This document shows positions 1-64,000 of a stretch of 64,000 nucleotides of DNA, in pieces. A program made the position numbers and the translations under genes. Every line of letters starts with the position of its first letter. Position 1 is the stretch's first letter. The notes beneath the pieces were generated by a model. That model worked only from the letters and a program-made list of their open reading frames with translations, did not search any database and was not told the origin of the DNA. Source of the DNA: an uncultured Arcobacteraceae bacterium (lineage in GTDB: Bacteria; Campylobacterota; Campylobacteria; Campylobacterales; Arcobacteraceae); the NCBI GenBank assembly GCA_964022095.1, contig CAXHZO010000002.1, positions 160,001 to 224,000 of the forward strand. The letters run 5' to 3'.

Positions 1-2
1 TT

Positions 3-803
3 ATAATTTTTAAAAGAATAGATGAAGCTCAAGGTAATTATAAATTATTAGGTGGAATGTCTCCAATCGTTGGCCATACCAAAAGATTAGTAAGAAGACT
101 TGCAAGAGTTGTTGATGCTGATGTTTTCCACGAAATGAGATATACACCACCATTTGCTGCTACAGTTTTAGAAAAAGTAAAAGATTATGATGAAATATAC
201 GCTATTCCTATGTATCCACACTATTCAAGTACAACTACAAAATCTTCTTATGAAGATTTATTAAAAAATGCAAAGAAACTAGGAATAGACACTAATAAAT
301 TTAAAACTATCGATAAATATTATGATAATACACTATACAACAAAGCGATAGTTGAAAGAATAAAAGAAGCACTCAAAGGTGAAGACTCAAAAGAGTTTGA
401 GCTTGTGTTTTCGGCACATGGTTTAACACAAAGAACAATTGATAAAGGCGATCCTTATCAAAAGCATATTTTAGCAAATGTAGAGTTTGCAAAAAAAGAG
501 CTAGCAGAACAAGGAATTGCTTTTAAAAAGATTCATGTTGCATACCAATCAAGACTAGGGCCATTAGAGTGGTTGAGACCATATATGGAAGATAAATTAA
601 AAGAGATAAAATCAAAAGTAATTATCTATCCTATATCATTTACAGTTGATAATTCAGAGACAGAATTTGAGCTAGATATTGAGTATAAAGAAGTAGCAGA
701 TGAATTAGGAATAAAAGATTATAGAGTTGCAAAAACTCCTAATCATCATCCAAGTTTTTTAGCAGCCTTAAAAGGTATCTATGAGGACATGAAAGCCTCA
801 TAA
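3..803 (+). CDS. hemH: Ferrochelatase, 5' end outside window
   Basis: Frame is open from base 3 (IIFKRIDEAQGNYKLLGGMSP). Motifs PMYPHYSSTT, FSAHG, YQSRLGPLEWLRP, FTVDNSETEFELD. Confidence 0.93.
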   Translation: MIFKRIDEAQGNYKLLGGMSPIVGHTKRLVRRLARVVDADVFHEMRYTPPFAATVLEKVKDYDEIYAIPMYPHYSSTTTKSSYEDLLKNAKKLGIDTNKFKTIDKYYDNTLYNKAIVERIKEALKGEDSKEFELVFSAHGLTQRTIDKGDPYQKHILANVEFAKKELAEQGIAFKKIHVAYQSRLGPLEWLRPYMEDKLKEIKSKVIIYPISFTVDNSETEFELDIEYKEVADELGIKDYRVAKTPNHHPSFLAALKGIYEDMKAS

Positions 804-1382
804 ATCAAGATATATATCAACATCATTGATAGTATCTATATCAATTGATTGTTTCTTACTTAATACAACATTTGTGCAAGGATTATTTTTAAGAATCTTC
901 TTTGCACCTTTGTCTTTATTTAATTTTATTAATTCATTATAATAGTTTTTAGGAAAAATAGCAGGAACGCTTGATTCACTTATATGTTCATATTTTGAAG
1001 CAATTATAGTTTTATTATCTATATTATCTTTTAATTGTTTTATATGCTCTTGTGTTATAAAAGGTTGATCACAAAGTAAGATTAAAGTATTTTCATACTC
1101 AATAGTATGCTTTATTCCAAAAGATATAGATGAACCTATTCCTTTTTCATAATTTTTATTGAACAAGATAGTTACATTAAAGTGTTTTATCTCTTTTTCA
1201 CAAGTTTCTCTCTTATGTCCAAGTACTACAAAAACATCCTTTGAAACACTCAGGGCTTTTTTTATAGAAGTTTCTAAAAATGTCTCACCATCTATTTTTA
1301 AAAGTTGCTTTGTAATACTTCCAAGACGTGAAGACTTACCCGCTGCTAGTATAATTACTGCTAGTTTTTTAGATTTTGCCAT
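798..1382 (-). CDS. mocA: Molybdenum cofactor cytidylyltransferase-like nucleotidyltransferase
   Basis: ILAAGKSSRLG, LCDQP and DIDT motifs; last gene of a molybdoenzyme cluster. Start moved to ATG 1382 (MAKSKK). Confidence 0.8.
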   Translation of the reverse strand: MAKSKKLAVIILAAGKSSRLGSITKQLLKIDGETFLETSIKKALSVSKDVFVVLGHKRETCEKEIKHFNVTILFNKNYEKGIGSSISFGIKHTIEYENTLILLCDQPFITQEHIKQLKDNIDNKTIIASKYEHISESSVPAIFPKNYYNELIKLNKDKGAKKILKNNPCTNVVLSKKQSIDIDTINDVDIYLDL

Positions 1383-2151
1383 TTTTTTTAGCCTCAATTT
1401 GTGCACAAATTGAAAGAGCAATTGATTGTGGAGTATGACTTCCTATATTTATACCAACTGGTGCAAAAAATCTATCATCATTTTCTAAATCAAATTGTTG
1501 CTTTTTTCTTTGCATATTTTTTTTATTTCCCATTAATCCAATATAGTTCATATCAGTTTTTAGTAAAGCTTGTAAATATGTATCATCAGTTTTGGGACTA
1601 TGACTTAAAATAACAGAAGACTCATAAGAGCTTAAGTCCATAGTTAAAATGTCTTCTAGGTTCTTAAGTTCTATTGTTTCATCAGCTTGTGATACAAACT
1701 CTTTTTTTATATTAATATCAATCACAGTTGTTTTCCATCCCATTATATTAGCAATTGATATCAAAGCAGTTACATGAGCACCACTTCCAAAAATAAGTAA
1801 AGAGTAGGGTGCTATTATATACTTGTTGATATTTTCATAATTATTTTTATAAAAGTATGGTTCTGTTTGATATTTACTACTACCATGTCCTGAAGATTCA
1901 TCTTGTGCAATTGATTCGAAATATTGAATTGTTTTTGATTCTAAGGCAAGTTTCGAAGACTCTTTTATTTTATTTTGTAAGAAATTACTTCCTAAAACAC
2001 CTGTAAACTCTCCTTTAGAGTTTACAAGCATAATATTTCCAGATTTTGTAAAAGTTGATCCAACAGTTTCAACAACAGTTGTAACAACTACATCTAGTTT
2101 TTCTCTTTTTGAGTTTTCTAAAAACTTTTGAAATTGTTTATTTCTAAACAT
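1369..2151 (-). CDS. xdhC: XdhC/CoxI family Moco-insertion accessory protein
   Basis: TVVETVGST N-terminus, LLIFGSGAH, YIGLMG, APVGINIGSHTPQSIALSICAQI. Confidence 0.85.
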   Translation of the reverse strand: MFRNKQFQKFLENSKREKLDVVVTTVVETVGSTFTKSGNIMLVNSKGEFTGVLGSNFLQNKIKESSKLALESKTIQYFESIAQDESSGHGSSKYQTEPYFYKNNYENINKYIIAPYSLLIFGSGAHVTALISIANIMGWKTTVIDINIKKEFVSQADETIELKNLEDILTMDLSSYESSVILSHSPKTDDTYLQALLKTDMNYIGLMGNKKNMQRKKQQFDLENDDRFFAPVGINIGSHTPQSIALSICAQIEAKKNGKI

Positions 2152-2154
2152 TTA

Positions 2155-4296
2155 TTATCCTAGTTTAATAGGAAACTTTGTATATCTTTTCCCTGTTGCA
2201 TCGTGAAGTGCATTCATTATTGCTGCAAACATTGGAGGAACACCAACTTCACCTATACCACCTACTTTTTCACTAGAATTGATAATCTCAACATTGATAC
2301 TTTCAGGAGCATCTGTTATTCTATTTACTTTATAGTCATAGAAGTTGTTTTGATTTACTGCACCGTTTGTAAGTGTGATTTCACTATATTTTGTATACCC
2401 AATAGTAAAATTAACTGCACTTTCGATTTGATTTTCTACATTTAATGGGTTAAATGCATATCCACAATCAACAGCTGACCAAACGTGTTGTACTTTGTAG
2501 TCATTGTCTTCAACTTTTACTTTTACAACCATTGCAACTATACTTCCAAAAGACTCTGCAATAGCTACACCATAACCACTATTTTTTTCTCTTTTATACC
2601 AGTTAGATTGTTTTGCTACATTTTTAAGAAGATTTACAAATCTTGGGTTTTCTAAGTTTTTTATTCTAAAATCAAGTGGATCCATATCAACAGAATACGC
2701 AGCTTGATCAATGATATTTTCAACAATCGGAGCAGAAGTTGTGTGTCCAACAGATCTTAGCCAGTCAACTGTTACTGGGCTTTGAGGACAAAATGATTTA
2801 ATATCATGACTTGCTACAGTATATGGATGGTTATCTAAACCTTCTCTTTGAAGTGCATCAATTCCATCTTTAAACATAAAGGCTTCAAAAGGTGTACCTT
2901 GAGTTAAAGATTGGTTTACAAGATTTGATTTAAGTGCTGTAATTTTACCTTCTTTATCAACTGCAATTTTTGCACTACTAATTGTAAGTGGTCTAAAACT
3001 TCCACCTTTTACATCATCTTCTCTTGTCCATAACATCATTACTGGCCATGGCTCATCTTTAGCTGTATAAGCTGCATCAACTATGAAATCAGAGTTTGGA
3101 GTTGATCTTCTACCAAAACTACCACCTAAATAGTTTGTATAGTACTCAATATTTTCAGGATTTACTCCTAAAATCTTCGCACAAGTACCTCTATATAAAG
3201 TTTGTAATTGACCACCAACAGACATATAAGCTTTATCACCTTTATGGTGAATTGTACAGTTTAATGGCTCCATAGCAGCATGTGCTAAGAATGGAAAGTA
3301 ATAATCAGCTTCTTCAATTTTATATGCATTATCAAATGCTTTTTTTGTATCACCATCACTTCTCATGACTTTCATATCTTTTTCGTAGTGAGCTTTATAC
3401 TCTTTTTCTAAATCAGCATCACTGATTTTTGCGAACTCACCTAAATCCCAATCAACTTTTACTTTTTCTATAGCTTGTTTTGCTTGGTACCATCTATCTG
3501 AAAAGATTGCAATTTTATTGTTTGGTAGTTGTTTGATTTTTATAATACCTGGCATCTTTTTAGCTTCTGTGTCATCATAGCTTTTTATTTTTGCACCAAA
3601 TACTTTTGGATGAATAATCGCAGCATATTTCATATCAGGAAGTCTAACATCAATACCAAAAATACCTTTACCAGTTAATTTTTCATTTACTTCGATTGGA
3701 TGTCTTTTCATTGGCTTACCAATTAGTGTGTATTCACTCGATTTCTTTAGTTTAACATCACTTGGAAGTTCCATTTTTTTTATATCTTCAATTAAACTAC
3801 CATACGATAGTTTCTCTTTTGTTCTTTTGTTTATTACAAATGAGTCTTTTGTTTCAATATCATATAATCTTACTTGCCATTTTTTAGCTGCTGCTTGTTT
3901 AAGCATTAATCTTAATGTTGCACCAACTTTTCTAACTCTTTGTTGTTGAGTCTTAATACTCATAGAACCGCCAGTTAACATCATAGGCATTCCAGGGATA
4001 TTATATACAGCTTTTACAGGAGCTGGTTCAAAAATGATTTCATCCCATGCTGCATCTAATTCATCAGCTATACACATAGCCATAGTTGAATATGTACCTT
4101 GTCCCATTTCTACTTGACCAAGTATAAATGTAATAGTGTTATCTTTATCAATTTTGATAAATGCATTTGGTTCTATAACTTCTGGTTTCTTTTCAACTTT
4201 TGCGGCCATTCCTTTTATAGGGATATTAAAACCAATAACAAAAGCTGAACCTAATAGCGTACTATTTTTTATAAATTCTCTTCTATTTGAATTCAT
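2155..4296 (-). CDS. Xanthine dehydrogenase-family molybdopterin subunit (IorB/aldehyde oxidoreductase-like) with Tat signal
   Basis: NRREFIK twin-arginine leader; VEMGQG, TGGSMSI, HAAMEPLNC, GGSFGRR, WLRSVGH, GGIGEVGVPP. Confidence 0.9.
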   Translation of the reverse strand: MNSNRREFIKNSTLLGSAFVIGFNIPIKGMAAKVEKKPEVIEPNAFIKIDKDNTITFILGQVEMGQGTYSTMAMCIADELDAAWDEIIFEPAPVKAVYNIPGMPMMLTGGSMSIKTQQQRVRKVGATLRLMLKQAAAKKWQVRLYDIETKDSFVINKRTKEKLSYGSLIEDIKKMELPSDVKLKKSSEYTLIGKPMKRHPIEVNEKLTGKGIFGIDVRLPDMKYAAIIHPKVFGAKIKSYDDTEAKKMPGIIKIKQLPNNKIAIFSDRWYQAKQAIEKVKVDWDLGEFAKISDADLEKEYKAHYEKDMKVMRSDGDTKKAFDNAYKIEEADYYFPFLAHAAMEPLNCTIHHKGDKAYMSVGGQLQTLYRGTCAKILGVNPENIEYYTNYLGGSFGRRSTPNSDFIVDAAYTAKDEPWPVMMLWTREDDVKGGSFRPLTISSAKIAVDKEGKITALKSNLVNQSLTQGTPFEAFMFKDGIDALQREGLDNHPYTVASHDIKSFCPQSPVTVDWLRSVGHTTSAPIVENIIDQAAYSVDMDPLDFRIKNLENPRFVNLLKNVAKQSNWYKREKNSGYGVAIAESFGSIVAMVVKVKVEDNDYKVQHVWSAVDCGYAFNPLNVENQIESAVNFTIGYTKYSEITLTNGAVNQNNFYDYKVNRITDAPESINVEIINSSEKVGGIGEVGVPPMFAAIMNALHDATGKRYTKFPIKLG

Positions 4297-4299
4297 TTT

Positions 4300-4752
4300 T
4301 TACCCCTTTGCCACAGCAGTTACAGCTGTTAAGATTTTGTTATAAGTTCCACATCTACAAACATTTCCATCCATTGAAGATAATATCTCATCTTTTGATG
4401 GATTACTGTTTGATTTTAATAAACTAGTTGCATTCATGATTTGTCCAGGTTGACAGTAGCCACACTGAGCTACATCATGCGTTTTCCATTGAGTTCTTAA
4501 GGCATTGATCTCTTTATCTTTGTCATTTTCTATTGTAATGATATTTTTTTTGTAAGCTTGACTAATAGGAGTTGAACAACTTCTAATAGCTTTATCATCT
4601 AGTAACACAGTACATGCACCACACATACCAACCCCACATCCAAACTTAGTTCCAGTCATATCTAGATAATCTCTAAGTACCCATAAAATTGGTGTATCTT
4701 CTGGAATATCTTTTAATTCATACTTTTTATCATTTATATTTATATATTGCAT
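4300..4752 (-). CDS. 2x[2Fe-2S] small subunit (IorA/CoxS-like)
   Basis: GTKFGCGVGMCGACTV, QCGYCQPG, CRCGTY. Confidence 0.93.
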   Translation of the reverse strand: MQYININDKKYELKDIPEDTPILWVLRDYLDMTGTKFGCGVGMCGACTVLLDDKAIRSCSTPISQAYKKNIITIENDKDKEINALRTQWKTHDVAQCGYCQPGQIMNATSLLKSNSNPSKDEILSSMDGNVCRCGTYNKILTAVTAVAKG

Positions 4753-4857
4753 GGTTTTTCCTTTTTAATGAAAATCATTTCCATTATTAGTATATATAAA
4801 TTAAAGATATATGTATAGAACAATATCCTAAAATGATTGCCTATTTCTATAAATTTT

Positions 4858-4866
4858 TGATATAAT
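4858..4866 (+). promoter_or_regulatory. Extended -10 promoter of the AraC gene
   Basis: TGATATAAT followed by AGGAG RBS and ATG 4885. Confidence 0.6.
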
Positions 4867-4884
4867 CAATTTTTAGGAGTTAAA

Positions 4885-5778
4885 ATGAATAAACATTTAT
4901 TACCTGTAAATCTAATATCTTACATAGAAAACTTTTGTAAAGAAGATGGGCTTCATGATACAAAAATTCCATCGCTAAAGTTTTATACAACCACTGAAAA
5001 ATCAGAGTTCCAAAGCATAATTTATGAACCATCAATTTGTATTGCACTTCAAGGTGAAAAGGCTGTTGGTTTTGGTGATGATATGTATAGTTACAACTCT
5101 TCAAAGTATTTATTAACTTGTACAAATGTACCAGCAGACATAAAAATCAAAACAGCATCAAAGCAGACTCCTTATGTATCTTTAGTATTAAGTTTTTCTT
5201 TAGAGGAAATTTATGAAGTTATTAAAGATGCAAATGAAATATTGTCAAAAAGTATAAAAAAAATCCAAAATCCCTTACGTTTTAATAAGTTAGATAATAC
5301 TCTTTTAGAACCAGTTTATAGACTAGTACAAATTTTAGATAAACCACAAAAAATGATTGATTTTATGTATCCTTTAATTAAAAAAGAGATTATCTATATT
5401 TTACTTCAAAATGATAAGGATTTTTTGAAAAATTATGTAATGGAAGGTACATTAACGAATCATATAGTAAAAGCTATTAGTGAAATAAAAAACAATTTTA
5501 ATAACTCTATAAATATGGCAAATTTAGCAAAAGATATTGGTATAAGTGAAGCATCACTTTATCAAAACTTTAAAAAAGTTACTTCAATGAGTCCTTTGCA
5601 GTATCAAAAGAAAATAAGATTAGAAGAAGCTAAGCAGATGCTTTTAAGCAAAAATATCGAAGCTAGTGAAGTTGCATTTTCTGTGGGGTATGAAAGTCCA
5701 TCTCAGTTTAGTAGAGAGTATTCACGAATGTATGGAATGTCTCCAAAAGCTCATAGTGAGTATTTAAGACAGGTATAA
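4885..5778 (+). CDS. AraC family regulator (AraC_N/YqhC-like)
   Basis: IYEPSICIALQGEK N-domain; SPLQYQKKIRL and VGYESPSQFSREYSRMYG HTH. Divergent from the ior cluster. Confidence 0.9.
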   Translation: MNKHLLPVNLISYIENFCKEDGLHDTKIPSLKFYTTTEKSEFQSIIYEPSICIALQGEKAVGFGDDMYSYNSSKYLLTCTNVPADIKIKTASKQTPYVSLVLSFSLEEIYEVIKDANEILSKSIKKIQNPLRFNKLDNTLLEPVYRLVQILDKPQKMIDFMYPLIKKEIIYILLQNDKDFLKNYVMEGTLTNHIVKAISEIKNNFNNSINMANLAKDIGISEASLYQNFKKVTSMSPLQYQKKIRLEEAKQMLLSKNIEASEVAFSVGYESPSQFSREYSRMYGMSPKAHSEYLRQV

Positions 5779-5805
5779 AAAATAGAAGTTTAACTTCTAT
5801 TTTTT
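5777..5805. terminator. Bidirectional intrinsic terminator
   Basis: 14-bp inverted repeat AAAAAATAGAAGTT/AACTTCTATTTTTT between convergent genes. Confidence 0.8.
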
Positions 5806-7075
5806 ATCTTCTGAAGCTTCTACCTTCATCTCTTTTAGTAGTTTTCTTTTTTTTAGGTCCTCTTTTAGCTACTTTTTCTCTATTTCCAGCTTTTTTTTCA
5901 CTAAGTTTTTTCTGTTTGTATTTGATTAGTCTTGGTTTTTTTTCTGTTGGTTCAAAATCTTCGAAAGTCTCTCTTCCTAAATCTAAAATTAACTCTTTTT
6001 CAATATCTTTCATCATTCTATAATCTTTTACACTAAGAAGTGTAACAGCAGTTCCTGGATTTCCAGCACGTCCAGTTCTTCCAATTCTATGAGTATAATC
6101 AGCAATTGTTTCTGGAAGTTCAAAGTTTACTACAAGTGGAAGCATTTCTATATCAATACCTCGAGCTGCAATATCAGTTGCAACAAGTACTCTGATTTCT
6201 CCTTCTTTAAACTTTCTTAATGCCTTGGCTCTTGCAGATTGTCTTACATCACCATGAATACAAGCAGCTGATAATCCGTCAAGTTCAAAATGTCTAACAA
6301 GTGCATCTGCTATTTTTTTAGTATTAACAAATACTAAAACTTGTTGATAATTTTCAGAACCAATTAAGTATGAAAGTAGGGGAGCCTTATCATTTGGATC
6401 AACTTCAATAACTTTTTGTTCAATAATATCAACACTACTTCTTTGGTTTACTACTTCAACTACTGCTGGATCTGTTAAGAACTCTTTTGCTAATTTCTTA
6501 ACATTTTGATTTAGTGTTGCAGAGAACATCATAATTTGTCTATTAGGACCAACATTTGGTAAAATGGCTTCTAAGTCTTCTAAAAAGCCCATTGCTAAGA
6601 TTGTATCAACTTCATCGATAACTACATGAGTAATACTTGATAAATCTATAGTATTGTTTCTTAAATGCTCCATTAATCTACCAGTTGTAGCAACAACAAT
6701 ATCCAAGCCATTTGCAATTTTTTTTTCTTGGTCTTTTAGTGAAACTCCACCAAAAATTGTAGTACTTTTAATATTTATATGTTTACTAAAATCTTCTGTT
6801 GCAGTTGCTATTTGTTTTGCAAGTTCTCTTGTTGGTGTAATAACTAAGGCTCTTAATACTGGAATCTCTGTTCTTGTTTCCACAAGATTATTTAATATAG
6901 GTAATAAAAAAGCTGCTGTTTTACCAGAACCACTTTGTGCAGTTCCTAGTATATCTTTACCTTTCATTGCGATTGGTATAGCTTTTGTTTGAATTTCTGT
7001 TGGTTTATCATAACCTAATTCTTCAATAGCTTTTATAATATTTATATCTAATTTATTTTCATTAAAAGTTTTGAT
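5804..7075 (-). CDS. DEAD-box RNA helicase (RhlE-like); probable ATC start at 7075
   Basis: AQSGSGKT, PTRELA, DEVD, SAT, ARGID, HRIGRTGRAG. The Q-motif (F..GYDKPTEIQTKAIP) lies in-frame upstream of the called ATG 6967. Confidence 0.9.
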   Translation of the reverse strand: MKTFNENKLDINIIKAIEELGYDKPTEIQTKAIPIAMKGKDILGTAQSGSGKTAAFLLPILNNLVETRTEIPVLRALVITPTRELAKQIATATEDFSKHINIKSTTIFGGVSLKDQEKKIANGLDIVVATTGRLMEHLRNNTIDLSSITHVVIDEVDTILAMGFLEDLEAILPNVGPNRQIMMFSATLNQNVKKLAKEFLTDPAVVEVVNQRSSVDIIEQKVIEVDPNDKAPLLSYLIGSENYQQVLVFVNTKKIADALVRHFELDGLSAACIHGDVRQSARAKALRKFKEGEIRVLVATDIAARGIDIEMLPLVVNFELPETIADYTHRIGRTGRAGNPGTAVTLLSVKDYRMMKDIEKELILDLGRETFEDFEPTEKKPRLIKYKQKKLSEKKAGNREKVAKRGPKKKKTTKRDEGRSFRR

Positions 7076-7151
7076 GAAATATTCCTTTTGTCATCTAAAT
7101 TTTTTTCGTATAATAGCGAAAATTAAGAAAAAAAGAAAATAGAAAAAGATT

Positions 7152-10100
7152 TTACTTTTTTAATATAATTTTTAAGCATGCACCTCTTAGTTTTTTATCA
7201 TCAATTGTAAACTCTTCATTATGAACTGATAGGTCAAATTTATGTTTTTCTCTTAATATTTTATCTGCCATTGATAATCCAAGGCCAGTACCTATTGATT
7301 GGTGTTTTGTTGTAAAATAAGGATCAAAGATTTTATTAATGATTTTTTCATCTATTCCTCCTGCTGAGTCTAAAATTGATAACTCAAGAGAATTACTATT
7401 TATTTGAATAGTTTTAATTAAAATATATCTATTTGATTCTGAAATTGCATTTGATTTTAAAAATCCAATTGAATTATTTAAAATATTAATTAATGATTGT
7501 TGTAATTCATTTTTATTTCCATTTATTTGCATATCATCTTTGATCTGAGAAATTACATTTATATAGTTGTTTTTAATAGATGAATCAATTATACTAAGTG
7601 TTTCTTTTATAATATTACTAACAAAAACTAATTTAAACTCTTCATCTTTTTTGATAAAGTTTCTGAAATCATCAATTGTTTTTGAAAGATAAAAAGTTTG
7701 TTCTATTATTTTATCTGTAGCTTCTTTTATGCTTTCTTCATCTTTGTCTTTATCTAATTCTATTGATAGTTTTATTCCACTTGCAATAGTACTAATTACA
7801 CTTAGTGGTTGTCTCCATTGGTGTGCAATATTTCCTATCATTTCACCCATTGATGCAAGTCTTGATTGATTTTCTAGTATTTTCATTGAAGTAATGTCTT
7901 TTATAATAAGTAAGAATTTTTCTTGATTTGGCATTAATGTTATACTCATATCTATAGAAATTCTTCTATTATTAGCAACAATTGATTCTTTTTGAAAATT
8001 TTGGATATTTCCTTTTTTGATTGCCTTTTGGATAAGAAACTTCATCTTCTCTTTTAACTCAGGTACTGTTAAATCTAAACTCGATTTTTTTATTAACTCA
8101 TCTTTTGAAAAACCAGTAATATTTAAATATGCATCATTAAATTCTAAGAAATTTGTATCTAAATCTGTTATTGCAATACCATCACTACTAAATTTAAATA
8201 TAGATTCAAACTCTGTTTTTTGTGCAAGTATTAGTTTTTGTGTATTCTCTTTTTCTGTTATATCAATACCTATTGTTGCTAAATAATCCATTTGGCCATT
8301 TTCTTTTTTAACAAGCAAGTTTGACCACTCAAATACTCTTTCTTCTCCAGTTTTAGAAATCCAACTATTTTTGAAGAATTTAACAATATTGCCTTTTTTT
8401 GCTTCTTGAATAATCTCAATGCATTTTTCTTTTTTATCTTCAGGTAAAAACTTTTTCCAAAAATATGGCTTACTTGCAATTTCTTTTTGAGTGTATCCAC
8501 TAAAATCTTGTGCATATTTATTTACTTTAAACATGACCCCATCACTATTTATTACAGCAATAATTGCATTTGAGTTATCTATGATTGTTGATGTGAAGTC
8601 TCTTTGTTTAATAATTTCATTTTCTAATTCTTTTTCTTTTGTAATATCTTTTATTATAGAAAATAAAATATTCCCTTTTTCTGTTTCAATTGGAGAAGAT
8701 TGTACTTCAACAGTTTTTATACTTCCATCTTTTAGTTTATGAGGAAAATAAAAAGTATTTTCACTGTAGTTTTTAGCTTTATTTATACTTTCTTTAATTT
8801 TATCTTTTGATTGGGTATTTATTTGATTGATATTCATACTTATGAATTCATCATAACTATAACCATAAAAATTACTCGCACTTAAGTTTGCATTAATTAT
8901 ATTCCCATTTCTAGGATCAATTAAAAGCATTATAGAGTTATGTGTTTTAAACATATTTTCAAATTGATTTTTTACAAGCTTAATATCCTCTAGAAGTTTT
9001 CTTTGTTTTGTTATTTCAGTGTGAATACCAATCATTCTTAATGGTTGGTTGTTTTCATCTTTTTTTACAACAATGCCTCTATCTAAAATCCATTTGTAAG
9101 TATTATCTTTACATAAGATTTGATGCTCACTTTCATAATAAGGAGTTAAACCTTTTTGATGATCTATTATTTTTCTAGTTACTTCATCTATTTGTGTAGG
9201 ATTAACTCTTTTTTTCCATTCTTCTAAAGTATTTCCAATTTCATACTCTTCAAATCCAAGCATATTTTTCCATTGTTTAGAAAAATAGACTTCATTTGTT
9301 TCTATATCCCAATCCCAAAGTCCATCGCCTGTTCCATCAACAGCGAATTTCCATCTAAATTCACTATCTTCTAGCTTTTTGTGATATTTTTTTAGCAAGT
9401 ATTGTCGATAAATTAAAAAACATATAATTATTAAAAATACTGAAAGTATTATATAGTTTGTTGTATTGTCGATTTTTTTTGATTCTTTTGAGTAAATCCA
9501 TTTGTTAATTATATTTTCTTTTGTTGTTGTATCAATATTTTTAATTAGTTTATTTAAAATAGGAATAATCTCTTTTGATTGTGAATTTACCATAATTTGT
9601 AAATCAAAAGCAATTTGCTTGTCATTATTAATTTTAATACCAATGTTTTGATTTTGGTTTATATGATAAAATAAAACGGGTTTAATATCACTTACTCCAA
9701 ATACTTTACCTTTTGATAATAAGGCTAATGCTTCTTGTGTATTTTTAACAGGAATAAGTTTTATATTTGGATAGTACTGTTTTAATAATTTATAGGCTGT
9801 GAAGTCTTTTCCCACAGCAACCATTTCACCTGCAAGGTCATTAAAGTTATTGATTTTTTTATTAGTTGCAATTGATAATGGAAAAGTAGCATATGGAGTC
9901 GAAAAAGTGGCATATTCTTCCCTATCTTTTGTAGAAGATGTTGAAATGATTACACCTTGTGCATCATTTTTTACTTTTTGTAGTGAATCTGAAAATCTTT
10001 CAACTTTTATAAATTTGTATTTTAAGTTAGAATAGTTTGATATTTCTTTAATAATATCAATTGCAAGACCTTGTGCAATTTTGCCATTACTAACTGTAAA

Positions 10101-10250
10101 AGGCTCCCAGTTATTGTAGTATATATTTAAAGGAGTATTTTTTAAATATCTGTTCTCTTCTTCTGATAAAATTGCATTAAATGAATCACCATAAATCTTT
10201 GTATGTGATGTTGCAAAAATAATTACTAATATACAAAATATGTATTTCAT
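7152..10250 (-). CDS. Sensor histidine kinase: periplasmic solute-binding domain, TM helix, about four PAS domains, HisKA/HATPase
   Basis: DGLWDWD PAS, MGEMIGNIAHQWRQPL H-box, FDPYFTTK, GTGLGL. Confidence 0.88.
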   Translation of the reverse strand: MKYIFCILVIIFATSHTKIYGDSFNAILSEEENRYLKNTPLNIYYNNWEPFTVSNGKIAQGLAIDIIKEISNYSNLKYKFIKVERFSDSLQKVKNDAQGVIISTSSTKDREEYATFSTPYATFPLSIATNKKINNFNDLAGEMVAVGKDFTAYKLLKQYYPNIKLIPVKNTQEALALLSKGKVFGVSDIKPVLFYHINQNQNIGIKINNDKQIAFDLQIMVNSQSKEIIPILNKLIKNIDTTTKENIINKWIYSKESKKIDNTTNYIILSVFLIIICFLIYRQYLLKKYHKKLEDSEFRWKFAVDGTGDGLWDWDIETNEVYFSKQWKNMLGFEEYEIGNTLEEWKKRVNPTQIDEVTRKIIDHQKGLTPYYESEHQILCKDNTYKWILDRGIVVKKDENNQPLRMIGIHTEITKQRKLLEDIKLVKNQFENMFKTHNSIMLLIDPRNGNIINANLSASNFYGYSYDEFISMNINQINTQSKDKIKESINKAKNYSENTFYFPHKLKDGSIKTVEVQSSPIETEKGNILFSIIKDITKEKELENEIIKQRDFTSTIIDNSNAIIAVINSDGVMFKVNKYAQDFSGYTQKEIASKPYFWKKFLPEDKKEKCIEIIQEAKKGNIVKFFKNSWISKTGEERVFEWSNLLVKKENGQMDYLATIGIDITEKENTQKLILAQKTEFESIFKFSSDGIAITDLDTNFLEFNDAYLNITGFSKDELIKKSSLDLTVPELKEKMKFLIQKAIKKGNIQNFQKESIVANNRRISIDMSITLMPNQEKFLLIIKDITSMKILENQSRLASMGEMIGNIAHQWRQPLSVISTIASGIKLSIELDKDKDEESIKEATDKIIEQTFYLSKTIDDFRNFIKKDEEFKLVFVSNIIKETLSIIDSSIKNNYINVISQIKDDMQINGNKNELQQSLINILNNSIGFLKSNAISESNRYILIKTIQINSNSLELSILDSAGGIDEKIINKIFDPYFTTKHQSIGTGLGLSMADKILREKHKFDLSVHNEEFTIDDKKLRGACLKIILKK

Positions 10251-10333
10251 TTAATCAGCCCTAAAATATGATAATTAATTATAACAATATAATATTAAAT
10301 CATTATATAATTAGGCTGACTATTAGATGTTTA

Positions 10334-10726
10334 CTAGTTTTTACTAGTTTCTTCTGTGATCAAGGAGATATTGAAGAGTTGATTTTTCTGAATTGCATCT
10401 AATATTTTAACAACTTTTTCATATTTTACATCTTTATCAATTCTAAAAATAATATTTCTTGTTTTATCTTCTATTTCAATTAGCTTTTCATGAAGTTCAT
10501 CCAGTGTTAATTCTTTACCATAAATTGCAAGTTTATCAATACTCAATTCGATTATTATCTCTTTTTGTTTTAATTCAATCTCTTTTGCACTTGAAGTTGG
10601 AAGATTCAGCACAAGAGCTAATTCATCTTTTTTAAATACAGAAGATACAATAAAGAAAATTAATAAAATAAAAACAACATCAACAAGTGGTGTGATATCT
10701 GGTGTTAATATTTCTCTTTTTTTCAT
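10334..10726 (-). CDS. exbD: Biopolymer transport protein ExbD
   Basis: DITPLVDVVFILLIFFIV. Confidence 0.92.
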   Translation of the reverse strand: MKKREILTPDITPLVDVVFILLIFFIVSSVFKKDELALVLNLPTSSAKEIELKQKEIIIELSIDKLAIYGKELTLDELHEKLIEIEDKTRNIIFRIDKDVKYEKVVKILDAIQKNQLFNISLITEETSKN

Positions 10727-11232
10727 AGGTTTTTTAACACCTCTTTTTGAAGTTTTAATTCCAAACTATCTAAAACACCAGTAATATAGTTATATCCTAT
10801 ATAGTGAGGAATAGCAACTATTAGACCTGCAACTGTTGTTATAAGTGCAATAGAAATACCATTTGAAAAAATACTTGGATCTCCAAGTCCACTTTTTGTA
10901 ATAGAATCAAATGAGTTTAAAACCCCAACAACTGTACCTAATAAACCAATCAGTGGTGCAATTGAGGCAATGATTTTGATAGTGTTTAATCCCAATTCTA
11001 ATTTTTTTACTTTTCTACTAATAATATTTTCTAAAGATTCTTTTTTTAAATCAATGTTATTGTTTTTAACAAATGCCACAATTTCATCTATATTTTTTTG
11101 ACTTTTAACTTTTGAAAAAGAAAGAACAACTATTTTCCAAAACATAATTGTAAAACCTATAATATTCAAGAATATTAGTATATAAACTATTATTCCACCT
11201 CTATTAATATAATTTAATAAATCAATTTCCAT
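10723..11232 (-). CDS. exbB: MotA/TolQ/ExbB proton channel
   Basis: APLIGLLGTVVG, GISIALITTVAGLIVAIP. Confidence 0.92.
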   Translation of the reverse strand: MEIDLLNYINRGGIIVYILIFLNIIGFTIMFWKIVVLSFSKVKSQKNIDEIVAFVKNNNIDLKKESLENIISRKVKKLELGLNTIKIIASIAPLIGLLGTVVGVLNSFDSITKSGLGDPSIFSNGISIALITTVAGLIVAIPHYIGYNYITGVLDSLELKLQKEVLKNL

Positions 11233-11237
11233 TTAAT

Positions 11238-11975
11238 TTAACTCCTTACTATTTTATATACCACTGGCACAGTTATTTCCCAGCTAGTTTTATTTAATTC
11301 TTTAGGAATTGGATCAAATTTTCCAATTCTTGACATGATTTTTATTGCAGCTTTATTTAATCTTTTATATTTGCTATTTTTTTTGATACTTATATTTGTA
11401 ATTTCACCATTTTTGTTGATTGTAAAATTTAAGTAGACTTTTCCCATTTGATTAAGTCTTTTTGCTGCTTTTGGGTACTTTTTATTTTTTTCTATTAATC
11501 TTTTCAGTTTTAATAGGTACTCATTTTTAACAGCTTTTAAAACCTTAGGATTGATTTTCTCACTTTTTTGTGCTTTTTGAGAAAGCTCTTGTGGAATTTG
11601 TTTTTTTTCAAAAACTTTTTTAGGTTCAGGCTTTTTTAGAACTTTTTTAACAGGTTTTTTAACTTTTTTCTTTTTGACAATCTTTTTTTTCTTAACTTTT
11701 TTCTTAACTTCTTTAACAATATTTTTACTTTTTGTTTTTGGAAGTTTCTTTTTTATAATAGGTTTTTTCTCAACAACTACTTTTTCAACTTTTTTAGGTT
11801 TTGGCTTAACTTCTTGTTTTTTGATTACTACTTTATTTAGTTTTATAGCAACACTACTAGTTGGTTTTGGTGCAACAATTGTTTTAGGTTTTTCAACTTT
11901 AAGCTGAGCAAATAGATATACATGAACTGATACTATTAAAATTAATATTAATAAAAAACTTTTTTTTCTTTCCAT
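11238..11975 (-). CDS. tonB: Energy transducer TonB
   Basis: N-terminal TM with SxxxH, Lys/Pro-rich linker, YPKAAKRLNQMGKV C-domain. Confidence 0.9.
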   Translation of the reverse strand: MERKKSFLLILILIVSVHVYLFAQLKVEKPKTIVAPKPTSSVAIKLNKVVIKKQEVKPKPKKVEKVVVEKKPIIKKKLPKTKSKNIVKEVKKKVKKKKIVKKKKVKKPVKKVLKKPEPKKVFEKKQIPQELSQKAQKSEKINPKVLKAVKNEYLLKLKRLIEKNKKYPKAAKRLNQMGKVYLNFTINKNGEITNISIKKNSKYKRLNKAAIKIMSRIGKFDPIPKELNKTSWEITVPVVYKIVRS

Positions 11976-11996
11976 TTGGGAATCTTAATATAATAT

Positions 11997-12011
11997 TGAT
12001 AATAATTATCT
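11997..12011. promoter_or_regulatory. Fur box upstream of tonB
   Basis: TGATAAT-A-ATTATCT; 7-1-7 consensus with one mismatch. Confidence 0.8.
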
Positions 12012-12090
12012 TAATTAATAAAATATTAATGAGTTTGTTAAAGATTTGTTAAAAAAGTTTAACTATTATTTCAAAAAAAAAGGAGTTTTC

Positions 12091-13284
12091 TTGAAGAGAA
12101 TAATAATTCTTCCTTTTTTGTGTAGTTCACTATTTTCTAATGAGCTAGAACTATTACAAAAAGATAAACAGGAAATAAGAACTTTAGAAAAACAAATAAT
12201 AGAAGAAAAATATAAATCTTCAAAAGATGAATGGATTGGAGGAATTGATTTAAGTTCTACTATAAATAGAAGCCACTCTTTTTCTAGTGAAAATGATAAT
12301 TTATCAAAAAGTATTTCAATTGGTTTTTCTCAAAACATATATCAATCTGGTGGAATAGAGTTTTCAATTCAAAATGCTAAAGATACATATAATCAAGATT
12401 TAATTGCATGGGAAAATGAAAATATTGCAATTCTTCAAACAATATATGAAACTTTGTTAAATATGAAAAAAGTAAAGATAGAGATAACTCAAAGTGATTA
12501 TAATTTAAAAAATAAACACATAGAGTTGATTTTAAAGAAAATACAATATGAAGCTGGGAAAGTGGATATTGTAGAACTAAATAATGCAATTATGTCTAAA
12601 AACACTCAATTTAAAAATACAATTTCTTTAAAAAACTCTTTAAAAGATTTAGAGCATGAGTTATCTAAATATACATCATTAAGATATGATGAAATAGAGA
12701 TTTTAGATTTTAAACATATAGATAAAGAGGAGTTTATTAGAAATAGTTTAGATTTAAAGTATGAAAAATCAAAAATCGATGTTTTAAATACTACATATAA
12801 AGAATTAAAAAGCTCTTACGGCCCTCAAGTTAGTATTTCAACTAACGCATCATATTCAAATAATGATGATTTGATAAATAATACAAATGATGATAGTTCA
12901 TCTGGTAGTATATCTTTAAAGCTATCAATGCCTATTTTTGATATTACAAAAGATACAAAAATTGAGAAATCAAAACTTGAAGTGCTTAAACAAAAAGTAT
13001 CTTTAAAAGATACAAAAAATGAGCTTGATTACACTTATGAACAAATCATAAATCAAATTGATACCTATGAACAATATAGAAAAACTATTAGTGAAAATTT
13101 AGAGTTATATGATGACTTAATTTCTGTTAATGCAACATCAAATAGTGCAGGAATGACTTCTGATTATGATTTAGAAATATTAAAAAACACTAAGCAAATC
13201 AATGAATTTGATTTAAAAATCAATGATATAAATATCAAACTACAATACTCAAAACTATATTTTATGACAAAGGCTAAAAGTTAA
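12091..13284 (+). CDS. TolC family outer-membrane efflux protein
   Basis: TolC-like repeats (QYEAGKVDIVEL); heads the MacAB operon. TTG 12091 follows AGGAG. Confidence 0.75.
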   Translation: MKRIIILPFLCSSLFSNELELLQKDKQEIRTLEKQIIEEKYKSSKDEWIGGIDLSSTINRSHSFSSENDNLSKSISIGFSQNIYQSGGIEFSIQNAKDTYNQDLIAWENENIAILQTIYETLLNMKKVKIEITQSDYNLKNKHIELILKKIQYEAGKVDIVELNNAIMSKNTQFKNTISLKNSLKDLEHELSKYTSLRYDEIEILDFKHIDKEEFIRNSLDLKYEKSKIDVLNTTYKELKSSYGPQVSISTNASYSNNDDLINNTNDDSSSGSISLKLSMPIFDITKDTKIEKSKLEVLKQKVSLKDTKNELDYTYEQIINQIDTYEQYRKTISENLELYDDLISVNATSNSAGMTSDYDLEILKNTKQINEFDLKINDINIKLQYSKLYFMTKAKS

Positions 13285-14552
13285 TGGAAACAAATTTACA
13301 AAGTGAATTAGAAAATTATTCAAGCAATAAATCTTCAAAAAAATATATATGGATTTTTTTAATTTTATTAATTGTATTTGGAGCTGTTTATTATTACTAT
13401 TCTTTTATTTATAAACAAAATCAATCCAATAAAATCACATATAATACAAAAAAAGTTACAAATGGAGATGTAATAGTTAGTGTAACAGCAACTGGAAATT
13501 TAGAACCAACTAACAGTGTTGATATTGGTATTGAAGTATCAGGGACATTAAAAGAGATTTATGTTGATTATAATGATGAAGTAAAAGTAGGGCAGGTTTT
13601 AGCAAAGCTTGATACAACAAAATTACAATCTCAAGTTGATAGTTCTAAAGCTTCACTAACTATTGCAAAAGCTAACCAAAAAGAGAGTTTAGTAAATGTT
13701 AAAAGTAAAAAATTAGAGTATAACAGAATCAATAAAATGTATAAACAATCTGGTGGAAAATATCCATCAAAAAATGAAGTTGATGATGCAAGGTTTTCAT
13801 ATGAGAGTGCTCAAGCTAGCTATGAGAGTGCTCAAGCAAAAGTTATGCAAGCACAATATAATCTAAAAACAGATGAAGAAAATTTAGAAAAAGCAGTTGT
13901 AAAATCTTCTATAAATGGAATAGTTTTAGATAGAGCTGTAGAAGTTGGGCAAACGGTTGCTGCAACTAACTCTACACCAGTACTTTTTACTGTTGCTAAA
14001 GATTTATCAAAGATGGAATTAATAGTAAATATTGATGAAGCAGATGTTGCTAATATTAAAAAAGATTTGGATGTTGAATTTACAGTTGATGCATATCCAA
14101 ATGAAAAATTTAAAGGAAAAATCAAACAAGTAAGATTTAATCCAATTGAATCAAGTGGTGTAATTACATATGAAACAGTTGTTTTATTAAATAATGATAA
14201 ATTACTTTTAAGACCTGGTATGACTGCAACTGCTCAAATTTTCACTAAGCAATTAAGAGATCAAGTATTAGTTCCTAATTCTGCTTTTAGATTTAAACCA
14301 AAAAATAATGAAGCAAAAAACAAAAGTATGAAGGATGTAATGTCAGGACCTAAATTCCCAAGAAGAACAAGTAATTCAAAAGAGATTAATAAATCAAGTG
14401 ATATGAAAACTATATATGTTTTAGAAGATGCAACTCCTAAAAAAATTAGCGTAAAAGTTATTGATTCTGATGGTAAATTTACAGCAATAAAAACTGACAA
14501 ACTTAATTTAGATGATGAAGTTATTGTTTCACAAAGTAGTATAAATGAGTAG
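13284..14552 (+). CDS. macA: Efflux periplasmic adaptor (MacA-like)
   Basis: VTATGNLEP, VSGTLKEIYVDYNDEVKVGQVLA, LRPGMTA. Confidence 0.85.
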   Translation: METNLQSELENYSSNKSSKKYIWIFLILLIVFGAVYYYYSFIYKQNQSNKITYNTKKVTNGDVIVSVTATGNLEPTNSVDIGIEVSGTLKEIYVDYNDEVKVGQVLAKLDTTKLQSQVDSSKASLTIAKANQKESLVNVKSKKLEYNRINKMYKQSGGKYPSKNEVDDARFSYESAQASYESAQAKVMQAQYNLKTDEENLEKAVVKSSINGIVLDRAVEVGQTVAATNSTPVLFTVAKDLSKMELIVNIDEADVANIKKDLDVEFTVDAYPNEKFKGKIKQVRFNPIESSGVITYETVVLLNNDKLLLRPGMTATAQIFTKQLRDQVLVPNSAFRFKPKNNEAKNKSMKDVMSGPKFPRRTSNSKEINKSSDMKTIYVLEDATPKKISVKVIDSDGKFTAIKTDKLNLDDEVIVSQSSINE

Positions 14553-15249
14553 TGATAAAACAATAATTGAATTTAAGAATATTGTTAAAACTTATGGTAA
14601 GGGTGAAGCTAAAACTTATGCTTTAAATGGTGTAAATCTCTCTATAAAACAGGGTGAGTTTGTAGCTATTATGGGTGCAAGTGGTAGTGGTAAATCTACT
14701 TCTATGAATATGATAGGCTGTTTAGATAATCCTACTAGTGGAGAGTATTTATTTAATGATATCCATGTGGAAAAATTAAATAGAAATCAAATGGCATTGA
14801 TTAGAAGAAATTATATTGGTTTTGTGTTTCAAAGTTTTAATCTGTTAGGACGTACAAGTGCTTTAGAAAATGTAGAGTTACCACTAGTTTATAGAAAAAT
14901 CCCAGCTAAACAAAGAAAAGTTTTAGCCTATGAAGCATTAAAGAAAGTGGGATTAGAAAGTGTTATAAATAATGCACCTTCTCAATTATCAGGAGGTCAG
15001 CAACAACGGGTTGCAATTGCAAGAGCAATTGTAACAAACCCTTTGATTTTACTTGCTGATGAACCAACTGGAAATCTTGATAGTATTAAAAGTGTTGAAA
15101 TTATGAATCTATTAAAAAAATTAAATGAGGAATCTGGTATTACAATCATAATGGTAACGCACGAAGAAGAAATGGCAGAGTATGCAAGTAGAACAATCTA
15201 TTTTAGAGATGGTCATATAGATGATAGTTTAAAAAAAGGATATAAGTAA
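14545..15249 (+). CDS. ABC ATP-binding protein (MacB/LolD-type NBD)
   Basis: [33 protein letters not shown]. Confidence 0.92.
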
Positions 15250-16460
15250 TGCTTAGTAATGCTTTTTTAATAGCTATAAAAGAGATAAGAAGAAATATTT
15301 TAAGGTCAATCCTAACAATTCTTGGAATTGTAATTGGAGTAGCTTCTGTTATTGGAATGGTTATGATTGGAGATGGAACAACTGCAAATGTAACAGAGGG
15401 TATTAAAAAACTTGGAACGAATATGTTAACTCTTCGTGTTGGGCAAGAAAGAAGAGGACCTCCAAGAAGTGATAACACTGCTAGATATTTCGATGAAGCA
15501 GATATGGAGGCTTTAAAATATGAAATACAAAATGTATCAGGAGTTTCTGCTGAAGATGATACAAATATTAATGTAATTTATGGAAATAAAAGTTATGCAA
15601 GTGAAGTTGTTGGAGCAAATAATGACTTTTTTCAAGTTAAAAATTGGGAGTTAGATAAGGGACGATTATTTGAAGATTCTGAGTTAAATGCAGGAAAATC
15701 AGTTTGTATTTTAGGAACTACTGTTATAAAACAGATTTTTGAAGGAACTAATCCTATTGGTGAAAAAATAAGACTAAAAAGTTTCTCTTGTACTGTTATT
15801 GGAACTTTAAAATCAAAAGGCGCAGCAGCTTTTGGTAGAGACCAAGATGATATTATCGTTGCACCACTTGGAATGTATCAAAGAAAAGTAAAAGGGAATA
15901 AAAATATTAGAACAATTATTTTATCTATAAATAATAGTAAAAATATTGAAAAAGCAAAAAAAGACATAACAGCATTAATGAGAGAAAGAAGAAATATAGG
16001 AATAGATGAAGATGATAACTTCCATATTAGAGATATGCAAGATTTACTTTCGACTATGACTTCAACTACTGAGACTTTAACATACCTTTTAGGTTCTATT
16101 GCAGCTATTTCACTTTTAGTTGGTGGAATTGGAATTATGAATATTATGCTAGTTTCAGTGACAGAAAGGACAAGAGAGATTGGTACAAGACTTGCAATTG
16201 GAGCTATGGAGAGTGAAGTGTTATTGCAGTTTTTAGTTGAAGCTGTTGTTTTATCAACTTTAGGAGGATTAATTGGAATTGCTTTAGGTTTAGGTATTGG
16301 TTTTGGGGCAGTTTCTATGATGCAATTACCTTTTATTATAAATCATGAGATTATAATGATTGCTTTTATATTTTCAACATTGATTGGTGTAATATTTGGA
16401 TATTTTCCTGCGAGAAAAGCTGCAAGACTTAATCCTATTGATGCATTAAGATATGAATAA
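15249..16460 (+). CDS. MacB-type ABC permease
   Basis: [50 protein letters not shown]. Confidence 0.92.
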
Positions 16461-16462
16461 AG

Positions 16463-16492
16463 AATAAAGAGATTTATAAAAATCTCTTTATT
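16463..16492. terminator. Bidirectional intrinsic terminator
   Basis: AATAAAGAGATTT-ataa-AAATCTCTTTATT. Confidence 0.8.
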
Positions 16493-16898
16493 AAAAGCTA
16501 TAAATATATTGAGACAAGAAAACTACTAAAAGTAATAGTGAGAAAAATACATAGTGAAATATTGTTTTAAATCTTTTATTAGCTTCTAATTTATCAAATA
16601 ATAGTGGAACAAAATAAAAACCAATAACTAAAATTAATCCTAATAAAATTTTTAAATGCAATATTTGGGAAGAGTTATTCTCATATAAAAAGAATAATAA
16701 ACTTCCCGAAATAATTAAAATTAAATTATTGATTTTAATTATATTTCTAGCCTGACTTCCCATAGCTTGTTGGATTTTTATACCTTCTTCTTTGGGGAAA
16801 AAGGAGATTATTTTTAGAATTACAAAAGTTCTAAAAAATACTGTTCCCACAAATAAAATGATAGTTACTAAGTGAATAAATTTTATAAATTCATACAT
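16491..16898 (-). CDS. 4-TM membrane protein, CopD-like
   Basis: HLVTIILFVGTVFF, LHLKILLG, membrane-embedded His residues. Confidence 0.5.
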   Translation of the reverse strand: MYEFIKFIHLVTIILFVGTVFFRTFVILKIISFFPKEEGIKIQQAMGSQARNIIKINNLILIISGSLLFFLYENNSSQILHLKILLGLILVIGFYFVPLLFDKLEANKRFKTIFHYVFFSLLLLVVFLSQYIYSF

Positions 16899-16907
16899 AA
16901 GACTGTC

Positions 16908-18962
16908 TTAAAAATTTATTCTTAAACCAGCAAAATAATATGTCCCCACATTAATTCCAAGTTCTTCTTCAACTTCTTTATCAAAAATATTATCAACTCC
17001 TCCATAAATAGAAGTTAATTTATTTATATTATAGTTTAATCTTAAATCAACAAATGTATAGGCATCAGTTTTTGTTGTATTTGCACTATTGCTAAATTGC
17101 TCACCTATGTATCTTACAGATAAGTTTGATTTTAAATTTTCAAGAATTTTATAATCAAGTCCTAAAGATGCTGATAAATCAGGTGTGTAAGTTAATTCTT
17201 TATTAGAAGTTTTATCTTTAGTATCTAAATATGTAAGATTGAAATTAGCTCCTAAATTATCATTTAACTCATAATCAAGGCTTAATTCAGCACCATTTAT
17301 TTCTACTTTTTCTAAGTTTTCAGAAGTATAATATTTTGTATTCCCGTTTCCATAAGATACTAATTCAATTTTATCTTTTATATTTGTATGAAATAATACA
17401 AGTTCTGAATTTAACTTATTAAATCTATTATTTAAAGCTATTTCAAATGTTTGTGATTCTTCTGGTTTTAAATCATAAGCAGTTGTTTTAAAAGTATTAA
17501 TTACTTCTGAACCATATCTTTTCCCATCTTTATATACAGGAGAAACTACATAAAGCTCAGCTATATCAGGTGATCTATATCCTTGAGCATAATTCACTCT
17601 AAGACTTGTATTTTCAGTTAGTTTTTGAACAGCACCCACTTGCAGTGTGATTTTATTTTCAGCATTTGAGATATTGTCATATCTTATTCCAATTGTTGCA
17701 TTTAAAGTATCATTAAAAGTTATCTCATCTTGTAAAAATGCAGATTTATAAGACACTTCTTTTGTGATAAATTCACTAGAACTTACATCTGGATTTATTG
17801 CACTTGAATCTCTTGTCTCTTTTCTATAATCAATTCCAGCTGTTAAGATATTTGAATTATTTAAAAAATATGTAGTATTTGATTCAATATTATCAATTGT
17901 TACATTTGCACTAAACTTTTTATTAATTGGACCTGTGAAATTTATAGGAGTTGTTTCATTTCTTTTTTTATAATATGATTTATAAAGTTTTAAAGAGGTA
18001 GTTAAATCATCATTTACAAGATATTTTAAATCTGTTGAAACATCTACTCTACTATTATTATCTTCTGAGTTAACAAGTGTATTTTTTATTAAACCTCCAC
18101 CTGAATATTGAGCAGCTCCAAGATAAATTCCTTTTGCCTCTTCTTTAAAATAGTTTAAATCCAGACCTAACGTTAGATTATCATTTAAATCTTTTTCTAG
18201 TCTTGTCCCAAAACTTTTTACATTTGAATCATTTACATAAGTTAACTCACTGTTTCCTGTAATTCCATGTTGTGGATTTGTACTTAAAATAGCACCAGTT
18301 TGTGGATTAGTAGCTACTTGAGTATAATTTTTGTTTAAACTATAAGATGAATTATCTATAAATGAACCAAATATTTTATATCTGAAATTTTCTACATTTC
18401 CAATAGTTGTTAAATTTATATTTTTCTTTTTTGCTTTCCCTTTACTATTTGAACCATATTTGATATCTAAAGTTGTATTTGGTTTATCAACTTTTTTTGT
18501 AATAATATTTATAACTCCACCAATAGCATCTGAACCATAAAGAGTTGACATAGAACCTTTAACTATTTCAATTCTTTCAATCATAGAAGCTGGGATTCTA
18601 TCCATTTCATATGGGTTTTCAGTCTCTGCTGATAATCTTTTCCCATCAAGTAAAATTAGTGTTCCATTTCCTCCAACACCTCTTATTGAAATAGAAGCTT
18701 TTGAAGCAGAACTTGGATGAGGAAATCTTGCATATTGAGCATTTATAGAAGGTGTCTTTTCAAAAACATCTTTTAAAGTTGTTGCTGCAATTTTTTCGAT
18801 ATCTTCACTTGTAATAACAATAATAGAAGCAGATACTCCATCTATATTTTTTTCAGTTTTTGTAGCAGTAGTTACCAAAACTTCATCTAGGCTTGTATTA
18901 CTTAGAGCATTTGTTGATAAAATAAATGCAGTAACACTTGATAATAAAACAATTTTTTTCAT
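16908..18962 (-). CDS. TonB-dependent receptor
   Basis: VLVTTATK TonB box, IERIEIVKGSMSTLYGSDAIGGVINIITK plug, C-terminal Phe. Confidence 0.92.
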   Translation of the reverse strand: MKKIVLLSSVTAFILSTNALSNTSLDEVLVTTATKTEKNIDGVSASIIVITSEDIEKIAATTLKDVFEKTPSINAQYARFPHPSSASKASISIRGVGGNGTLILLDGKRLSAETENPYEMDRIPASMIERIEIVKGSMSTLYGSDAIGGVINIITKKVDKPNTTLDIKYGSNSKGKAKKKNINLTTIGNVENFRYKIFGSFIDNSSYSLNKNYTQVATNPQTGAILSTNPQHGITGNSELTYVNDSNVKSFGTRLEKDLNDNLTLGLDLNYFKEEAKGIYLGAAQYSGGGLIKNTLVNSEDNNSRVDVSTDLKYLVNDDLTTSLKLYKSYYKKRNETTPINFTGPINKKFSANVTIDNIESNTTYFLNNSNILTAGIDYRKETRDSSAINPDVSSSEFITKEVSYKSAFLQDEITFNDTLNATIGIRYDNISNAENKITLQVGAVQKLTENTSLRVNYAQGYRSPDIAELYVVSPVYKDGKRYGSEVINTFKTTAYDLKPEESQTFEIALNNRFNKLNSELVLFHTNIKDKIELVSYGNGNTKYYTSENLEKVEINGAELSLDYELNDNLGANFNLTYLDTKDKTSNKELTYTPDLSASLGLDYKILENLKSNLSVRYIGEQFSNSANTTKTDAYTFVDLRLNYNINKLTSIYGGVDNIFDKEVEEELGINVGTYYFAGLRINF

Positions 18963-18974
18963 ATTTTTTTCCTT

Positions 18975-19952
18975 TTAATTTGATTTATAATATAGTTCTT
19001 TGTTGGGTAATTTACCACCAATTAGTTTTGCATCGCTATTTTGTAAAATAGAAAAGAAAAATTCTAATTCTTCCATCGCTTCATTTGCTTTTATACTTTC
19101 AAAAGTTACATGTTCAATCGAATCAGCAAGTCCTTGTTCTTCTAACATAGGAAGAGTTTTTACAACTAAATTTGCAGCCTCTTTGGGGTTTTGTTTATAC
19201 CAAGAAAGAGATTTTTCATATTCACTTAAAAATCTATTTATTAGTTCTTCTTTTCCTTTTGTATCTCCTAAAAATGCAAGTCCAGCTTGTGGAATTTTTG
19301 CTTTTGTTTGAAATAGTTCTCCCCACTCTTTTTGTAAATCCACGCTTCTATACAAATCCGGAGCTACAAGTTTTATAGGAAAAGAGTCCGTTTTTCTCAA
19401 TGCAATTGAAATAGCAGGTTCTGCTAAAAGTGCATGGTCAACTCTTCTTAAAATCAACATTTGCATAGCATCAACTGGACTTGCTACATATTGGATTTTA
19501 AAATCTTTTTTAGAGTCAAGACCGCTTTTTTTTGATAATTCTTGAAAAACAATATCAGGCATGTCAGCTCTAAAAGGAATTACAATCTCTTTATCTTTAA
19601 AATCTTTTAGAGTTTTTAAATTTGGGTCTCGACTAATCATTCCTAAAATTCCCCAAACTGAAACATTTAGAAGTTTTAAATCAACATCTTTATTGTGTAA
19701 ATTTGCTGCAACATTTGTAGGAACAGCCATAAAATCAATATCACCTCTTAAAATCAAAGCTCTTAATTCATCTGGATTTTTCCATAATCTAAACTCTATT
19801 TTTTTTCCTAAATCTTTTAGTGCATCAGTTTCAATCATGTGCATAATTGGATGTGATACGGTTGCAAAAGGTCCAGCAACAACTATTTTATTTTCATCTT
19901 TTGCAAAAAGTGAAAGCAAAAAAACAAAACAAATTAAAAATATATTTTTCAA
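18975..19952 (-). CDS. ABC substrate-binding protein (SsuA/NMT1-like)
   Basis: Signal peptide, PTNVAANL, ALLAEP; TTG start after AAGGAG; same operon as the ABC genes. Confidence 0.75.
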   Translation of the reverse strand: MKNIFLICFVFLLSLFAKDENKIVVAGPFATVSHPIMHMIETDALKDLGKKIEFRLWKNPDELRALILRGDIDFMAVPTNVAANLHNKDVDLKLLNVSVWGILGMISRDPNLKTLKDFKDKEIVIPFRADMPDIVFQELSKKSGLDSKKDFKIQYVASPVDAMQMLILRRVDHALLAEPAISIALRKTDSFPIKLVAPDLYRSVDLQKEWGELFQTKAKIPQAGLAFLGDTKGKEELINRFLSEYEKSLSWYKQNPKEAANLVVKTLPMLEEQGLADSIEHVTFESIKANEAMEELEFFFSILQNSDAKLIGGKLPNKELYYKSN

Positions 19953-19970
19953 AATAATCTCCTTTTTTAA

Positions 19971-21206
19971 TTAACCTTTTATTCCATCAGCTCTAGGACT
20001 TAGTAAAAATGGAATAAAAATTTTCATATAAATAACAAACGGAATAGTCCAGAAAATCGAAGAAATTATGTAAGCTTGGATTGTATATTCCTCATAAAAT
20101 GGAATAAAACTTCTAATAAAAGTTGCAAGAATTATCAACAAAACACCAAAATTTAACCAAATATTTGTAAATATTTTTCTTCCTGTGTGAATTGTTGAGA
20201 TGATAATCATCACGATATAAAAAACTAAACCATAAGTTCCTGTTGTTAAAAAATGTCTAAAATGATTTTGTGCTTTTATCTCTTCATTTAGATAATCAAA
20301 TCCTAAAAACCCATAACCTATTGCTGTCATAAGTAAAATACTCATCAAATAAATAATAAAAGGTTTAAATAAAATATTGTTATCTTTTAGAATAAAATCA
20401 TTTAGTATTCCCAAAATTGAAGCCATACAAGCAAGAGCTAAATAGCCTAAAACAGAGTTATTGGGAAATAAAAACTCAATAGCTGTATAAAGTATTACAC
20501 AAAAAATAGCTAAATTGTATCTAGGAGGTCTTGAATAAAATGTTTCATCAATGTTCTCTTGCTCCAAAAGCTCATTTATAGCTTCCATATTTATTCTCCG
20601 AAGTGCTAATAAAATCAAAACAATAAATGCTCCAAGAGATAAAATCAAAATTGAATAAGAGCTAATAGTTATGATATTTGCAACACTTAGAAAAAACATT
20701 GTTTGTATAATCAAAATTGCAAGTAAAGTAAAAGCTAATGAAATATGTCTTTTGTTTACATCTGCAAAAACAGGTTTTATGATTAGTGAAATAATCCAAA
20801 TAGTTAAAGAGATGTTCAAAATAGCAACTAAAAAAACACCTAAATAATCCATAAACCAAAAACTAACTCTTCCTAAAAGCCATAAAGCTACAATGTATAA
20901 AAGTTTTTTCCCTACAATAGGAACACTTCCAGGGAACATTTCAGGAATACCTGTAAGAAAAAAAGCGATGATTCCTGCAAGTCCAATTCCAAAAATCATC
21001 TCGTACATATGCCAATTTAAAGGATTTTCGATAAAACTAAGATTTATAAATCCACTAAAACTAAGAGACCATAAAATTATAGAAACTATAATATATGGAG
21101 CAAGTAGTAGTAAAATTGGTCTAAATCCATAAGCTAAATATGTAGGAATTTCTCCTTTTGGATAATAAGCATAATGTTTTGAAGCATATTGTTTTTCATT
21201 TTCCAT
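19971..21206 (-). CDS. nnrS: NnrS family membrane protein
   Basis: YGFRPILL, WHMYEMIFG, FFLTGIPE, WLLGR, HTGR, PRADG C-terminus. Confidence 0.85.
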   Translation of the reverse strand: MENEKQYASKHYAYYPKGEIPTYLAYGFRPILLLLAPYIIVSIILWSLSFSGFINLSFIENPLNWHMYEMIFGIGLAGIIAFFLTGIPEMFPGSVPIVGKKLLYIVALWLLGRVSFWFMDYLGVFLVAILNISLTIWIISLIIKPVFADVNKRHISLAFTLLAILIIQTMFFLSVANIITISSYSILILSLGAFIVLILLALRRINMEAINELLEQENIDETFYSRPPRYNLAIFCVILYTAIEFLFPNNSVLGYLALACMASILGILNDFILKDNNILFKPFIIYLMSILLMTAIGYGFLGFDYLNEEIKAQNHFRHFLTTGTYGLVFYIVMIIISTIHTGRKIFTNIWLNFGVLLIILATFIRSFIPFYEEYTIQAYIISSIFWTIPFVIYMKIFIPFLLSPRADGIKG

Positions 21207-21946
21207 TATTTAAATCCTAATTCAAAAGTATTGATGATATATTCATCACTTAAAAGTTTTGCAGTTTGCTCGTAAACAAAAGCATCATCTCTATTTTTTC
21301 TTGGCATTTCTATCTTAAAGCTTTTTACTATATGCCCAACAGGTTCAGCTTTTAAAACTAAAATTTCATCACTTAATCTAATGGCCTCCATCAAATCATG
21401 AGTTATAAATAAAATACTTAATTTATTTGTTTCAATCTCATCTATTAATAAATTTTGAAGTTCCTTTTTAAGTCCAATATCAAGAGCTGAAAAAGGTTCA
21501 TCCAAAAATAAAATAGAAGGATTTAAAACCAATGCTCTTGCAAAAGAGACTCTTTGTTTCATTCCTCCACTTAAATCTTTTGGAAATTTCTCAAAATCAT
21601 CCTCTTCTAAACCAAATTTTAAAGCTATTTTTTTTGCTAAATCATCTGCTTTATCTCTTTTCATATTTTGAGCTTTTAATCCTAGGGCAATATTGTCAAT
21701 CACATTTTTCCAAGGAAGAAGTCTTGCTTCTTGAAAAGCAAAAGATGAACTTTTAAAACTATTTCTTATTTTTCCTTCTTCAAGTGTCAAAAGTTTTGCA
21801 CAAAGATGAAGTAAAGTAGTCTTTCCTCCGCCACTTGGTCCTACTATTGATACAACTTTTCCTTTTTCAAGAGTAAAATTTATATCTTTTAAAATCTCTT
21901 TAAAGCCAAAAGAAAAAGAGACATTTTCTACGCTTAATCGTTCCAT
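21206..21946 (-). CDS. ABC ATP-binding protein (SsuB/TauB-like)
   Basis: GPSGGGKTT, FQEARLLPW, LSGGMKQR, LDEPFSALD. Confidence 0.9.
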   Translation of the reverse strand: MERLSVENVSFSFGFKEILKDINFTLEKGKVVSIVGPSGGGKTTLLHLCAKLLTLEEGKIRNSFKSSSFAFQEARLLPWKNVIDNIALGLKAQNMKRDKADDLAKKIALKFGLEEDDFEKFPKDLSGGMKQRVSFARALVLNPSILFLDEPFSALDIGLKKELQNLLIDEIETNKLSILFITHDLMEAIRLSDEILVLKAEPVGHIVKSFKIEMPRKNRDDAFVYEQTAKLLSDEYIINTFELGFK

Positions 21947-21951
21947 AGTTT

Positions 21952-22734
21952 TTAATCCCTCCATGCTTCAACCTCTCTTTTTATAGGTTCTAAAATTAGA
22001 TATTCAATCAAAAGTAAACTTCCTATCATTATTAAAACCAAAGCTAAAGCTGTTGGAGTATCAAGTTGACTTCTTGCGATTGCTAAAGCTGAACCAATTC
22101 CATCATTTGCAGATAATAACTCAGCCATTACGACAATTTTCCAAGCCATTCCTAAAGCACTAATTGATGCTGGAAAAATGTAAGACAAAATATGAGGAAA
22201 ATATAAATCAAGCATTTTCATTTTAAATGGAAGATTAAAACTATCAGCCATCTGTTTTAAATCACCTTCCAATGTTCTAGTTCCTTGTAAGGCTCCTACA
22301 AAAATTATAGGAAAAGAAGCCACAACAACTGTAAAGATTACAGTTATATCACTCATTCCAAACCAAATCATGGCTAAAACAATCCATGCAATTGGAGGCA
22401 TTCCAACTAAAATAGTTACTATTGGTCTACTCATCATAGAAGCTGTAACAAAAAGTCCAGCAATTAAACCAAGAAATAAACCAAAAATAAAAGATATTGA
22501 AAAACCAAAAAAAGCTCTTTTGATTGTAATAACAATATCATTTTGAACACTTTGTGTATTTAAAATTGAAAATAAAGTGCTTATTGTCTCTTTTGGACTT
22601 GGTAAAACCAAATTTCCATAAAGTTGATTTCCAAAATCCCAAAGAGCTAAAAATAAAAAAATTGAAGCAATTGAACCCCAACCACTCCATAAATAGGATG
22701 GAAAATCTTTTATAATTTTTAATAAAAATTTCAT
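21952..22734 (-). CDS. ABC permease (SsuC/TauC-like)
   Basis: LPSP, MPPIAWIVLAMIWFG, AWKIVVMAELL. ATG 22734 follows AAGG. Confidence 0.88.
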   Translation of the reverse strand: MKFLLKIIKDFPSYLWSGWGSIASIFLFLALWDFGNQLYGNLVLPSPKETISTLFSILNTQSVQNDIVITIKRAFFGFSISFIFGLFLGLIAGLFVTASMMSRPIVTILVGMPPIAWIVLAMIWFGMSDITVIFTVVVASFPIIFVGALQGTRTLEGDLKQMADSFNLPFKMKMLDLYFPHILSYIFPASISALGMAWKIVVMAELLSANDGIGSALAIARSQLDTPTALALVLIMIGSLLLIEYLILEPIKREVEAWRD

Positions 22735-22775
22735 AAGTACCTTATCTTGCATAATTTTCGCCATTTTAATGAAAA

Positions 22776-22790
22776 TGATAGTAATTATCA
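22776..22790. promoter_or_regulatory. Fur box
   Basis: TGATAGT-A-ATTATCA. Confidence 0.75.
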
Positions 22791-22804
22791 ATGACTTAAG
22801 TCAA
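22791..22804. promoter_or_regulatory. Crp/Fnr-type operator
   Basis: ATGAC-TTAA-GTCAA (palindromic core TGACTTAAGTCA); 5-4-5 spacing like FNR/DNR boxes; adjacent to a Crp/Fnr gene. Confidence 0.6.
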
Positions 22805-22838
22805 CAATTCTTAAGAGAGTTTAAGTTAGAATCTTTTT

Positions 22839-23471
22839 ATGTATAACGAAATATTAAAAAAAATAGAATTTTTCAATTTATTAAGTCAAGAAGAAATTGA
22901 GTTAATAAATAATTCATGTGAAATAGTTACATTAAATAAAAATAATATACTTTTTTATGAGGGTGAAATAGCCAAATCTTTTTATATTTTACTTCAAGGA
23001 AATCTTAAGTTATATAAAACTACGGGAATTGGAGATGAGATAATTATTCATAATTTTACTCAACCTACTATGTTAGCCGAAATGGCAACATTTCAAAATT
23101 CAGCTTTCCCTGCAACTGCTATAAGTGTAAGTAAAATAACAAAAGTAGCAATTTTGGAAAAAGAGGTTTTTATTTCACTTTTACAAAAAAATGGAAATCT
23201 ATCTTTTCATATAATTGGTTCATTAATAAAAAAGATGAAATCTTTAGAACAAACTATTCATAGAAATCTAGTTTATGATTCTACTCAAAAAGTGTGTTCT
23301 CTTTTAAAAGAGAAGCCTGAAATATTAGCTGAACAAAAACATATAGAACTGGCAATGCAATTAAATATGGCTCCAGCAACACTTTCAAGAACTATTAAAA
23401 AACTTAAAGATAAAGGGTATTTAAATAAAGATAATATTGTTGTGGATAATTCATTTTATAATATACTGTGA
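22839..23471 (+). CDS. Crp/Fnr family regulator (NssR/DNR-like)
   Basis: LFYEGE, LAEMA..FPATA cNMP-like domain; LNMAPATLSR HTH. Confidence 0.88.
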   Translation: MYNEILKKIEFFNLLSQEEIELINNSCEIVTLNKNNILFYEGEIAKSFYILLQGNLKLYKTTGIGDEIIIHNFTQPTMLAEMATFQNSAFPATAISVSKITKVAILEKEVFISLLQKNGNLSFHIIGSLIKKMKSLEQTIHRNLVYDSTQKVCSLLKEKPEILAEQKHIELAMQLNMAPATLSRTIKKLKDKGYLNKDNIVVDNSFYNIL

Positions 23472-23476
23472 AAAAC

Positions 23477-23507
23477 AAATAATAGAACTATATTAGTTCT
23501 ATTATTT
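23477..23507. terminator. Bidirectional intrinsic terminator
   Basis: AAATAATAGAACTA-tat-TAGTTCTATTATTT. Confidence 0.75.
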
Positions 23508-24005
23508 AGATAAATTTGAGAATTTATCTATTAGATATTTGATTTTTAAATCAAAGGCAAGTGAAAAAGCACTATTCCCTAAAAAATCTTCATGATTGAT
23601 ATTTACACCATTATCAACTAAATAGTTGATACTATTTAGTTTATTATATAAAACTGCATAAATAAGTGCAGTTGAATTTTTATCATCTGTTTCATCTAAG
23701 TTTACACCATAGTTTTTAAGAGATTTTATGATTTTTATATCATCTTTATAAACAGCATACTTTAATGCAGTTAAGTTATTTGTAACTTTGCAATCAATTT
23801 TTAACTCTAATAGCTTTTCAACAGCTTTAGTATTTGATGCATTAATTGCCCAAAATAAAGCATTTCTTCCTTTTTTATCTCTGTAATTAATATCTAATTG
23901 ATTTTCTTGTATTAAATTAATTAATTTGTCCCAGTGTTGTGATGCAACTAGGTTCAAAAATAGTTTTTCTTTTATTTCATTATTTATTATTGGATTGCTT
24001 GACAT
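23502..24005 (-). CDS. Ankyrin repeat protein (paralog 2)
   Basis: INYRDKKGRNALFWA, TALKYAV, STALIYAV, GVNINHED. Confidence 0.88.
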   Translation of the reverse strand: MSSNPIINNEIKEKLFLNLVASQHWDKLINLIQENQLDINYRDKKGRNALFWAINASNTKAVEKLLELKIDCKVTNNLTALKYAVYKDDIKIIKSLKNYGVNLDETDDKNSTALIYAVLYNKLNSINYLVDNGVNINHEDFLGNSAFSLAFDLKIKYLIDKFSNLSK

Positions 24006-24507
24006 TTTTGTCCTTACTATTAAATTTATTTATTAAATAATCAATTTTTAAGTCATTGGCTAAGTTAAAGGCACTATTTCCTAAGAAGTTTTCATGATAG
24101 ATATCTACTCCATTTTTAAATAAATAATCAATACTATGTGTTTTATTATAAAGTACAGCATATATTATTGCAGTTGTGTTTATTTCATCTGTTTCATCTA
24201 AGGCAAAACCATTATTTTTTAAACACTTTATTACTTTAATATTATCTCTATAAACTGCATAGTTTAGGGCAGTTAAATTTGGAGTCACATTTTTATTTAT
24301 TCCTAGTTTTAGTAGTTTTTCTATTACTTTTATATTAGATTGATGAATTGCCCAATAAAGTGCATTTCTATCTTTATTATCCCTATAATTAATATTTAAT
24401 TGTTGTTCCTCAATTAGTTCTATTAATGTATTCCATTTTTGGTTCTCTACTAATGAAAAAAAGAGTTTTTTCATTATATTATTTTGAAGTAAGTGATTAT
24501 TCGACAT
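23980..24507 (-). CDS. Ankyrin repeat protein (paralog 1)
   Basis: INYRDNKDRNALYWA, TALNYAV; colinear with the downstream paralog. Confidence 0.88.
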   Translation of the reverse strand: MSNNHLLQNNIMKKLFFSLVENQKWNTLIELIEEQQLNINYRDNKDRNALYWAIHQSNIKVIEKLLKLGINKNVTPNLTALNYAVYRDNIKVIKCLKNNGFALDETDEINTTAIIYAVLYNKTHSIDYLFKNGVDIYHENFLGNSAFNLANDLKIDYLINKFNSKDKNVKQSNNK

Positions 24508-24524
24508 TAGCTACCTTTTAATAT

Positions 24525-24539
24525 TGATAATTGTTATCA
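24525..24539. promoter_or_regulatory. Fur box upstream of the ankyrin pair; weaker second box at 24578-24592
   Basis: TGATAAT-T-GTTATCA; second site TAATAAC-C-ATTATTA. Confidence 0.78.
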
Positions 24540-24658
24540 TAAAGTAATTAAGCTTATAAATAGTTTAAATAAGATATTAATAACCATTATTACTATTGTT
24601 AATAAATGGTTAAAGTAATTAAGATAAAATTCTCAAAAAATAAAAGGAGCATAATTAA

Positions 24659-25804
24659 ATGCATAAGAAAATATGGTTTAAGGTTCATTGGTTTTTAGGA
24701 ATAACAGCTGGAATAATACTACTTGTTGTAGGAACAACAGGAGCTATACTATCCTTTGAAAAAGAGATACTAAAAGCTATAAATAAAGATAGTTATATTG
24801 TTCAAGTTCCTGATTATTCAAAACTAACTACACCTGAATTATTAACAAAATTTAAAGAAAAGTTTCCTAAGTCAAAAATAAATGGAATAACTTTTTTCAA
24901 TAATCAAGACTCTTCTGTAATAATAAATGTAGCAGGAAAAGGTTCTGGAAAAGCTGCCAGAAGAGGAGTAAACTATTTTGTTAACCCTTATGATGCAACT
25001 ATTCTACCAAATTTAGTGGGTAAAGATTTTTTTCGTTTTGTTCTTAGATTACATAGATGGCTTGCTTTGCCAGGTGATGCTAGAGAAATTGGTAAGCAAA
25101 CAGTCGCAATCTCTACAATTTCACTTATCGTTTTAATTATAAGTGCAATAATAATCTATTGGGGAAGAATAAAACATGCTTTCTTTAAAAGTTTTACTTT
25201 TAAATTTAAGCATAAAGGAAGAGCTTTTTTATCAACTATGCATAGTGCTGTTGGTATGTGGGTTATTCCATTATATTTATTAGCCTCATTGACAGGTTTA
25301 TATTGGTCATATGATTGGTATAGAACAGGTCTGTATGTAATATCTGGAGTTGAAAAGCCAGTAAGAGGTAAAAGAGGTGAAAAACCATCTAATGAAAATA
25401 AAATTACTTTAACGCAAGATGATATGTTTGCGCAACATGATATTGCTATTAATACATTTAAAAATGTTGTAGGAACAAATTATTCTAAAGCATCTTTAAG
25501 ATTCCCAAGTTTTGGAACAGTTTATGACTTTCACTATTATGATTACAAACCAGCACATTTTAGAGCTGTAAATGATTTAGAGATTGATATAAAGACAGGT
25601 AATATTGTAAAACATGAAAAGTATGAAGATAAGCCATTAAATGAGAAGTTAATGAAAAGTATATTGCCTTTACATACAGGTGAATACTTTGGTGTTATTG
25701 GTCAAACACTTATGTTTATAGCAGCAGCTTTAATGTCATTATTTACAATAACAGGTTTCATGTTATATATAAATAGAAAAAATAAGAAAAAGAAGAGAGT
25801 TTAA
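24659..25804 (+). CDS. PepSY-associated TM domain protein (iron-reductase-like)
   Basis: VHWFLG, LHRWL, MHSAVG, LTGLYWSY, LHTGEYFG. Confidence 0.88.
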   Translation: MHKKIWFKVHWFLGITAGIILLVVGTTGAILSFEKEILKAINKDSYIVQVPDYSKLTTPELLTKFKEKFPKSKINGITFFNNQDSSVIINVAGKGSGKAARRGVNYFVNPYDATILPNLVGKDFFRFVLRLHRWLALPGDAREIGKQTVAISTISLIVLIISAIIIYWGRIKHAFFKSFTFKFKHKGRAFLSTMHSAVGMWVIPLYLLASLTGLYWSYDWYRTGLYVISGVEKPVRGKRGEKPSNENKITLTQDDMFAQHDIAINTFKNVVGTNYSKASLRFPSFGTVYDFHYYDYKPAHFRAVNDLEIDIKTGNIVKHEKYEDKPLNEKLMKSILPLHTGEYFGVIGQTLMFIAAALMSLFTITGFMLYINRKNKKKKRV

Positions 25805-25822
25805 CTCTTTTCTTTTATATAG

Positions 25823-25872
25823 TGATACTAATTATCAATTTTAATAAATATTAAGTTTTTTACTGTTACAAT
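25823..25872 (+). promoter_or_regulatory. Fur box plus extended -10 of the two-component operon
   Basis: TGATACT-A-ATTATCA (25823-25837); TGTTACAAT (25864-25872). Confidence 0.72.
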
Positions 25873-25902
25873 TTCAACTATATTTAAGAAATAGTAGTAT
25901 TT

Positions 25903-26589
25903 ATGTTAAAAGAACAGTATAAAAATATAAAAATATTGTATGTAGAAGATGAACTACAAATAAGAGAAAATGCAGTATCTTATTTAAGAAGATTATTTAA
26001 TATTGTATATGAAGCAAAAGATGCTTTTGAAGCAATGAATATAATAAAAGAAAAAACTCCTCATATTGTAATTACAGATATAAAAATGCCTAAATTAAGT
26101 GGCTTAGATATGATTAGAAAAATTAGAGAGTATGATAAAAAAACAGAATTCATAGTTTTAACGGCTTTTTCTGATACTAAGTATTTAATGGATGCAATTG
26201 ATTTAAGATTAGTTAAGTATCTAACAAAACCAATTAGGCATGAAACCTTTTACCCTTTAATTTTAAATTGTGTTAAAAATATAGTAGAAGATAAATCAAA
26301 TAAAAAATATATTAGTGAAATATGTTATTTTGATATGATAAATGATGTTATTGATAACAACTCAGAATTAATTAACTTAACAAATTATGAAATAAAATTT
26401 TTTAAATTATTGTGTAAAAACTCTAATAGAGCAGTATCTTATGAAGAAATTCAAAATGCCGTTTGGAATGATGAGTATATGAGTGAAAATGCAATTAGAT
26501 TATTAGTTAGGGATTTAAGAAAAAAACTTCCTATAAATTGTATTAAAAATCATTCAAAAATTGGTTATCAAATAAAACTTTATTCATGA
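25903..26589 (+). CDS. OmpR-family response regulator
   Basis: LYVEDE, ITDIKMP, YLTKP, winged-helix C-terminus. Confidence 0.9.
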   Translation: MLKEQYKNIKILYVEDELQIRENAVSYLRRLFNIVYEAKDAFEAMNIIKEKTPHIVITDIKMPKLSGLDMIRKIREYDKKTEFIVLTAFSDTKYLMDAIDLRLVKYLTKPIRHETFYPLILNCVKNIVEDKSNKKYISEICYFDMINDVIDNNSELINLTNYEIKFFKLLCKNSNRAVSYEEIQNAVWNDEYMSENAIRLLVRDLRKKLPINCIKNHSKIGYQIKLYS

Positions 26590-28301
26590 GATATCTTTTT
26601 TTTATATTTTTATATTTTTCATCCTTAGATGCTTCTTCTTTATTTCATAAAGCTATTGAAAGTTATCATATTTCAGAAGATTTTAAAAATTATAAGTCTT
26701 TAAATATAGATGAATATAGAGTAAAAAAATTAAAACAATTTTCAATAAAAATAAAACTAAATAAAGACTTTTTATCAAAGAAAAACTATTATATGTATGT
26801 TGTATCAGACTTTGATAGTCTAATCAACACAAATGCCGTATATACTAAACATAATCATTTAATGATTATAAATTTAAAACAAAATAGCGATGTATTATAT
26901 TTTGATTATAAATATGATTCTTCTAAAAGAGGAGAGTTCAGATGTGATATTATAAATGAATTTGAATATAAATTTTTACTGCCTTATGAAGGAATACTAT
27001 ATGGAATTGCATATGGAATAATATTTTGTGCATTTTTATACTATATTATCATTTATTTCTCAACTTTAATTAAAGCTTTTTTATATTATTCAATAATGCA
27101 ATTTTTTGTATTACTATCATTAATAGGTTTTGTTTATTTTAGCTTTTTATCTTACCCAAATCAAAACTATTTATATGCGCAAGCTTGGGTGGATATTTTT
27201 GAGACTTTAGGATTATTATTTACTTTATTTTTTGTTAAAGAGATACTAAAAACAAAAACTATTATGCCAAAAATTAATATTTTTTTGAATTTTTTTATCT
27301 TTTTAAATTTAGCAGACATCTTAGCTATCTCAATATTTAAGTACTCTATTTTATATGAATATATGCCATTTTATTTTGGATTTTTCTTACCAATGATAGC
27401 AGGAATAATTGCTGTTATTAAAGGAAATAAATATGCAATTATTTATACATTAGGTTGGGGATTTTTATGTATTGTAGTCTATTTATTGCAAAAATTATAC
27501 TTTAATATTAGTGGAATATATATTATTCATTTAGCAGCATCATTTGAGTCTTTAATATTTAGTTTTGCACTTGGTTTAATGTTAAAAGATTTAGTTAATA
27601 AACAAAATGAAAAAGAAAAACTACTTATACATAAAAGTAAATTAGTCTCAATGGGAGAAATGATAAATAATATAGCTCATCAGTGGCGACAACCACTTAC
27701 TCATCTTAGTTTTATTAATATGAATTTAGAATTAGAATCTCAAGATGATAATTTTGATAAAAGCTATTTATTAAAAAAAATAAAAGAGTCAAATGAACAA
27801 ATTGAATTTATGTCATCTACTATTGATAGTTTTAGGAATTTTTATAAACCTCAAAAAGAAAAAGAGTTTTTTTGGATTTCAAATTCAGTAAATAATGTTA
27901 TATCTATGATGAAACCCTTATTAGAGTTACATAAAATTGATATAGAGTTAAATATTATTAATAATAAACAAATCAAAGCTTATGAAAATGAGTATGCACA
28001 AGTTGTTCTAAATCTAATCACAAATGCAAAAGATGCACTAATTATTAGAAAGATAAAAAATCCTAAAATTATTATTGATATTGACTTTAAAAATAGAAAA
28101 ACACTAACTTCTGTAAGTGATAATGCAAAAGGTATAGATTTAAAGATTATAGATAAAATATTTGAACCATATTTTTCAACAAAAGATAATGGTAGTGGAA
28201 TAGGTCTTTATATGTGTAGATTGATTTTAAAATCTCATTTTAAAGGAGATTTAATTGTTGAAAATAAAAAAGATGGTGCGTCGTTTACTATTGAAGTATA
28301 G
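26586..28301 (+). CDS. 7TM-DISM-type sensor histidine kinase
   Basis: Periplasmic domain plus seven hydrophobic segments; MGEMINNIAHQWRQPL, FEPYFSTK, GSGIGLY. Confidence 0.85.
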   Translation: MRYLFFIFLYFSSLDASSLFHKAIESYHISEDFKNYKSLNIDEYRVKKLKQFSIKIKLNKDFLSKKNYYMYVVSDFDSLINTNAVYTKHNHLMIINLKQNSDVLYFDYKYDSSKRGEFRCDIINEFEYKFLLPYEGILYGIAYGIIFCAFLYYIIIYFSTLIKAFLYYSIMQFFVLLSLIGFVYFSFLSYPNQNYLYAQAWVDIFETLGLLFTLFFVKEILKTKTIMPKINIFLNFFIFLNLADILAISIFKYSILYEYMPFYFGFFLPMIAGIIAVIKGNKYAIIYTLGWGFLCIVVYLLQKLYFNISGIYIIHLAASFESLIFSFALGLMLKDLVNKQNEKEKLLIHKSKLVSMGEMINNIAHQWRQPLTHLSFINMNLELESQDDNFDKSYLLKKIKESNEQIEFMSSTIDSFRNFYKPQKEKEFFWISNSVNNVISMMKPLLELHKIDIELNIINNKQIKAYENEYAQVVLNLITNAKDALIIRKIKNPKIIIDIDFKNRKTLTSVSDNAKGIDLKIIDKIFEPYFSTKDNGSGIGLYMCRLILKSHFKGDLIVENKKDGASFTIEV

Positions 28302-28851
28302 GAATTTTATCTATAATTTTTTTTAGATTATATTCGTTTTTTTTATATCTAATAATTGACTCTTTTAAATGTATATAAATCTTTTCTTGATTTATACCTC
28401 TAAATTTTTTTAGTCTACTTACTACAAATTCATTTAGATTACTTTTTTGCTTATAAAAGTTAATAATATTTAATTTATTAGATTCCTCATTATAAGTTAA
28501 CTTTATGCAATTAGCCCTTTTATGATTAAATAAAGAGTCTAATATTTGTTTATCTATTTTATACTTTAAATCATTTTCAAAAATTATTATATTTTCAAAC
28601 TCGATATAAAAAATTAAAAAATTAGAAATTTGGAAATATTTTAAGTAAAACTCTTTTTTTCTTGATTTTAGATATAAAAGATGATTTGTTTTATCAAACT
28701 CATTTAACAAATAGTATCTGATCTTTTGATAATAGTTATTGACCATATAACGGCTTAAATTGTGTCTTTTTGCACTTTTTGAAACAGTTAAGTCTTCAAT
28801 GAAACTATTTAAAATATTTATATGTAAATGACTGCTTTTTTTATCTCTCAT
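28288..28851 (-). CDS. IS1595-transposase-derived protein lacking the DDE core
   Basis: N-terminal FIEDLTVSKSAKRHNLSRYMVNNYYQKIR and C-terminal RLKKFRGINQEKIYIHLKESIIRY resemble IS1595-family ends; no E.DE.YFG motif. Confidence 0.55.
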   Translation of the reverse strand: MRDKKSSHLHINILNSFIEDLTVSKSAKRHNLSRYMVNNYYQKIRYYLLNEFDKTNHLLYLKSRKKEFYLKYFQISNFLIFYIEFENIIIFENDLKYKIDKQILDSLFNHKRANCIKLTYNEESNKLNIINFYKQKSNLNEFVVSRLKKFRGINQEKIYIHLKESIIRYKKNEYNLKKIIDKIPILQ

Positions 28852-28934
28852 CTTTTTATTTTAACTAAAAAAAATGTGGTAAAAATGTGCTTAAGTTCAT
28901 AAAGTATATTAAATTATTTTTATTAAACATGTTG

Positions 28935-28967
28935 GAATTAAACTTAAGATTATCATAAGTTTAATTC
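28935..28967. repeat. Perfect 12-bp inverted repeat with 9-nt spacer
   Basis: GAATTAAACTTA-agattatca-TAAGTTTAATTC. Confidence 0.8.
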
Positions 28968-28996
28968 AGAAATAATTCCAAAAATAAATATAATTA

Positions 28997-29011
28997 TGAT
29001 AATTGTTATCA
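28997..29011. promoter_or_regulatory. Fur box
   Basis: TGATAAT-T-GTTATCA, identical to the box at 24525. Confidence 0.8.
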
Positions 29012-29031
29012 TTAAAAAAGGAATTCAAAAT

Positions 29032-31137
29032 ATGCAAGTTAAAAAAAGATTTAAATTATCTTTATGTTTGATTTTAGCTTTAAGTGCAAATCTTCAAGCA
29101 AGCTCAACTATCTTAGATGAAGTTTCAATTGAAGAAAAAGTAGAAAATAATAATACAGAAAATACAGGATTATATACTGTAAAAGAGATGAAATCAGCTA
29201 CAAAACTAAACCTATCTATTAGAGATACGCCACAGTCTGTTACTGTATTAAGTACACAAAAACTTCAAGACTTAGGAGTAGACTCTTACCAAGAAATGTT
29301 ATCAAAAATCACAGGTGTTACACTAAATAGATGGGATGAAAGAGTAAATGCAAGTGCAAGAGGATTTGATATTGACTATTATAAAATTGATGGTTTACCT
29401 ACTTATTCTACATGGAACGAAAGAGATTTAGACTTATCAGTATATGATAGGGTTGAAGTTGTTAGGGGTGCAAATGGTTTGACAACAGGTTATGGAAATC
29501 CTGCTGTAAGTATTAATTTAGTTAGAAAAAGAGCTAATAGTAAAGAACTAAAAGGTAGTGTAAGTTTAGAAGGTGGTTCTTGGAATCATTATGGTGTTTT
29601 AGCAGATGTGGGTTCTTCTTTAAACGAATCAGGAAGTATTAGAGGAAGAGTTGTTTTAAAACATGAAAATAGTGATTCATTTATGGATGGATATGAAAAA
29701 GAAAATAATCTATTTTATGGTGTGATTGATTCAGATTTAACAGATACAACATCTTTATCTACAGGGTTTTCTTATCAAAAATTAAACAGAAATGGAATTA
29801 GATGGGGTGGTTTGCCTGCTTTTGATTCAAATGGAAATAGGATTGATTTTGAAAGATCTAGAACAGCATCTGAAGATTGGACTTATTGGGATAGTGAAGT
29901 TAAATCAGTTTTTGTTGATTTAAAACAAAATTTATTTGATAATTCTGTATTAAATATTGGATACTCTTATGATGAAATAAATGCTAATAGTGCATTATTA
30001 TATTTTTCTGGTGATGTTAATACGAGTGATGGTAGTGGTATTAATTATATGGATTGGCAAGCTGTACAACAAAGAAAACAACACAATTTTGATGCTAGTT
30101 TAAATGTTCCTTACGAAATAGGAGGCTTATTTCAAGAGTTTTTAGTTGGTATTTCTTATAATCTAGATAAACAAACAAAATATAATGGAAGGTATCCAAA
30201 TGGATACTATTCAACTTTAACAAATTTTTATGATTATGATTTATCTTTACCTGAAGCCTCTTCAAGTGATACCTTGTATATTGTAAAACCAAATGAAATA
30301 GAACAAAAAGCTATATATTTAGCAAATAGATTTTCTCTTAGTGAAAATCTGAAGTTAATAGCTGGACTTAGATTATCTTCATGGGAATATTCAAGTACAG
30401 ATACTACAAAAGAAACTAGAAAATTTTCAAATGAAATTACACCTTACACAGGAGTAGTTTATGATTTAGATAAAAATCACTCTTTATATGCAAGTTACAC
30501 TAGCATTTTTAAACCCCAAGATAAAAAGAATTCAAGTGGGGAGTATTTAGACCCAATAGTTGGAAACAATTATGAAATTGGTGCAAAGGGTGAATATTTT
30601 GATGGTTTATTAACAACATCACTGTCATTATTTCAAGTAAAACAAGACAAAGTAGCAACTGATGACCCAAGTGGTGTATTTGTTCCTGGAACGACAACTG
30701 TAGCTAGTATTGAAGCAAATGGAGTTGAAAGTAAAGGTTTTGAAGTAGATGTTACTGGAAAAGTTTCAGATAATTTAACACTAGATTTAAGTGTTGCAAA
30801 TTTTGAAGCAAAAGAATCCAATGGAAATAAGTACAATACAAAAGCCTCAAGAACAACTGCAAATTTATTCGCAAAATATGAAATCCACAATATAAGTTTT
30901 GGTGGAGGACTAAACTATAAAAGTAAATTTTATACAGGCACAGGTTCCTCAAAAATCACACAAGATGCATATACTATAGCAAATGCTATGGCCTCATATA
31001 AATTAAATAAAAATCTAAAATTTCAAATTAATGTAAATAATATTTTTGATAAAAAATATTATGAAGGTATAGGTTCTAATAGTATGGTTTATGGTGAACC
31101 TAGAAACTTTAAAGCTTCATTGAAGTACACATTTTAA
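29032..31137 (+). CDS. TonB-dependent siderophore receptor (FhuE/FpvA-like)
   Basis: SATKLNLSIRDTPQSVTV, YDRVEVVRGANGL, INLVRKR, YGEPRN. ATG 29032 follows AAGGA. Confidence 0.9.
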   Translation: MQVKKRFKLSLCLILALSANLQASSTILDEVSIEEKVENNNTENTGLYTVKEMKSATKLNLSIRDTPQSVTVLSTQKLQDLGVDSYQEMLSKITGVTLNRWDERVNASARGFDIDYYKIDGLPTYSTWNERDLDLSVYDRVEVVRGANGLTTGYGNPAVSINLVRKRANSKELKGSVSLEGGSWNHYGVLADVGSSLNESGSIRGRVVLKHENSDSFMDGYEKENNLFYGVIDSDLTDTTSLSTGFSYQKLNRNGIRWGGLPAFDSNGNRIDFERSRTASEDWTYWDSEVKSVFVDLKQNLFDNSVLNIGYSYDEINANSALLYFSGDVNTSDGSGINYMDWQAVQQRKQHNFDASLNVPYEIGGLFQEFLVGISYNLDKQTKYNGRYPNGYYSTLTNFYDYDLSLPEASSSDTLYIVKPNEIEQKAIYLANRFSLSENLKLIAGLRLSSWEYSSTDTTKETRKFSNEITPYTGVVYDLDKNHSLYASYTSIFKPQDKKNSSGEYLDPIVGNNYEIGAKGEYFDGLLTTSLSLFQVKQDKVATDDPSGVFVPGTTTVASIEANGVESKGFEVDVTGKVSDNLTLDLSVANFEAKESNGNKYNTKASRTTANLFAKYEIHNISFGGGLNYKSKFYTGTGSSKITQDAYTIANAMASYKLNKNLKFQINVNNIFDKKYYEGIGSNSMVYGEPRNFKASLKYTF

Positions 31138-31166
31138 AATATAAAGAGATATATTCTCTTTATATT
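31138..31166 (+). terminator. Hairpin after the receptor (terminator or mRNA stabiliser)
   Basis: AATATAAAGAGA-tatat-TCTCTTTATATT. Confidence 0.65.
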
Positions 31167-31177
31167 ATAGGAAAATT

Positions 31178-31483
31178 ATGAAAAATTTAATCAATTATTT
31201 ATCAAAACCAGAAACTACTGGTAAAAAAATAGGTCTTTTTAGAATTATATGTGCAATTTTTGGTGGTTTAATTTCAGCATATTTAATTATGACACTCTTT
31301 GTATTTTTAATACCTGGAAGTGTGGGAGAATCTATTGTTGTACCTTTATTATTTAATACATTATTATGGGCTGTTTTAGCTTTTTGGATTAGTTTATCTA
31401 GCTCAAAAATCATAGCTTTATTAAGAGCATTTATTCCCTGTTTTATTTGTATTTTTATTTTAACTTTTTTATATTTAGGATAG
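31178..31483 (+). CDS. Small 3-TM membrane protein of PepSY iron-uptake operons (DUF3649-like)
   Basis: RIICAIFGG motif, hydrophobic; lies between the receptor and the PepSY gene. Confidence 0.6.
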   Translation: MKNLINYLSKPETTGKKIGLFRIICAIFGGLISAYLIMTLFVFLIPGSVGESIVVPLLFNTLLWAVLAFWISLSSSKIIALLRAFIPCFICIFILTFLYLG

Positions 31484-31486
31484 TTT

Positions 31487-33064
31487 ATGAATGATTTAAC
31501 CAAAAAAGAAGAACAAAAGTTATTTAAACAAAGACTTCAAAGAGTTCATGTAGCTGTAGGTATTAGCTTTTCTTATTTTATGTATATTGCTGTTTTCTTC
31601 GGTATTTTTGCAATATTGTTACCTTATATTCAAGTGTGGGAAAAACCATCAAGACATTTTCAAACAGCTGATGTAACAAAAATTGATTATGGTGCTATGA
31701 TTGACCCTGTTTTAAAAGACCCCACTTATCCTACTGTAAATGGAGTAACTATAGTCTTACCAGGTTATATGGAAGATCCAGCATTAAAGATAAAAGCAGA
31801 ATTTACCAAAGATAGGATATTTAATCCAAATACTTTAGAAGAAGTAAAAAATGAAGACAAAGCCTCTCAATTAGCATTTTTTTTAAATTCTATGCACTAT
31901 GGAAGGCCTTTCAAAACTTTTGGATATATTTTATTTGGATTAACAGCAGTTGCTGTAATGTTTTTAGTTATAGGTGGAGTGATTTTAACTTTAAAAATTA
32001 GATATAAAAATAGTTCCTCTTCTAAAACAAGTGTATTTTCTAAATGGCATAGAAAAATATTTATTTGGATTTTTCCTCCATTTATAATAATTACACTAAC
32101 AGGTGCATTGATGAATATTGGTTATAGTTCTTCATCTTTGATGACTTATATATCTTCAAAAGGACAAACCCATGAAACATGGAGTTTGGTTGGTCCCGTT
32201 TTATATCCTCAAGATAAAATATTAGAAGAAAAAGGTATTAAAACAGATATGTTACCTATGAATGAACTTTTAAAAAAAGCAAAACAGATTAATCCAAATA
32301 TAAATTTCCAAAGAATAAAGATAACTAACTGGAATGATATCTCTGCCTCTGCAAAATTTGAAGGATACAATCCTTATATGCCATTTTTAAATGGAATATC
32401 AAATAAGCCAAGTGTTACATTAAGTGCAGTTGATGGAAGTTTAATTGAACAGAAAAAAGTATTAGATAAACACTGGTCTGGACTTTTCTATGATAGCATG
32501 ATGTTCTTACATTTATTATTTGGTGTGGATACTTTCACAAGATTATTAATTGTTTTAATAATGATTGTTTCAGTATTTGCTATTGGATTTGGTGTTTTAT
32601 TATGGTTAGAAAAAAAAGCGAGAAAATTCCCTGATAATATTCCGGTTTACCAAGGTATTGGTAAGTTTTCACTAGCAGTAATGATAGGGGTAATACCTGC
32701 TACAGGACTCTTGTTTTTATTACAATGGGTATTGCCTTTTGATTTAGAAGATAGGTTTTTAATACAAAAATCTCTTTTTGCGATTATGTGGATTTCAACA
32801 TTAACTTGGTCTTATTATAGATTAAACTCATATAAAACTGCAAAAGAGTTTTTATTTTTAGGAGGACTTTTATTTATACTTAGTCCTATTGCTCATTTTA
32901 TTAATAGCGGTTTTTCACCCTTTGAGTTGCATTTTTTAAACATGACAAGTATATTAAGTGTAGATATCGGTCTATTTATTTTTGGTTTAATCTTATTAAT
33001 TGTTGCATATAAATTGCCTTACAATCCAGAAAAAATAAAACTATTTTGGACGAAAAATTTTTAA
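31487..33064 (+). CDS. PepSY-associated TM domain protein
   Basis: VHVAVG, WEKPSRH, MHYG, WHRKI, LHLLFG. Confidence 0.85.
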   Translation: MNDLTKKEEQKLFKQRLQRVHVAVGISFSYFMYIAVFFGIFAILLPYIQVWEKPSRHFQTADVTKIDYGAMIDPVLKDPTYPTVNGVTIVLPGYMEDPALKIKAEFTKDRIFNPNTLEEVKNEDKASQLAFFLNSMHYGRPFKTFGYILFGLTAVAVMFLVIGGVILTLKIRYKNSSSSKTSVFSKWHRKIFIWIFPPFIIITLTGALMNIGYSSSSLMTYISSKGQTHETWSLVGPVLYPQDKILEEKGIKTDMLPMNELLKKAKQINPNINFQRIKITNWNDISASAKFEGYNPYMPFLNGISNKPSVTLSAVDGSLIEQKKVLDKHWSGLFYDSMMFLHLLFGVDTFTRLLIVLIMIVSVFAIGFGVLLWLEKKARKFPDNIPVYQGIGKFSLAVMIGVIPATGLLFLLQWVLPFDLEDRFLIQKSLFAIMWISTLTWSYYRLNSYKTAKEFLFLGGLLFILSPIAHFINSGFSPFELHFLNMTSILSVDIGLFIFGLILLIVAYKLPYNPEKIKLFWTKNF

Positions 33065-33075
33065 AAGGAAAATAA

Positions 33076-33570
33076 ATGAAAAGTTTAATAATTATTCTTG
33101 TTTTTTTATCAAGTTTATCAAGTCATGAACTTATATTAAATGTAAAAAATAATAACAATAATACAATAACCATAGAAGGTAGATTTAGTACAGATGAGCA
33201 CGCTTCGGGCGCTATTGTAAGATTAGAGTCTTTAATTGATGCCAAAATTTTGTATGAAAAAAGATTACCTAAAAGTAGCCAATTAAATTTGGAAATACCA
33301 AAAGTTCCTTATCAAATTGTTTTAGATGGAAGTCCTGATGAAGATATTATTGTAAAAGAAGGTATAGCACCTTTAGAAGGATTTAAAATTATAGAGAAAA
33401 AAGAAAGCGAAAATATGAATAATAATTTATCAGTAAGCCAATCTAATAGTCAAGAGTGGAATGATATAAGTATATTATTTTTCATTATTTGCTTAATATT
33501 ACTTTTGTTAGCAATTTATTTTAGTAATAAAAATACTAATAAGATTTTGAATGAAATTAGAATTAAATGA
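33076..33570 (+). CDS. Exported protein with C-terminal membrane anchor, unknown function
   Basis: Signal peptide ending before His (SSHEL), TITIEGRFST, C-terminal TM. Confidence 0.6.
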   Translation: MKSLIIILVFLSSLSSHELILNVKNNNNNTITIEGRFSTDEHASGAIVRLESLIDAKILYEKRLPKSSQLNLEIPKVPYQIVLDGSPDEDIIVKEGIAPLEGFKIIEKKESENMNNNLSVSQSNSQEWNDISILFFIICLILLLLAIYFSNKNTNKILNEIRIK

Positions 33571-33618
33571 TACTGATTATCAGTTTTAAATAAAAATTAA
33601 GCTTTTAATTGTTACTAT
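33568..33618 (+). promoter_or_regulatory. Fur box plus extended -10
   Basis: TGATACT-G-ATTATCA (33568-33582); TGTTACTAT (33610-33618). Confidence 0.72.
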
Positions 33619-33690
33619 TCTGACAATATTTTACATAGATAATAAATTAAATTATTGTGTTATGTAAATATACAAAACTTACAAATAAAA

Positions 33691-33735
33691 TAGCTAGCAA
33701 AAGATAAAATGTTCTCCTAAAATGTAGCCAGCCAA
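33691..33735 (+). repeat. Paired leader motif upstream of a receptor
   Basis: TAGCTAGCAAA (33691) and TAGCCAGCCAA (33725). Confidence 0.7.
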
Positions 33736-33764
33736 ATATTTAATTATTTAAAACAAGGACATAA

Positions 33765-35759
33765 ATGAAATTAAAGATTGCAAAATCAGTTGCTATGTTA
33801 CTTTTAACTCAAGTTGCATTGTATGCAGAAGATACTCAATTAGATAATATAAGTGTAAACACTACAGCTTTCGATGCACAAGTAAAATCTATATCTGCAA
33901 AACAGCTAGAAGAAGAACAGGCTAGTGATGTAAAAGATATTTTAAAATCTTTACCAAGTGTTACAGTTGATGGAAATGCTAGGTATGGGCAAAAAGTATA
34001 TGTAAGAGGTTTAGAAGATAAGTTTGCAAATATAACAATTGACGGTGCTAAAATGAGTGGTCAATTATTTCATCATTCAGGTGATCAAACAATTGATGCC
34101 TCTTTATTAAAAATAAGTGAAGTTGAACTTGGACCAAACTCTGCATTAAGTGGACCAGGTGTTGTAAATGGTTCTTTTAAATATGAAACAAAAGATCCAA
34201 GTGACTTTTTAGAAGAGGGTGAAGTATTTGGTGGAAAGTTAAGTCTAGGTTATGAAACAGCAAGACATAGAGAAAAAGGTTCGATTGCATTATTTGGTAA
34301 AGTCTCTGATAAACTTGAACTAGTAGGTATTGGTTCAATTTCTGATGATGGTAATTTAGAATTAGGAAATGGTACTAAGATTGCGAATAAAGAGAGTCGA
34401 TTAGAAAGTGGGTTAATAAAAGCTGTTGTAAAACCTAATGATTATAATACATTTAAACTATCTTATAATAAATATGAAGATGGAGGTAACAGAAATATCT
34501 CTGGAGAAAAAGTTGGTAGTGATGTAAATGATGAAAACTATAATTCAATTTCAAGAGATACTTACACATTAAAGTATGATTATAAACCAGATAATGAATA
34601 TGTGAATATTGAAGCAAATATTTATACAAATGAACAATGGATGACTAGAGAAGATGCTACATCTACAAATAGAAGTGGAGATAGTATTACTTATCCAGAA
34701 AGAGAATATATAAACTCATCTAAGGGATATGATTTAAGAAATACATCTTTACTTGGTACTCATAAAGTTACATTTGGTACAGATTATAATCATGAAGAAC
34801 AAGAAATTGAAACTAGTGGGAATACAGTAAATAATACAACAGGAGAAATATCTAATTCTGCTTTCTCTGGTGGTGAAATTGACAACTATGGTTTATATAT
34901 ACAAGATGAGATGCAATTTGACAAGTTAACTTTAACTTTAGGATCTAGATATGATAAATATGAATTAGGTGGGATTTATTCTGGTGATTTTACTCAATTA
35001 TCTCCAAAATTAAAAGCTAAATATCAATTAACAGATAATTTATCATTAAGAACAGCTTATGGTAGAATTTTTAAAGGACCAGCTTTAGGTGAAACTTTAA
35101 TGATTGATTCAAGTGATACACAAGTTGCTGATACAACTGCTCAAGAAGGTAACAACTATGAAATTGGATTTGATTATGAATTAACTAATGCATTAAATGC
35201 TGATTATGCAATCATTGGATTTAATGCATATAAGTACGATTTAAGTGATTATGCACATCCAACAAAAAACAACTCTTTATCATCTCAAGGTGAAATGGAA
35301 ATTTGGGGACTTGAAACAATGTTTTCATATGATAAAGATAAATTTGGAACAACAATATCTCATACATATACTGATGGTGAACAAAAAAATACAGCAGGTA
35401 TTTCATATGACCCTAAAACAGCTAAAATTCATGTATTTAAATTGGGTGTAAATTATCAAGTTACAAAAGAATTGAAATTTAATTATAATTCACAATTTGT
35501 TCCTGGAAATAAATATACAACATACTCATCAAGAAGTGATAGCATGAATGAATATAAAAGAAGTGGATATGGTGTACATGATATTAATCTTACTTTAAAA
35601 CCTAGTGGTTTAAAAAATACTACATTTAATTTAGGTGTTGCAAATATTTTTGATAAAGCATATGTTAGACATACAGCATTTGGTTCTCAAACAACTAGTA
35701 CAAATAAAGCATATGAAATAGGAAGAAATATTAAACTTCAAGTAGCATATAAATTTTAG
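33765..35759 (+). CDS. TonB-dependent receptor (FrpB/FetA-like)
   Basis: YVRGLED..ITIDGA..LFHHSG..IDASLLK plug; GRNIKLQVAYKF. Confidence 0.88.
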   Translation: MKLKIAKSVAMLLLTQVALYAEDTQLDNISVNTTAFDAQVKSISAKQLEEEQASDVKDILKSLPSVTVDGNARYGQKVYVRGLEDKFANITIDGAKMSGQLFHHSGDQTIDASLLKISEVELGPNSALSGPGVVNGSFKYETKDPSDFLEEGEVFGGKLSLGYETARHREKGSIALFGKVSDKLELVGIGSISDDGNLELGNGTKIANKESRLESGLIKAVVKPNDYNTFKLSYNKYEDGGNRNISGEKVGSDVNDENYNSISRDTYTLKYDYKPDNEYVNIEANIYTNEQWMTREDATSTNRSGDSITYPEREYINSSKGYDLRNTSLLGTHKVTFGTDYNHEEQEIETSGNTVNNTTGEISNSAFSGGEIDNYGLYIQDEMQFDKLTLTLGSRYDKYELGGIYSGDFTQLSPKLKAKYQLTDNLSLRTAYGRIFKGPALGETLMIDSSDTQVADTTAQEGNNYEIGFDYELTNALNADYAIIGFNAYKYDLSDYAHPTKNNSLSSQGEMEIWGLETMFSYDKDKFGTTISHTYTDGEQKNTAGISYDPKTAKIHVFKLGVNYQVTKELKFNYNSQFVPGNKYTTYSSRSDSMNEYKRSGYGVHDINLTLKPSGLKNTTFNLGVANIFDKAYVRHTAFGSQTTSTNKAYEIGRNIKLQVAYKF

Positions 35760-35764
35760 TAATT

Positions 35765-35790
35765 AAGAAAAGAGTTTAAACTCTTTTCTT
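35765..35790. terminator. Bidirectional intrinsic terminator
   Basis: Perfect palindrome AAGAAAAGAGTTT/AAACTCTTTTCTT. Confidence 0.8.
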
Positions 35791-35791
35791 T

Positions 35792-36244
35792 TTATTGGCA
35801 GTCTTCACAAATACCATAGATAATCATAGTATGGTCTTTCAATAAAAAACCATTTTTCTTAGCAATTTTAACTTGAGCATCTTCTATAAAATCATCATTG
35901 AATTCTATGATTTTATGACAATTTGTACAAATCATATGATCATGGTGAGTTGATAAGTTAAGTTCATATTTTTTTGCACCGTCTCCAATATCAAGTGATG
36001 TAATAATATTTATGTCCTCAAAGAACTTTAGTGCTCTATAAACAGTTGCAATACCTATATCAATGTTATACTCATTTTTTACTTTTGCAGTAATCTCTTC
36101 AGCATTTAAATGTTCATCTTCAAAATATAATGCTTTTAAAATATAATCTTTTTGTAAAGAGTTCTTTAATTTTAGATTTGAAATATGTTTTTTGAAGTTT
36201 TTTAAAAATCTATCAAAATTCATATTGTTCTCAACTGCACTCAT
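35792..36244 (-). CDS. fur: Ferric uptake regulator family protein
   Basis: HLNAEEI, IGIATVYRAL, HHDHMICTNC, GICEDC. Confidence 0.92.
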   Translation of the reverse strand: MSAVENNMNFDRFLKNFKKHISNLKLKNSLQKDYILKALYFEDEHLNAEEITAKVKNEYNIDIGIATVYRALKFFEDINIITSLDIGDGAKKYELNLSTHHDHMICTNCHKIIEFNDDFIEDAQVKIAKKNGFLLKDHTMIIYGICEDCQ

Positions 36245-36360
36245 TAATTATAACCTTGAAAAAATACTAGTAGTACTCCTACAAAAAGTGTTGATGAGTA
36301 GATTTTCCATAAATTACTATGTATTTTCATATTTTTTTCAATCAGATTAAGCTTTTTCAT
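36244..36360 (-). CDS. 38-aa ORF coupled to fur (not in ORF track)
   Basis: MKKLNLIEKNMKIHSNLWKIYSSTLFVGVLLVFFQGYN; GGGT upstream; stop overlaps the fur ATG (TAATG). Confidence 0.5.
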   Translation of the reverse strand: MKKLNLIEKNMKIHSNLWKIYSSTLFVGVLLVFFQGYN

Positions 36361-36375
36361 TTTTTTACCCTAAAT

Positions 36376-36440
36376 TAATAATCATTATTAATATATTAAC
36401 AACTATGCACTTAAAATAATATTAATGATAGTAGTTATCA
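36376..36440. promoter_or_regulatory. Two Fur boxes in the fur/hemP divergent region
   Basis: TAATAAT-C-ATTATTA (36376-36390) and TGATAGT-A-GTTATCA (36426-36440). Confidence 0.72.
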
Positions 36441-36517
36441 ATATTAATGTATATTTAAGTATTAACCTATTAATATTCCATTTACATTTTGTTAACAATT
36501 CATAAAGTAGGAAAGCT

Positions 36518-36649
36518 ATGAAAAATAAAAAAGAAAAAATTGATACAAAAGAGATATTTAGTGATTCAAATATAATAACTATTATTCATCAAGGACAAGA
36601 GTATCAATTAAGAATAACAAAATCAGATAAGTTAATTTTAACTAAATAA
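36518..36649 (+). CDS. hemP: HemP/HmuP family small protein, 43 aa (not in ORF track)
   Basis: MKNKKEKIDTKEIFSDSNIITIIHQGQEYQLRITKSDKLILTK, with the hallmark I.H.G..Y.LR.T...KLILTK; AGGA RBS. Confidence 0.92.
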   Translation: MKNKKEKIDTKEIFSDSNIITIIHQGQEYQLRITKSDKLILTK

Positions 36650-36659
36650 AAATATTAAA

Positions 36660-36697
36660 TAGCCAGCAAATACTATCTTCTAAAAGTAGCCAGCAAA
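36660..36697 (+). repeat. Exact 11-nt direct repeat between hemP and the receptor
   Basis: TAGCCAGCAAA at 36660 and 36687. Confidence 0.85.
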
Positions 36698-36728
36698 AAA
36701 TATAAATACAATTTACTAAGGATAAAAA

Positions 36729-38924
36729 TTGAAATTAAAAATTGCAAGTAGTGTGGCTATATTGTTGACTAGTCAAAGTTTATTAGGAAATGAAACATTG
36801 CTAGATGATGTTACGGTTACAACTGCATCAGGTTATGAACAAAAATTAGCAGATGCACCTGCTAGTATTTCTGTGATTTCTAAAGAGAATTTATCAAAAA
36901 AACCATATACAAATTTATTAGATGCTTTAAAAGATATAGAAGGTGTTGATATTGGTGAAACAAGAGATAAATCAGGGCAAGGAAGTATCAGTATTAGAGG
37001 TATGGGTGGTGATTATACTTTAATAATGATTGATGGTAAGAAACAAAACAATAATGGTGATATATATCCAAATAATTTTGGAGGATTCCAAAATGCAAAT
37101 TTACCACCTCTTGAAATGATAGAAAGAATTGAAGTTGTTAGAGGACCTATGTCTACACTTTATGGTGCAGATGCTATGGGTGGTGTTGTAAATATCATAA
37201 CTAAAAAAATTACTAGTGAATGGACAGGGGCTATAACACATGGTAAAACTTTTCAAAGTGATAGCCAGTTTGGAAATGATACAACTACAGATTTTGCTTT
37301 AATGGGGCCATTAGTAAAAGATAAATTAGGATTAAGTTTAAGGGGTAGTTATTATGATAAAGAGGCTTCAACTCCCATAACATCAAATGGTTCAACATTT
37401 GGAGGTGCTGGAAAGACTGTAGATAATCAAAATTGGAATTTTGGTACAAGTTTAACATTTACTCCCAATGAAAATCATACAATAAAAGCAGATTACGATA
37501 TTTCAAAACAAAAATATGACAACACGGGAAGTTCTGTAGGAACAGTTGATAGTTATGAGAATTTGTGGTATGAAAGAAGAGGTACTTATTCTCCAAGAGT
37601 TGGTTATGCAACGGTACAAAGAATGGAAAGAGAACAGTATTCAATTTCACATGAAGCACAGTGGGAAGTTGGAAAAAGTACTATTTCAGCACATTATATA
37701 AAAACAGGTAATTTAGGAAGAAGTTTACCTTTAAATGCTACACAAAGAGTATTTATGAATAGTTTATACTCTAACTATACAGATTTAGAAGACTTTAGAG
37801 CAAATGGAACTGCAGCAGAAATTGCTGAGTTTGAAGCACTTCTACCAAGACCAACTAGAACTTTAGAATCAAGAACTATGACTTATGATGCAAAGTATGA
37901 ATTACCATTAGAAGAACACTTTTTAGTAGTTGGAGCACAGTATGTTGATGCTGAATTAGAAGATGGAGTATTTGGTATGACAGATGCTGTACAAACTAAA
38001 TCAGGTGTAGTTCAAGATTATAAACAATGGGCTTTATTTGGAGAAGATACATGGGCTATTAGTGATAATTTATCATTTACAACAGGTCTTAGATATGATA
38101 ATCATGAATCTTTTGGAAGTAATTTAAGTCCAAGAGGGTATGCAATTTATAATTTAAATGACAATTGGACATTTAAAGGTGGTGTAGCAACAGGATATAA
38201 AACTCCAAAAACTACAGATTTATTTGATGGTGTTACTGGTTTTGGTGGGCAAGGAACTTCTCCATGGGTTGGTAATCCAAATTTAAATCCTGAAAAAAGT
38301 GTAAGTAGTGAAATAGCAGCTTACTACAGCCATGAATCTGGACATAATTTTAATATTACAATTTTTAATAATGATTTTGAAGATAAAATTGAAAGTGTTA
38401 CTTTAACTCAAAATCAATTACCTTCAGAGTGGGATGGAATAGCTACAAGTGCTAGACAAAAACAAAATGTTGGTGAAGCACAAATTAAAGGTATTGAATT
38501 AGCCGGTAAATATAAAATTACAAAAGATGTAACTTTTAAAGCAAACTATACATACACAGATTCACAAAGAGAAGATACAGGTAATCCATTGTCTTCAACT
38601 GCAAAACATTTATATAATGTTACTTTAGATTGGCAAATAAATAAAAAGTGGAACACATATATTAATATGAATGCAGAAAAAGATAGATGGAGAGGAGTTG
38701 AAGGTTTAGATTACTATGAAGATTATCAAGTATTTAATTTAGGTTCTTCATATAAAGTATCAAATGATGTTACTTTAAATGGAAGAGTAAATAATTTATT
38801 TGATAAAGATTTTAGTGGAACAACTGATTATACAGATGCCAATGGTGATGCTGCAACAGCATATAGTTATAACTTAGCCCAAAAAAGAAGAGAGTTTTGG
38901 ATAAGTATGAATGTTAAATTCTAA
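36729..38924 (+). CDS. TonB-dependent receptor (CirA/IrgA/CfrA-like)
   Basis: TASGYEQKLADAPASISVI, IERIEVVRGPMSTLYGADAMGGVVNIITKK; TTG start after AAGGA. Confidence 0.9.
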   Translation: MKLKIASSVAILLTSQSLLGNETLLDDVTVTTASGYEQKLADAPASISVISKENLSKKPYTNLLDALKDIEGVDIGETRDKSGQGSISIRGMGGDYTLIMIDGKKQNNNGDIYPNNFGGFQNANLPPLEMIERIEVVRGPMSTLYGADAMGGVVNIITKKITSEWTGAITHGKTFQSDSQFGNDTTTDFALMGPLVKDKLGLSLRGSYYDKEASTPITSNGSTFGGAGKTVDNQNWNFGTSLTFTPNENHTIKADYDISKQKYDNTGSSVGTVDSYENLWYERRGTYSPRVGYATVQRMEREQYSISHEAQWEVGKSTISAHYIKTGNLGRSLPLNATQRVFMNSLYSNYTDLEDFRANGTAAEIAEFEALLPRPTRTLESRTMTYDAKYELPLEEHFLVVGAQYVDAELEDGVFGMTDAVQTKSGVVQDYKQWALFGEDTWAISDNLSFTTGLRYDNHESFGSNLSPRGYAIYNLNDNWTFKGGVATGYKTPKTTDLFDGVTGFGGQGTSPWVGNPNLNPEKSVSSEIAAYYSHESGHNFNITIFNNDFEDKIESVTLTQNQLPSEWDGIATSARQKQNVGEAQIKGIELAGKYKITKDVTFKANYTYTDSQREDTGNPLSSTAKHLYNVTLDWQINKKWNTYINMNAEKDRWRGVEGLDYYEDYQVFNLGSSYKVSNDVTLNGRVNNLFDKDFSGTTDYTDANGDAATAYSYNLAQKRREFWISMNVKF

Positions 38925-38930
38925 TTAAAT

Positions 38931-39461
38931 TTATAATAGTGATTGAATAAAGCTTTTTATAGTTTTATCATCACTATAAAACTCGTAAAACTCTTCAATG
39001 CTATTAAAACTATTTATTGGCAGTTCATTATCTTTTTTTTCTAAGACTTCTTGTTCATTATTGTTATTGATTTTTTTTAAGTAAGTTTTTGTTTCAAAGT
39101 ATGCATTAGTAATAATCTCTATACAATCTTTATGTTCAAGTTTTGCTAATAGTTTTATTTCTTTTTGTTTTGCTTTTTTCTTATTGATTTTATCTTGAAA
39201 CTCTAAAATATTTAAATCAATTTCTTCACATTTTCTTTTAGTATATTTACTATCAAAAACTTCAATTTGAAATAAACCTTTTACTATTAAGAATTTTTTT
39301 AAAATATAAGTGTCTTTACCTATTATGATTTCTATTTCAAGGTTTGCTACACTATCTTCAAATCCCATCGCTTTGTATGCATTAGCATTATCATATTTAC
39401 CACCTAATTTAAACTTTTTGCAGTTTGGTATTAAGTTGAAACCAATATTTTGTATTTTCAT
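38931..39461 (-). CDS. Hypothetical protein
   Basis: 176-aa ORF with AAGGA RBS; no recognised motif. Confidence 0.6.
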   Translation of the reverse strand: MKIQNIGFNLIPNCKKFKLGGKYDNANAYKAMGFEDSVANLEIEIIIGKDTYILKKFLIVKGLFQIEVFDSKYTKRKCEEIDLNILEFQDKINKKKAKQKEIKLLAKLEHKDCIEIITNAYFETKTYLKKINNNNEQEVLEKKDNELPINSFNSIEEFYEFYSDDKTIKSFIQSLL

Positions 39462-39589
39462 TTAATCCTTTCTTTTGTTTTAAAAACGAAAGTATAATTG
39501 ATAAATATTACAAATTGGAAACGAAGTAAGTAAGTGTAAGTTTATGTATTAAAAAAGATTATGCAGGAGTATTTTTTAAAATGAAGTGC

Positions 39590-39613
39590 CAAATAGTTAA
39601 ATTTAACTATTTG
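39590..39613 (-). terminator. Palindromic hairpin downstream of csp
   Basis: CAAATAGTTAAA/TTTAACTATTTG. Confidence 0.6.
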
Positions 39614-39626
39614 ACTTTAGTGATAA

Positions 39627-39845
39627 CTATAAAGTTTCTACACCTTTAGCTTGCTCACCTTTAAGACCTTCACCGATTTCGAATGAAACTTTTTGACCAT
39701 CTTCTAAAGAAACTCTACCGAAACCTTCTTTTTTGATTTCACTGTGATGTACAAAAATATCTTTGCTACCATCGTCTAATTGAATAAATCCAAAACCTTT
39801 TTCACTGTCGAACCATTTAATAGTTCCATTAATTCTATCTGCCAT
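39627..39845 (-). CDS. Cold-shock protein
   Basis: [22 protein letters not shown]. Confidence 0.95.
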
Positions 39846-40041
39846 AGAGTTTCCTTTGTTTGTTAAGCACTTCTTATATTGAAGTTTTGTATAAAGTCTA
39901 ATTAAGTCTTATCTTTTTGAAAGTTTTATATCAACCTGAAAGTTTTAATAAAAAGCATGTAAAATGAAAGCATGAAATTTTCTTTAAGTGCAAAATTGTA
40001 TCATAAAAAATCAATTTACACAAATAAGTTTTTTTAGATAT

Positions 40042-40071
40042 AAAAAAAGGCCTATCAAAAGATAGACCTTT
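40042..40071 (-). terminator. Intrinsic terminator of hup
   Basis: Minus strand AAAGGTCTATC-tttt-GATAGGCC followed by T7. Confidence 0.8.
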
Positions 40072-40093
40072 AAAGTTTTTTAAAGTAAAAAAA

Positions 40094-40369
40094 TTACTTA
40101 GCTACAGCTTCTTTTAAAGCTTTTCCAACTTTGAATTTAGCAACAGTAGTTGCAGGTACGTTAACAGTTTTATCAGTTCCTGGAACTTTTGCAGTTCTAG
40201 CAGCTCTATCAGCAGTTGTAAATGTACCAAATCCGATGAAACTTACAGATTCTCTTTTTACTAAAGTATCAGTAATAGTATCTAATACTGCATCAACAGC
40301 ACCTTTTGCATCTTTCTTCGATAATCCAGCCTTTGCAGCTACTGCGTCAATAAATTCAGCTTTGTTCAT
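40094..40369 (-). CDS. hup: DNA-binding protein HU
   Basis: MNKAEFIDAVA, GFGTF, KFKVGKALKEAV. Confidence 0.95.
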   Translation of the reverse strand: MNKAEFIDAVAAKAGLSKKDAKGAVDAVLDTITDTLVKRESVSFIGFGTFTTADRAARTAKVPGTDKTVNVPATTVAKFKVGKALKEAVAK

Positions 40370-40488
40370 TAAGAACTCCTTATGTAAAATTAAATTTATA
40401 AACTTTATAGTATTTAACCTTTAGAATAGCTAAAACTTGGGGCTTTATGCAAAAAAATAATTAAAAATATAATAAAATTTATGATTTT

Positions 40489-41067
40489 TTAGTCATAAGA
40501 AGCTTTTATACTTAATAATCTACAAGAATTCTCTAATATTGCGATTTTTTTCACAAGCTCATTTATGTCTCTATCGTAGACATAAGTTCCTACACCTTTT
40601 ACTATCATCACATTATTTTGAGATTCTTTTAAATATTTTGTAACTTCAAGAGCATTTCTTTGATACCAGCTAGAAAATTCACCTGGATCATACACTTTTA
40701 AACTTCCAAATGTTGTTTTTCCAAAGAAATCTTCAAACTCAATATAATCATGTTCAAATGTATAAGCAGTAGTATATATTGGCATACCAAAAGCTATATA
40801 TTTAGCTTCATGAATATTTGAGTAAATAGTTTGATGAATATGTGATTCGATACTTGCCATATTCCATCTATAATCTTTTTTATTCATATTAAGTGCACAA
40901 AAAGACTTTTCTCCCATTTCATCAAAAATTGCATCTGATGTATTTATCAAAAAATGGTTTTGGTCTAATTTTGCAGAAATTGCACCATGGTAGATACCAA
41001 AAAAGTTTTTTCTAAACATTGTTAGAGATAGTTTTGTTAATAGTTCTACTGTAGCTTTATCAATCAT
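40489..41067 (-). CDS. Class II aldolase/adducin-domain protein
   Basis: GIYHGAISAK, ASIESHIHQTIY. Confidence 0.75.
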   Translation of the reverse strand: MIDKATVELLTKLSLTMFRKNFFGIYHGAISAKLDQNHFLINTSDAIFDEMGEKSFCALNMNKKDYRWNMASIESHIHQTIYSNIHEAKYIAFGMPIYTTAYTFEHDYIEFEDFFGKTTFGSLKVYDPGEFSSWYQRNALEVTKYLKESQNNVMIVKGVGTYVYDRDINELVKKIAILENSCRLLSIKASYD

Positions 41068-41127
41068 TTTAAAAGCCTTAAATCTTATTTTTGGTATTAT
41101 ATATTAATTTTTATAAGGACTATTTTA

Positions 41128-42030
41128 ATGGACATACCTCATATACCAGTATTGTACAAAGAGACACTACAAGCTTTTGAAGATATCAATAGTGGTTATA
41201 TCATTGATTGTACCACAGGTTTTGGTGGACACAGTAATGGAATACTAGAACAAAATGACAATATTAAGTTAATTTGTAATGATCAAGATGATGAAGCTTT
41301 AACTTTTTCTAAAAAAAGATTACAAGAGTACTCTTCTAGAATTACTTTTAATAAGGGTAATTTTGAAACGGTACTAGATACTTTCAAAGATTTTGATGTA
41401 AAAGGTGTCTTAGCTGATATTGGAGTATCTTCTTTACAACTTGATAAGCAAGAGCGTGGTTTTGGTTTTGAAAGTGAAATTTTAGATATGAGAATGAATC
41501 AAGAGAATCCTTTAGATGCCTCAATAGTTGTTAACACATATTCTCAAAATGATCTAGAAAGAGTTTTCAAAGAGTATGGAGAAGTAAGGGAATATAAAAA
41601 ACTTGCTTCAATTATAGTTAATAATAGACCTTTTAGTAGTGCAAAAGAGTTATCTGAATTTATTTCTAAAAATATGTCAAAGGGAAAAATACACCCAGCT
41701 ACTTTACCTTTTCAAGGAATTAGAATTGAAGTAAATGATGAGCTTGGAGTTTTAGAAAGACTTTTTGATTCATTAGAAAAAGCAAAATTAAAAGATTGCG
41801 TTGTTGCAATTATCTCTTTTCATTCGCTAGAAGACAGAATAGTAAAAAACTATTTTAAAAAATGGACAAAATCTTGTATCTGTCCAAAAGAAGTATTTAG
41901 ATGTGAGTGTGGGAATAATCACTCATTAGGTAAGATTATTACAAAAAAACCTATTATCCCAACAAAAGAAGAGATTAAGGTGAATCCAAGAAGTAGAAGC
42001 TCAAAATTAAGGATATTTAAATTTGATTAA
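41128..42030 (+). CDS. rsmH: 16S rRNA m4C1402 methyltransferase
   Basis: HIPVL, DCTTGFGGHS, DIGVSSLQLD, LDMRM, ISFHSLEDRIVK, NPRSRS. Confidence 0.96.
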   Translation: MDIPHIPVLYKETLQAFEDINSGYIIDCTTGFGGHSNGILEQNDNIKLICNDQDDEALTFSKKRLQEYSSRITFNKGNFETVLDTFKDFDVKGVLADIGVSSLQLDKQERGFGFESEILDMRMNQENPLDASIVVNTYSQNDLERVFKEYGEVREYKKLASIIVNNRPFSSAKELSEFISKNMSKGKIHPATLPFQGIRIEVNDELGVLERLFDSLEKAKLKDCVVAIISFHSLEDRIVKNYFKKWTKSCICPKEVFRCECGNNHSLGKIITKKPIIPTKEEIKVNPRSRSSKLRIFKFD

Positions 42031-42277
42031 AATTAATGCTCGAAATTCATTATTTATAGTATTAACTATTTTCATATTTGGCTTAGCCTTATTTATACCA
42101 AAAATATATCTAAGAAGTAATATTTATTATGTAAGTAAAGATATTAACAAACTTTATGCGCACTATATATCATTACAAGAAGAGAATAAGTTTTTGGTAC
42201 AACAATTAGAAGATATGAAATTTAAGAATCAAATTATAGATTCACTTCTTTTTAATCCTTTAAATCAGGAAAAATAA
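42023..42277 (+). CDS. FtsL-like bitopic cell-division protein
   Basis: TM helix plus coiled coil directly after rsmH. Confidence 0.6.
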   Translation: MIKINARNSLFIVLTIFIFGLALFIPKIYLRSNIYYVSKDINKLYAHYISLQEENKFLVQQLEDMKFKNQIIDSLLFNPLNQEK

Positions 42278-45200
42278 ATGATAAAACCAATTATAGAGTT
42301 TTCTTTACGAAAACCAATTCTAAATCATTTTATATTAATCTTCGTTTTTTTATTAGCAATATTTGCATACTTTAAAATTCCAAAAGAGATATTTCCCCCA
42401 TCATCTTTAGATGCAGTTTCTATAAATGGTTTTTATACTGGTGCTAGTTCAGAGTTACTTGATAAAATAGCAGTTGCTGATATAGAAGATGAACTTCTAG
42501 GTCTTAGCAGTATTGATACAATCTCTTCAACTATTAAAAATGGTAGTTTTTCAATTAGAGCAGATTTAAAAGATGGTTACGAATCAAATATTGTTGTTGA
42601 TGATGTAAAAGATGTTGTTACAAAAATCAAATCAAATTTACCTAGTGATATGGATGAACCTACTGTAAAAGCAATAGAACATGCTTTTCCTTTAATAAAT
42701 GTTTCTGTTAGTTCGAAACAAAAAGAATCAAAAGAGTATTTAATTCAAATTGCAGATGAAGTGAAATCTAGGGTAATGCAACTAAAAGATTTATCTCAAG
42801 TATCTGTTTTTGGAAAAAGTGATAAAGAGCTATTAGTAAGTTTTAATGATGAAAAAATAGATGCCTATGGCCTTAGTAAGTTATCAGTGATAAATGCTGT
42901 ATCTTCAATTAGTACAATTTTCCCAATTGGTATGATTAAAGATAGTTCTAGGCACTATTACTTATCAACTTTCAATGGTGAAAAAAATATAGAAAACATT
43001 AGAAATACAAAACTTAGAATAAATAATACAAGTTTGTATTTAAAAGACATTGCAGATGTCAGATTTACCTTAGGTGATGTTGCTAATATCTCTCATTTTA
43101 ATGGCAAAACAAATATTTCTGTAGGTATTAATAAAGGTGAGAATGGAGATTCAATAGCTTTAGTAAAAGAGATAAAACAAATTACTAAAGAGTTTGCAGC
43201 TAAATATGAAAATTTAGAGTTTAATACTTATATTGATACTTCTGTATGGATTAAAAATAGATTAAATACTGTAACTTCAAATATTATATTTGGACTTATT
43301 TTACTTTTTATTGCTTTGTTTTTCTTTATAAATATTAGAATCGCAATTGTAATCGCAATTGGTATTCCAACATCATTTATGATAGGACTAATTGGTGCTG
43401 ATTATTTAGGATATAGTTTAAATATGCTTTCACTTCTTGGGGCTTTAATTGCCCTTGGAATGTTAGTTGATGAAGCCATTGTTGTGGGTGAAAATATCTA
43501 TAGGCATTTAGAAATGGGTAAAGATAGATTCACAGCAGCAAGGGATGGTGCCCTTGAAATGTATCCAGCAGTTTTAACAGCAACTGCAACAACAATTTTT
43601 GCATTTTTACCAATCTTAATGATGACTGGTGAAGTAGGGAAGTTTATGCAAATACTTCCAGTTATGATTACAATTTTACTTTTAAGTTCACTTGTTGAAG
43701 CATTTTTCTTTTTACCACTTCATGCACAAGAGATTTTAAAAGTAAGTAAAGATGAAAGAAAATCTCATAAGGTTTGGGATTTTAACTTTAGACTTTATGG
43801 CAATATTTTATCTTTTTTATTAAAAGGTAAGTATATTTCAATCGCTGCTATGATTGCTATTATTTTTGGACTTTCATATATTATTATGACTACACAAAAA
43901 TTCAAGTTTATGCCTTCTTTTGACTCTACTCAAATTTATATTACAGGTTCTGTAGGAGTTGGGAAAAAAATTGAACAAACTGAACAAATGGTATTTGATA
44001 TAGAAAACAAGATATTAAGTGCAGTTAATTTAGAAAATGTAGTTGATTCAATTAGTTCTGTTACAGGAATGAAACTTGATGGTAAAAACCAACCACACAA
44101 TGAAGAGTTTTATTTTCAAATATTTATTAATCTTTATGAAAGAGCACCTACTAATGTTTTTGAAGAGTATATAAATCCATATTTATCTCCAAAATATGAT
44201 GATACAAATATGATTAGAACTATTAGTGCCCAAGAAATGGAAGAGAAGTTAAAACAGATATTAAAAGATGAAGTTGCTTCAGGTGATTTTGAAGAGTTAA
44301 AGATATTTGTACCACAAGCAGGAATTATAAAAAATGATGTTGAAATTGCAATTAGTGGAGATAATAAGGAAAACGTAGCTAATGCTGTAAAAAAATTAAA
44401 GCAAAGCTTAGGAAGTATTAATGGCGTTTCAAATATTGCTGATGATTCTTTAATTGGAAATTATGAACTTAAATTTAAAGTAAACTCTTATGGGAATGAT
44501 CTAGGAATAACAGAAGAGAGTGTTTTAAATCAATTAAGACCTTTTTACTTAAAAGGAACATACTCAAAAATGTTTGATGAAAAAGGTATTGTTGATGTTG
44601 TTTTTGAAAGTAGACAAAAAGATATTTTAAGTAGTTTAGACAGTTTTGAAATAGTTACAAATGCTAATCAAAAAGTACTTTTAAAAGATGTAGTACAGTT
44701 TGTTAAGATTCCAGCATATTCTCAAATATTTAAAGAAAACAATCAACAAATTATTAGTGTAACAGCATCACTTAATAAAGTTACATCTACAGAAGTTTTT
44801 GAAAAAATTAATCCTGTAATACAAGAGCTTAGACAAAAAGTTACTCTACAGATTAAAGGTGAGCAAGAAGAGAATGAAAAAGTACAAAAAGAGATGGCCC
44901 AAGCTGCACTTATAGCTATTGTTCTAATCTTTATGTCTTTAGTTTGGATGTTTGATTCTATTGTTAAACCACTTATTATTATAAGTACGATTCCTTTATC
45001 AATATTAGGTGTATTAATAGGACATGTAATTATGGGGATAAATGTTTCAATGCCTAGTTTAATTGGAATGGTTGGACTTGCAGGTGTTATTGTAAATGAT
45101 GGAATTATTATGATGGATTTCATTAAAAAAGCAAAAGATTTAGACGATATGATTAAACTTGCTAAAATGAGATTAAGACCTATTTTACTCACATCTGTTA

Positions 45201-45364
45201 CAACGGTATTAGGATTAGCTAGTTTAATCTTCTTTGCTTCAGGACAAGCATTGATTTTACAACCAATGGCTATCTCTCTTGGATTTGGTATTTTATGGGC
45301 TACAGTTTTAAATTTATATTTTGTACCTATGATTTATAGAGTTATTTATTTAAGAAATAAATAG
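42278..45364 (+). CDS. RND permease (AcrB/AcrD/AcrF family)
   Basis: GMLVDEAIVVGENI, RLRPILLTSVTT, 1028 aa. Confidence 0.92.
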   Translation: MIKPIIEFSLRKPILNHFILIFVFLLAIFAYFKIPKEIFPPSSLDAVSINGFYTGASSELLDKIAVADIEDELLGLSSIDTISSTIKNGSFSIRADLKDGYESNIVVDDVKDVVTKIKSNLPSDMDEPTVKAIEHAFPLINVSVSSKQKESKEYLIQIADEVKSRVMQLKDLSQVSVFGKSDKELLVSFNDEKIDAYGLSKLSVINAVSSISTIFPIGMIKDSSRHYYLSTFNGEKNIENIRNTKLRINNTSLYLKDIADVRFTLGDVANISHFNGKTNISVGINKGENGDSIALVKEIKQITKEFAAKYENLEFNTYIDTSVWIKNRLNTVTSNIIFGLILLFIALFFFINIRIAIVIAIGIPTSFMIGLIGADYLGYSLNMLSLLGALIALGMLVDEAIVVGENIYRHLEMGKDRFTAARDGALEMYPAVLTATATTIFAFLPILMMTGEVGKFMQILPVMITILLLSSLVEAFFFLPLHAQEILKVSKDERKSHKVWDFNFRLYGNILSFLLKGKYISIAAMIAIIFGLSYIIMTTQKFKFMPSFDSTQIYITGSVGVGKKIEQTEQMVFDIENKILSAVNLENVVDSISSVTGMKLDGKNQPHNEEFYFQIFINLYERAPTNVFEEYINPYLSPKYDDTNMIRTISAQEMEEKLKQILKDEVASGDFEELKIFVPQAGIIKNDVEIAISGDNKENVANAVKKLKQSLGSINGVSNIADDSLIGNYELKFKVNSYGNDLGITEESVLNQLRPFYLKGTYSKMFDEKGIVDVVFESRQKDILSSLDSFEIVTNANQKVLLKDVVQFVKIPAYSQIFKENNQQIISVTASLNKVTSTEVFEKINPVIQELRQKVTLQIKGEQEENEKVQKEMAQAALIAIVLIFMSLVWMFDSIVKPLIIISTIPLSILGVLIGHVIMGINVSMPSLIGMVGLAGVIVNDGIIMMDFIKKAKDLDDMIKLAKMRLRPILLTSVTTVLGLASLIFFASGQALILQPMAISLGFGILWATVLNLYFVPMIYRVIYLRNK

Positions 45365-45366
45365 CT

Positions 45367-46788
45367 CTATAGTTTTGAAGCATTTTTAACAATACTTTTT
45401 ACCATATTATTAAAAACTAAATAGTGAATTGGTATTAATCCATACCAATATAATCTACCTAATAAACCTTTTGGATAAAAGTATGCAGATTGAATTAATT
45501 TATTATTCTCTATTTTAAACTCTAACCAAGCACTTCCTGGTACTTTCATTTGAGCAAAAAGTAAAAGTCTTTCATTCTCTTTAATATCAACTACTCTCCA
45601 AAAATCTAAACTCTCACCAATTCTAAGTTCATTTTGATTTCTTCTTCCTCTTTTTAATCCTACTCCTCCAATTATCTTATCAATGAAACCTCTAATTTCC
45701 CAAAGAAAATCATAATCGAACCAACCTTTATCTCCTCCAATACTCATAAAGCTTTTATAAACTTTTTCTTTTGAGATATTTGAAATATCAAGCTCTTTTC
45801 TATCAAAAAATATTGCACTGTTAATCTCTTTTGAGTGATCTTTATCCCAAATAATACCGCTATTATCACTCCATCTACTTATCACTTGATTTTGTTCTAT
45901 TTGTTTGATAGCTTTTTTTACACTATCATAAAATGATATTGGTTTTATTTGAGGAAAATATTTTTTGGCATTGTCATTTTGTATTATTACTTCAGATTTT
46001 AAACCTTCAATTAATGCTTTTGCAACTGTAAAAGGTACTGGCGTAAATAGATTTAGCCAATAAGATGAAAGGTTTATTGATAAAAAGGGTAGGGGTATTA
46101 AAACTCTTTTTAAATCTAATGCCTTAGCAGTTTGAAGCATCATTTCTTTATATCTTAACTGTTCACTTCCTATATCAACTATAAGATTTTCATCATATTT
46201 CAAATATAAGCTTTGTACCAAATATTGAATAACATCATCAACTCCAATTGGTTGAGCTTTTGTATTTACCCATTTAGGTGTAGTCATAATAGGAAGTTTT
46301 TCAGTTAAGTGTCTAATAATTTCAAAGCTAGTACTTCCAGAACCAATAATAACACCAGCTCTTAAATATACTGTTTGAACGCTTTGAGAAGAAGATAGGA
46401 TCTCACCAGTTTCAATTCTACTTAGAAGGTGCTCACTAGTATTTTCATCTTTAATACCAAGTCCACCTAGATATATAACTCTTTTTACCCCACATTGCTC
46501 TGCAACTTTTATAAAGTTTTCAGCTGAAATTTTGTCTAGATTTTTATAGTCATTACTATTTAGTGAGTGAATTAGATAGTATGCTGTATCAACTCCTGTT
46601 AGTGCAGCTTTTAAACTATCTATATCAAAAGTATTACCCTCAAATATTTCTATATCTGCGTTTTTAGTTGAAGATAATGTTTTTTTGTTTCTTACAAAAA
46701 GTCTTAGTTGTATATCTTTTTTTTCTAGAAGCTTTTGCTTAAGTCTTCTTCCAATGTATCCATTTGAACCTGTTAATAATACTTTCAT
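45367..46788 (-). CDS. NAD(P)-binding SDR with DUF2867-like C-terminus (YbjT-like)
   Basis: TGSNGYIG, AYYLIHS, HLLSR, LDFWRV, GRLYWY. Confidence 0.85.
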   Translation of the reverse strand: MKVLLTGSNGYIGRRLKQKLLEKKDIQLRLFVRNKKTLSSTKNADIEIFEGNTFDIDSLKAALTGVDTAYYLIHSLNSNDYKNLDKISAENFIKVAEQCGVKRVIYLGGLGIKDENTSEHLLSRIETGEILSSSQSVQTVYLRAGVIIGSGSTSFEIIRHLTEKLPIMTTPKWVNTKAQPIGVDDVIQYLVQSLYLKYDENLIVDIGSEQLRYKEMMLQTAKALDLKRVLIPLPFLSINLSSYWLNLFTPVPFTVAKALIEGLKSEVIIQNDNAKKYFPQIKPISFYDSVKKAIKQIEQNQVISRWSDNSGIIWDKDHSKEINSAIFFDRKELDISNISKEKVYKSFMSIGGDKGWFDYDFLWEIRGFIDKIIGGVGLKRGRRNQNELRIGESLDFWRVVDIKENERLLLFAQMKVPGSAWLEFKIENNKLIQSAYFYPKGLLGRLYWYGLIPIHYLVFNNMVKSIVKNASKL

Positions 46789-46853
46789 AATAGACTCTTT
46801 TTTTATTTATTTTAGCATATTAATAAGTTCATATATACATACAGAATTCCTTT

Positions 46854-48122
46854 TTATAGTATTACTATTCCTAAAACTCTATTTAAAATATTGTTATTTT
46901 CATCAAAATCTTTTAAGTGTTTTCCAGGTTCTAATGTAGTAATTGTAGCTTTTCCTACAATGTGTCTATACTTCTTCCCCCATTTGTTTTTTAGTCTTAC
47001 ACTCCACATATTGTGCATAACTAAGGGCTCATCTTCATTTTGACCAATATAAAGCATGATATGACCTTTTAAATAAACCAAAGTAGAAAAAGGAACACCA
47101 TGTTTTTTTATGAACTCTTTTTTTTCTTTTTTATTTAGTTTTGATACATCTAGATATTCACCATTTTTTATTTGTGCTTTTGAGTTTCTATGCAAATATT
47201 TACCAAAAGGAGTAAAAAAATCCTGAGTAAAACTTGAACAATCTCTGTTGTTTAGAAGTCCACCCCATCCATAAGGTTCATTCATCATCTCTTTTGCTAT
47301 TTTAACTCTATTATCTTTATTAAAAGCAATTGGCATTTTTTCAACTTCATTTGTTAAATCAACATGAATTAATTTGGCATTTTGATTAAAATCAGGTTTT
47401 GCAATCATATATCCATTTTCATCTTTTGGAAATATTGTTCCTATTTTTACATACTCTCTAAAGATTACATCATAAACTGGAAACTTTTCTTTTGTAGCTA
47501 CATAGTAATTATTATTTTTAAATTTAGAAATAAACTCTTCATTTACAAAAGCAATATCACTAATACTTACCCATCCTCCAACAATTGAAGCTTGAATGTA
47601 TGCCCAAGCTTTATCTTTTGAGAAGTGAGAAACAATAATAGGTGTGTTCATTTTTAAAAGAGAGTTTTGATTATAATCAAAAGGAAACCCTTCACCTGGC
47701 TTTTTAGGATTATAAAACATCACTGATTTTGTTGGTAAAACTCTAACATTACTATTTATTAGTGTAATTGCTTTTTTGTTTATAGTGTTATACTCTTCAA
47801 AATTTGAATTATCAATTTGTTTTTCAAACCACTTTTTGCTTGCAAGTTTATGGTTTTCTAAATAGATTTTTTTAAATTTATACCCATGTCCCCACATAGC
47901 ATCAGTTTTACTAGATGTAAGTTTACTTAAACTCCATGGAGCAAAATATTTTTTATAATAGTTATTTGCTTCTTTTTGTTGATTTAAAGTAGGTTCATCA
48001 ATGTTTTGATTAATTTTTCCTAAATCTTTTTTATTAAAATCATTTGGATTTTTTATTGAACAAGCTGTGAAAAAGACTGTTATTGTTAAAGCTAAAGTTA
48101 GTGCTTTGTAGTTAAATTTCAT
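46854..48122 (-). CDS. SH3-domain NlpC/P60 peptidoglycan endopeptidase lipoprotein
   Basis: FTAC lipobox, PYGWGG..RDCSSF, GHIMLYIG. Confidence 0.88.
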   Translation of the reverse strand: MKFNYKALTLALTITVFFTACSIKNPNDFNKKDLGKINQNIDEPTLNQQKEANNYYKKYFAPWSLSKLTSSKTDAMWGHGYKFKKIYLENHKLASKKWFEKQIDNSNFEEYNTINKKAITLINSNVRVLPTKSVMFYNPKKPGEGFPFDYNQNSLLKMNTPIIVSHFSKDKAWAYIQASIVGGWVSISDIAFVNEEFISKFKNNNYYVATKEKFPVYDVIFREYVKIGTIFPKDENGYMIAKPDFNQNAKLIHVDLTNEVEKMPIAFNKDNRVKIAKEMMNEPYGWGGLLNNRDCSSFTQDFFTPFGKYLHRNSKAQIKNGEYLDVSKLNKKEKKEFIKKHGVPFSTLVYLKGHIMLYIGQNEDEPLVMHNMWSVRLKNKWGKKYRHIVGKATITTLEPGKHLKDFDENNNILNRVLGIVIL

Positions 48123-48180
48123 ATAAATACGACCTTCTAAAAATTTAGAAGATTGTATCTAAATATAATTATTTAAATAA

Positions 48181-49341
48181 TTAAAATTGAAATTTTTTAT
48201 TTAATTTGAAGAAATATAATACAGTTTTATATTGAACAAATATAAACGGTAACATTAAAGCAAAATAAGCAATAGAATATTTAGTTATAATTCCATTAAA
48301 TGTAAGTCCAAAGTTAATAAAAAACATTCCTAAAACCATAAAAGCAACACCTGGACAAATAAGTGCAAATGATATAGAAGATCTATCTTCAGAGTGAATA
48401 TATTTATCAAAATAACCAATGCTTTTCATGATTTTGTATCCAAGTAGTCCAAATAATATCTGTAAAGATAATATTGCTGATAATGTAATAAATAGATTTG
48501 TTTTTTGTATAGGGTCTTGGAAGTTATGATCTAATCCAAATGATAATCTTACAAATGTTATACCTAATAGTGTTAAAATAGGTATTATAATCCATAATGA
48601 AGGTGATGCTTCTATTGATATACCATTTTTAAATATACTTTTAATTCCAATAGTTAATTTAATAAATATTAATAAAATTGCTAATGAAGCAAAAAATATT
48701 GACCCAAAAAATGCAATGGCATTAATTACAATATTGTGACTCATCGCTGCAGGTGCTGCAAATCCAACTGCAACCATTGAAAAAGCGAAGATTGACATCA
48801 TTTGTGATAAGTTGTTATTTGTAGCAAAATCAAAATCACCTTTAATAATAAGTCTTGAAAAGTAATCAGAAAATATTTTTAAAGCAAAATACCCAGTTAC
48901 AATAAATCCAATAAGTGCAAATGGAAATAAAAATTGAACAATTCCCCATAATCCTGGAATAAATACAGCACCTAAAACAAAACAAACATTAATAGTCATT
49001 GTAAAAGTTAATGGAATAGCCATTAAACTTACCTGTGCATTTGAATTTTTCAAGTTTTCATATTCAACTGTTTTTTTATATTGATTAAACTGTTTTATAT
49101 TGAAAATTAATAGTTTAAAATGAAAAAATGCAAATGTTATTATAAATACAAGTGAAAAAGCAATTACATAAGATAACCAATCACCTTTTAATAGTGCTGG
49201 TAAAATTATATCAAACGTTGGCATCGGTGTTTTTGGATGAGGAACTAGGAACATTAAATACATAAAAAATGAAACACTTAATCCTCCTGCACCTAATGAA
49301 GCTAAGAAGCACATTGGTGAAAAGTTTTTTCTATAAGTCAT
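48181..49341 (-). CDS. Polytopic membrane protein, TsoY-like (Cys form)
   Basis: SPMCFLASLGAGGLSVSFFMYLMF, MTINVCF, ALICPGVA; about 10 TMs. Family name recalled, not searched. Confidence 0.55.
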   Translation of the reverse strand: MTYRKNFSPMCFLASLGAGGLSVSFFMYLMFLVPHPKTPMPTFDIILPALLKGDWLSYVIAFSLVFIITFAFFHFKLLIFNIKQFNQYKKTVEYENLKNSNAQVSLMAIPLTFTMTINVCFVLGAVFIPGLWGIVQFLFPFALIGFIVTGYFALKIFSDYFSRLIIKGDFDFATNNNLSQMMSIFAFSMVAVGFAAPAAMSHNIVINAIAFFGSIFFASLAILLIFIKLTIGIKSIFKNGISIEASPSLWIIIPILTLLGITFVRLSFGLDHNFQDPIQKTNLFITLSAILSLQILFGLLGYKIMKSIGYFDKYIHSEDRSSISFALICPGVAFMVLGMFFINFGLTFNGIITKYSIAYFALMLPFIFVQYKTVLYFFKLNKKFQF

Positions 49342-49503
49342 AAATTCTCCTTTTAATTTTTGAGATTGTACCTATTATTATTTTAAATACTTATAAATAT
49401 TATATAAGTATTAATTATAATAGTATTATTGAAACTTATCTCTTATATAAATTACTAAGTTATTTGTCGCTATAGTAAAAAATATTTTAACGGAAAAAGA
49501 TTT

Positions 49504-50346
49504 ATGCATAAAATTTCAGTCTCAAAAGAGCAGTTTGAAAACATATTGTTAAAAAAAACTAATCTTTTAAAAAAAGAGAATAGTAAGTACTGGAAAAAAG
49601 AATTAATAGATGCAAGAATCGTCAATAATAAACTCTCTTATAGTGTAAAGAAAGTTGATAAATTGACTCTTACAAACGGATTAGGTGACGATAAGCCATT
49701 AATGATTGTTGAGTGCTTAGATATTGTTTATGCTCCATCTAAGGAGTGTTTTGAATTTCATTTAGGAAAAGTTTTAGAGCAAAAGAACACTCAAATGCAA
49801 GAGGGATATAAAGATATATTAATTGAAAGATTAATAAAAGAGAAACTACAGTTAGAAAATAGTTTGAGTTTAGATCATTTGACTCAAGTATTTAATAGAA
49901 GAAAAATGGAAAGTGATTTAGATAGATTTATTAATCAAAAAAACTCTTTTATGTTAAGTGCTATATTTATTGATGTTGATAGATTCAAAGGGATAAATGA
50001 TAACTTTGGACATGATACAGGAGATAAAGTTTTAAAGCATATTGGTAAAAAATTAAAGTTTTATGCAAAAGAGTTAAATGGAGAAGTTTATCGATATGGA
50101 GGAGAAGAGTTTGTAATTTTTGCTTTTATTGCAAAAGATAGAATTCTTGATATTTTAAATAAACTTAGAATAGATATTAAATCTGAAAAAATATATCATC
50201 CTAAAAGAGATATTTCTATAAGTGTTAGTATGGGAATTTCATATTATGATAATTATAAAGATAAAAACCTATTTATCAAAAATGCTGATTTAGCTGTTTA
50301 TGAAGCTAAAAGAAATGGTAGAGATAGAATTGAATTTGCAATTTAG
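49504..50346 (+). CDS. Diguanylate cyclase with N-terminal ASCH/PUA-like domain
   Basis: DHLTQVFNRR, DVDRFKGINDNFGHDTGD, RYGGEEF, YEAKRNGRDR. Confidence 0.9.
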   Translation: MHKISVSKEQFENILLKKTNLLKKENSKYWKKELIDARIVNNKLSYSVKKVDKLTLTNGLGDDKPLMIVECLDIVYAPSKECFEFHLGKVLEQKNTQMQEGYKDILIERLIKEKLQLENSLSLDHLTQVFNRRKMESDLDRFINQKNSFMLSAIFIDVDRFKGINDNFGHDTGDKVLKHIGKKLKFYAKELNGEVYRYGGEEFVIFAFIAKDRILDILNKLRIDIKSEKIYHPKRDISISVSMGISYYDNYKDKNLFIKNADLAVYEAKRNGRDRIEFAI

Positions 50347-50372
50347 TAGTTAAACATAATTAACTACTAAAT
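50341..50372. terminator. Inverted repeat between convergent genes
   Basis: ATTTAGTAGTTA/TAACTACTAAAT. Confidence 0.65.
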
Positions 50373-50385
50373 TGACTACTTTTTA

Positions 50386-50661
50386 TTATTTGGCAATTTT
50401 ATCTGCAATAGCTTGCATAGTTGCTTCATCCATATTTTTAACTTGATTAATCATTAAAACTTTTTTTGCTCCACCATAAGTTCCATCTTTATAACCTTTT
50501 AATGCAGAAACAAATTGTTCTTTTGTTAATGTATTAATTGCAACTGGTGACATTCCTACTTTTTCACCTGCTGGACCATGACATGCTATACATTTACCAT
50601 AAGGGTTTGCAAATGCAACACAAGCTGTTAATAATGAAGTAGCTAAAATTATTTTTTTCAT
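50386..50661 (-). CDS. Monoheme cytochrome c553
   Basis: Signal peptide, CIACHG, YKDGTYGG....M axial ligand. Confidence 0.92.
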   Translation of the reverse strand: MKKIILATSLLTACVAFANPYGKCIACHGPAGEKVGMSPVAINTLTKEQFVSALKGYKDGTYGGAKKVLMINQVKNMDEATMQAIADKIAK

Positions 50662-50734
50662 TTTTGATTTCCTTTTTATGAAATAGAATACACAATTTTA
50701 TAATAAAAAAGTTAAAATAATATTGATGTGGGTC

Positions 50735-50762
50735 AAATAAAGAGAAGTTATTCTCTTTATTT
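50735..50762 (-). terminator. Hairpin at the end of the glutamate mutase operon
   Basis: AAATAAAGAGAA-gtta-TTCTCTTTATTT. Confidence 0.7.
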
Positions 50763-52328
50763 TGTAGTGATTTCTCTTTTTAATTCTTCTTTATTTATTC
50801 TATTTTTATCAGAAGGTATCAAAGGAAGTGATTTTTTATATACGATTTTAGAAGGGATCATATATGAAGCTAAATGCTTTTTTAATTCAAATAATATTTC
50901 ACTAGAGTTAAGTTCCGATAGTGCAGTATAAACTAAAACTATCTCTTCTTCAATCTCTTCATTTTCAATTGAGAATACTGCACATCTTTCAATTTGCTCA
51001 ATATTTGAATGTACAACTTCTTCAATTTCATATGGATTTACTCTAAATCCTCTTGTTTTAATCATATCATCATGTCTTGATACAAAGAAGAAATATCCCT
51101 CTTCATCTTTATAAACATAATCTCCAGTTTTTACAACAACTTCATCTCTTAGTTGTCCTTCAAGGTTGATTACATTTTTTAAAATATCAATTGACTTAAA
51201 TCTCTCTTGAGTCTCTTTAGGTGCATTCCAAAAACCTTTATAGATATAGCCACCTCTGTGAATTAACTCACCTACAACTCTAGGAGCACATTCCTTTCCA
51301 TTTTCATCTATTACATATAGTTCTACATCAGGAATTGCTTTTCCAATTGATTTTGGTCTAATTTTTAATTGTTCAGGATCTAAATAAGTTGATCTAAATG
51401 CTTCAGTTAAACCATGCATTGAATAAAATTTTGCACCTGTAAAGTATTTTTGTGTATCATCAATCATTTTTTGAGTTACATTTCCACCTGAAGAAGTTAT
51501 GGTTCTCACATTTTTAAGAAGTTCACTACTTGGTAATCTATGTTCATCTTCATCAAACATATCAGATATATTAATAGGCATTATAGGTAATACTGTAATA
51601 TTATCATTTATAATATGATTAAAGAAATCATTTGGTAAAACAAATCTATGAAGAGCTAAAGTTGCTCTTTTATAAAGGGAACAGAAAATTTGATTTAAAC
51701 CATAGTCTAAGTTAAAAATCAAAAGACCAGAAATTACATCTTCTTCTTTTAGCTCTAAATATTGAGATACAACTCTTGCACTGTCAATTAAATTTCTATG
51801 AGAAATTACAATTCCTTTTGGTTTTCCACTAAGTCCAAATGAGTAAGTAATAACTGCATTATCATGTCCATTTACATCACAAGAGTAGGGCTTATTATAA
51901 TATTTGTATATCTCTTCAAATGATGGCAAGTCTTTATGTGTAGTTTCATAAGATACTAAATGACCATCAAATTTAATCTCTTCGATTGATTCTATTTTGA
52001 TCTTATCAGTAATAATACACTTAATATCACAATCTTCAATTATATACTCAACTTGTTCTGGTTTTAGTAGTTTTGTTAGTGGCACTAATACATAATTCGT
52101 TGAAAGTATTGCTAAAATTGCAATTACTTGATCAACACATTTATTAGAGTAAATACCAATTCTACTACCACTTGGCAAATCAAGCTCATCTAAATAATAA
52201 GCAATTTGATTTACTTTAGTAAACAGTTCACTATAAGTTAATTTTTCATTCCCAAATACTAACGCAACTTTGTCTGGGTGCGATACATTTGCATCTTCTA
52301 TTAATGTTCTAATACAATTTATTGACAT
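50757..52328 (-). CDS. AMP-forming adenylation enzyme / acyl-CoA ligase-like
   Basis: GKPKGIVISHRNL, GLTEAFRST, SIGKAIP, TGDYV, RHDDMIKTRGFRV. P-loop is atypical (TYSFGLSG). Confidence 0.85.
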   Translation of the reverse strand: MSINCIRTLIEDANVSHPDKVALVFGNEKLTYSELFTKVNQIAYYLDELDLPSGSRIGIYSNKCVDQVIAILAILSTNYVLVPLTKLLKPEQVEYIIEDCDIKCIITDKIKIESIEEIKFDGHLVSYETTHKDLPSFEEIYKYYNKPYSCDVNGHDNAVITYSFGLSGKPKGIVISHRNLIDSARVVSQYLELKEEDVISGLLIFNLDYGLNQIFCSLYKRATLALHRFVLPNDFFNHIINDNITVLPIMPINISDMFDEDEHRLPSSELLKNVRTITSSGGNVTQKMIDDTQKYFTGAKFYSMHGLTEAFRSTYLDPEQLKIRPKSIGKAIPDVELYVIDENGKECAPRVVGELIHRGGYIYKGFWNAPKETQERFKSIDILKNVINLEGQLRDEVVVKTGDYVYKDEEGYFFFVSRHDDMIKTRGFRVNPYEIEEVVHSNIEQIERCAVFSIENEEIEEEIVLVYTALSELNSSEILFELKKHLASYMIPSKIVYKKSLPLIPSDKNRINKEELKREITTK

Positions 52329-52338
52329 ATTATTCCCT

Positions 52339-53526
52339 TTATTGTTGTGTTATACCTAAAGTCCAAATATCATAATTTGAATCTAAGATAATTGATGGAT
52401 AAACATCTGAAGTTAAAATCTTTTTGTAGAAGAATGAGATAATATCTTCAGTTTCTTCAAAACTAAGTACTTTTGTTATTCCACCTGTTAATACTATTGA
52501 TTTTAGTAAATTTAACTTTAATTTTATATATAAAGGATGAGCTTCACTAACTTTATATAATACTAAGAAAATAGCAAGTTGCATTAATATTCTAGTTGCT
52601 TTTGGTGATTCTTCTTCAAAAATATTCTCTGTAACTTTTAGATGAGCTAATAGTTCATAAACAAACTCATTGTTTTTTGCTGCAAAGATTAATGATTCTT
52701 TAGATTTAAAAACTCCTAGTTTTTTAAATACTAATCTATCATATTCATTTTCAGTCACCATATTATTATCAATTGCTAAGTCTTTAGAGTAGTGAATATC
52801 AGTAGTAGCTCCACCAATATCAATTAGAATAAATGGATTAACTGCCGCAAACTTACTATCAATAAGAGGTAGTGTTTTATTTACAATATATGGAGTTGAG
52901 TATATTTGATTTGAAGTTAGTTCATATAAGTGTTTGATATCTTCTTTACCCATAATATCAGCTTGATAAAGATTAGTTAAGTAATCTTTTAAAGGCTCTT
53001 CAACTACATGAAGTTTATTATCAATAATATTATCAACAACACTTAAATTATCAATTTTTCCTTTTAAGTAATCTTCATCTTTAGATGAACCTGCAAATAC
53101 AATATTTGAGTAGTTTAAATTATCTAAGAAATTAAATAGTTTTTCATCAAATACATCACTAACACTATCAATACCACCAGCAATAATAACTACATCAATT
53201 AAATCACTAGGAATTGAAGCACTATTTATATCTTGATATAAAATAGTATTAATAATATTAATTCCAGAGTTATAAGCAATATTTGTTGCATATTTAAGTG
53301 AAAAAGAGTTTGTAACTCCAATAATAAGTGTTGTTAATCCACCATTTGCAGAAGAACAAATATATACATCTTCTTTTTCAAATTTTGAAATAGTGTCTCC
53401 ACATTTTGAAGTTAAATCTTCAAAGATATCTTTATTAAAATCTCTAAAGTGTTGCTCAACATTTCCATTTGCACAAACTTTAAAGTATGTACTTCCTACA
53501 TCTACTAATAGTTTATTCTCTATCAT
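52339..53526 (-). CDS. glmL: Glutamate mutase accessory/reactivating ATPase
   Basis: VDVGSTYFK, CSSANGGL, IDIGGATTDIHY. Confidence 0.85.
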   Translation of the reverse strand: MIENKLLVDVGSTYFKVCANGNVEQHFRDFNKDIFEDLTSKCGDTISKFEKEDVYICSSANGGLTTLIIGVTNSFSLKYATNIAYNSGINIINTILYQDINSASIPSDLIDVVIIAGGIDSVSDVFDEKLFNFLDNLNYSNIVFAGSSKDEDYLKGKIDNLSVVDNIIDNKLHVVEEPLKDYLTNLYQADIMGKEDIKHLYELTSNQIYSTPYIVNKTLPLIDSKFAAVNPFILIDIGGATTDIHYSKDLAIDNNMVTENEYDRLVFKKLGVFKSKESLIFAAKNNEFVYELLAHLKVTENIFEEESPKATRILMQLAIFLVLYKVSEAHPLYIKLKLNLLKSIVLTGGITKVLSFEETEDIISFFYKKILTSDVYPSIILDSNYDIWTLGITQQ

Positions 53527-54887
53527 TGCATAATTCCTATATCATGAATAATATCATTTACGATTGATGAAGCATCTTTATTTAAGTCACATTGAGATTT
53601 CTCATACTTAAAACATCTATCACTTATTGGTAAATTACCTTTTTTGATGATTCTAATGTTTTTGTTTTTATCTCTAACTGTTACTACTTCATTGTGGTTG
53701 ATAATATGAGGAGAGTATGGACAGTCAATTATTCCTGATTTTATAGAGTTAAATACTTTTCTCCACAATGTATCAGCTTTATCATTGAATACAGCACTCA
53801 TAATACTCATAACTTCTTGAGTTAAAATTTCTTCTTCCATCTCATCTGTAATATCAGGAATCCCTTGAAGCATTCTAAGTGTATATTGAGTGTTTGCAAC
53901 TGTTTTTGCATTTGATTCTCTTGTTGGAATACCAAATGCTTCATCTCTAGTTTTTGTAATGATTTTGTCAGCTTTAACCATTGATGCAATTATTGTTGCA
54001 GTGTTAATTAGTGACTCAGAAAAATCTTTATTTGCAGGGAATGCTCCCATCCACTGATGATATACTAAGTGAATATCTGCATCAGCACAGTTGATTTGTT
54101 CTGCATAATGACGTGCTAGTTTTCTTAAAACTTTTGCTGTAACAATATCTTGAATCATTGATCCAGTTTGTGAAAATGATACAGAGAAAGATTTTACTCC
54201 CTCTTCAAGTGATAATAACATTTCACAAAGTTGAATGACAATAGTAACACAAGGTGGAACAAGTGTTGCAGTTAAAGGACCAAATGATTCTCTATTGATT
54301 GGTTCATTAAGTTTTGAGTAGTTTGCACAAACTCTCTCTACATATTTCCAATATAAAAATGCTTTATCAAGTGGAAAGTTTTTAGAGTATGGTAAAAGGT
54401 AAGTAATTGGACCACCTTCAATTTCAAAGATACCAGAAGCAATAGCAGTTTCAACTAATAGTCTTGCATCAGGAGTACCATGTCTTAATGATATTGGTTT
54501 ATTAAAGTTAGTCATCATTTTTCTAGTAGTTCTATATCCATGGTTAACTAGTGGATAACCATTTAACATATCTACATCATTTTCTTCACTAAGCTTAAGC
54601 ATCTTTGCTGCACTTGTATAGTCATTTAATCTTGTATTTGAATCAACTGTACAAGGTAAAACATCAACATCTGCATCAACGAAAAATTCGTAAAGTGAAA
54701 ACATCTTTTTATAAGTTGGGAATCCACCTCTTGGTTGAACCAACATTTTGTTTTTTGTTTTGAAATTGTGAGAAATAAATAAATCTTTTGAAGCGCCTTT
54801 TACGAACTCTTCAATCTCTGCAAAATCAAAATTATCTGCATATTTATTTTGAACGATTATATTTCGTTCTTCTTGAAGTAAACTCAA
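53523..54887 (-). CDS. glmE: Glutamate (methylaspartate) mutase large subunit E
   Basis: QPRGG, DSNTR, LNGYPLVNHG, RHGTPDAR, EGGPITY, NRESFGPL. Confidence 0.92.
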   Translation of the reverse strand: MSLLQEERNIIVQNKYADNFDFAEIEEFVKGASKDLFISHNFKTKNKMLVQPRGGFPTYKKMFSLYEFFVDADVDVLPCTVDSNTRLNDYTSAAKMLKLSEENDVDMLNGYPLVNHGYRTTRKMMTNFNKPISLRHGTPDARLLVETAIASGIFEIEGGPITYLLPYSKNFPLDKAFLYWKYVERVCANYSKLNEPINRESFGPLTATLVPPCVTIVIQLCEMLLSLEEGVKSFSVSFSQTGSMIQDIVTAKVLRKLARHYAEQINCADADIHLVYHQWMGAFPANKDFSESLINTATIIASMVKADKIITKTRDEAFGIPTRESNAKTVANTQYTLRMLQGIPDITDEMEEEILTQEVMSIMSAVFNDKADTLWRKVFNSIKSGIIDCPYSPHIINHNEVVTVRDKNKNIRIIKKGNLPISDRCFKYEKSQCDLNKDASSIVNDIIHDIGIMQ

Positions 54888-55291
54888 TTTCTCTCCTCCA
54901 AGTATTTTTCTAATTCATTTAGTCCTGTATTTAAATCTACTTGGTGAAATACTAAATCAAAACCATAGTTTTTAAATCTTGGTACGATTTCATCAGCATT
55001 TCCTTCACCAACGGCTAAGTTTCCACCTAGCATAAATACAACATCTTTTAAGTTTTTATATTTTGATTTTAGAATATTTAATTCTCTACACCAACCTTCG
55101 GCTTCCCCGTTAAGTGATGAGATTAACAGCACATCTGCATTTGTTTCAATTACAGCGTCTATAAACTCTTCTAAATAAGTGTTAACACCTAAATTAAATA
55201 CTTCAAATCCTCTTGCTTGTAGTGATATATCAATTAGTCTATTTGCAACTACATGAATATCATTACCAACTACTCCAGTAACTACTTTCAT
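54884..55291 (-). CDS. mamA: Glutamate mutase B12-binding small subunit S
   Basis: GVVGNDIHVVANR (DxH), SSLNG, LGGNL. Confidence 0.9.
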   Translation of the reverse strand: MKVVTGVVGNDIHVVANRLIDISLQARGFEVFNLGVNTYLEEFIDAVIETNADVLLISSLNGEAEGWCRELNILKSKYKNLKDVVFMLGGNLAVGEGNADEIVPRFKNYGFDLVFHQVDLNTGLNELEKYLEERN

Positions 55292-55395
55292 ATCTTTTAC
55301 CTAAATATTTATAATTTTTTTTATTGAAAAGTCAGCGATAATATCTAATTTTCGGTTAGAAAAAGATTAGAATTGAGGGTTTTAAGAGGTTTTAG

Positions 55396-55429
55396 AGATT
55401 TTCTAAGACTAAATAGTCTTAGAAAATCT
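55396..55429 (-). terminator. 15-bp stem spanning the hemN stop codon
   Basis: AGATTTTCTAAGACT-aaat-AGTCTTAGAAAATCT. Confidence 0.6.
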
Positions 55430-56776
55430 TCTTTTTTCTTCAGGAATTCTATTTAAATATGCATCAAATGGCATACAAATATTTCTAATAAGCATAGAAC
55501 CAGTTTGATTTACTTCAATTTTATCATCACTTAATGTTAAAAGTTCAGCTTCTTCGAACTCTTTTAAAGCTTCTAATGCATCACAGAAGTATTCTTTAAA
55601 GTTTACATTAAATTGTTCTTCAACTCTTGTGATGTTCAGTGAGAAATTACTCATAAGTTCCATGATAACAAATTGTCTTAATTGGTCATCATCACTTAGT
55701 CTGTACCCTTTAAATGTTGGTAAATTACCATTATCAATAGCATCTTCCCAAGGTTTTAAATCTTTGAAGTTTTGGGCATAGTAATCAACTCCATTACCAA
55801 TAGAAGTAAGACCAATTCCTATTAAATCAGCTCCACCTTTGGTAGTATAACCTTGGAAGTTTCTATGTAGTTCACCTTTTTTAATTGCTTTAAATAGTTC
55901 ATCTTGAGGTTTTGCAAAATGATCCATTCCTACCATTTCATAACCATTTGATGTAAAGAAATCAATTGTATCTTTTAACATCTCAAGTTTTTCTTGAGGT
56001 TGAGGAAATGTTGTTTCATCAAACTTTCTCATTGTTTTCATAAGCCATGGAACATGAGCATAGTTAAATACTGCAAATCTATCAGTATCTAGTGTAATCA
56101 TTTTTTCTAAAGTCTTTTTAAATGATTCTTTAGTTTGATGTGGTAATCCATAAATTAAGTCCGTATTAATAGAGTGAATTCCAGCTTCTCTAGCTATTTT
56201 AATTACATTTTGAGTTAATTCAAATGGTTGAATTCTATGAATAGTTTTTTGAACAGTCTCATCTAAGTCTTGAACACCAAAACTTAGTCTATTACATCCA
56301 CCTTTTTTAAGAACATCCATGTGTTCTTTAGTGAAAAATCTAGGATCAACTTCACACGAAATTTCAGCATCATCGCTAAAGTTTGGAAAAATTTCTTTTA
56401 TTGCTACAATTACTTCATTTAATTGTTCTGGTGAAAAAAATGTTGGAGTTCCTCCACCAAAGTGCATTTGAGTAACTGTTCTTTGAGTATTAAGATGTTG
56501 TTTTAATATATTTAGCTCTTTTTTTAAATACTCTATATATCTTACTTTTTTATCTTCTTTAGAAGTAAAGATTGTATTACATCCACAAAAATAACAAGCA
56601 CTTCTACAAAATGGCATATGTATATAAAGTGATATTGCCCTATCATCACTTTGATTTTTATAGTAATCTTTTAAATCTTCTTGTGTGAATTGTTCACTAA
56701 ATTCAGGTGCTGTAGGATATGAAGTATATCTTGGACCTGGTTTAGAATATTTTACAAATTTATTAAAGTCAATCAT
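55409..56776 (-). CDS. hemN: Oxygen-independent coproporphyrinogen III oxidase
   Basis: [38 protein letters not shown]. Confidence 0.96.
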
Positions 56777-57705
56777 TTATTTTTATCTCTTTTTTGATCT
56801 AGCCATACCATTACACCTTTTTGCGCGTGTAATCTATTTTCTGCTTCTTCAAAAACAAGACTTTGTTCACTTTCAAATACTTCTTCAGACACTTCGTAAC
56901 CTCTATAAGCTGGTAAACAATGTAGGAAAATGGCATTTGATTGTGCTAGTTTCATAGCTTCAGAGTCTACAATATATCCATCAAACTCTTTAACTCTTTT
57001 TTCTTTCTCTTCTTCTTGACCCATTGATACCCAAGTATCAGTAGTCACAACCGTTGATCCTTTGATTGCTTCTTTTGGATCATTCCCAATTATGATTTTA
57101 GCATCACTTTCTTTTGCCATTTCTTGTGCAGTAGCTAAAATCTGTGCATCTACTTCATAACCTTTTGGTGTTGCAATTCTTAGCTCAAAACCTAATTTCG
57201 CTGCCATATTTAGCCAAGAGTGTGCCATGTTATTTCCATCACCAACATATGCTACAACTAAGTTTTTATCTAAACCTGCTTCTTGTATAGTCATATAATC
57301 TGCCATTAATTGAACTGGATGATATTCGTTTGTAAGACCATTTATAACTGGAACTTTTGAGTATTTTGCAAATTCTTCTAATTTTGATTGCTCAAATGTT
57401 CTAATCATTACCATATCTACCATTCTTGATATTACTCTTGATGTATCACTCATAGGTTCACCTCGTCCTAATTGGATATCGTTAGAAGATAAGAAAAGTC
57501 CTATTCCACCAAGTTGGTAAATACCAGTTTCAAAAGATACTCTAGTTCTTGTACTACTTTTTTCAAAAATCATACCTAATGTTTGATTAGGCATATAATT
57601 TTTAAAGTTTCTTTGTTTTGTTTCGTCTTTGATCTTTTTTGCTAGCTCTAGGATTTCTAAAATCTCTTCTTTAGAGTAGTTGGCTAATGTTAAGAAATGT
57701 CTCAT
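56773..57705 (-). CDS. argF: Ornithine carbamoyltransferase
   Basis: [30 protein letters not shown]. Confidence 0.96.
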
Positions 57706-57876
57706 TATATTTCCTCAATAAATTTATAAAAAACAAATATTCTATATAATTAAACTTTGAAAAAACTTAAAAATACTTAAAAATGTCTATTTTATGACAC
57801 TTTTGTGACAAAAACACTTATTTCGTGTTAAGAGGAACTAGCTTAAAATAACGAAAAAAAATTGAAGGATTTATTA

Positions 57877-59994
57877 ATGATTGATGAGATTCTAAAGCGT
57901 GATGGTACAAAACAGAAATTTGAGTCATTTAAGATAGAAGATGCAATTAAAAAAGCATTTAAAAGTGTAAATATAAGGTATGACATATCTATATTTTTTA
58001 ATGTTTTATTTGAAGTAAAGCAAAAAAGACTAGCTGCAGTTGAAGATATTCAGGATATTATTGAAAAAGAGTTATATAAAGGAAGATATTTTGAGGCAAT
58101 GAAATCCTTTATGCTTTATAGACATTTTCATAAAATACAAAGAGAACAGGTTTTACAAATAGTTACTGATACAACGTATATAAATTCAACTCAAACAATT
58201 GATGAGTATATAAATGGAACAGACTGGAGAATAAAAGCAAATTCAAATACTGGATATTCCCATGCTGGGCTTATCAATAATAGTGCAGGAAAAGTAATAG
58301 CAAATTATTGGCTTGATAAAGTATATTCAAAAGAAGAGGGTTATGCCCATAGAAATGCTGATTATCACATACATGATTTAGATTGTTTAAGTGGATATTG
58401 CGCTGGTTGGAGTTTAAGAGTATTATTAGATGAAGGTTTTAATGGTGTGAGGGGTAGAGTTGAGAGTAATCCTGCTAATCATTTTAGAGAAGCGCTTGGT
58501 CAAATGGCAAATTTTTTAGGGATATTGCAAAGTGAATGGGCTGGTGCTCAAGCTTTTAGTAGTTTTGATACTTATTTGGCACCTTATGTTTTTAAAGATA
58601 AACTAAAATATCCTGAAGTAAAAAAAGCAATAAGAAGTTTTATATATAATTTAAATGTTCCTGCAAGATGGGGACAAAGTCCTTTTACAAATATTACTAT
58701 TGATTGGACTGTTCCAAGTGATTTAAAAGATCAAATACCTACAAGAAATCAAAAACATCTATTAAAAGACTTTTACGATGAAGAGTTAATGGAAGTAGTT
58801 AGAAAAAAAGGTTTTGACTCTTTTGAGCAGCTTACTTATAAAGACTTTCAAAAACAAATGAATTTAATAAACAAAGCCTATTATGAAGTAATGACTCAAG
58901 GAGATAAAACTGGTCAGCCTTTTACTTTTCCTATTCCTACAGTTAATATTACAGAAGATTTTGATTGGTATGGAGAAAATACAGATTTACTTTTTGAAAA
59001 TACTGCAAAAATAGGTAGCTCATATTTTCAAAATTTTATTGGAAGTCAATATATAAAAGATAAAAACGGAGATTTATTGCCAAATGAAAATGCATATAAA
59101 CCAGGTCATGTACGTAGTATGTGTTGTAGATTGCAACTTGACTTAAGAGAATTACTTAAGCGAGGTGGTGGACTTTTTGGAAGTGCAGAATTAACTGGAA
59201 GTATTGGTGTAGTTACGATTAATATGGCTAGGCTTGGATATCTACATTGTGGAGATAAAAAAGCTTTGTTTAAACGTCTAGAAGAGCTTATGAATTTAGC
59301 TAAATCAACTTTGGAAAAAAAAAGAGTTTTTATTCAAACACTTTTTGACAGGGGATTATTCCCTTACAGTAAAAGATACTTAAAAGGCTTTAATAATCAT
59401 TTCTCAACAATTGGGGTAAATGGAATAAATGAGATGATTGAAAATTTTTATGGAAAGAATATAGATATTTCTTCTAATCAAGGTTCTAAGTTTAGCTTGG
59501 AAATCTTAGATTTTATGAGAGAAAAAATGCTTACATATCAAGAGCAAACAGGAAACTTGTACAATCTTGAAGCAACTCCTGCTGAAGGAACAACTTACAG
59601 ATTTGCAAAAGAAGATAAGAAAAGATATCGAGATATTATTCAAGGAGGAAGTGAAAAAAATATTTATTATACAAACTCTTCTCAACTACCAGTTGATTAT
59701 ACAGATGATCCATTTGAAGCTTTAAGTTTACAAGATGAATTACAATGTAAATATACAGGTGGTACAGTATTGCACTTATATATGAGAGAGAGAATAACTT
59801 CAATAGAAGCTTGTAGAAAATTTGTAAAAAATAGTATTAGTAATTTTAGATTACCATATATTACTATTACACCAGTTTTTTCTATTTGTGAAATACATGG
59901 ATACATTAATGGTGAATATGAATATTGTCCTAAGTGTGATGAAGAAATTTTAAAACAGGAGAAAAATAATTATGACAAAACAAGAACTGCTTGA
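57877..59994 (+). CDS. nrdD: Class III ribonucleotide reductase large chain, lacking the glycyl-radical tail
   Basis: ATP cone (KRDG), HIHDLD, YCAGW, RSMCCRL, EATPAEG, C-terminal CEIH..CPKC; no RxxGY motif. Confidence 0.92.
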   Translation: MIDEILKRDGTKQKFESFKIEDAIKKAFKSVNIRYDISIFFNVLFEVKQKRLAAVEDIQDIIEKELYKGRYFEAMKSFMLYRHFHKIQREQVLQIVTDTTYINSTQTIDEYINGTDWRIKANSNTGYSHAGLINNSAGKVIANYWLDKVYSKEEGYAHRNADYHIHDLDCLSGYCAGWSLRVLLDEGFNGVRGRVESNPANHFREALGQMANFLGILQSEWAGAQAFSSFDTYLAPYVFKDKLKYPEVKKAIRSFIYNLNVPARWGQSPFTNITIDWTVPSDLKDQIPTRNQKHLLKDFYDEELMEVVRKKGFDSFEQLTYKDFQKQMNLINKAYYEVMTQGDKTGQPFTFPIPTVNITEDFDWYGENTDLLFENTAKIGSSYFQNFIGSQYIKDKNGDLLPNENAYKPGHVRSMCCRLQLDLRELLKRGGGLFGSAELTGSIGVVTINMARLGYLHCGDKKALFKRLEELMNLAKSTLEKKRVFIQTLFDRGLFPYSKRYLKGFNNHFSTIGVNGINEMIENFYGKNIDISSNQGSKFSLEILDFMREKMLTYQEQTGNLYNLEATPAEGTTYRFAKEDKKRYRDIIQGGSEKNIYYTNSSQLPVDYTDDPFEALSLQDELQCKYTGGTVLHLYMRERITSIEACRKFVKNSISNFRLPYITITPVFSICEIHGYINGEYEYCPKCDEEILKQEKNNYDKTRTA

Positions 59995-60145
59995 GAAAAA
60001 TGCTGAGAAAAGATCAAAATGTATTGTCTATACAAGAGTTATGGGGTATCACAGACCAGTTGAGAGTTTTAATATAGGAAAAAAAAGTGAACATATTCAA
60101 AGAAAAAAATTCAATGAATCAAAAGATTGTACACTCTTTAACTAG
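59972..60145 (+). CDS. Stand-alone NrdD glycyl-radical domain, 57 aa (not in ORF track)
   Basis: MTKQELLEKNAEKRSKCIVYTRVMGYHRPVESFNIGKKSEHIQRKKFNESKDCTLFN; own AGGAG RBS at 59957. Confidence 0.9.
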   Translation: MTKQELLEKNAEKRSKCIVYTRVMGYHRPVESFNIGKKSEHIQRKKFNESKDCTLFN

Positions 60146-60791
60146 ATGTACAACAACAGACTATGAAGATCATTTATCTTGTATAGTTTGGTTTATTAGT
60201 TGTAATTTAAGATGTGTGTACTGTTATAATGATAGCTTAGTTTATTCAAAAAATGGTAATTTCTCATTAAATGATATTTTAGCTTTTTTAGAAAAAAGAG
60301 TAGGTTTATTAGATGCTGTTGTACTAAGTGGTGGTGAATCTACAGTCCATGATTTAATTAGATTTTGTAAAAAAATTAAAGAAATGGGTTTTAAAATAAA
60401 ACTTGATACAAATGGCTTAAATCTAAATCAAATAAAACAGCTAGTAAAGAATAATTTAGTAGATTTTATTGCTTTAGATTTTAAATCAAATAAAAAGAAA
60501 TTTTATTCAATAACTAAAACATATAGTTACAATAGATGGCTTGATACATTAAAGTATTTAGTAGGTGTTAAATTTGATTTTGAAGTTAGAACTACAATAA
60601 ATACTAAGTTGTTAAATGAAATGGATATAAATGAAATGATTGATGTGTTATATAAAAATAACTACAAAAAGAAATACTACATCCAAAATTTTATTCAAAC
60701 CTCATCAAATATTGGAAACATAAAATATAATGATTATATAGATATTTTTAAATTAGATTCAAGCAAAGTATCCTTAGAGTTTAGAAATTAA
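60114..60791 (+). CDS. nrdG: Anaerobic RNR activating enzyme (radical SAM)
   Basis: CNLRCVYCYN, VLSGGE, KLDTNG, EVRTT. Confidence 0.9.
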   Translation: MNQKIVHSLTRCTTTDYEDHLSCIVWFISCNLRCVYCYNDSLVYSKNGNFSLNDILAFLEKRVGLLDAVVLSGGESTVHDLIRFCKKIKEMGFKIKLDTNGLNLNQIKQLVKNNLVDFIALDFKSNKKKFYSITKTYSYNRWLDTLKYLVGVKFDFEVRTTINTKLLNEMDINEMIDVLYKNNYKKKYYIQNFIQTSSNIGNIKYNDYIDIFKLDSSKVSLEFRN

Positions 60792-61442
60792 GTAACCTTG
60801 CGAAGATATATTTTGAATTAAATCTCTTGAAGTTTTAACTCTAAGTCTTTTAATAAATGTTCTAAGTCTTTCATCATTTACTTCTTCATTCCATAGGCTT
60901 TGTTTTATTACTTTTGTAGGCACTATTTTTTTATCATCTTTCATTAAAAGGTAAATGAACTCTTTTTCTCTTTTTGTAAGAGTTATTAGTACATCATTTT
61001 TATATAGTGACCTAGAGTTATTGACATATACAAATCCATCTTTAAGGTGTATAGTTTTTTTCTTTTCAAGTTTATTGGCAAGTTGTTCTAAGAATTCTAT
61101 TACTTCATCTGGATCAAATGGTTTTATAAAGTATTTTGTAATCCCTAGGTCAATAGCTTTTAAAAGTTTTTCTTTGTCAGAATGTGCACTTAAAATTATG
61201 ATAGGTATTTCACTATTTATCTCTTTTATTTTCTGAGTCATTTCTAAACCATTGCAATTTGGCATCATAATATCAGTTATTATAATATCTGGTTTTACAC
61301 TTTTGATTTTTTTGAATCCTTCATTCCCATCTTTTGCAGTAGTTACTGAAAAAAATAAATTATTGACAGCTTCTTTTAACAGTTTCGAAAGTTTTTGTTC
61401 ATCTTCAACAATTAGTAGTCTTAAGTTTTTTAGATTTTTCAT
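60774..61442 (-). CDS. OmpR-family response regulator
   Basis: IVEDE, ITDIMMP, YFIKP, RLRTFIKRLR. Confidence 0.9.
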   Translation of the reverse strand: MKNLKNLRLLIVEDEQKLSKLLKEAVNNLFFSVTTAKDGNEGFKKIKSVKPDIIITDIMMPNCNGLEMTQKIKEINSEIPIIILSAHSDKEKLLKAIDLGITKYFIKPFDPDEVIEFLEQLANKLEKKKTIHLKDGFVYVNNSRSLYKNDVLITLTKREKEFIYLLMKDDKKIVPTKVIKQSLWNEEVNDERLRTFIKRLRVKTSRDLIQNISSQGYLISKL

Positions 61443-61452
61443 ATATTAACTC

Positions 61453-62535
61453 CTAAATTGGAATAGATATAGTAAATAATGAACCTTGTGTAGTTTTTTG
61501 GTAGTTTAAGTTTCCATCTAAACTTTTTTCTATGATCATTTTAGACATAAATAAACCAAGTCCCGTTCCTTGAGAACTATGTTTAGTTGTAAAGTATGGT
61601 TCAAATATTTTTTCAACTATATCTTCATCAATTCCTTGTGCATTATCTTGTATTTGCAATAATACATATTTCTTATCATCAATTATACTCTGATTTAGTG
61701 TGATTTTTATCTCTTTTTGAACTATATCTTTATAAATAAAGGCATCTTTTGCATTTTGTATTAGATTTATTAAAACTTGTGAAAGTTCATTTGATATACC
61801 TAAAACCTCATAGTCTTTTGGTACTTCTATTTTAATATTGATATTCTCTTTTTCAATTGCTTTTTTTAATATTAATAAAGCTTCATTTATTGCATCTTTA
61901 ATTTTAAAAGGTCTTCTCTGTTTTTGTGGATTAAAGAAATTTGAAAAATCATCAATTGTTTTTGACATATTTGCAATAATAAACTTACTATCTTCATACA
62001 ATTGTTTTGCATTTTTTTCATCATTTTTTAAATGAGCTTTTTTCATATTAAATAAAGTTAATGATAGTTCAGTTAATGGTTGTCTCCATTGATGGGCAAT
62101 ATTTCCAATCATTTGACCTAAACTTGCCATTCTTGACTGCCAAACTAATATTTTTTGTTTTTCTTCTAAACTCTTTTTTAACTCAACTTCAGAAGTTACA
62201 TCATATCTAATAGCTATAAACTCTTTGATATTTCCACTATCATCTAAAATTGGGGTAATTGTAGTGTTTAAATAGACTGTTTTTCTATCTTTTGTTAGAT
62301 TTTTTACTGTAGTTTTAAAAGGTTTTTTATCTAAGATAGTTTCCCATAATTCCTCAAAGTTAGAAGAGGGTACTTCTGGATGTCTAACGATGTTATGGTT
62401 TTTACCAATTAACTCATCATAAGAGTATCCAGAGATTTTACAAAACTCATCATTTACAAAAGTGATAATCCCATTAATATCAGTTTTTGATACTATATTT
62501 GAATTTTCGATTGCTTTTTGATAAGGATTACTCAT
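61453..62535 (-). CDS. Cytoplasmic PAS histidine kinase
   Basis: VSKTD..GIITFVND.F..ISGY..ELIGKNHNIVRHP PAS; IAHQWRQPL; no TM. Confidence 0.9.
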   Translation of the reverse strand: MSNPYQKAIENSNIVSKTDINGIITFVNDEFCKISGYSYDELIGKNHNIVRHPEVPSSNFEELWETILDKKPFKTTVKNLTKDRKTVYLNTTITPILDDSGNIKEFIAIRYDVTSEVELKKSLEEKQKILVWQSRMASLGQMIGNIAHQWRQPLTELSLTLFNMKKAHLKNDEKNAKQLYEDSKFIIANMSKTIDDFSNFFNPQKQRRPFKIKDAINEALLILKKAIEKENINIKIEVPKDYEVLGISNELSQVLINLIQNAKDAFIYKDIVQKEIKITLNQSIIDDKKYVLLQIQDNAQGIDEDIVEKIFEPYFTTKHSSQGTGLGLFMSKMIIEKSLDGNLNYQKTTQGSLFTISIPI

Positions 62536-62630
62536 TTGTTTACTTTCTTAAAATATGAAACATGTTATATAATTTACCATTATTATTTACTTAAATCATA
62601 TATATTAAGTATCAAGCAATTTAAGACTAT

Positions 62631-62678
62631 ATTGTTTAATTAAACTTAAGAAAAATTGTTTAATTAAACTTAAGAAAA
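62631..62678. repeat. Exact 24-bp tandem duplication
   Basis: ATTGTTTAATTAAACTTAAGAAAA x2. Confidence 0.9.
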
Positions 62679-62748
62679 GTAGAAGAAAGAATCTTAATTA
62701 AAAAATAATTATCTGTAGTTTTCATCTCAGCCTTATTATTCTATTTTT

Positions 62749-63402
62749 TTATTTTCTTGGTAACATTTGATCTAAAATACTATCATAAACAAAATTTGAG
62801 TTTTCTTCTACTTTCATAAATGAAGTATTGATTTTTTGCTTTTGTTCACTTGTTAATGGAACTATTGCTAATAGTTTTCCTGGATAATTTAAATCTTCTC
62901 TTTGATAAAACATCTCTTTAAACTTTTGAATCCTTACTTTAATATTACCAAAACTAGGATCAGCTAAGTATACATAGTGTTCATTTTTTCTAATCTTTAC
63001 ATATAAGATTACAGGAGCTTTTAATTTAGAAAGAGATTCAAAATCAAGAGCTAGCCCTATTGATTTAAAGCCTTTTTGATTTGAATAATTAGCAAGGTCT
63101 AAAAAAGACAAACTAAAGTCTTCTTCCTCAAGCTCTTCTAATTTTTTTTTATTTATACCTTTAGCTTCTAAAATTGAATTTAAAATATCTTTTTCTCCAA
63201 TATCTAAATTATAATAGTACTTTAAAATTGTTGAAAGTGATGCACTTCCACAACTATAATCATATTTTTGTCTGGTAAGATTCTTGTTTTTTATTTCTAT
63301 CCAAGAGTTAATAGGTTTTTCTACAATAAAATCTTCTTGTACAATATGTACTTTTGCGAATAAAAAACTAGTTAATGAAAATATTATTAATAGTATTTTC
63401 AT
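62749..63402 (-). CDS. C39 family peptidase (FapD-like) with probable internal in-frame deletion
   Basis: Signal peptide, RQKYDYSCGSASL, ADPSFGN. His-Asp spacing is compressed. Confidence 0.8.
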   Translation of the reverse strand: MKILLIIFSLTSFLFAKVHIVQEDFIVEKPINSWIEIKNKNLTRQKYDYSCGSASLSTILKYYYNLDIGEKDILNSILEAKGINKKKLEELEEEDFSLSFLDLANYSNQKGFKSIGLALDFESLSKLKAPVILYVKIRKNEHYVYLADPSFGNIKVRIQKFKEMFYQREDLNYPGKLLAIVPLTSEQKQKINTSFMKVEENSNFVYDSILDQMLPRK

Positions 63403-63403
63403 T

Positions 63404-64000
63404 TTAAAACTTATATGATAAAGATAGGTTTATATTATTAGAAGAATATTCATTAGTATCTTTTTTACTTGTACTAAAATTTAATAAATTTTTTGAATTT
63501 AATTCATAGTTTACTCCAAAGTGATAAGATACTCAAGATTGGTTATTTGATACAACTTTATTATTGATTTTATCTTTTGTTTTATATTCATAAGATATCC
63601 CCCAACTTAAAGAAGTATAAGGGTTAACTACAAATACTATACTAGGACTTAAGCTAAATATATTACCATTTTGTATACTTTGGTTTTCAAATTCTTTTTT
63701 TAAACTAAATCTATATTTTGCATTAAGTAAAAATACAATTGGATCTACTGTATAGTAACTAGTGGCAAATAAAGAGTAGGTTTTAATGAAAAAGTAACCC
63801 TTTCTAATAAATCTACACTTCCTCCAATTAAAAGAGATGGAGTATCATCTTCTTTTTTTACTTTATAAACTAAACCTAAGTTTAGATTATTAAATCCTTG
63901 ATTATTCTCATTATTAAATGATGTATCTGTTGTTCTTATAGTATTTGTGTAAAAATTAGTATTTGTAAATAGTTCTAAATCTTTATTTAGACCATATTTT
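63404..64000 (-). pseudogene. Outer-membrane beta-barrel (FapF-like) pseudogene, 5' end outside window
   Basis: KYGLNKDLELF..PSLLIGG in one frame, shifting near 63785 to YYTVDPIVFLL..VNPYTSLSWG; in-frame TGA at 63535-63533; ends LSYKF 1 nt before the C39 ATG. Confidence 0.75.

Follow-up and report, generated by a model that had tools for sequence, protein, structure and literature searches.

Genes at the hemP locus

Within the window, a stretch of 64,000 nucleotides from an uncultured Arcobacteraceae bacterium, two genes for TonB-dependent receptors flank fur and hemP. Receptor 1 (664 aa; 33765..35759, + strand) and receptor 2 (731 aa, TTG start; 36729..38924, + strand) both comprise Plug and barrel domains and are the predicted trans and cis targets of HemP, respectively. 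Between them lie fur (150 aa; 35792..36244, - strand; FUR PF01475, E 2.6e-34) and, divergent from it, hemP (43 aa; 36518..36649, + strand). The preliminary description had taken this 43-aa ORF for HemP, and its match to Pfam hemP PF10636 (E 9.7e-15, 54.6 bits against a curated cut-off of 25) together with its small size confirms the family membership. HemP relatives with solved structures are 2JRA, 2LOJ and 4YNX, and the 2.57-Mb genome has one hemP. In other bacteria HemP is a small haem-binding protein. Across 16 HemP sequences from Campylobacterota H24, Y29 and the LILTK at the C-terminus do not vary, and His24 and Tyr29 are candidate haem ligands.

The N-termini of the two receptors are indeed similar, as had been pointed out before (MKLKIAKSVAMLLL and LKLKIASSVAILLT), though the proteins share just 25% identity along an alignment of 517 residues. 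For receptor 2 the top NCBIfam models are CfrA (463.6 bits, cut-off 1200) and CirA (347.5 bits, cut-off 745), suggesting a CfrA/CirA-like, catecholate-type receptor by top scores, though both stay under their cut-offs. The top model for receptor 1 is TonB-hemin with 250 bits, under the cut-off of 316.85. Its sequence carries FKGP at the position expected for FRAP and does not contain an NPNL box, FRAP and NPNL being names of haem-receptor boxes. Judged by these scores and boxes neither protein is a classical haem receptor, which agrees with the earlier view of the locus. No haem-transport or haem-degradation genes follow hemP and receptor 2 in the window. Downstream of receptor 1 a terminator-like hairpin (35765..35790, + strand) is found, which is also a synteny breakpoint: the alignment of the sister genome G535 to the window begins only at 35765, and a contig of run X4, a run labelled as RNA only by guess, joins 33575 to 35762.

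Paired repeats in the leaders of both receptor genes

Both receptor genes are preceded by a pair of short repeats on the same strand, as the preliminary description had stated. Pair 1 (33692..33732, + strand) consists of AGCTAGC (33692-33698), a 27-nt spacer with TTCTCC (33712-33717) and AGCCAGC (33726-33732); pair 2 (36661..36694, + strand) consists of AGCCAGC (36661-36667), a 20-nt spacer with TCTTCT (36676-36681) and a second AGCCAGC (36688-36694). The corresponding + strand sites are TAGCTAGCAAA at 33691, TAGCCAGCCAA at 33725 and TAGCCAGCAAA at 36660 and 36687. The distance from the end of the second heptamer to the start codon is 32 nt for receptor 1 (ATG 33765) and 34 nt for receptor 2 (TTG 36729), and pair 2 begins 11 nt past the hemP stop codon. 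Shine-Dalgarno sequences AAGGA are located at 33755..33759 for receptor 1 and at 36718..36722 for receptor 2 (both + strand). The repeats form G+C islands within AT-rich leaders.

In the genome (2,565,272 bases, 27.9% G+C) 39 copies of AGCCAGC were counted with both strands included, most of them within long ORFs. For pairs a degenerate definition was used, i.e., two copies on the same strand, each with at most one mismatch from AGCCAGC and followed by [AC]A, at a gap of 8-40 nt. Two of the seven Plug-domain receptors of the genome carry such a pair, and AGCNAGC is absent from the 260 nt upstream of the other five; the preliminary description had likewise not seen the motif before two other receptors. 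That the pairs are chance similarities or functionless relics of a duplication is a reading which the comparison among genomes contradicts and to which we give practically no credence. It could draw on the mere two sites in the genome and on the common receptor N-terminus, which could mean a duplicated 5' module. However, the two degenerate pairs found genome-wide, where the frequency of single sites would predict 0.71, are situated at the same position before receptor genes, and the repeats are kept while the spacers diverge in at least eight of the nine hemP-bearing genera of the family and also in other families.

Co-occurrence with hemP among relatives

For the family of the window 184 genomes were surveyed, 52 of which encode hemP. 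The pattern AGCNAGC-N10-40-AGCCAGC was found in 57 of the 184, namely in 47/52 genomes with hemP compared to 10/132 without, figures that overstate the statistical weight since relatives' genomes are not independent; the reversed pattern, used as a control, is almost absent. Nine of the ten hemP-less matches have no T before the second copy, little is left of the [AC]AA that normally follows the copies, and these ten look unlike the element in their sequences. Downstream of the pairs, 59 of 61 distinct ORFs encode a Plug domain, and the orientation is always sense. Conversely, AGCNAGC within 130 nt was seen in none of 31 evaluable pair-less receptor leaders from five relatives. The enrichment of the paired motif in hemP genomes and receptor leaders that had been predicted is thus present, and its link to hemP and to receptor leaders is nearly exclusive.

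The pairs either adjoin hemP or are located kilobases away or on other contigs, the distant sites being found in at least 14 hemP genomes. This supports the claim of the preliminary description that the pair is a cis element tied to hemP, both next to it and at distant receptors. There are one to about four target receptors per genome, mostly of the siderophore type. Furthermore, 18 genomes have a receptor-2 match with E<=1e-100 but no hemP, and the pair is missing in 18/18; in six such leaders (G324, G479, G167, G472, G405 and G474) AGCNAGC was not found. Of the receptor-2 orthologues in hemP genomes, those of G535, G402 and G406 carry the pair; in G548 and G407 it is degenerate. Five hemP genomes are without the strict pattern (G453, G457, G517, G522 and G268), and in G457 the gene that follows hemP is a different one.

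These five genomes might suggest that HemP is not the factor that reads the repeats, a role that a small RNA or a different protein could fill, and that hemP merely travels together with the same iron-uptake islands; HemP may also have other roles, as its position in G457 indicates. We regard this as improbable. The distant pairs and those on other contigs occur only in hemP genomes, and the 18 hemP-less genomes with a close receptor-2 match are all without the pair. Among the 39 genomic occurrences of AGCCAGC no complementary GCTGGCT intergenic candidate stood out, and in E. meliloti the motif, termed the HmuP-responsive element (HPRE), was genetically tied to HmuP, according to two reports (PMC9131926, PMC9241770).

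Comparison with known HemP systems

The literature describes the HPRE as a direct repeat that precedes genes for haem receptors (PMC9241770); a paper citing the E. meliloti study has it distributed over alpha- and betaproteobacteria but missing from gammaproteobacteria. The predicted HPREs of the Chromobacterium violaceum genes chuR, where it lies 26 nt before the ATG, and vbuA, which encodes a siderophore receptor, are quoted as GCCAGCC-based, that of chuR being a directly repeated AGCCAGCC (PMC9131926). The pairs described here are likewise direct repeats with a GCCAGCC-type core when compared to the quoted chuR and vbuA sequences, they lie in sense orientation a short way before the start of a gene for a TonB-dependent receptor, and across the family their presence correlates with hemP in the genome. 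The gene downstream is a haem receptor gene in neither case; since vbuA sets a precedent, this property is not a strict one. The preliminary description had left it undecided whether the consensus agrees with the Sinorhizobium element. The repeats do agree with the published HPRE core, so that by its sequence the element is a known kind in a new phylum rather than a novel small-protein/RNA regulon. Our search found no published report of an HPRE in Campylobacterota, to which the known HemP/HPRE control system would hereby be extended.

The shmR gene of Ensifer meliloti is reported to have HPREs in its 5'UTR (Amarelle et al. 2019, Biometals, as cited in PMC9131926 and PMC9241770). By the descriptions in the two citing papers, both systems share a GCCAGCC-type direct repeat upstream of a TonB-dependent receptor gene in a genome encoding HmuP/HemP, and the proposed action on the mRNA leader, raising receptor expression, is that proposed here. 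The system described here differs in belonging to Campylobacterota, with AT-rich leaders, repeats 18-43 nt apart, often with UUCUCC between them, and mostly siderophore-type receptors as targets. The ChuP system (PMC9131926) has the same cis-plus-trans arrangement as the window: a HemP-family gene immediately precedes a receptor gene, an HPRE but no promoter lies in between, and a second HPRE stands before the distant siderophore receptor gene vbuA. The ChuP system is controlled by Fur, and a post-transcriptional model is favoured for it. Control of a siderophore receptor by HemP/HPRE thus has a precedent in ChuP and vbuA. However, the cis target in C. violaceum is a true haem receptor within the haem-uptake operon chuPRSTUV, whereas it is CfrA/CirA-like here, and the repeats quoted are almost contiguous while the spacers here are long (PMC9131926).

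Burkholderia multivorans HemP and Bradyrhizobium japonicum HmuP belong to the same small-protein family and exert positive control on receptors or uptake under iron limitation. The models for them place the protein on DNA, B. multivorans HemP at an inverted repeat and B. japonicum HmuP as a co-activator with Irr, whereas a sense-oriented direct repeat is found here where a promoter would not fit. In S. maltophilia HemP is stated to act negatively (PMC9241770), and compared with the activator reports this indicates that level and sign of the control vary by species.

Transcription, leader geometry and folding

Upstream of pair 1 two overlapping promoter-like sites are found by consensus matches only (33620..33658, + strand), CTGACA-17-TAAATT at 33620-33648 and TTTACA-17-TATTGT at 33630-33658 with 9/12 matches each. 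A Fur-box-like sequence precedes this region (33563..33587; 14-15/19 consensus matches) and two lie in the fur-hemP intergenic region (36371..36395 and 36421..36445; 14/19 each), which is weak evidence as scores of 14-15/19 to the E. coli-type consensus occur 438 times genome-wide. From hemP to receptor 2 no promoter-like or terminator-like site was detected. One contig of run X1 (2016 nt) includes pair 1 and receptor 1 and has its first base at 33653, which is a hint only and not a mapped start, and a 2593-nt contig of run X4 extends from 36530 to past 37400, i.e., from hemP into receptor 2; the RNA label of both runs is a guess and contigs cannot reveal transcript ends.

In 55 leaders the end of the second repeat is 18-112 nt away from the start codon, in 25/55 at most 34 nt, and the repeats are spaced by 18-43 nt from start to start without helical phasing. 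Pairs adjoining hemP begin 4-20 nt past its stop codon and come as close as 18 nt to the receptor start. Such short distances would leave no room for a promoter and a leader with a Shine-Dalgarno sequence, and the geometry favours a transcribed element. A conserved fold with covariation, as in a riboswitch-like leader, was not found: Rfam gave no matches in 26000-42000, RNAalifold predicted 0 conserved pairs for 14 leaders and for 8 long leaders 28 pairs with 0 compensatory changes. The two window leaders are nearly unstructured (MFE -4.0 and -4.4 kcal/mol).

Alternatively, the repeats might work as DNA, with HemP alone or together with Fur or another partner binding the duplex and activating or modulating receptor transcription. 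Direct transcriptional activation by HemP/HmuP was reported for two species, B. japonicum and B. multivorans (PMC9131926, PMC9241770), the co-occurrence and target data fit recognition of DNA or RNA equally, RNAalifold gave no conserved structure, and a promoter region of its own precedes receptor 1 near pair 1. However, the unphased spacing, the constant sense orientation and the apparent lack of space for a promoter downstream of hemP-adjoining pairs argue against it. Moreover, the site reported for B. multivorans, an inverted repeat, does not resemble the AGCYAGC pair (PMC9241770), HemP is without a known DNA-binding domain and ChuP did not bind DNA probes over the chuP-chuR region of C. 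violaceum (PMC9131926). We judge action as DNA to be unlikely.

Far less likely is antitermination, which had been put forward before and in which HemP and the repeats would allow read-through of a leader terminator. As hemP adjoins receptor 2, control by read-through is conceivable, and some relatives have long leaders (72-112 nt) with predicted stable hairpins between the repeats and the start codon. In the window the leaders are short past the second repeat and weakly folded, neither contains a terminator-like hairpin with a T run, and the sole terminator-like site in 33400-36800 is the one after receptor 1.

Possible mechanism and the spacer tract

The reading that we favour, if by no wide measure, is that paired AGCYAGC is the Campylobacterota HPRE and marks a Fur-controlled HemP regulon of two receptors, probably acting on the transcribed leader. 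Its members would be hemP, receptor 2 immediately downstream and receptor 1 three kilobases away. We infer binding by HemP, action at the RNA level, the direction of control and the control by Fur as follows. Upon iron limitation Fur would dissociate from two promoters, one ahead of hemP and one ahead of receptor 1. The genes hemP and receptor 2 would be co-transcribed with pair 2 inside a single transcript, and receptor 1 would be transcribed from its own promoter with pair 1 in the 5' untranslated region. HemP would recognise the two single-stranded repeats on the mRNA and increase receptor expression post-transcriptionally by more translation and/or a more stable mRNA. The UUCUCC between the repeats may pair with the Shine-Dalgarno sequence in many relatives, perhaps also in leader 1 here, and HemP on the flanking repeats would keep the ribosome-binding site open.

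CTCC, TCCT or CCTC are present in 30/55 spacers compared to 1/55 upstream and 0/55 downstream control segments, and in a stricter non-redundant set in 4/11 spacers compared to 1/11 and 0/11 controls. In 30 non-redundant leaders the spacer-Shine-Dalgarno duplex has a mean of -5.57 kcal/mol; shuffled spacers average -4.44 (Wilcoxon p 0.02) and upstream controls -3.07 (p 0.0004). Individually 4/30 are better than their shuffles, and about a third are without complementarity. The duplex of receptor 1 reaches -6.9 kcal/mol compared to -3.0 for shuffled spacers (p 0.03); that of receptor 2 is no better than shuffles (p 0.21). In the full fold the pairing probability between Shine-Dalgarno sequence and spacer is 0.10 for receptor 1 and 0.05 for receptor 2, and it is >=0.5 in only 16/55 leaders. 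Spacers with a pyrimidine tract that complements the ribosome-binding site are common but not universal, and the statistics support an anti-Shine-Dalgarno role of the tract only in part.

Tentatively, and with more doubt than confidence, two HemP-binding repeats with UUCUCC between them as an anti-Shine-Dalgarno tract might, together with the ribosome-binding site and the first dozen codons (MK-L/I-K-I-A...), form a portable translational switch in Campylobacterota, in which HemP keeps the site unpaired. If true, this module would be transferred whole to receptor genes that are not related to each other, and to TonB/ExbB genes in other lineages. One haem-sensing protein of 43 aa would then gate how a varying group of siderophore receptors, up to about four, is translated. 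In some relatives receptor-1-like receptors of the same similarity cluster are encoded directly 3' of hemP.

Repeat pairs flank hemP in two receptor leaders

The preliminary description had reported a G+C-rich motif pair in front of two receptor genes, and all four copies lie on the forward strand at the positions it gave, i.e., TAGCTAGCAAA at 33691, TAGCCAGCCAA at 33725 and TAGCCAGCAAA at 36660 and 36687. In the leader of receptor 1, a TonB-dependent receptor of 664 aa (33765-35759, +), a first copy AGCTAGC (33692-33698, +) is followed by a 27-nt spacer containing TTCTCC (33712-33717, +) and by a second copy AGCCAGC (33726-33732, +), and the 32 nt from there to the ATG at 33765 include the Shine-Dalgarno (SD) sequence AAGGA (33755-33759, +). 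The leader of the TonB-dependent receptor 2 (36729-38924, +; 731 aa) contains two AGCCAGC copies (36661-36667 and 36688-36694, +), a 20-nt spacer with TCTTCT (36676-36681, +), and 34 nt to the TTG start codon at 36729 with the SD sequence AAGGA (36718-36722, +) in between. This second pair starts 11 nt downstream of the hemP stop codon.

The 43-aa ORF at 36518-36649 (+) had been named HemP, and it matches the Pfam hemP profile (E 9.7e-15, 54.6 bits, cut-off 25). It is the single hemP of the whole genome, and the ORF divergent from it (35792-36244, -) encodes Fur. His24, Tyr29 and the basic C-terminal LILTK are invariant in 16 Campylobacterota HemP sequences and solved structures exist for HemP relatives; judged from the literature, HemP would bind haem and nucleic acids here as well. 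Directly upstream of fur there is a 38-aa ORF (36244-36360, -) with a hydrophobic C-terminal half and a stop codon overlapping the fur start, for which no Pfam match was found.

The genome comprises 2,565,272 bases with a G+C content of 27.9%. Counting both strands, there are 39 copies of AGCCAGC, almost all within long ORFs and one in a tRNA-like stretch. Defining a degenerate pair as two copies with at most one mismatch to AGCCAGC, each followed by [AC]A and 8-40 nt apart on one strand, exactly two pairs exist genome-wide, namely those in the leaders of receptor 1 and receptor 2, compared to 0.71 expected anywhere from the 332 single sites. The genome encodes seven receptors with a Plug domain; the other five have no AGCNAGC in the upstream 260 nt, extending the earlier remark that the motif was not seen before two further receptors.

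The pairs follow hemP and precede receptor genes

Across 401 sampled genomes of the phylum, hemP was found in 17, and in none of the 118 and 158 genomes of the two largest families sampled. For the family of the window, the Arcobacter family, all 184 genomes were searched, of which 52 encode hemP and 57 contain the loose pattern AGCNAGC-N10-40-AGCCAGC. The proposed co-occurrence is borne out in this set: the pattern is present in 47 of the 52 hemP genomes and in 10 of the 132 hemP-less genomes, given as counts and not as a test since related genomes are not independent. Nine of these ten hemP-less genomes show no T before the second copy, and the [AC]AA that usually follows the copies is mostly absent; the tenth, G520, has a completeness of 80%. 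True pairs are found in eight of the nine hemP-bearing genera of the family. The loose pattern is missing from five hemP genomes (G453, G457, G517, G522 and G268). In G457 (locus L057), where hemP occurs without a strict pair, it is followed by a putative ferritin ORF, and in G268 (L056), also without a strict pair at hemP, a receptor-2 orthologue with a seemingly decayed pair lies 3 kb off.

Receptor 2 has matches at E ≤ 1e-100 in 29 of the 184 family genomes, including the genome of the window. Eighteen of the 29 encode no hemP, and the pair is likewise absent in all 18; no AGCNAGC was found in six leaders examined from these 18 genomes (G324, G479, G167, G472, G405 and G474). Among hemP genomes, G535, G402 and G406 have the pair before the receptor-2 orthologue, G548 and G407 have a one-mismatch pair outside the search pattern there, and in G518 the orthologue stands without any pair. 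The absence of the pair from receptor-2 orthologues where hemP is absent suggests that the element follows hemP rather than the receptor type.

Over the collected loci, 95 pattern sites were counted, of which 27 (from L024-L048) were dropped as chance hits in other families of higher G+C content; beyond the family of the window, a phylum-wide pattern scan is uninformative, as higher-G+C genera give many hits in coding sequences. Six of the 68 remaining sites have no 100-aa ORF within 300 nt or run past the locus edge. The other 62 precede 61 distinct ORFs, 59 of which encode a Plug domain, in agreement with the suggested enrichment before receptors; the remaining two encode a PepSY_TM protein and a 145-aa protein of unknown kind. 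Without exception, the pairs read in the same direction as the receptor gene. In most genomes a pair directly follows hemP, and in at least 14 hemP genomes pairs are also located 2-11 kb off or on other contigs, with a maximum of four true pairs per genome (G560). Five relatives encode 43 Plug-domain receptors, 11 with a pair, and AGCNAGC was found within 130 nt upstream in none of the 31 evaluable of the 32 pair-less receptors.

A well-formed match in G243 (G243:C3:20527-20567, -; L049; AGCTAGCAAAG...TAGCCAGC) was counted as chance or unexplained: its 5-kb stretch holds only two ORFs of at least 60 aa on the motif strand, both distant, and no downstream receptor. In G402, one receptor gene is preceded by two pairs 221 nt apart with a TTCTCC tract between them (L113; G402:C1:793487-793739).

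The repeat pair as an HmuP-responsive element

In PMC9241770, the HmuP-responsive element (HPRE) is a direct repeat in front of haem receptor genes that is said to be widespread among alpha- and betaproteobacteria and missing from gammaproteobacteria. For Chromobacterium violaceum, PMC9131926 presents HPREs as predicted by Amarelle et al. (2019), one located 26 nt before the start codon of chuR and consisting of direct repeats of AGCCAGCC, and a second in front of the siderophore receptor gene vbuA, which is located far from chuP. Both are built on GCCAGCC. The motif of the window shares with these the core, the kind of location and the partner gene, showing that it is a known kind of element; the comparison is with the HPRE as quoted for C. 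violaceum, and the Ensifer consensus is known second-hand. Moreover, C. violaceum offers a precedent for the cis-plus-trans layout with a siderophore receptor. The proposal of a functional HemP-linked element stands as far as the pairs track hemP and precede receptors, but the element is not of a new kind, and we consider it very likely that the pairs in the window are functional HemP-linked HPREs.

A literature search gave no paper tying HemP, HmuP or HPRE to Arcobacter or Campylobacterota; Amarelle et al. (2019) with its supplements and the supplement of PMC9131926 might list relevant taxa or motifs. As far as this search can show, the HPRE in Campylobacterota is new, with the reservation that Amarelle et al. 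(2019) might already list such taxa, and so are the spacer tract, the N-terminal association and the clean comparative evidence for a putative HemP regulon whose one to about four receptors belong to several types.

Outside the family, Sulfurimonas-type genomes contain pairs 0.7-0.8 kb after hemP and before receptors. At a further set of loci (L153, L170, L191, L152, L196, L198/L211 and L200), hemP is immediately followed by AGCCAGCC pairs. These precede receptor genes in Aquabacterium, Dechloromonas, a Competibacteraceae MAG and a Pseudomonadota MAG, a gene for TonB in a Sulfurospirillum MAG, one for an ExbB-like protein in a Campylobacterales MAG, and one for a MetA-like outer-membrane protein in two Geobacteraceae MAGs. 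Since chance hits are likelier in G+C-rich genomes, these pairs are leads. They reach wider than the alpha/beta distribution quoted in PMC9241770, which suggests that the published distribution is too narrow.

HemP/HmuP proteins (PF10636) are widespread and their mode of action is disputed regarding DNA or RNA as target and activation or repression. In the AT-rich leaders, the element is pared down to two G+C islands of 7 nt with a short spacer between them, which makes it a clean natural test case for binding and reporter assays, and comparative data already define the bases that matter. For environmental Campylobacterota, in the Arcobacter family and others, the element would add a post-transcriptional layer besides Fur to the control of iron uptake, and the repeat pair provides a simple annotation rule predicting receptors of the HemP regulon.

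Level of action and the leader RNA

The level of action was assessed in 55 unique leaders, five of the original 60 being left out as no SD motif was found. Between the end of the second repeat and the start codon there are 18-112 nt, and in 25 of the 55 leaders no more than 34 nt, a distance too short for a promoter plus a leader with a conserved SD, suggesting that the element is read as RNA. The repeat spacing (18-43 nt start to start, mode 30), which shows no helical periodicity, and the fixed orientation of the pairs also speak for a reading as RNA. In the window, no promoter-like site was found between hemP and receptor 2, and the sole terminator-like hairpin in 33400-36800 sits after receptor 1, so that the hemP transcript must enter pair 2; the position of this hairpin speaks against the antitermination that had been considered. 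For the mechanism as a whole, including action at the RNA level, we lean cautiously towards acceptance.

An Rfam scan of 26000-42000 at E ≤ 1 resulted in two weak, unrelated hits, both outside the repeats and receptors, and RNAalifold returned no consensus structure for 14 short leaders; judged by sequence, the repeat-pair leader is not a structured RNA. Many spacers contain a tract with complementarity to the SD, either UUCUCC or one like it. CTCC, TCCT or CCTC is present in 30 of 55 spacers versus 1 and 0 of 55 flanking control segments, and in a strict non-redundant set in 4 of 11 spacers versus 1 and 0 of 11 controls. In a set of 30 leaders from which redundant spacers were removed, including seven from other lineages, the duplex of spacer and SD has an energy of -5.57 kcal/mol, compared to -4.44 kcal/mol for shuffled spacers (p 0.02) and -3.07 kcal/mol for upstream controls (p 0.0004), with individual significance in only 4 of the 30. 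Spacer and SD occur in matched variants (GCCUCC with GGAGGC, CUCCU with AGGAG, CUCCA with UGGAG). In full folds, the SD-spacer pairing probability reaches at least 0.5 in 16 of 55 leaders; in the window it is 0.10 for leader 1 and 0.05 for leader 2, with duplex p values of 0.03 for leader 1 and 0.21 for leader 2. The spacer tract might thus mask the ribosome-binding site and HemP would relieve this masking, a possible part of the mechanism that is better supported for leader 1 than for leader 2.

The long Fiu-type leaders of genus g2 (L074, L076, L078-L080, L082, L083 and L096) carry a conserved, repeat-complementary GCTGGT about 55 nt after the second repeat. In the RNAalifold structure of these eight leaders, which fold with -23 to -36 kcal/mol, GCTGGT is paired to the first repeat, and UUCUCC pairs with GGAGGA; compensatory changes are absent because the sequences are too similar.

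Transcription and the receptor 1 cassette

Upstream of pair 1, two promoter-like sites were detected by sequence match (33620-33648 and 33630-33658, +), and transcription of receptor 1 probably begins some 35-40 nt ahead of the pair. Fur-box-like sequences are located at 33563-33587, 36371-36395 and 36421-36445, with 14-15 of 19 positions agreeing with the Fur-box consensus; genome-wide, 438 sites score this well, so that the matches are weak evidence for Fur boxes. Counting 19-mers with at least 14/19, there are 23 in the 64-kb window and 438 in the whole genome of 2.57 Mb, which makes them roughly twice as dense in the window, and several precede other receptor or iron-related ORFs, e.g., 28992-29016 at the start of an FhuE-like receptor.

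Of five metagenomic runs whose RNA label is only guessed, four were mapped as contigs, from which transcript starts, ends, strand and expression are unreadable. One contig of a relative, 2016 nt long, has its first base at 33653, shortly behind the first promoter-like -10, and includes pair 1 together with receptor 1; a 2593-nt contig begins within hemP (36530) and extends across pair 2 into receptor 2. In run X4, a contig connects 33575 directly with 35762, representing a form without the 2186-bp stretch 33576-35761 that holds promoter, pair 1 and receptor 1. In the sister genome G535, pair 2 and receptor 2 are present (97% identical), the alignment to the window begins only at 35765, and a protein query at E ≤ 1e-20 did not find receptor 1. 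The junction together with the G535 comparison shows that receptor 1 and its repeat leader behave as a self-contained variable cassette.

Receptor types and their N-termini

Both receptors contain Plug and TonB barrel domains. According to NCBIfam, receptor 1 is TonB-hemin-like below the cut-off (250 versus 316.85 bits) and receptor 2 is CfrA/CirA-like with every score below cut-off; other pair-linked receptors are Fiu-like (668 and 700 bits, cut-off 686) or of a generic siderophore type. Taking FRAP and NPNL to be box names of haem receptors, receptor 1 shows FKGP in place of FRAP and no NPNL, and NPNL is present in receptor 2. Single-linkage clustering of the target receptors at 45% identity fused CfrA-like and Fiu-like groups via fragments and supports only the existence of several distinct groups.

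The common N-terminus of receptors 1 and 2 that had been pointed out, M/L-KLKIA-x-SVA-x-LL, is present at an overall identity of only 25%. MK-[ILM]-[KRNS]-[IM]-[AT] opens 15 of 55 repeat-linked ORFs, spread over three receptor similarity clusters, and was found in none of the 31 repeat-less receptors of the five relatives and none of the five of the window's genome. Receptor-2 orthologues in hemP-less genomes open differently (MNIKRKSLLS...) or are diverged (MRIKLA, MRIKMG). Leader and first codons may move together or share a constraint, or the likeness may partly reflect ancestry.

In G177, one repeat-linked receptor gene is split by a single in-frame TAG into ORFs of 152 and 507 aa (L050; G177:C1:1763183-1763524). 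In the same genome hemP is present twice, the two identical copies lying about 11 kb from each other, and either copy is followed at 1-1.4 kb by a repeat-bearing receptor.

Follow-up and report, generated by a model that had tools for sequence, protein, structure and literature searches.

Analysis of a 64,000-nucleotide window from the genome of an uncultured Arcobacteraceae bacterium showed a four-gene minus-strand operon that would make and activate 3-methylaspartate, a module present in many free-living marine bacteria; we give this reading about an even chance of being correct. Two settings are known for glutamate mutase: it acts with a lyase in the fermentation of amino acids, and it occurs in a small number of antibiotic clusters of actinomycetes. 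The operon described here sits among housekeeping genes and lacks the enzymes normally accompanying either of its two steps (the lyase for one, a carrier and decarboxylase for the other). Its features were as follows:

54884-55291, minus strand: small (S) subunit of glutamate mutase, mutS-like, with a Rossmann-type B12-binding domain, 135 aa; PF02310, NF002612
53523-54887, minus strand: catalytic (E) subunit of glutamate mutase, mutE-like, starting at TTG, 454 aa; PF06368, TIGR01503, PDB GlmE
52339-53526, minus strand: short, diverged ATPase resembling GlmL/MutL, presumably a chaperone or reactivase for the mutase, 395 aa; PF13941
50757-52328, minus strand: stand-alone adenylate-forming enzyme, VinN-like/TIGR03098-like, predicted to adenylate 3-methylaspartate (or aspartate), 523 aa; PF00501
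50735-50762, minus strand: 12-bp hairpin that overlaps the stop of the ligase gene and probably ends the operon; folding compared with shuffles
55292-55408, minus strand: leader of 117 nt between hemN and mutS; Rfam scan without riboswitch

Judged from the sequence, the four genes are translationally coupled: the TTG start of mutE overlaps the mutS stop by 4 nt (TTGA), E and L overlap by 4 nt (ATGA), and 10 nt separate L from the ligase. This spacing, and the closing hairpin, had been pointed out in an earlier note on this DNA and were both confirmed. The hairpin is AU-rich and had a folding energy of −11.2 kcal/mol (z = −5.77), with 0 of 200 shuffles folding as well; it was not flagged by a consensus terminator scan and likely marks the end of the operon. 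Upstream of mutS, an Rfam search of the leader returned no riboswitch or leader RNA match at E values up to 1, a 16-bp inverted repeat at 55395-55430 overlapped the hemN 3' end, and a promoter scan gave 35 sites vs. 37.5 in shuffles, i.e., no excess. Contigs of sequencing runs only guessed to be RNA span some stretches of the operon, one of them (54643-55288) bridging the S/E junction; among the listed holders of the DNA, none was recorded as RNA, and these contigs were counted neither for nor against expression.

The mutS-like protein matched the B12-binding domain PF02310 (49.1 bits) and the NCBIfam MutS model NF002612 (165.9 bits, above the cut-off of 110) and contained the SSL and GG motifs. 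Its B12 motif reads DIHVVA, i.e., DxHxxA where DxHxxG is expected, and the surrounding GNDIHVVANR was invariant in 73/73 relatives. The mutE-like protein is a member of the Met_asp_mut_E family (PF06368, 384 bits) that scored 368.5 bits against the equivalog TIGR01503, below its cut-off of 390.1, and matched the PDB GlmE entries 6h9e/1cb7 with an E value of 2.5e-80. Its QPR, DSNTR, RHG, and EGG...Y...Y motifs aligned with GlmE and were identical to 6h9e chain B at the glutamate-binding residues, which we take to be R66, R100, R149, H150, E171, Y177, and Y181 (numbering from the C. cochlearium structure papers). Both the altered B12 motif and the glutamate-binding motifs are thus present as claimed in the earlier note. 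Because the substrate residues (three Arg, Glu, Tyr) were invariant or nearly so across 76 relatives, S and E together look like a true glutamate mutase (EC 5.4.99.1).

The third protein was more divergent. It matched PF13941 (MutL) with 100.6 bits over profile positions 2-314 of 450 only, and its 80.3 bits against NF040745 (cut-off 475) did not reach a match to the full-length GlmL equivalog; its length is 395 aa vs. 476 aa for the canonical MutL of gammaproteobacterium L113. Adenosyltransferases of the CobA type (PF02572) were found in neither the own genome (0/1) nor the family (0/151), and those of the PduO/EutT type (PF01923) gave 0/2 in the genus and just two marginal matches among 184 genomes in the family, in searches whose controls were positive in 7 and 9 of 14 genomes. 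The mutase cofactor may be supplied by uptake of ready-made adenosylcobalamin.

The ligase matched PF00501 (AMP-binding) with 207 bits, and its best-scoring NCBIfam model was TIGR03098 (423 bits over the full length, below the cut-off of 592.35). Over its whole length, the best PDB matches were amino-acid adenylation domains of nonribosomal peptide synthetases (NRPS) and not fatty-acid ligases, while for residues 190-378 the top match was VinN, at E 4.9e-14 vs. 4.9e-08 for the next. The accessible part of a review describes for VinN a substrate pocket formed by D230, F231, S299, K330, and R331, with a shortened beta13-beta14 loop (PMC11253843). D230, S299, and R331 are identical in the ligase, which thus has the Asp for holding the amino group of the substrate; F231 is conservatively replaced by Tyr, K330 is not kept (Phe), and the beta13-beta14 loop aligned without gaps at the same length. 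LDYG, TSSGG, and EAFRS were conserved in 82/82 cassette ligases. The pocket is thus specifically VinN-like, with 3-methylaspartate (or aspartate) as the predicted substrate, and the parallel with VinN drawn in the earlier note held up, since the pocket matched VinN best and kept the D/aromatic/S/R positions.

The link drawn in the same note between the GLTEAFRST motif and ligases of exosortase loci was also correct: FDYG (FDAG in one), SGG, and GLTEAFRST were shared by 7/7 true TIGR03098 ligases examined, members of the exosortase A-associated TIGR03098/TIGR03099 pair. Unlike these, the ligase of the operon scored below the TIGR03098 cut-off, had an identity of ~33%, and had neither an adjoining TIGR03099 decarboxylase nor an exosortase/exopolysaccharide (EPS) context. 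In four of the seven true loci, a TIGR03099 ORF above cut-off lay beside or overlapped the ligase, and in the three others a neighbouring ORF of ~410 aa fell outside the scan; a TIGR03098 ligase with a TIGR03099 neighbour corresponds to the VinN/VinO arrangement. A full-text literature search returned nothing joining exosortase with acyl-CoA ligase, decarboxylase, and ACP. As for the destination of the product, proposed earlier as a lipid, glycan, or metabolite, the sole hint of a lipid or glycan came from distant ligase homologues (≤34% identity) fused to acyltransferase or glycosyltransferase domains; there were no fused forms within the cassette-ligase clade.

Methylaspartate ammonia-lyase (TIGR01502) was absent from the window, as had been claimed, and from the own genome (99.99% complete) at E ≤ 0.001; it was also found in 0/184 Arcobacteraceae genomes searched, a count obtained with no control genome containing a true lyase and so without a positive control above cut-off. 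Because there is no lyase, the module was considered not to be fermentative. It shares the S, E, and L subunit set with clostridial GlmS/GlmE/GlmL, its E subunit matching 6h9e/1cb7 with conserved substrate residues, and differs from the clostridial fermentation locus in the missing lyase, the short and divergent GlmL, the DxHxxA motif, and the attached ligase. The clostridial gene order is S-L-E, compared to S-E-L here.

The nearest biosynthetic counterpart is the vicenistatin starter unit of Streptomyces halstedii, for which the portions available of two papers list the glutamate mutase VinH/VinI, the 3-methylaspartate adenylation enzyme VinN, the ACP VinL, and the PLP decarboxylase VinO (PMC11284099, PMC11253843). 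The operon has in common with it a glutamate mutase and a stand-alone adenylating enzyme with the D/aromatic/S/R positions and loop length of VinN. It differs in having no dedicated ACP, PLP decarboxylase, or polyketide synthase (PKS), in the Phe at K330, and in the presence of a GlmL-like gene, and, unlike an actinomycete secondary-metabolite cluster, it is embedded in housekeeping genes and passed down through entire families of Campylobacterota. The remainder of the vicenistatin logic was also not recovered elsewhere in the genome. The single PP-binding protein was AcpP-like, and a phmmer search with an EPS-locus ACP found that protein only, with no dedicated VinL-like carrier; no TIGR03099/VinO-type decarboxylase was detected (best TIGR03099 score 228.6 vs. 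a cut-off of 478), and there was no PKS or NRPS gene beside the cassette. The module is not part of a PKS/NRPS cluster.

Conservation of the four genes together was high. The S-E-L-ligase order was kept in 66/67 loci with enough upstream DNA, spanning two phyla: Arcobacteraceae and Sulfurimonas in one, and a single nested clade of marine Gammaproteobacteria in the other. The operon was present in 129/184 Arcobacteraceae species genomes and was likewise seen in further environmental Campylobacterales as well as marine Gammaproteobacteria at 70–82% protein identity; in an even sample, it was not found in two large families of the phylum (0/90 and 0/124 genomes). Among 300 sampled Gammaproteobacteria, six genomes were MutE-positive, four of them with the ligase ~3 kb away on the same contig. 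The claim of a four-gene module was thus borne out by linkage and complicated by one subclade: three complete genomes of one genus had S-E-L intact and no TIGR03098-like ligase anywhere at E ≤ 1e-40, and in this genus the mutase was found in 24/28 genomes and the ligase in just 10/28. Since S-E-L is kept there without the ligase, 3-methylaspartate must have a ligase-independent use.

The family assignments, conserved substrate residues, conserved linkage, and missing partners can be read from the sequence, and beyond these we infer which substrates the enzymes use, how the steps follow one another, and the acceptor and end product. An adenosylcobalamin-type mutase (S and E, with the divergent GlmL-like helper) would convert L-glutamate to (2S,3S)-3-methylaspartate, which the co-translated adenylating enzyme would bind in the manner of VinN, as a beta-amino acid, with its amino group on the conserved Asp and its alpha-carboxylate on the conserved Arg. 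The beta-carboxyl group would be activated with ATP, and the acyl group would be passed to an acceptor encoded outside the operon, for which CoA, the housekeeping AcpP, and an amino or hydroxyl group on some cell component are candidates.

In L-isoleucine biosynthesis III of MetaCyc, the steps after the mutase lead via 3-methyloxaloacetate to 2-oxobutyrate. A rival explanation takes this route as the main role of the mutase, in which 3-methylaspartate would be converted by an AspC-like enzyme to 3-methyloxaloacetate and by an RraA-like enzyme to 2-oxobutyrate, the ligase being a side branch or in other service; we regard this as improbable, though well short of negligible. An RraA-like gene lay upstream of mutS in 43/59 loci (directly adjacent and divergent in 22/59), a linkage seen in Gammaproteobacteria, Sulfurimonas, and several Arcobacteraceae genera, and it adjoined S-E-L in a ligase-less genome (G119). 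In gammaproteobacterial loci, an AspC/TyrB-type transaminase was added, as a second paralog in 3/3 genomes checked. One genus had a high-scoring RraA ortholog in 22/23 mutase-positive vs. 0/21 mutase-negative genomes, with the RraA and mutase genes 73–255 kb apart, and NCBIfam links the RraA family to oxaloacetate decarboxylase/aldolase models. However, the co-occurrence among these kin is not independent, and the RraA threshold was set after the data were seen; the action of RraA-like proteins on 3-methyloxaloacetate is presumed, and a regular-expression search for a presumed catalytic motif of RraA, possibly not the correct one, gave no match. In the own genome, the RraA ortholog was located 143 kb from the operon, and isoleucine would be independent of the mutase route because a full threonine dehydratase IlvA (502.8 bits, above cut-off) is present. 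By this route, the best-conserved partner, the translationally coupled ligase, is left unexplained. Flanking AspC-like and RraA-like genes in related loci recall isoleucine biosynthesis III, which likewise starts with the glutamate mutase reaction according to the accessible part of the GapMind preprint, but a ligase step does not figure in that pathway. Since the RraA-like gene and the ligase tracked the mutase about equally well, the interpretation of the operon as serving activation only was complicated, a 2-oxobutyrate sink fitting the RraA-like gene and, in Gammaproteobacteria, the AspC-like gene. A full-text literature search found nothing joining glutamate or methylaspartate mutase to Arcobacter, Sulfurimonas, or RraA.

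Two further explanations bear on the enzymes themselves. The mutase or the ligase could use a different substrate (a glutamate analogue or, in the case of the ligase, plain aspartate, as with its exosortase-linked relatives), with their pairing reflecting something else, possibly cofactor handling. The sub-cut-off scores of MutE and GlmL, the DxHxxA motif, the same pocket motifs in TIGR03098 relatives without any mutase, and the lack of a known adenosyltransferase in the family are in line with this; we nevertheless consider it very unlikely, as all GlmE glutamate-binding residues are conserved in the mutE-like protein and a shared metabolite is the simplest explanation for the near-obligate linkage of ligase and mutase. 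Glutamate catabolism with the ligase replacing the lyase, in which 3-methylaspartate would become a CoA thioester, be deaminated to mesaconyl-CoA, and be split by CitE-like lyases, seems highly improbable. It would be consistent with two weak CitE/malyl-CoA-lyase-like ORFs in the genome (56 and 34 bits), a TRAP DctP binding protein next to RraA in some Sulfurimonas loci, and a different MutE type in a CoA-ester catabolic cluster of gammaproteobacterium L113. Yet the CitE-like ORFs are unlinked to the operon and far below family cut-offs, no enzyme was identified for deaminating a 3-methylaspartyl thioester, simpler catabolic routes exist for glutamate, and both the pocket of the ligase and the families closest to it suggest that amino acids are activated for biosynthesis. 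The most likely reading is still a module for making and activating 3-methylaspartate, as the earlier note proposed, with the glutamate mutase, the VinN-like pocket, the linkage, and the missing lyase in its favour, and the missing vicenistatin partners, the ligase-less subclade, and the tracking by RraA against it.

A broader and rather unlikely version would join both fates in a self-contained, primary-metabolism-like 3-methylaspartate metabolism of free-living marine Campylobacterota, passed once to marine Gammaproteobacteria and built on a mutase without a known adenosyltransferase. Its two sinks would be a carrier-free, VinN-like activation of the beta-carboxyl group towards an undiscovered metabolite or cell-surface decoration, and an RraA-like/AspC-like route to 2-oxobutyrate. 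Since no known adenosyltransferase was found, either adenosylcobalamin would be scavenged, or the GlmL-like protein or another operon member would load the cofactor in a new way. The second sink, if real, would be the first case in which the 'isoleucine III' pathway is tied to genes. The flanking genes would be candidates for the 2-oxoglutarate to 2-oxobutyrate pathway, which the available portion of the GapMind preprint gives as listed in MetaCyc with no organism shown to rely on it. If 3-methylaspartate is made and activated as proposed, many abundant marine sulfur-cycle bacteria would spend vitamin B12 on a product derived from it, which would bear on the reason for their B12 need, and the uncharacterised exosortase-linked ligase family would gain a concrete substrate hypothesis.

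Several neighbouring genes were considered and rejected as pathway parts. In two genera, the cassette is interrupted by other genes (a zeta-toxin-like kinase with a small ORF, a NACHT/pentapeptide protein, a response regulator, and a KilA-N fragment), which look like selfish or unrelated insertions, and small ORFs (74–79 aa) in variant cassettes gave no carrier-protein match. The alpha/beta hydrolases near some Arcobacter cassettes were generic (BioH/MenH-like) and inconsistently linked, with own-genome homologs outside the window. Downstream of the cassette in Sulfurimonas, an ORF designated unk331 travels with metG.

The operon on the minus strand carried, in this order, the genes of a putative glutamate mutase (subunits S and E), a GlmL-like presumed helper and an adenylate-forming ligase, and it was closed by a hairpin, as the following features indicate.

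54884-55291, minus strand: mutS-like gene, 135 aa; B12-binding domain; NF002612 165.9 bits (cut-off 110)
53523-54887, minus strand: mutE-like gene, 454 aa, TTG start; Met_asp_mut_E 384 bits; TIGR01503 368.5, below its cut-off of 390.1
52339-53526, minus strand: glmL-like gene, 395 aa; MutL 100.6 bits; GlmL equivalog 80.3 vs. 475
50757-52328, minus strand: ligase gene, 523 aa; AMP-binding 207 bits; best NCBIfam match TIGR03098 (exosortase A-associated ligase) with 423, below its cut-off of 592
50735-50762: hairpin, 12-bp stem overlapping the stop codon of the ligase gene; −11.2 kcal/mol, z −5.77

The sequence agreed with the earlier note on the coupling of these genes and on the closing hairpin: both the S/E and the E/L junctions overlapped by 4 nt, and the GlmL-like gene was separated by 10 nt from the ligase, which was preceded by a Shine-Dalgarno-like AGGGA. 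The S-E-L order differs from the S-L-E order of clostridial loci. No riboswitch match was obtained in the 117-nt leader. The description of the operon as sitting among core genes also held, since the flanking genes are housekeeping genes by Pfam and NCBIfam: one flank has hemN, ornithine carbamoyltransferase and nrdD, and the other has an ORF for a small c-type cytochrome-like protein followed in the list by a GGDEF and a TsoY-family protein. The TsoY-family (seleno)protein homolog (48181-49341, minus strand; NF047644 514.5 bits), the GGDEF protein and the cytochrome-like ORF (91 aa, CxxCH) were kept downstream of the cassette in Arcobacteraceae only. The host genome (2.57 Mb, 99.99% complete), from which the window covers C2:160001-224000, had nearest relatives named Arcobacter or Aliarcobacter, and the window DNA was present in marine and seawater metagenome runs.

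MutE matched the solved epsilon subunits of glutamate mutase (6h9e and 1cb7; E 2.5e-80). In the MutE/GlmE alignment, positions R66, R100, R149, H150, E171, Y177 and Y181 were all identical; these residues bind the substrate in the enzyme of Clostridium cochlearium, whose numbering is used here. The motifs QPRGG, DSNTR, LRHGT and IEGGPITYLLPY were (nearly) invariant across 76 MutE relatives, so the QPR, DSNTR, RHG and EGG motifs first noticed in this one protein hold both in the alignment with 6h9e and in its relatives. Likewise, the unusual DIHVVA in place of DxHxxG recurred in 73 of 73 MutS sequences, with SSL and GG retained. Other MutS-like proteins carried DAHMIG or DSHTWN at the B12 motif, indicating that its last position is variable in the family. 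On these sequence features, we take the S+E enzyme to be a glutamate mutase.

Four-gene linkage, a check named beforehand in the earlier note, was assessed in 80 ligase-bearing genomic loci, 67 of which extended at least 3.1 kb upstream. The S-E-L-ligase order was kept within 3.4 kb in 66 of these 67, the sole exception (L061) having its MutE on a separate contig of the genome. Of the 1784 MutE relatives in the database at E ≤ 0.001, the 120 best all fell at 80–89% identity and bore names including Malaciobacter, Halarcobacter, Sulfurimonas, Amphritea, Thalassotalea, Litorilituus and HTCC2143. Among 184 Arcobacteraceae species genomes, MutE was found in 129, which represent 18 of 22 genera, and 111 had the ligase at E ≤ 1e-100. 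An even sample of Campylobacterota contained MutE in 20 of 301 genomes and 5 of 14 families, with none in the two largest families (0/90 and 0/124). In Gammaproteobacteria, MutE occurred in 6 of 300 genomes; in four of them, its contig also carried the ligase at a distance of about 3 kb. In a FastTree phylogeny of concatenated MutE and ligase (72 rows), the 11 gammaproteobacterial rows formed one clade (support 99), which joined Sulfurimonadaceae in a 22-row clade (support 100) that was itself nested within Campylobacterota. With the root placed at the midpoint only, this nesting fits a single transfer into Gammaproteobacteria.

The ligase was rarer than the mutase in one genus (MutE in 24 and ligase in 10 of 28 genomes): three of its complete genomes had S-E-L intact, and a TIGR03098-like ligase at E ≤ 1e-40 was absent genome-wide from all three. 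In two other genera, the cassette was interrupted at the mutE–glmL or the glmL–ligase junction by the following insertions.

L098:6803-7575: zeta-toxin-like kinase and a small ORF
L099:8722-12217: 907-aa NACHT/pentapeptide protein
L100:6509-8101: response regulator and a KilA-N fragment

A cassette on a contig labelled Candidatus Paceibacteria (L008) nested among Aliarcobacter sequences, and the contig was therefore probably misbinned. Identical cassette copies on two contigs of one MAG (L003 and L004), and likewise on two contigs of genome G022, reflect either duplication or assembly redundancy.

Over its full length, the best solved matches of the ligase were adenylation domains of non-ribosomal peptide synthetases, namely LgrA (7e-64), TycA, GrsA (2.9e-38) and VinN (3wvn, 2.2e-35); fatty-acid ligases were not among them. 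The ligase has the Asp with which A domains bind the amino group of their substrate. With the pocket region alone (residues 190-378), VinN ranked first (3wv4/3wv5/3wvn, 4.9e-14; runner-up 4.9e-08), which lends weight to the VinN-type pairing proposed earlier. Chain numbering of VinN is the authors' numbering offset by 16, anchored on DF (D230-F231) and KR (K330-R331); on this scale D230, S299 and R331 were the same in the ligase, F231 was replaced by Y and K330 by F. The beta13-beta14 loop aligned with VinN without gaps. According to PMC11253843, VinN lacks one residue in this loop, and the shortening enables it to bind 3-methylaspartate as a beta-amino acid; the roles of VinN, the carrier protein VinL, the decarboxylase VinO and the mutase VinH/VinI in vicenistatin biosynthesis are given in PMC11284099.

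LDYG, TSSGG and EAFRS were kept in all 82 cassette ligases. The earlier note had linked GLTEAFRST to ligases of exosortase loci, and the motif was indeed shared by true exosortase-A-associated ligases (n = 7, ~33% identical), along with FDYG (one FDAG) and SGG. At four of these seven loci, an ORF adjoining or overlapping the ligase scored 596–624 bits on the decarboxylase model TIGR03099, a pair resembling VinN/VinO; the other three had an unscanned neighbour ORF of ~410 aa. One EPS locus had two exosortase-type ligases with an ACP in between. The tallies of the exosortase-type ligase survey, 42 and 30 of 301, include genomes G329 and G484, which are flagged as unpublished. Fusions of TIGR03098-like ligases with Acyl_transf_3 or glycosyltransferase domains were seen at ≤34% identity, and a search among longer proteins gave no fused form of the cassette ligase clade.

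In the most likely reading, which we hold at about even chances, the operon would form 3-methylaspartate, the ligase would adenylate its beta-carboxyl in the manner of VinN, and the product would be passed to an acceptor encoded outside the operon. The lyase missing from the window was also missing from the whole genome and from all 184 Arcobacteraceae genomes (TIGR01502), in a search whose controls comprised three weak positives and no true methylaspartate ammonia-lyase. The carrier protein and PLP decarboxylase envisaged in the earlier note did not emerge as partners: the genome encoded one PP-binding protein, AcpP-like, which was also the only match of an EPS-locus ACP to all ORFs of at least 50 aa (phmmer), and the top TIGR03099 score was 228.6 (cut-off 478), from a LysA-like ORF. 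Catabolism through a CoA ester, bypassing the lyase, seems very improbable to us, and other substrates or cofactor handling improbable.

In the second-ranked reading, which is possible though rather doubtful, the main sink of 3-methylaspartate would be 2-oxobutyrate, formed by a transaminase and an RraA-like decarboxylase, with the ligase as a branch. A short RraA-family gene lay upstream of mutS at 43 of 59 loci (adjacent and divergent at 22); two of three examined scored 137–155 bits on NF006875 (cut-off 136). Gammaproteobacterial loci also had an AspC/TyrB-type transaminase (566 bits), which was a second paralog in three of three genomes tested, and several Sulfurimonas loci a TRAP DctP protein. 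The mutase, transaminase and RraA-like set fits a route from 2-oxoglutarate to 2-oxobutyrate. This route appears in the GapMind preprint as MetaCyc isoleucine biosynthesis III, a pathway 'not demonstrated' in any organism. However, the genome studied here encodes IlvA (502.8 bits), and the best ortholog among its four RraA-like genes is 143 kb from the operon. The two readings are compatible, because both require the mutase product.

Across Arcobacteraceae, RraA matches occurred in 137 of 184 genomes, with a per-genus pattern parallel to that of MutE. In one genus, RraA at E ≤ 1e-72 was found in 22 of 23 MutE-positive vs. 0 of 21 MutE-negative genomes, 73–255 kb from the mutase in complete genomes; with a threshold picked post hoc and genomes that are kin, this association is a lead rather than a test. 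RraA-like orthologs lay at G000:C2:356534-357010 (outside the window; L083:1480-1959) and likewise at loci L016, L036 and L070. In Arcobacteraceae, the RraA gene was followed, with stop and start overlapping, by a ~185-aa ORF; two of the four such ORFs examined showed weak similarity to ChaC, a gamma-glutamylcyclotransferase (23.9 and 23.7 bits). In a Halarcobacter locus, the RraA-like gene adjoined a 696-aa ORF (L023:523-2613, minus strand) with DinB_2, FGE-sulfatase and methyltransferase domains, an architecture we assume to be OvoA-like, of the ovothiol type.

B12-binding domains in the genome were confined to MutS and a 1165-aa MetH-like ORF, so that the mutase is its sole evident adenosylcobalamin client. 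No known adenosyltransferase to make this cofactor was found with PF02572 and PF01923, the latter presumably also taking in EutT. The CobA/BtuR type (PF02572) was absent from this genome and from 151 Arcobacteraceae genomes; the PduO type (PF01923) was absent from its genus and from one Colwellia and one Sulfurimonas host, with two marginal matches in 184 Arcobacteraceae genomes, in searches whose control genomes were positive in 7/14 and 9/14 cases. Despite these negatives, 129 of the 184 genomes carried the adenosylcobalamin-type mutase.

Full-text literature searches returned no paper on the four-gene cassette. Two other mutase loci were met. L113 (G384:C2:92000-107924) encoded a distant MutE (505 aa, 26% identical), MutS and MutL, the last of these full-length (476 aa), among acyl-CoA dehydrogenases, enoyl-CoA hydratase, an AMP-ligase, PrpD-like and thiolase-like proteins and a GntR regulator, and may represent a mutase of the MutE family within a CoA-ester catabolic pathway. 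L114 (G396:C1:332000-349000) grouped a class II aminoacyl-tRNA-synthetase-like ORF (311 aa), MutS (DSHTWN), MutE (435 aa) and an MFS transporter. With A-domain-like tblastn matches and a TonB-dependent receptor in its vicinity, it resembles a siderophore-type cluster using 3-methylaspartate.
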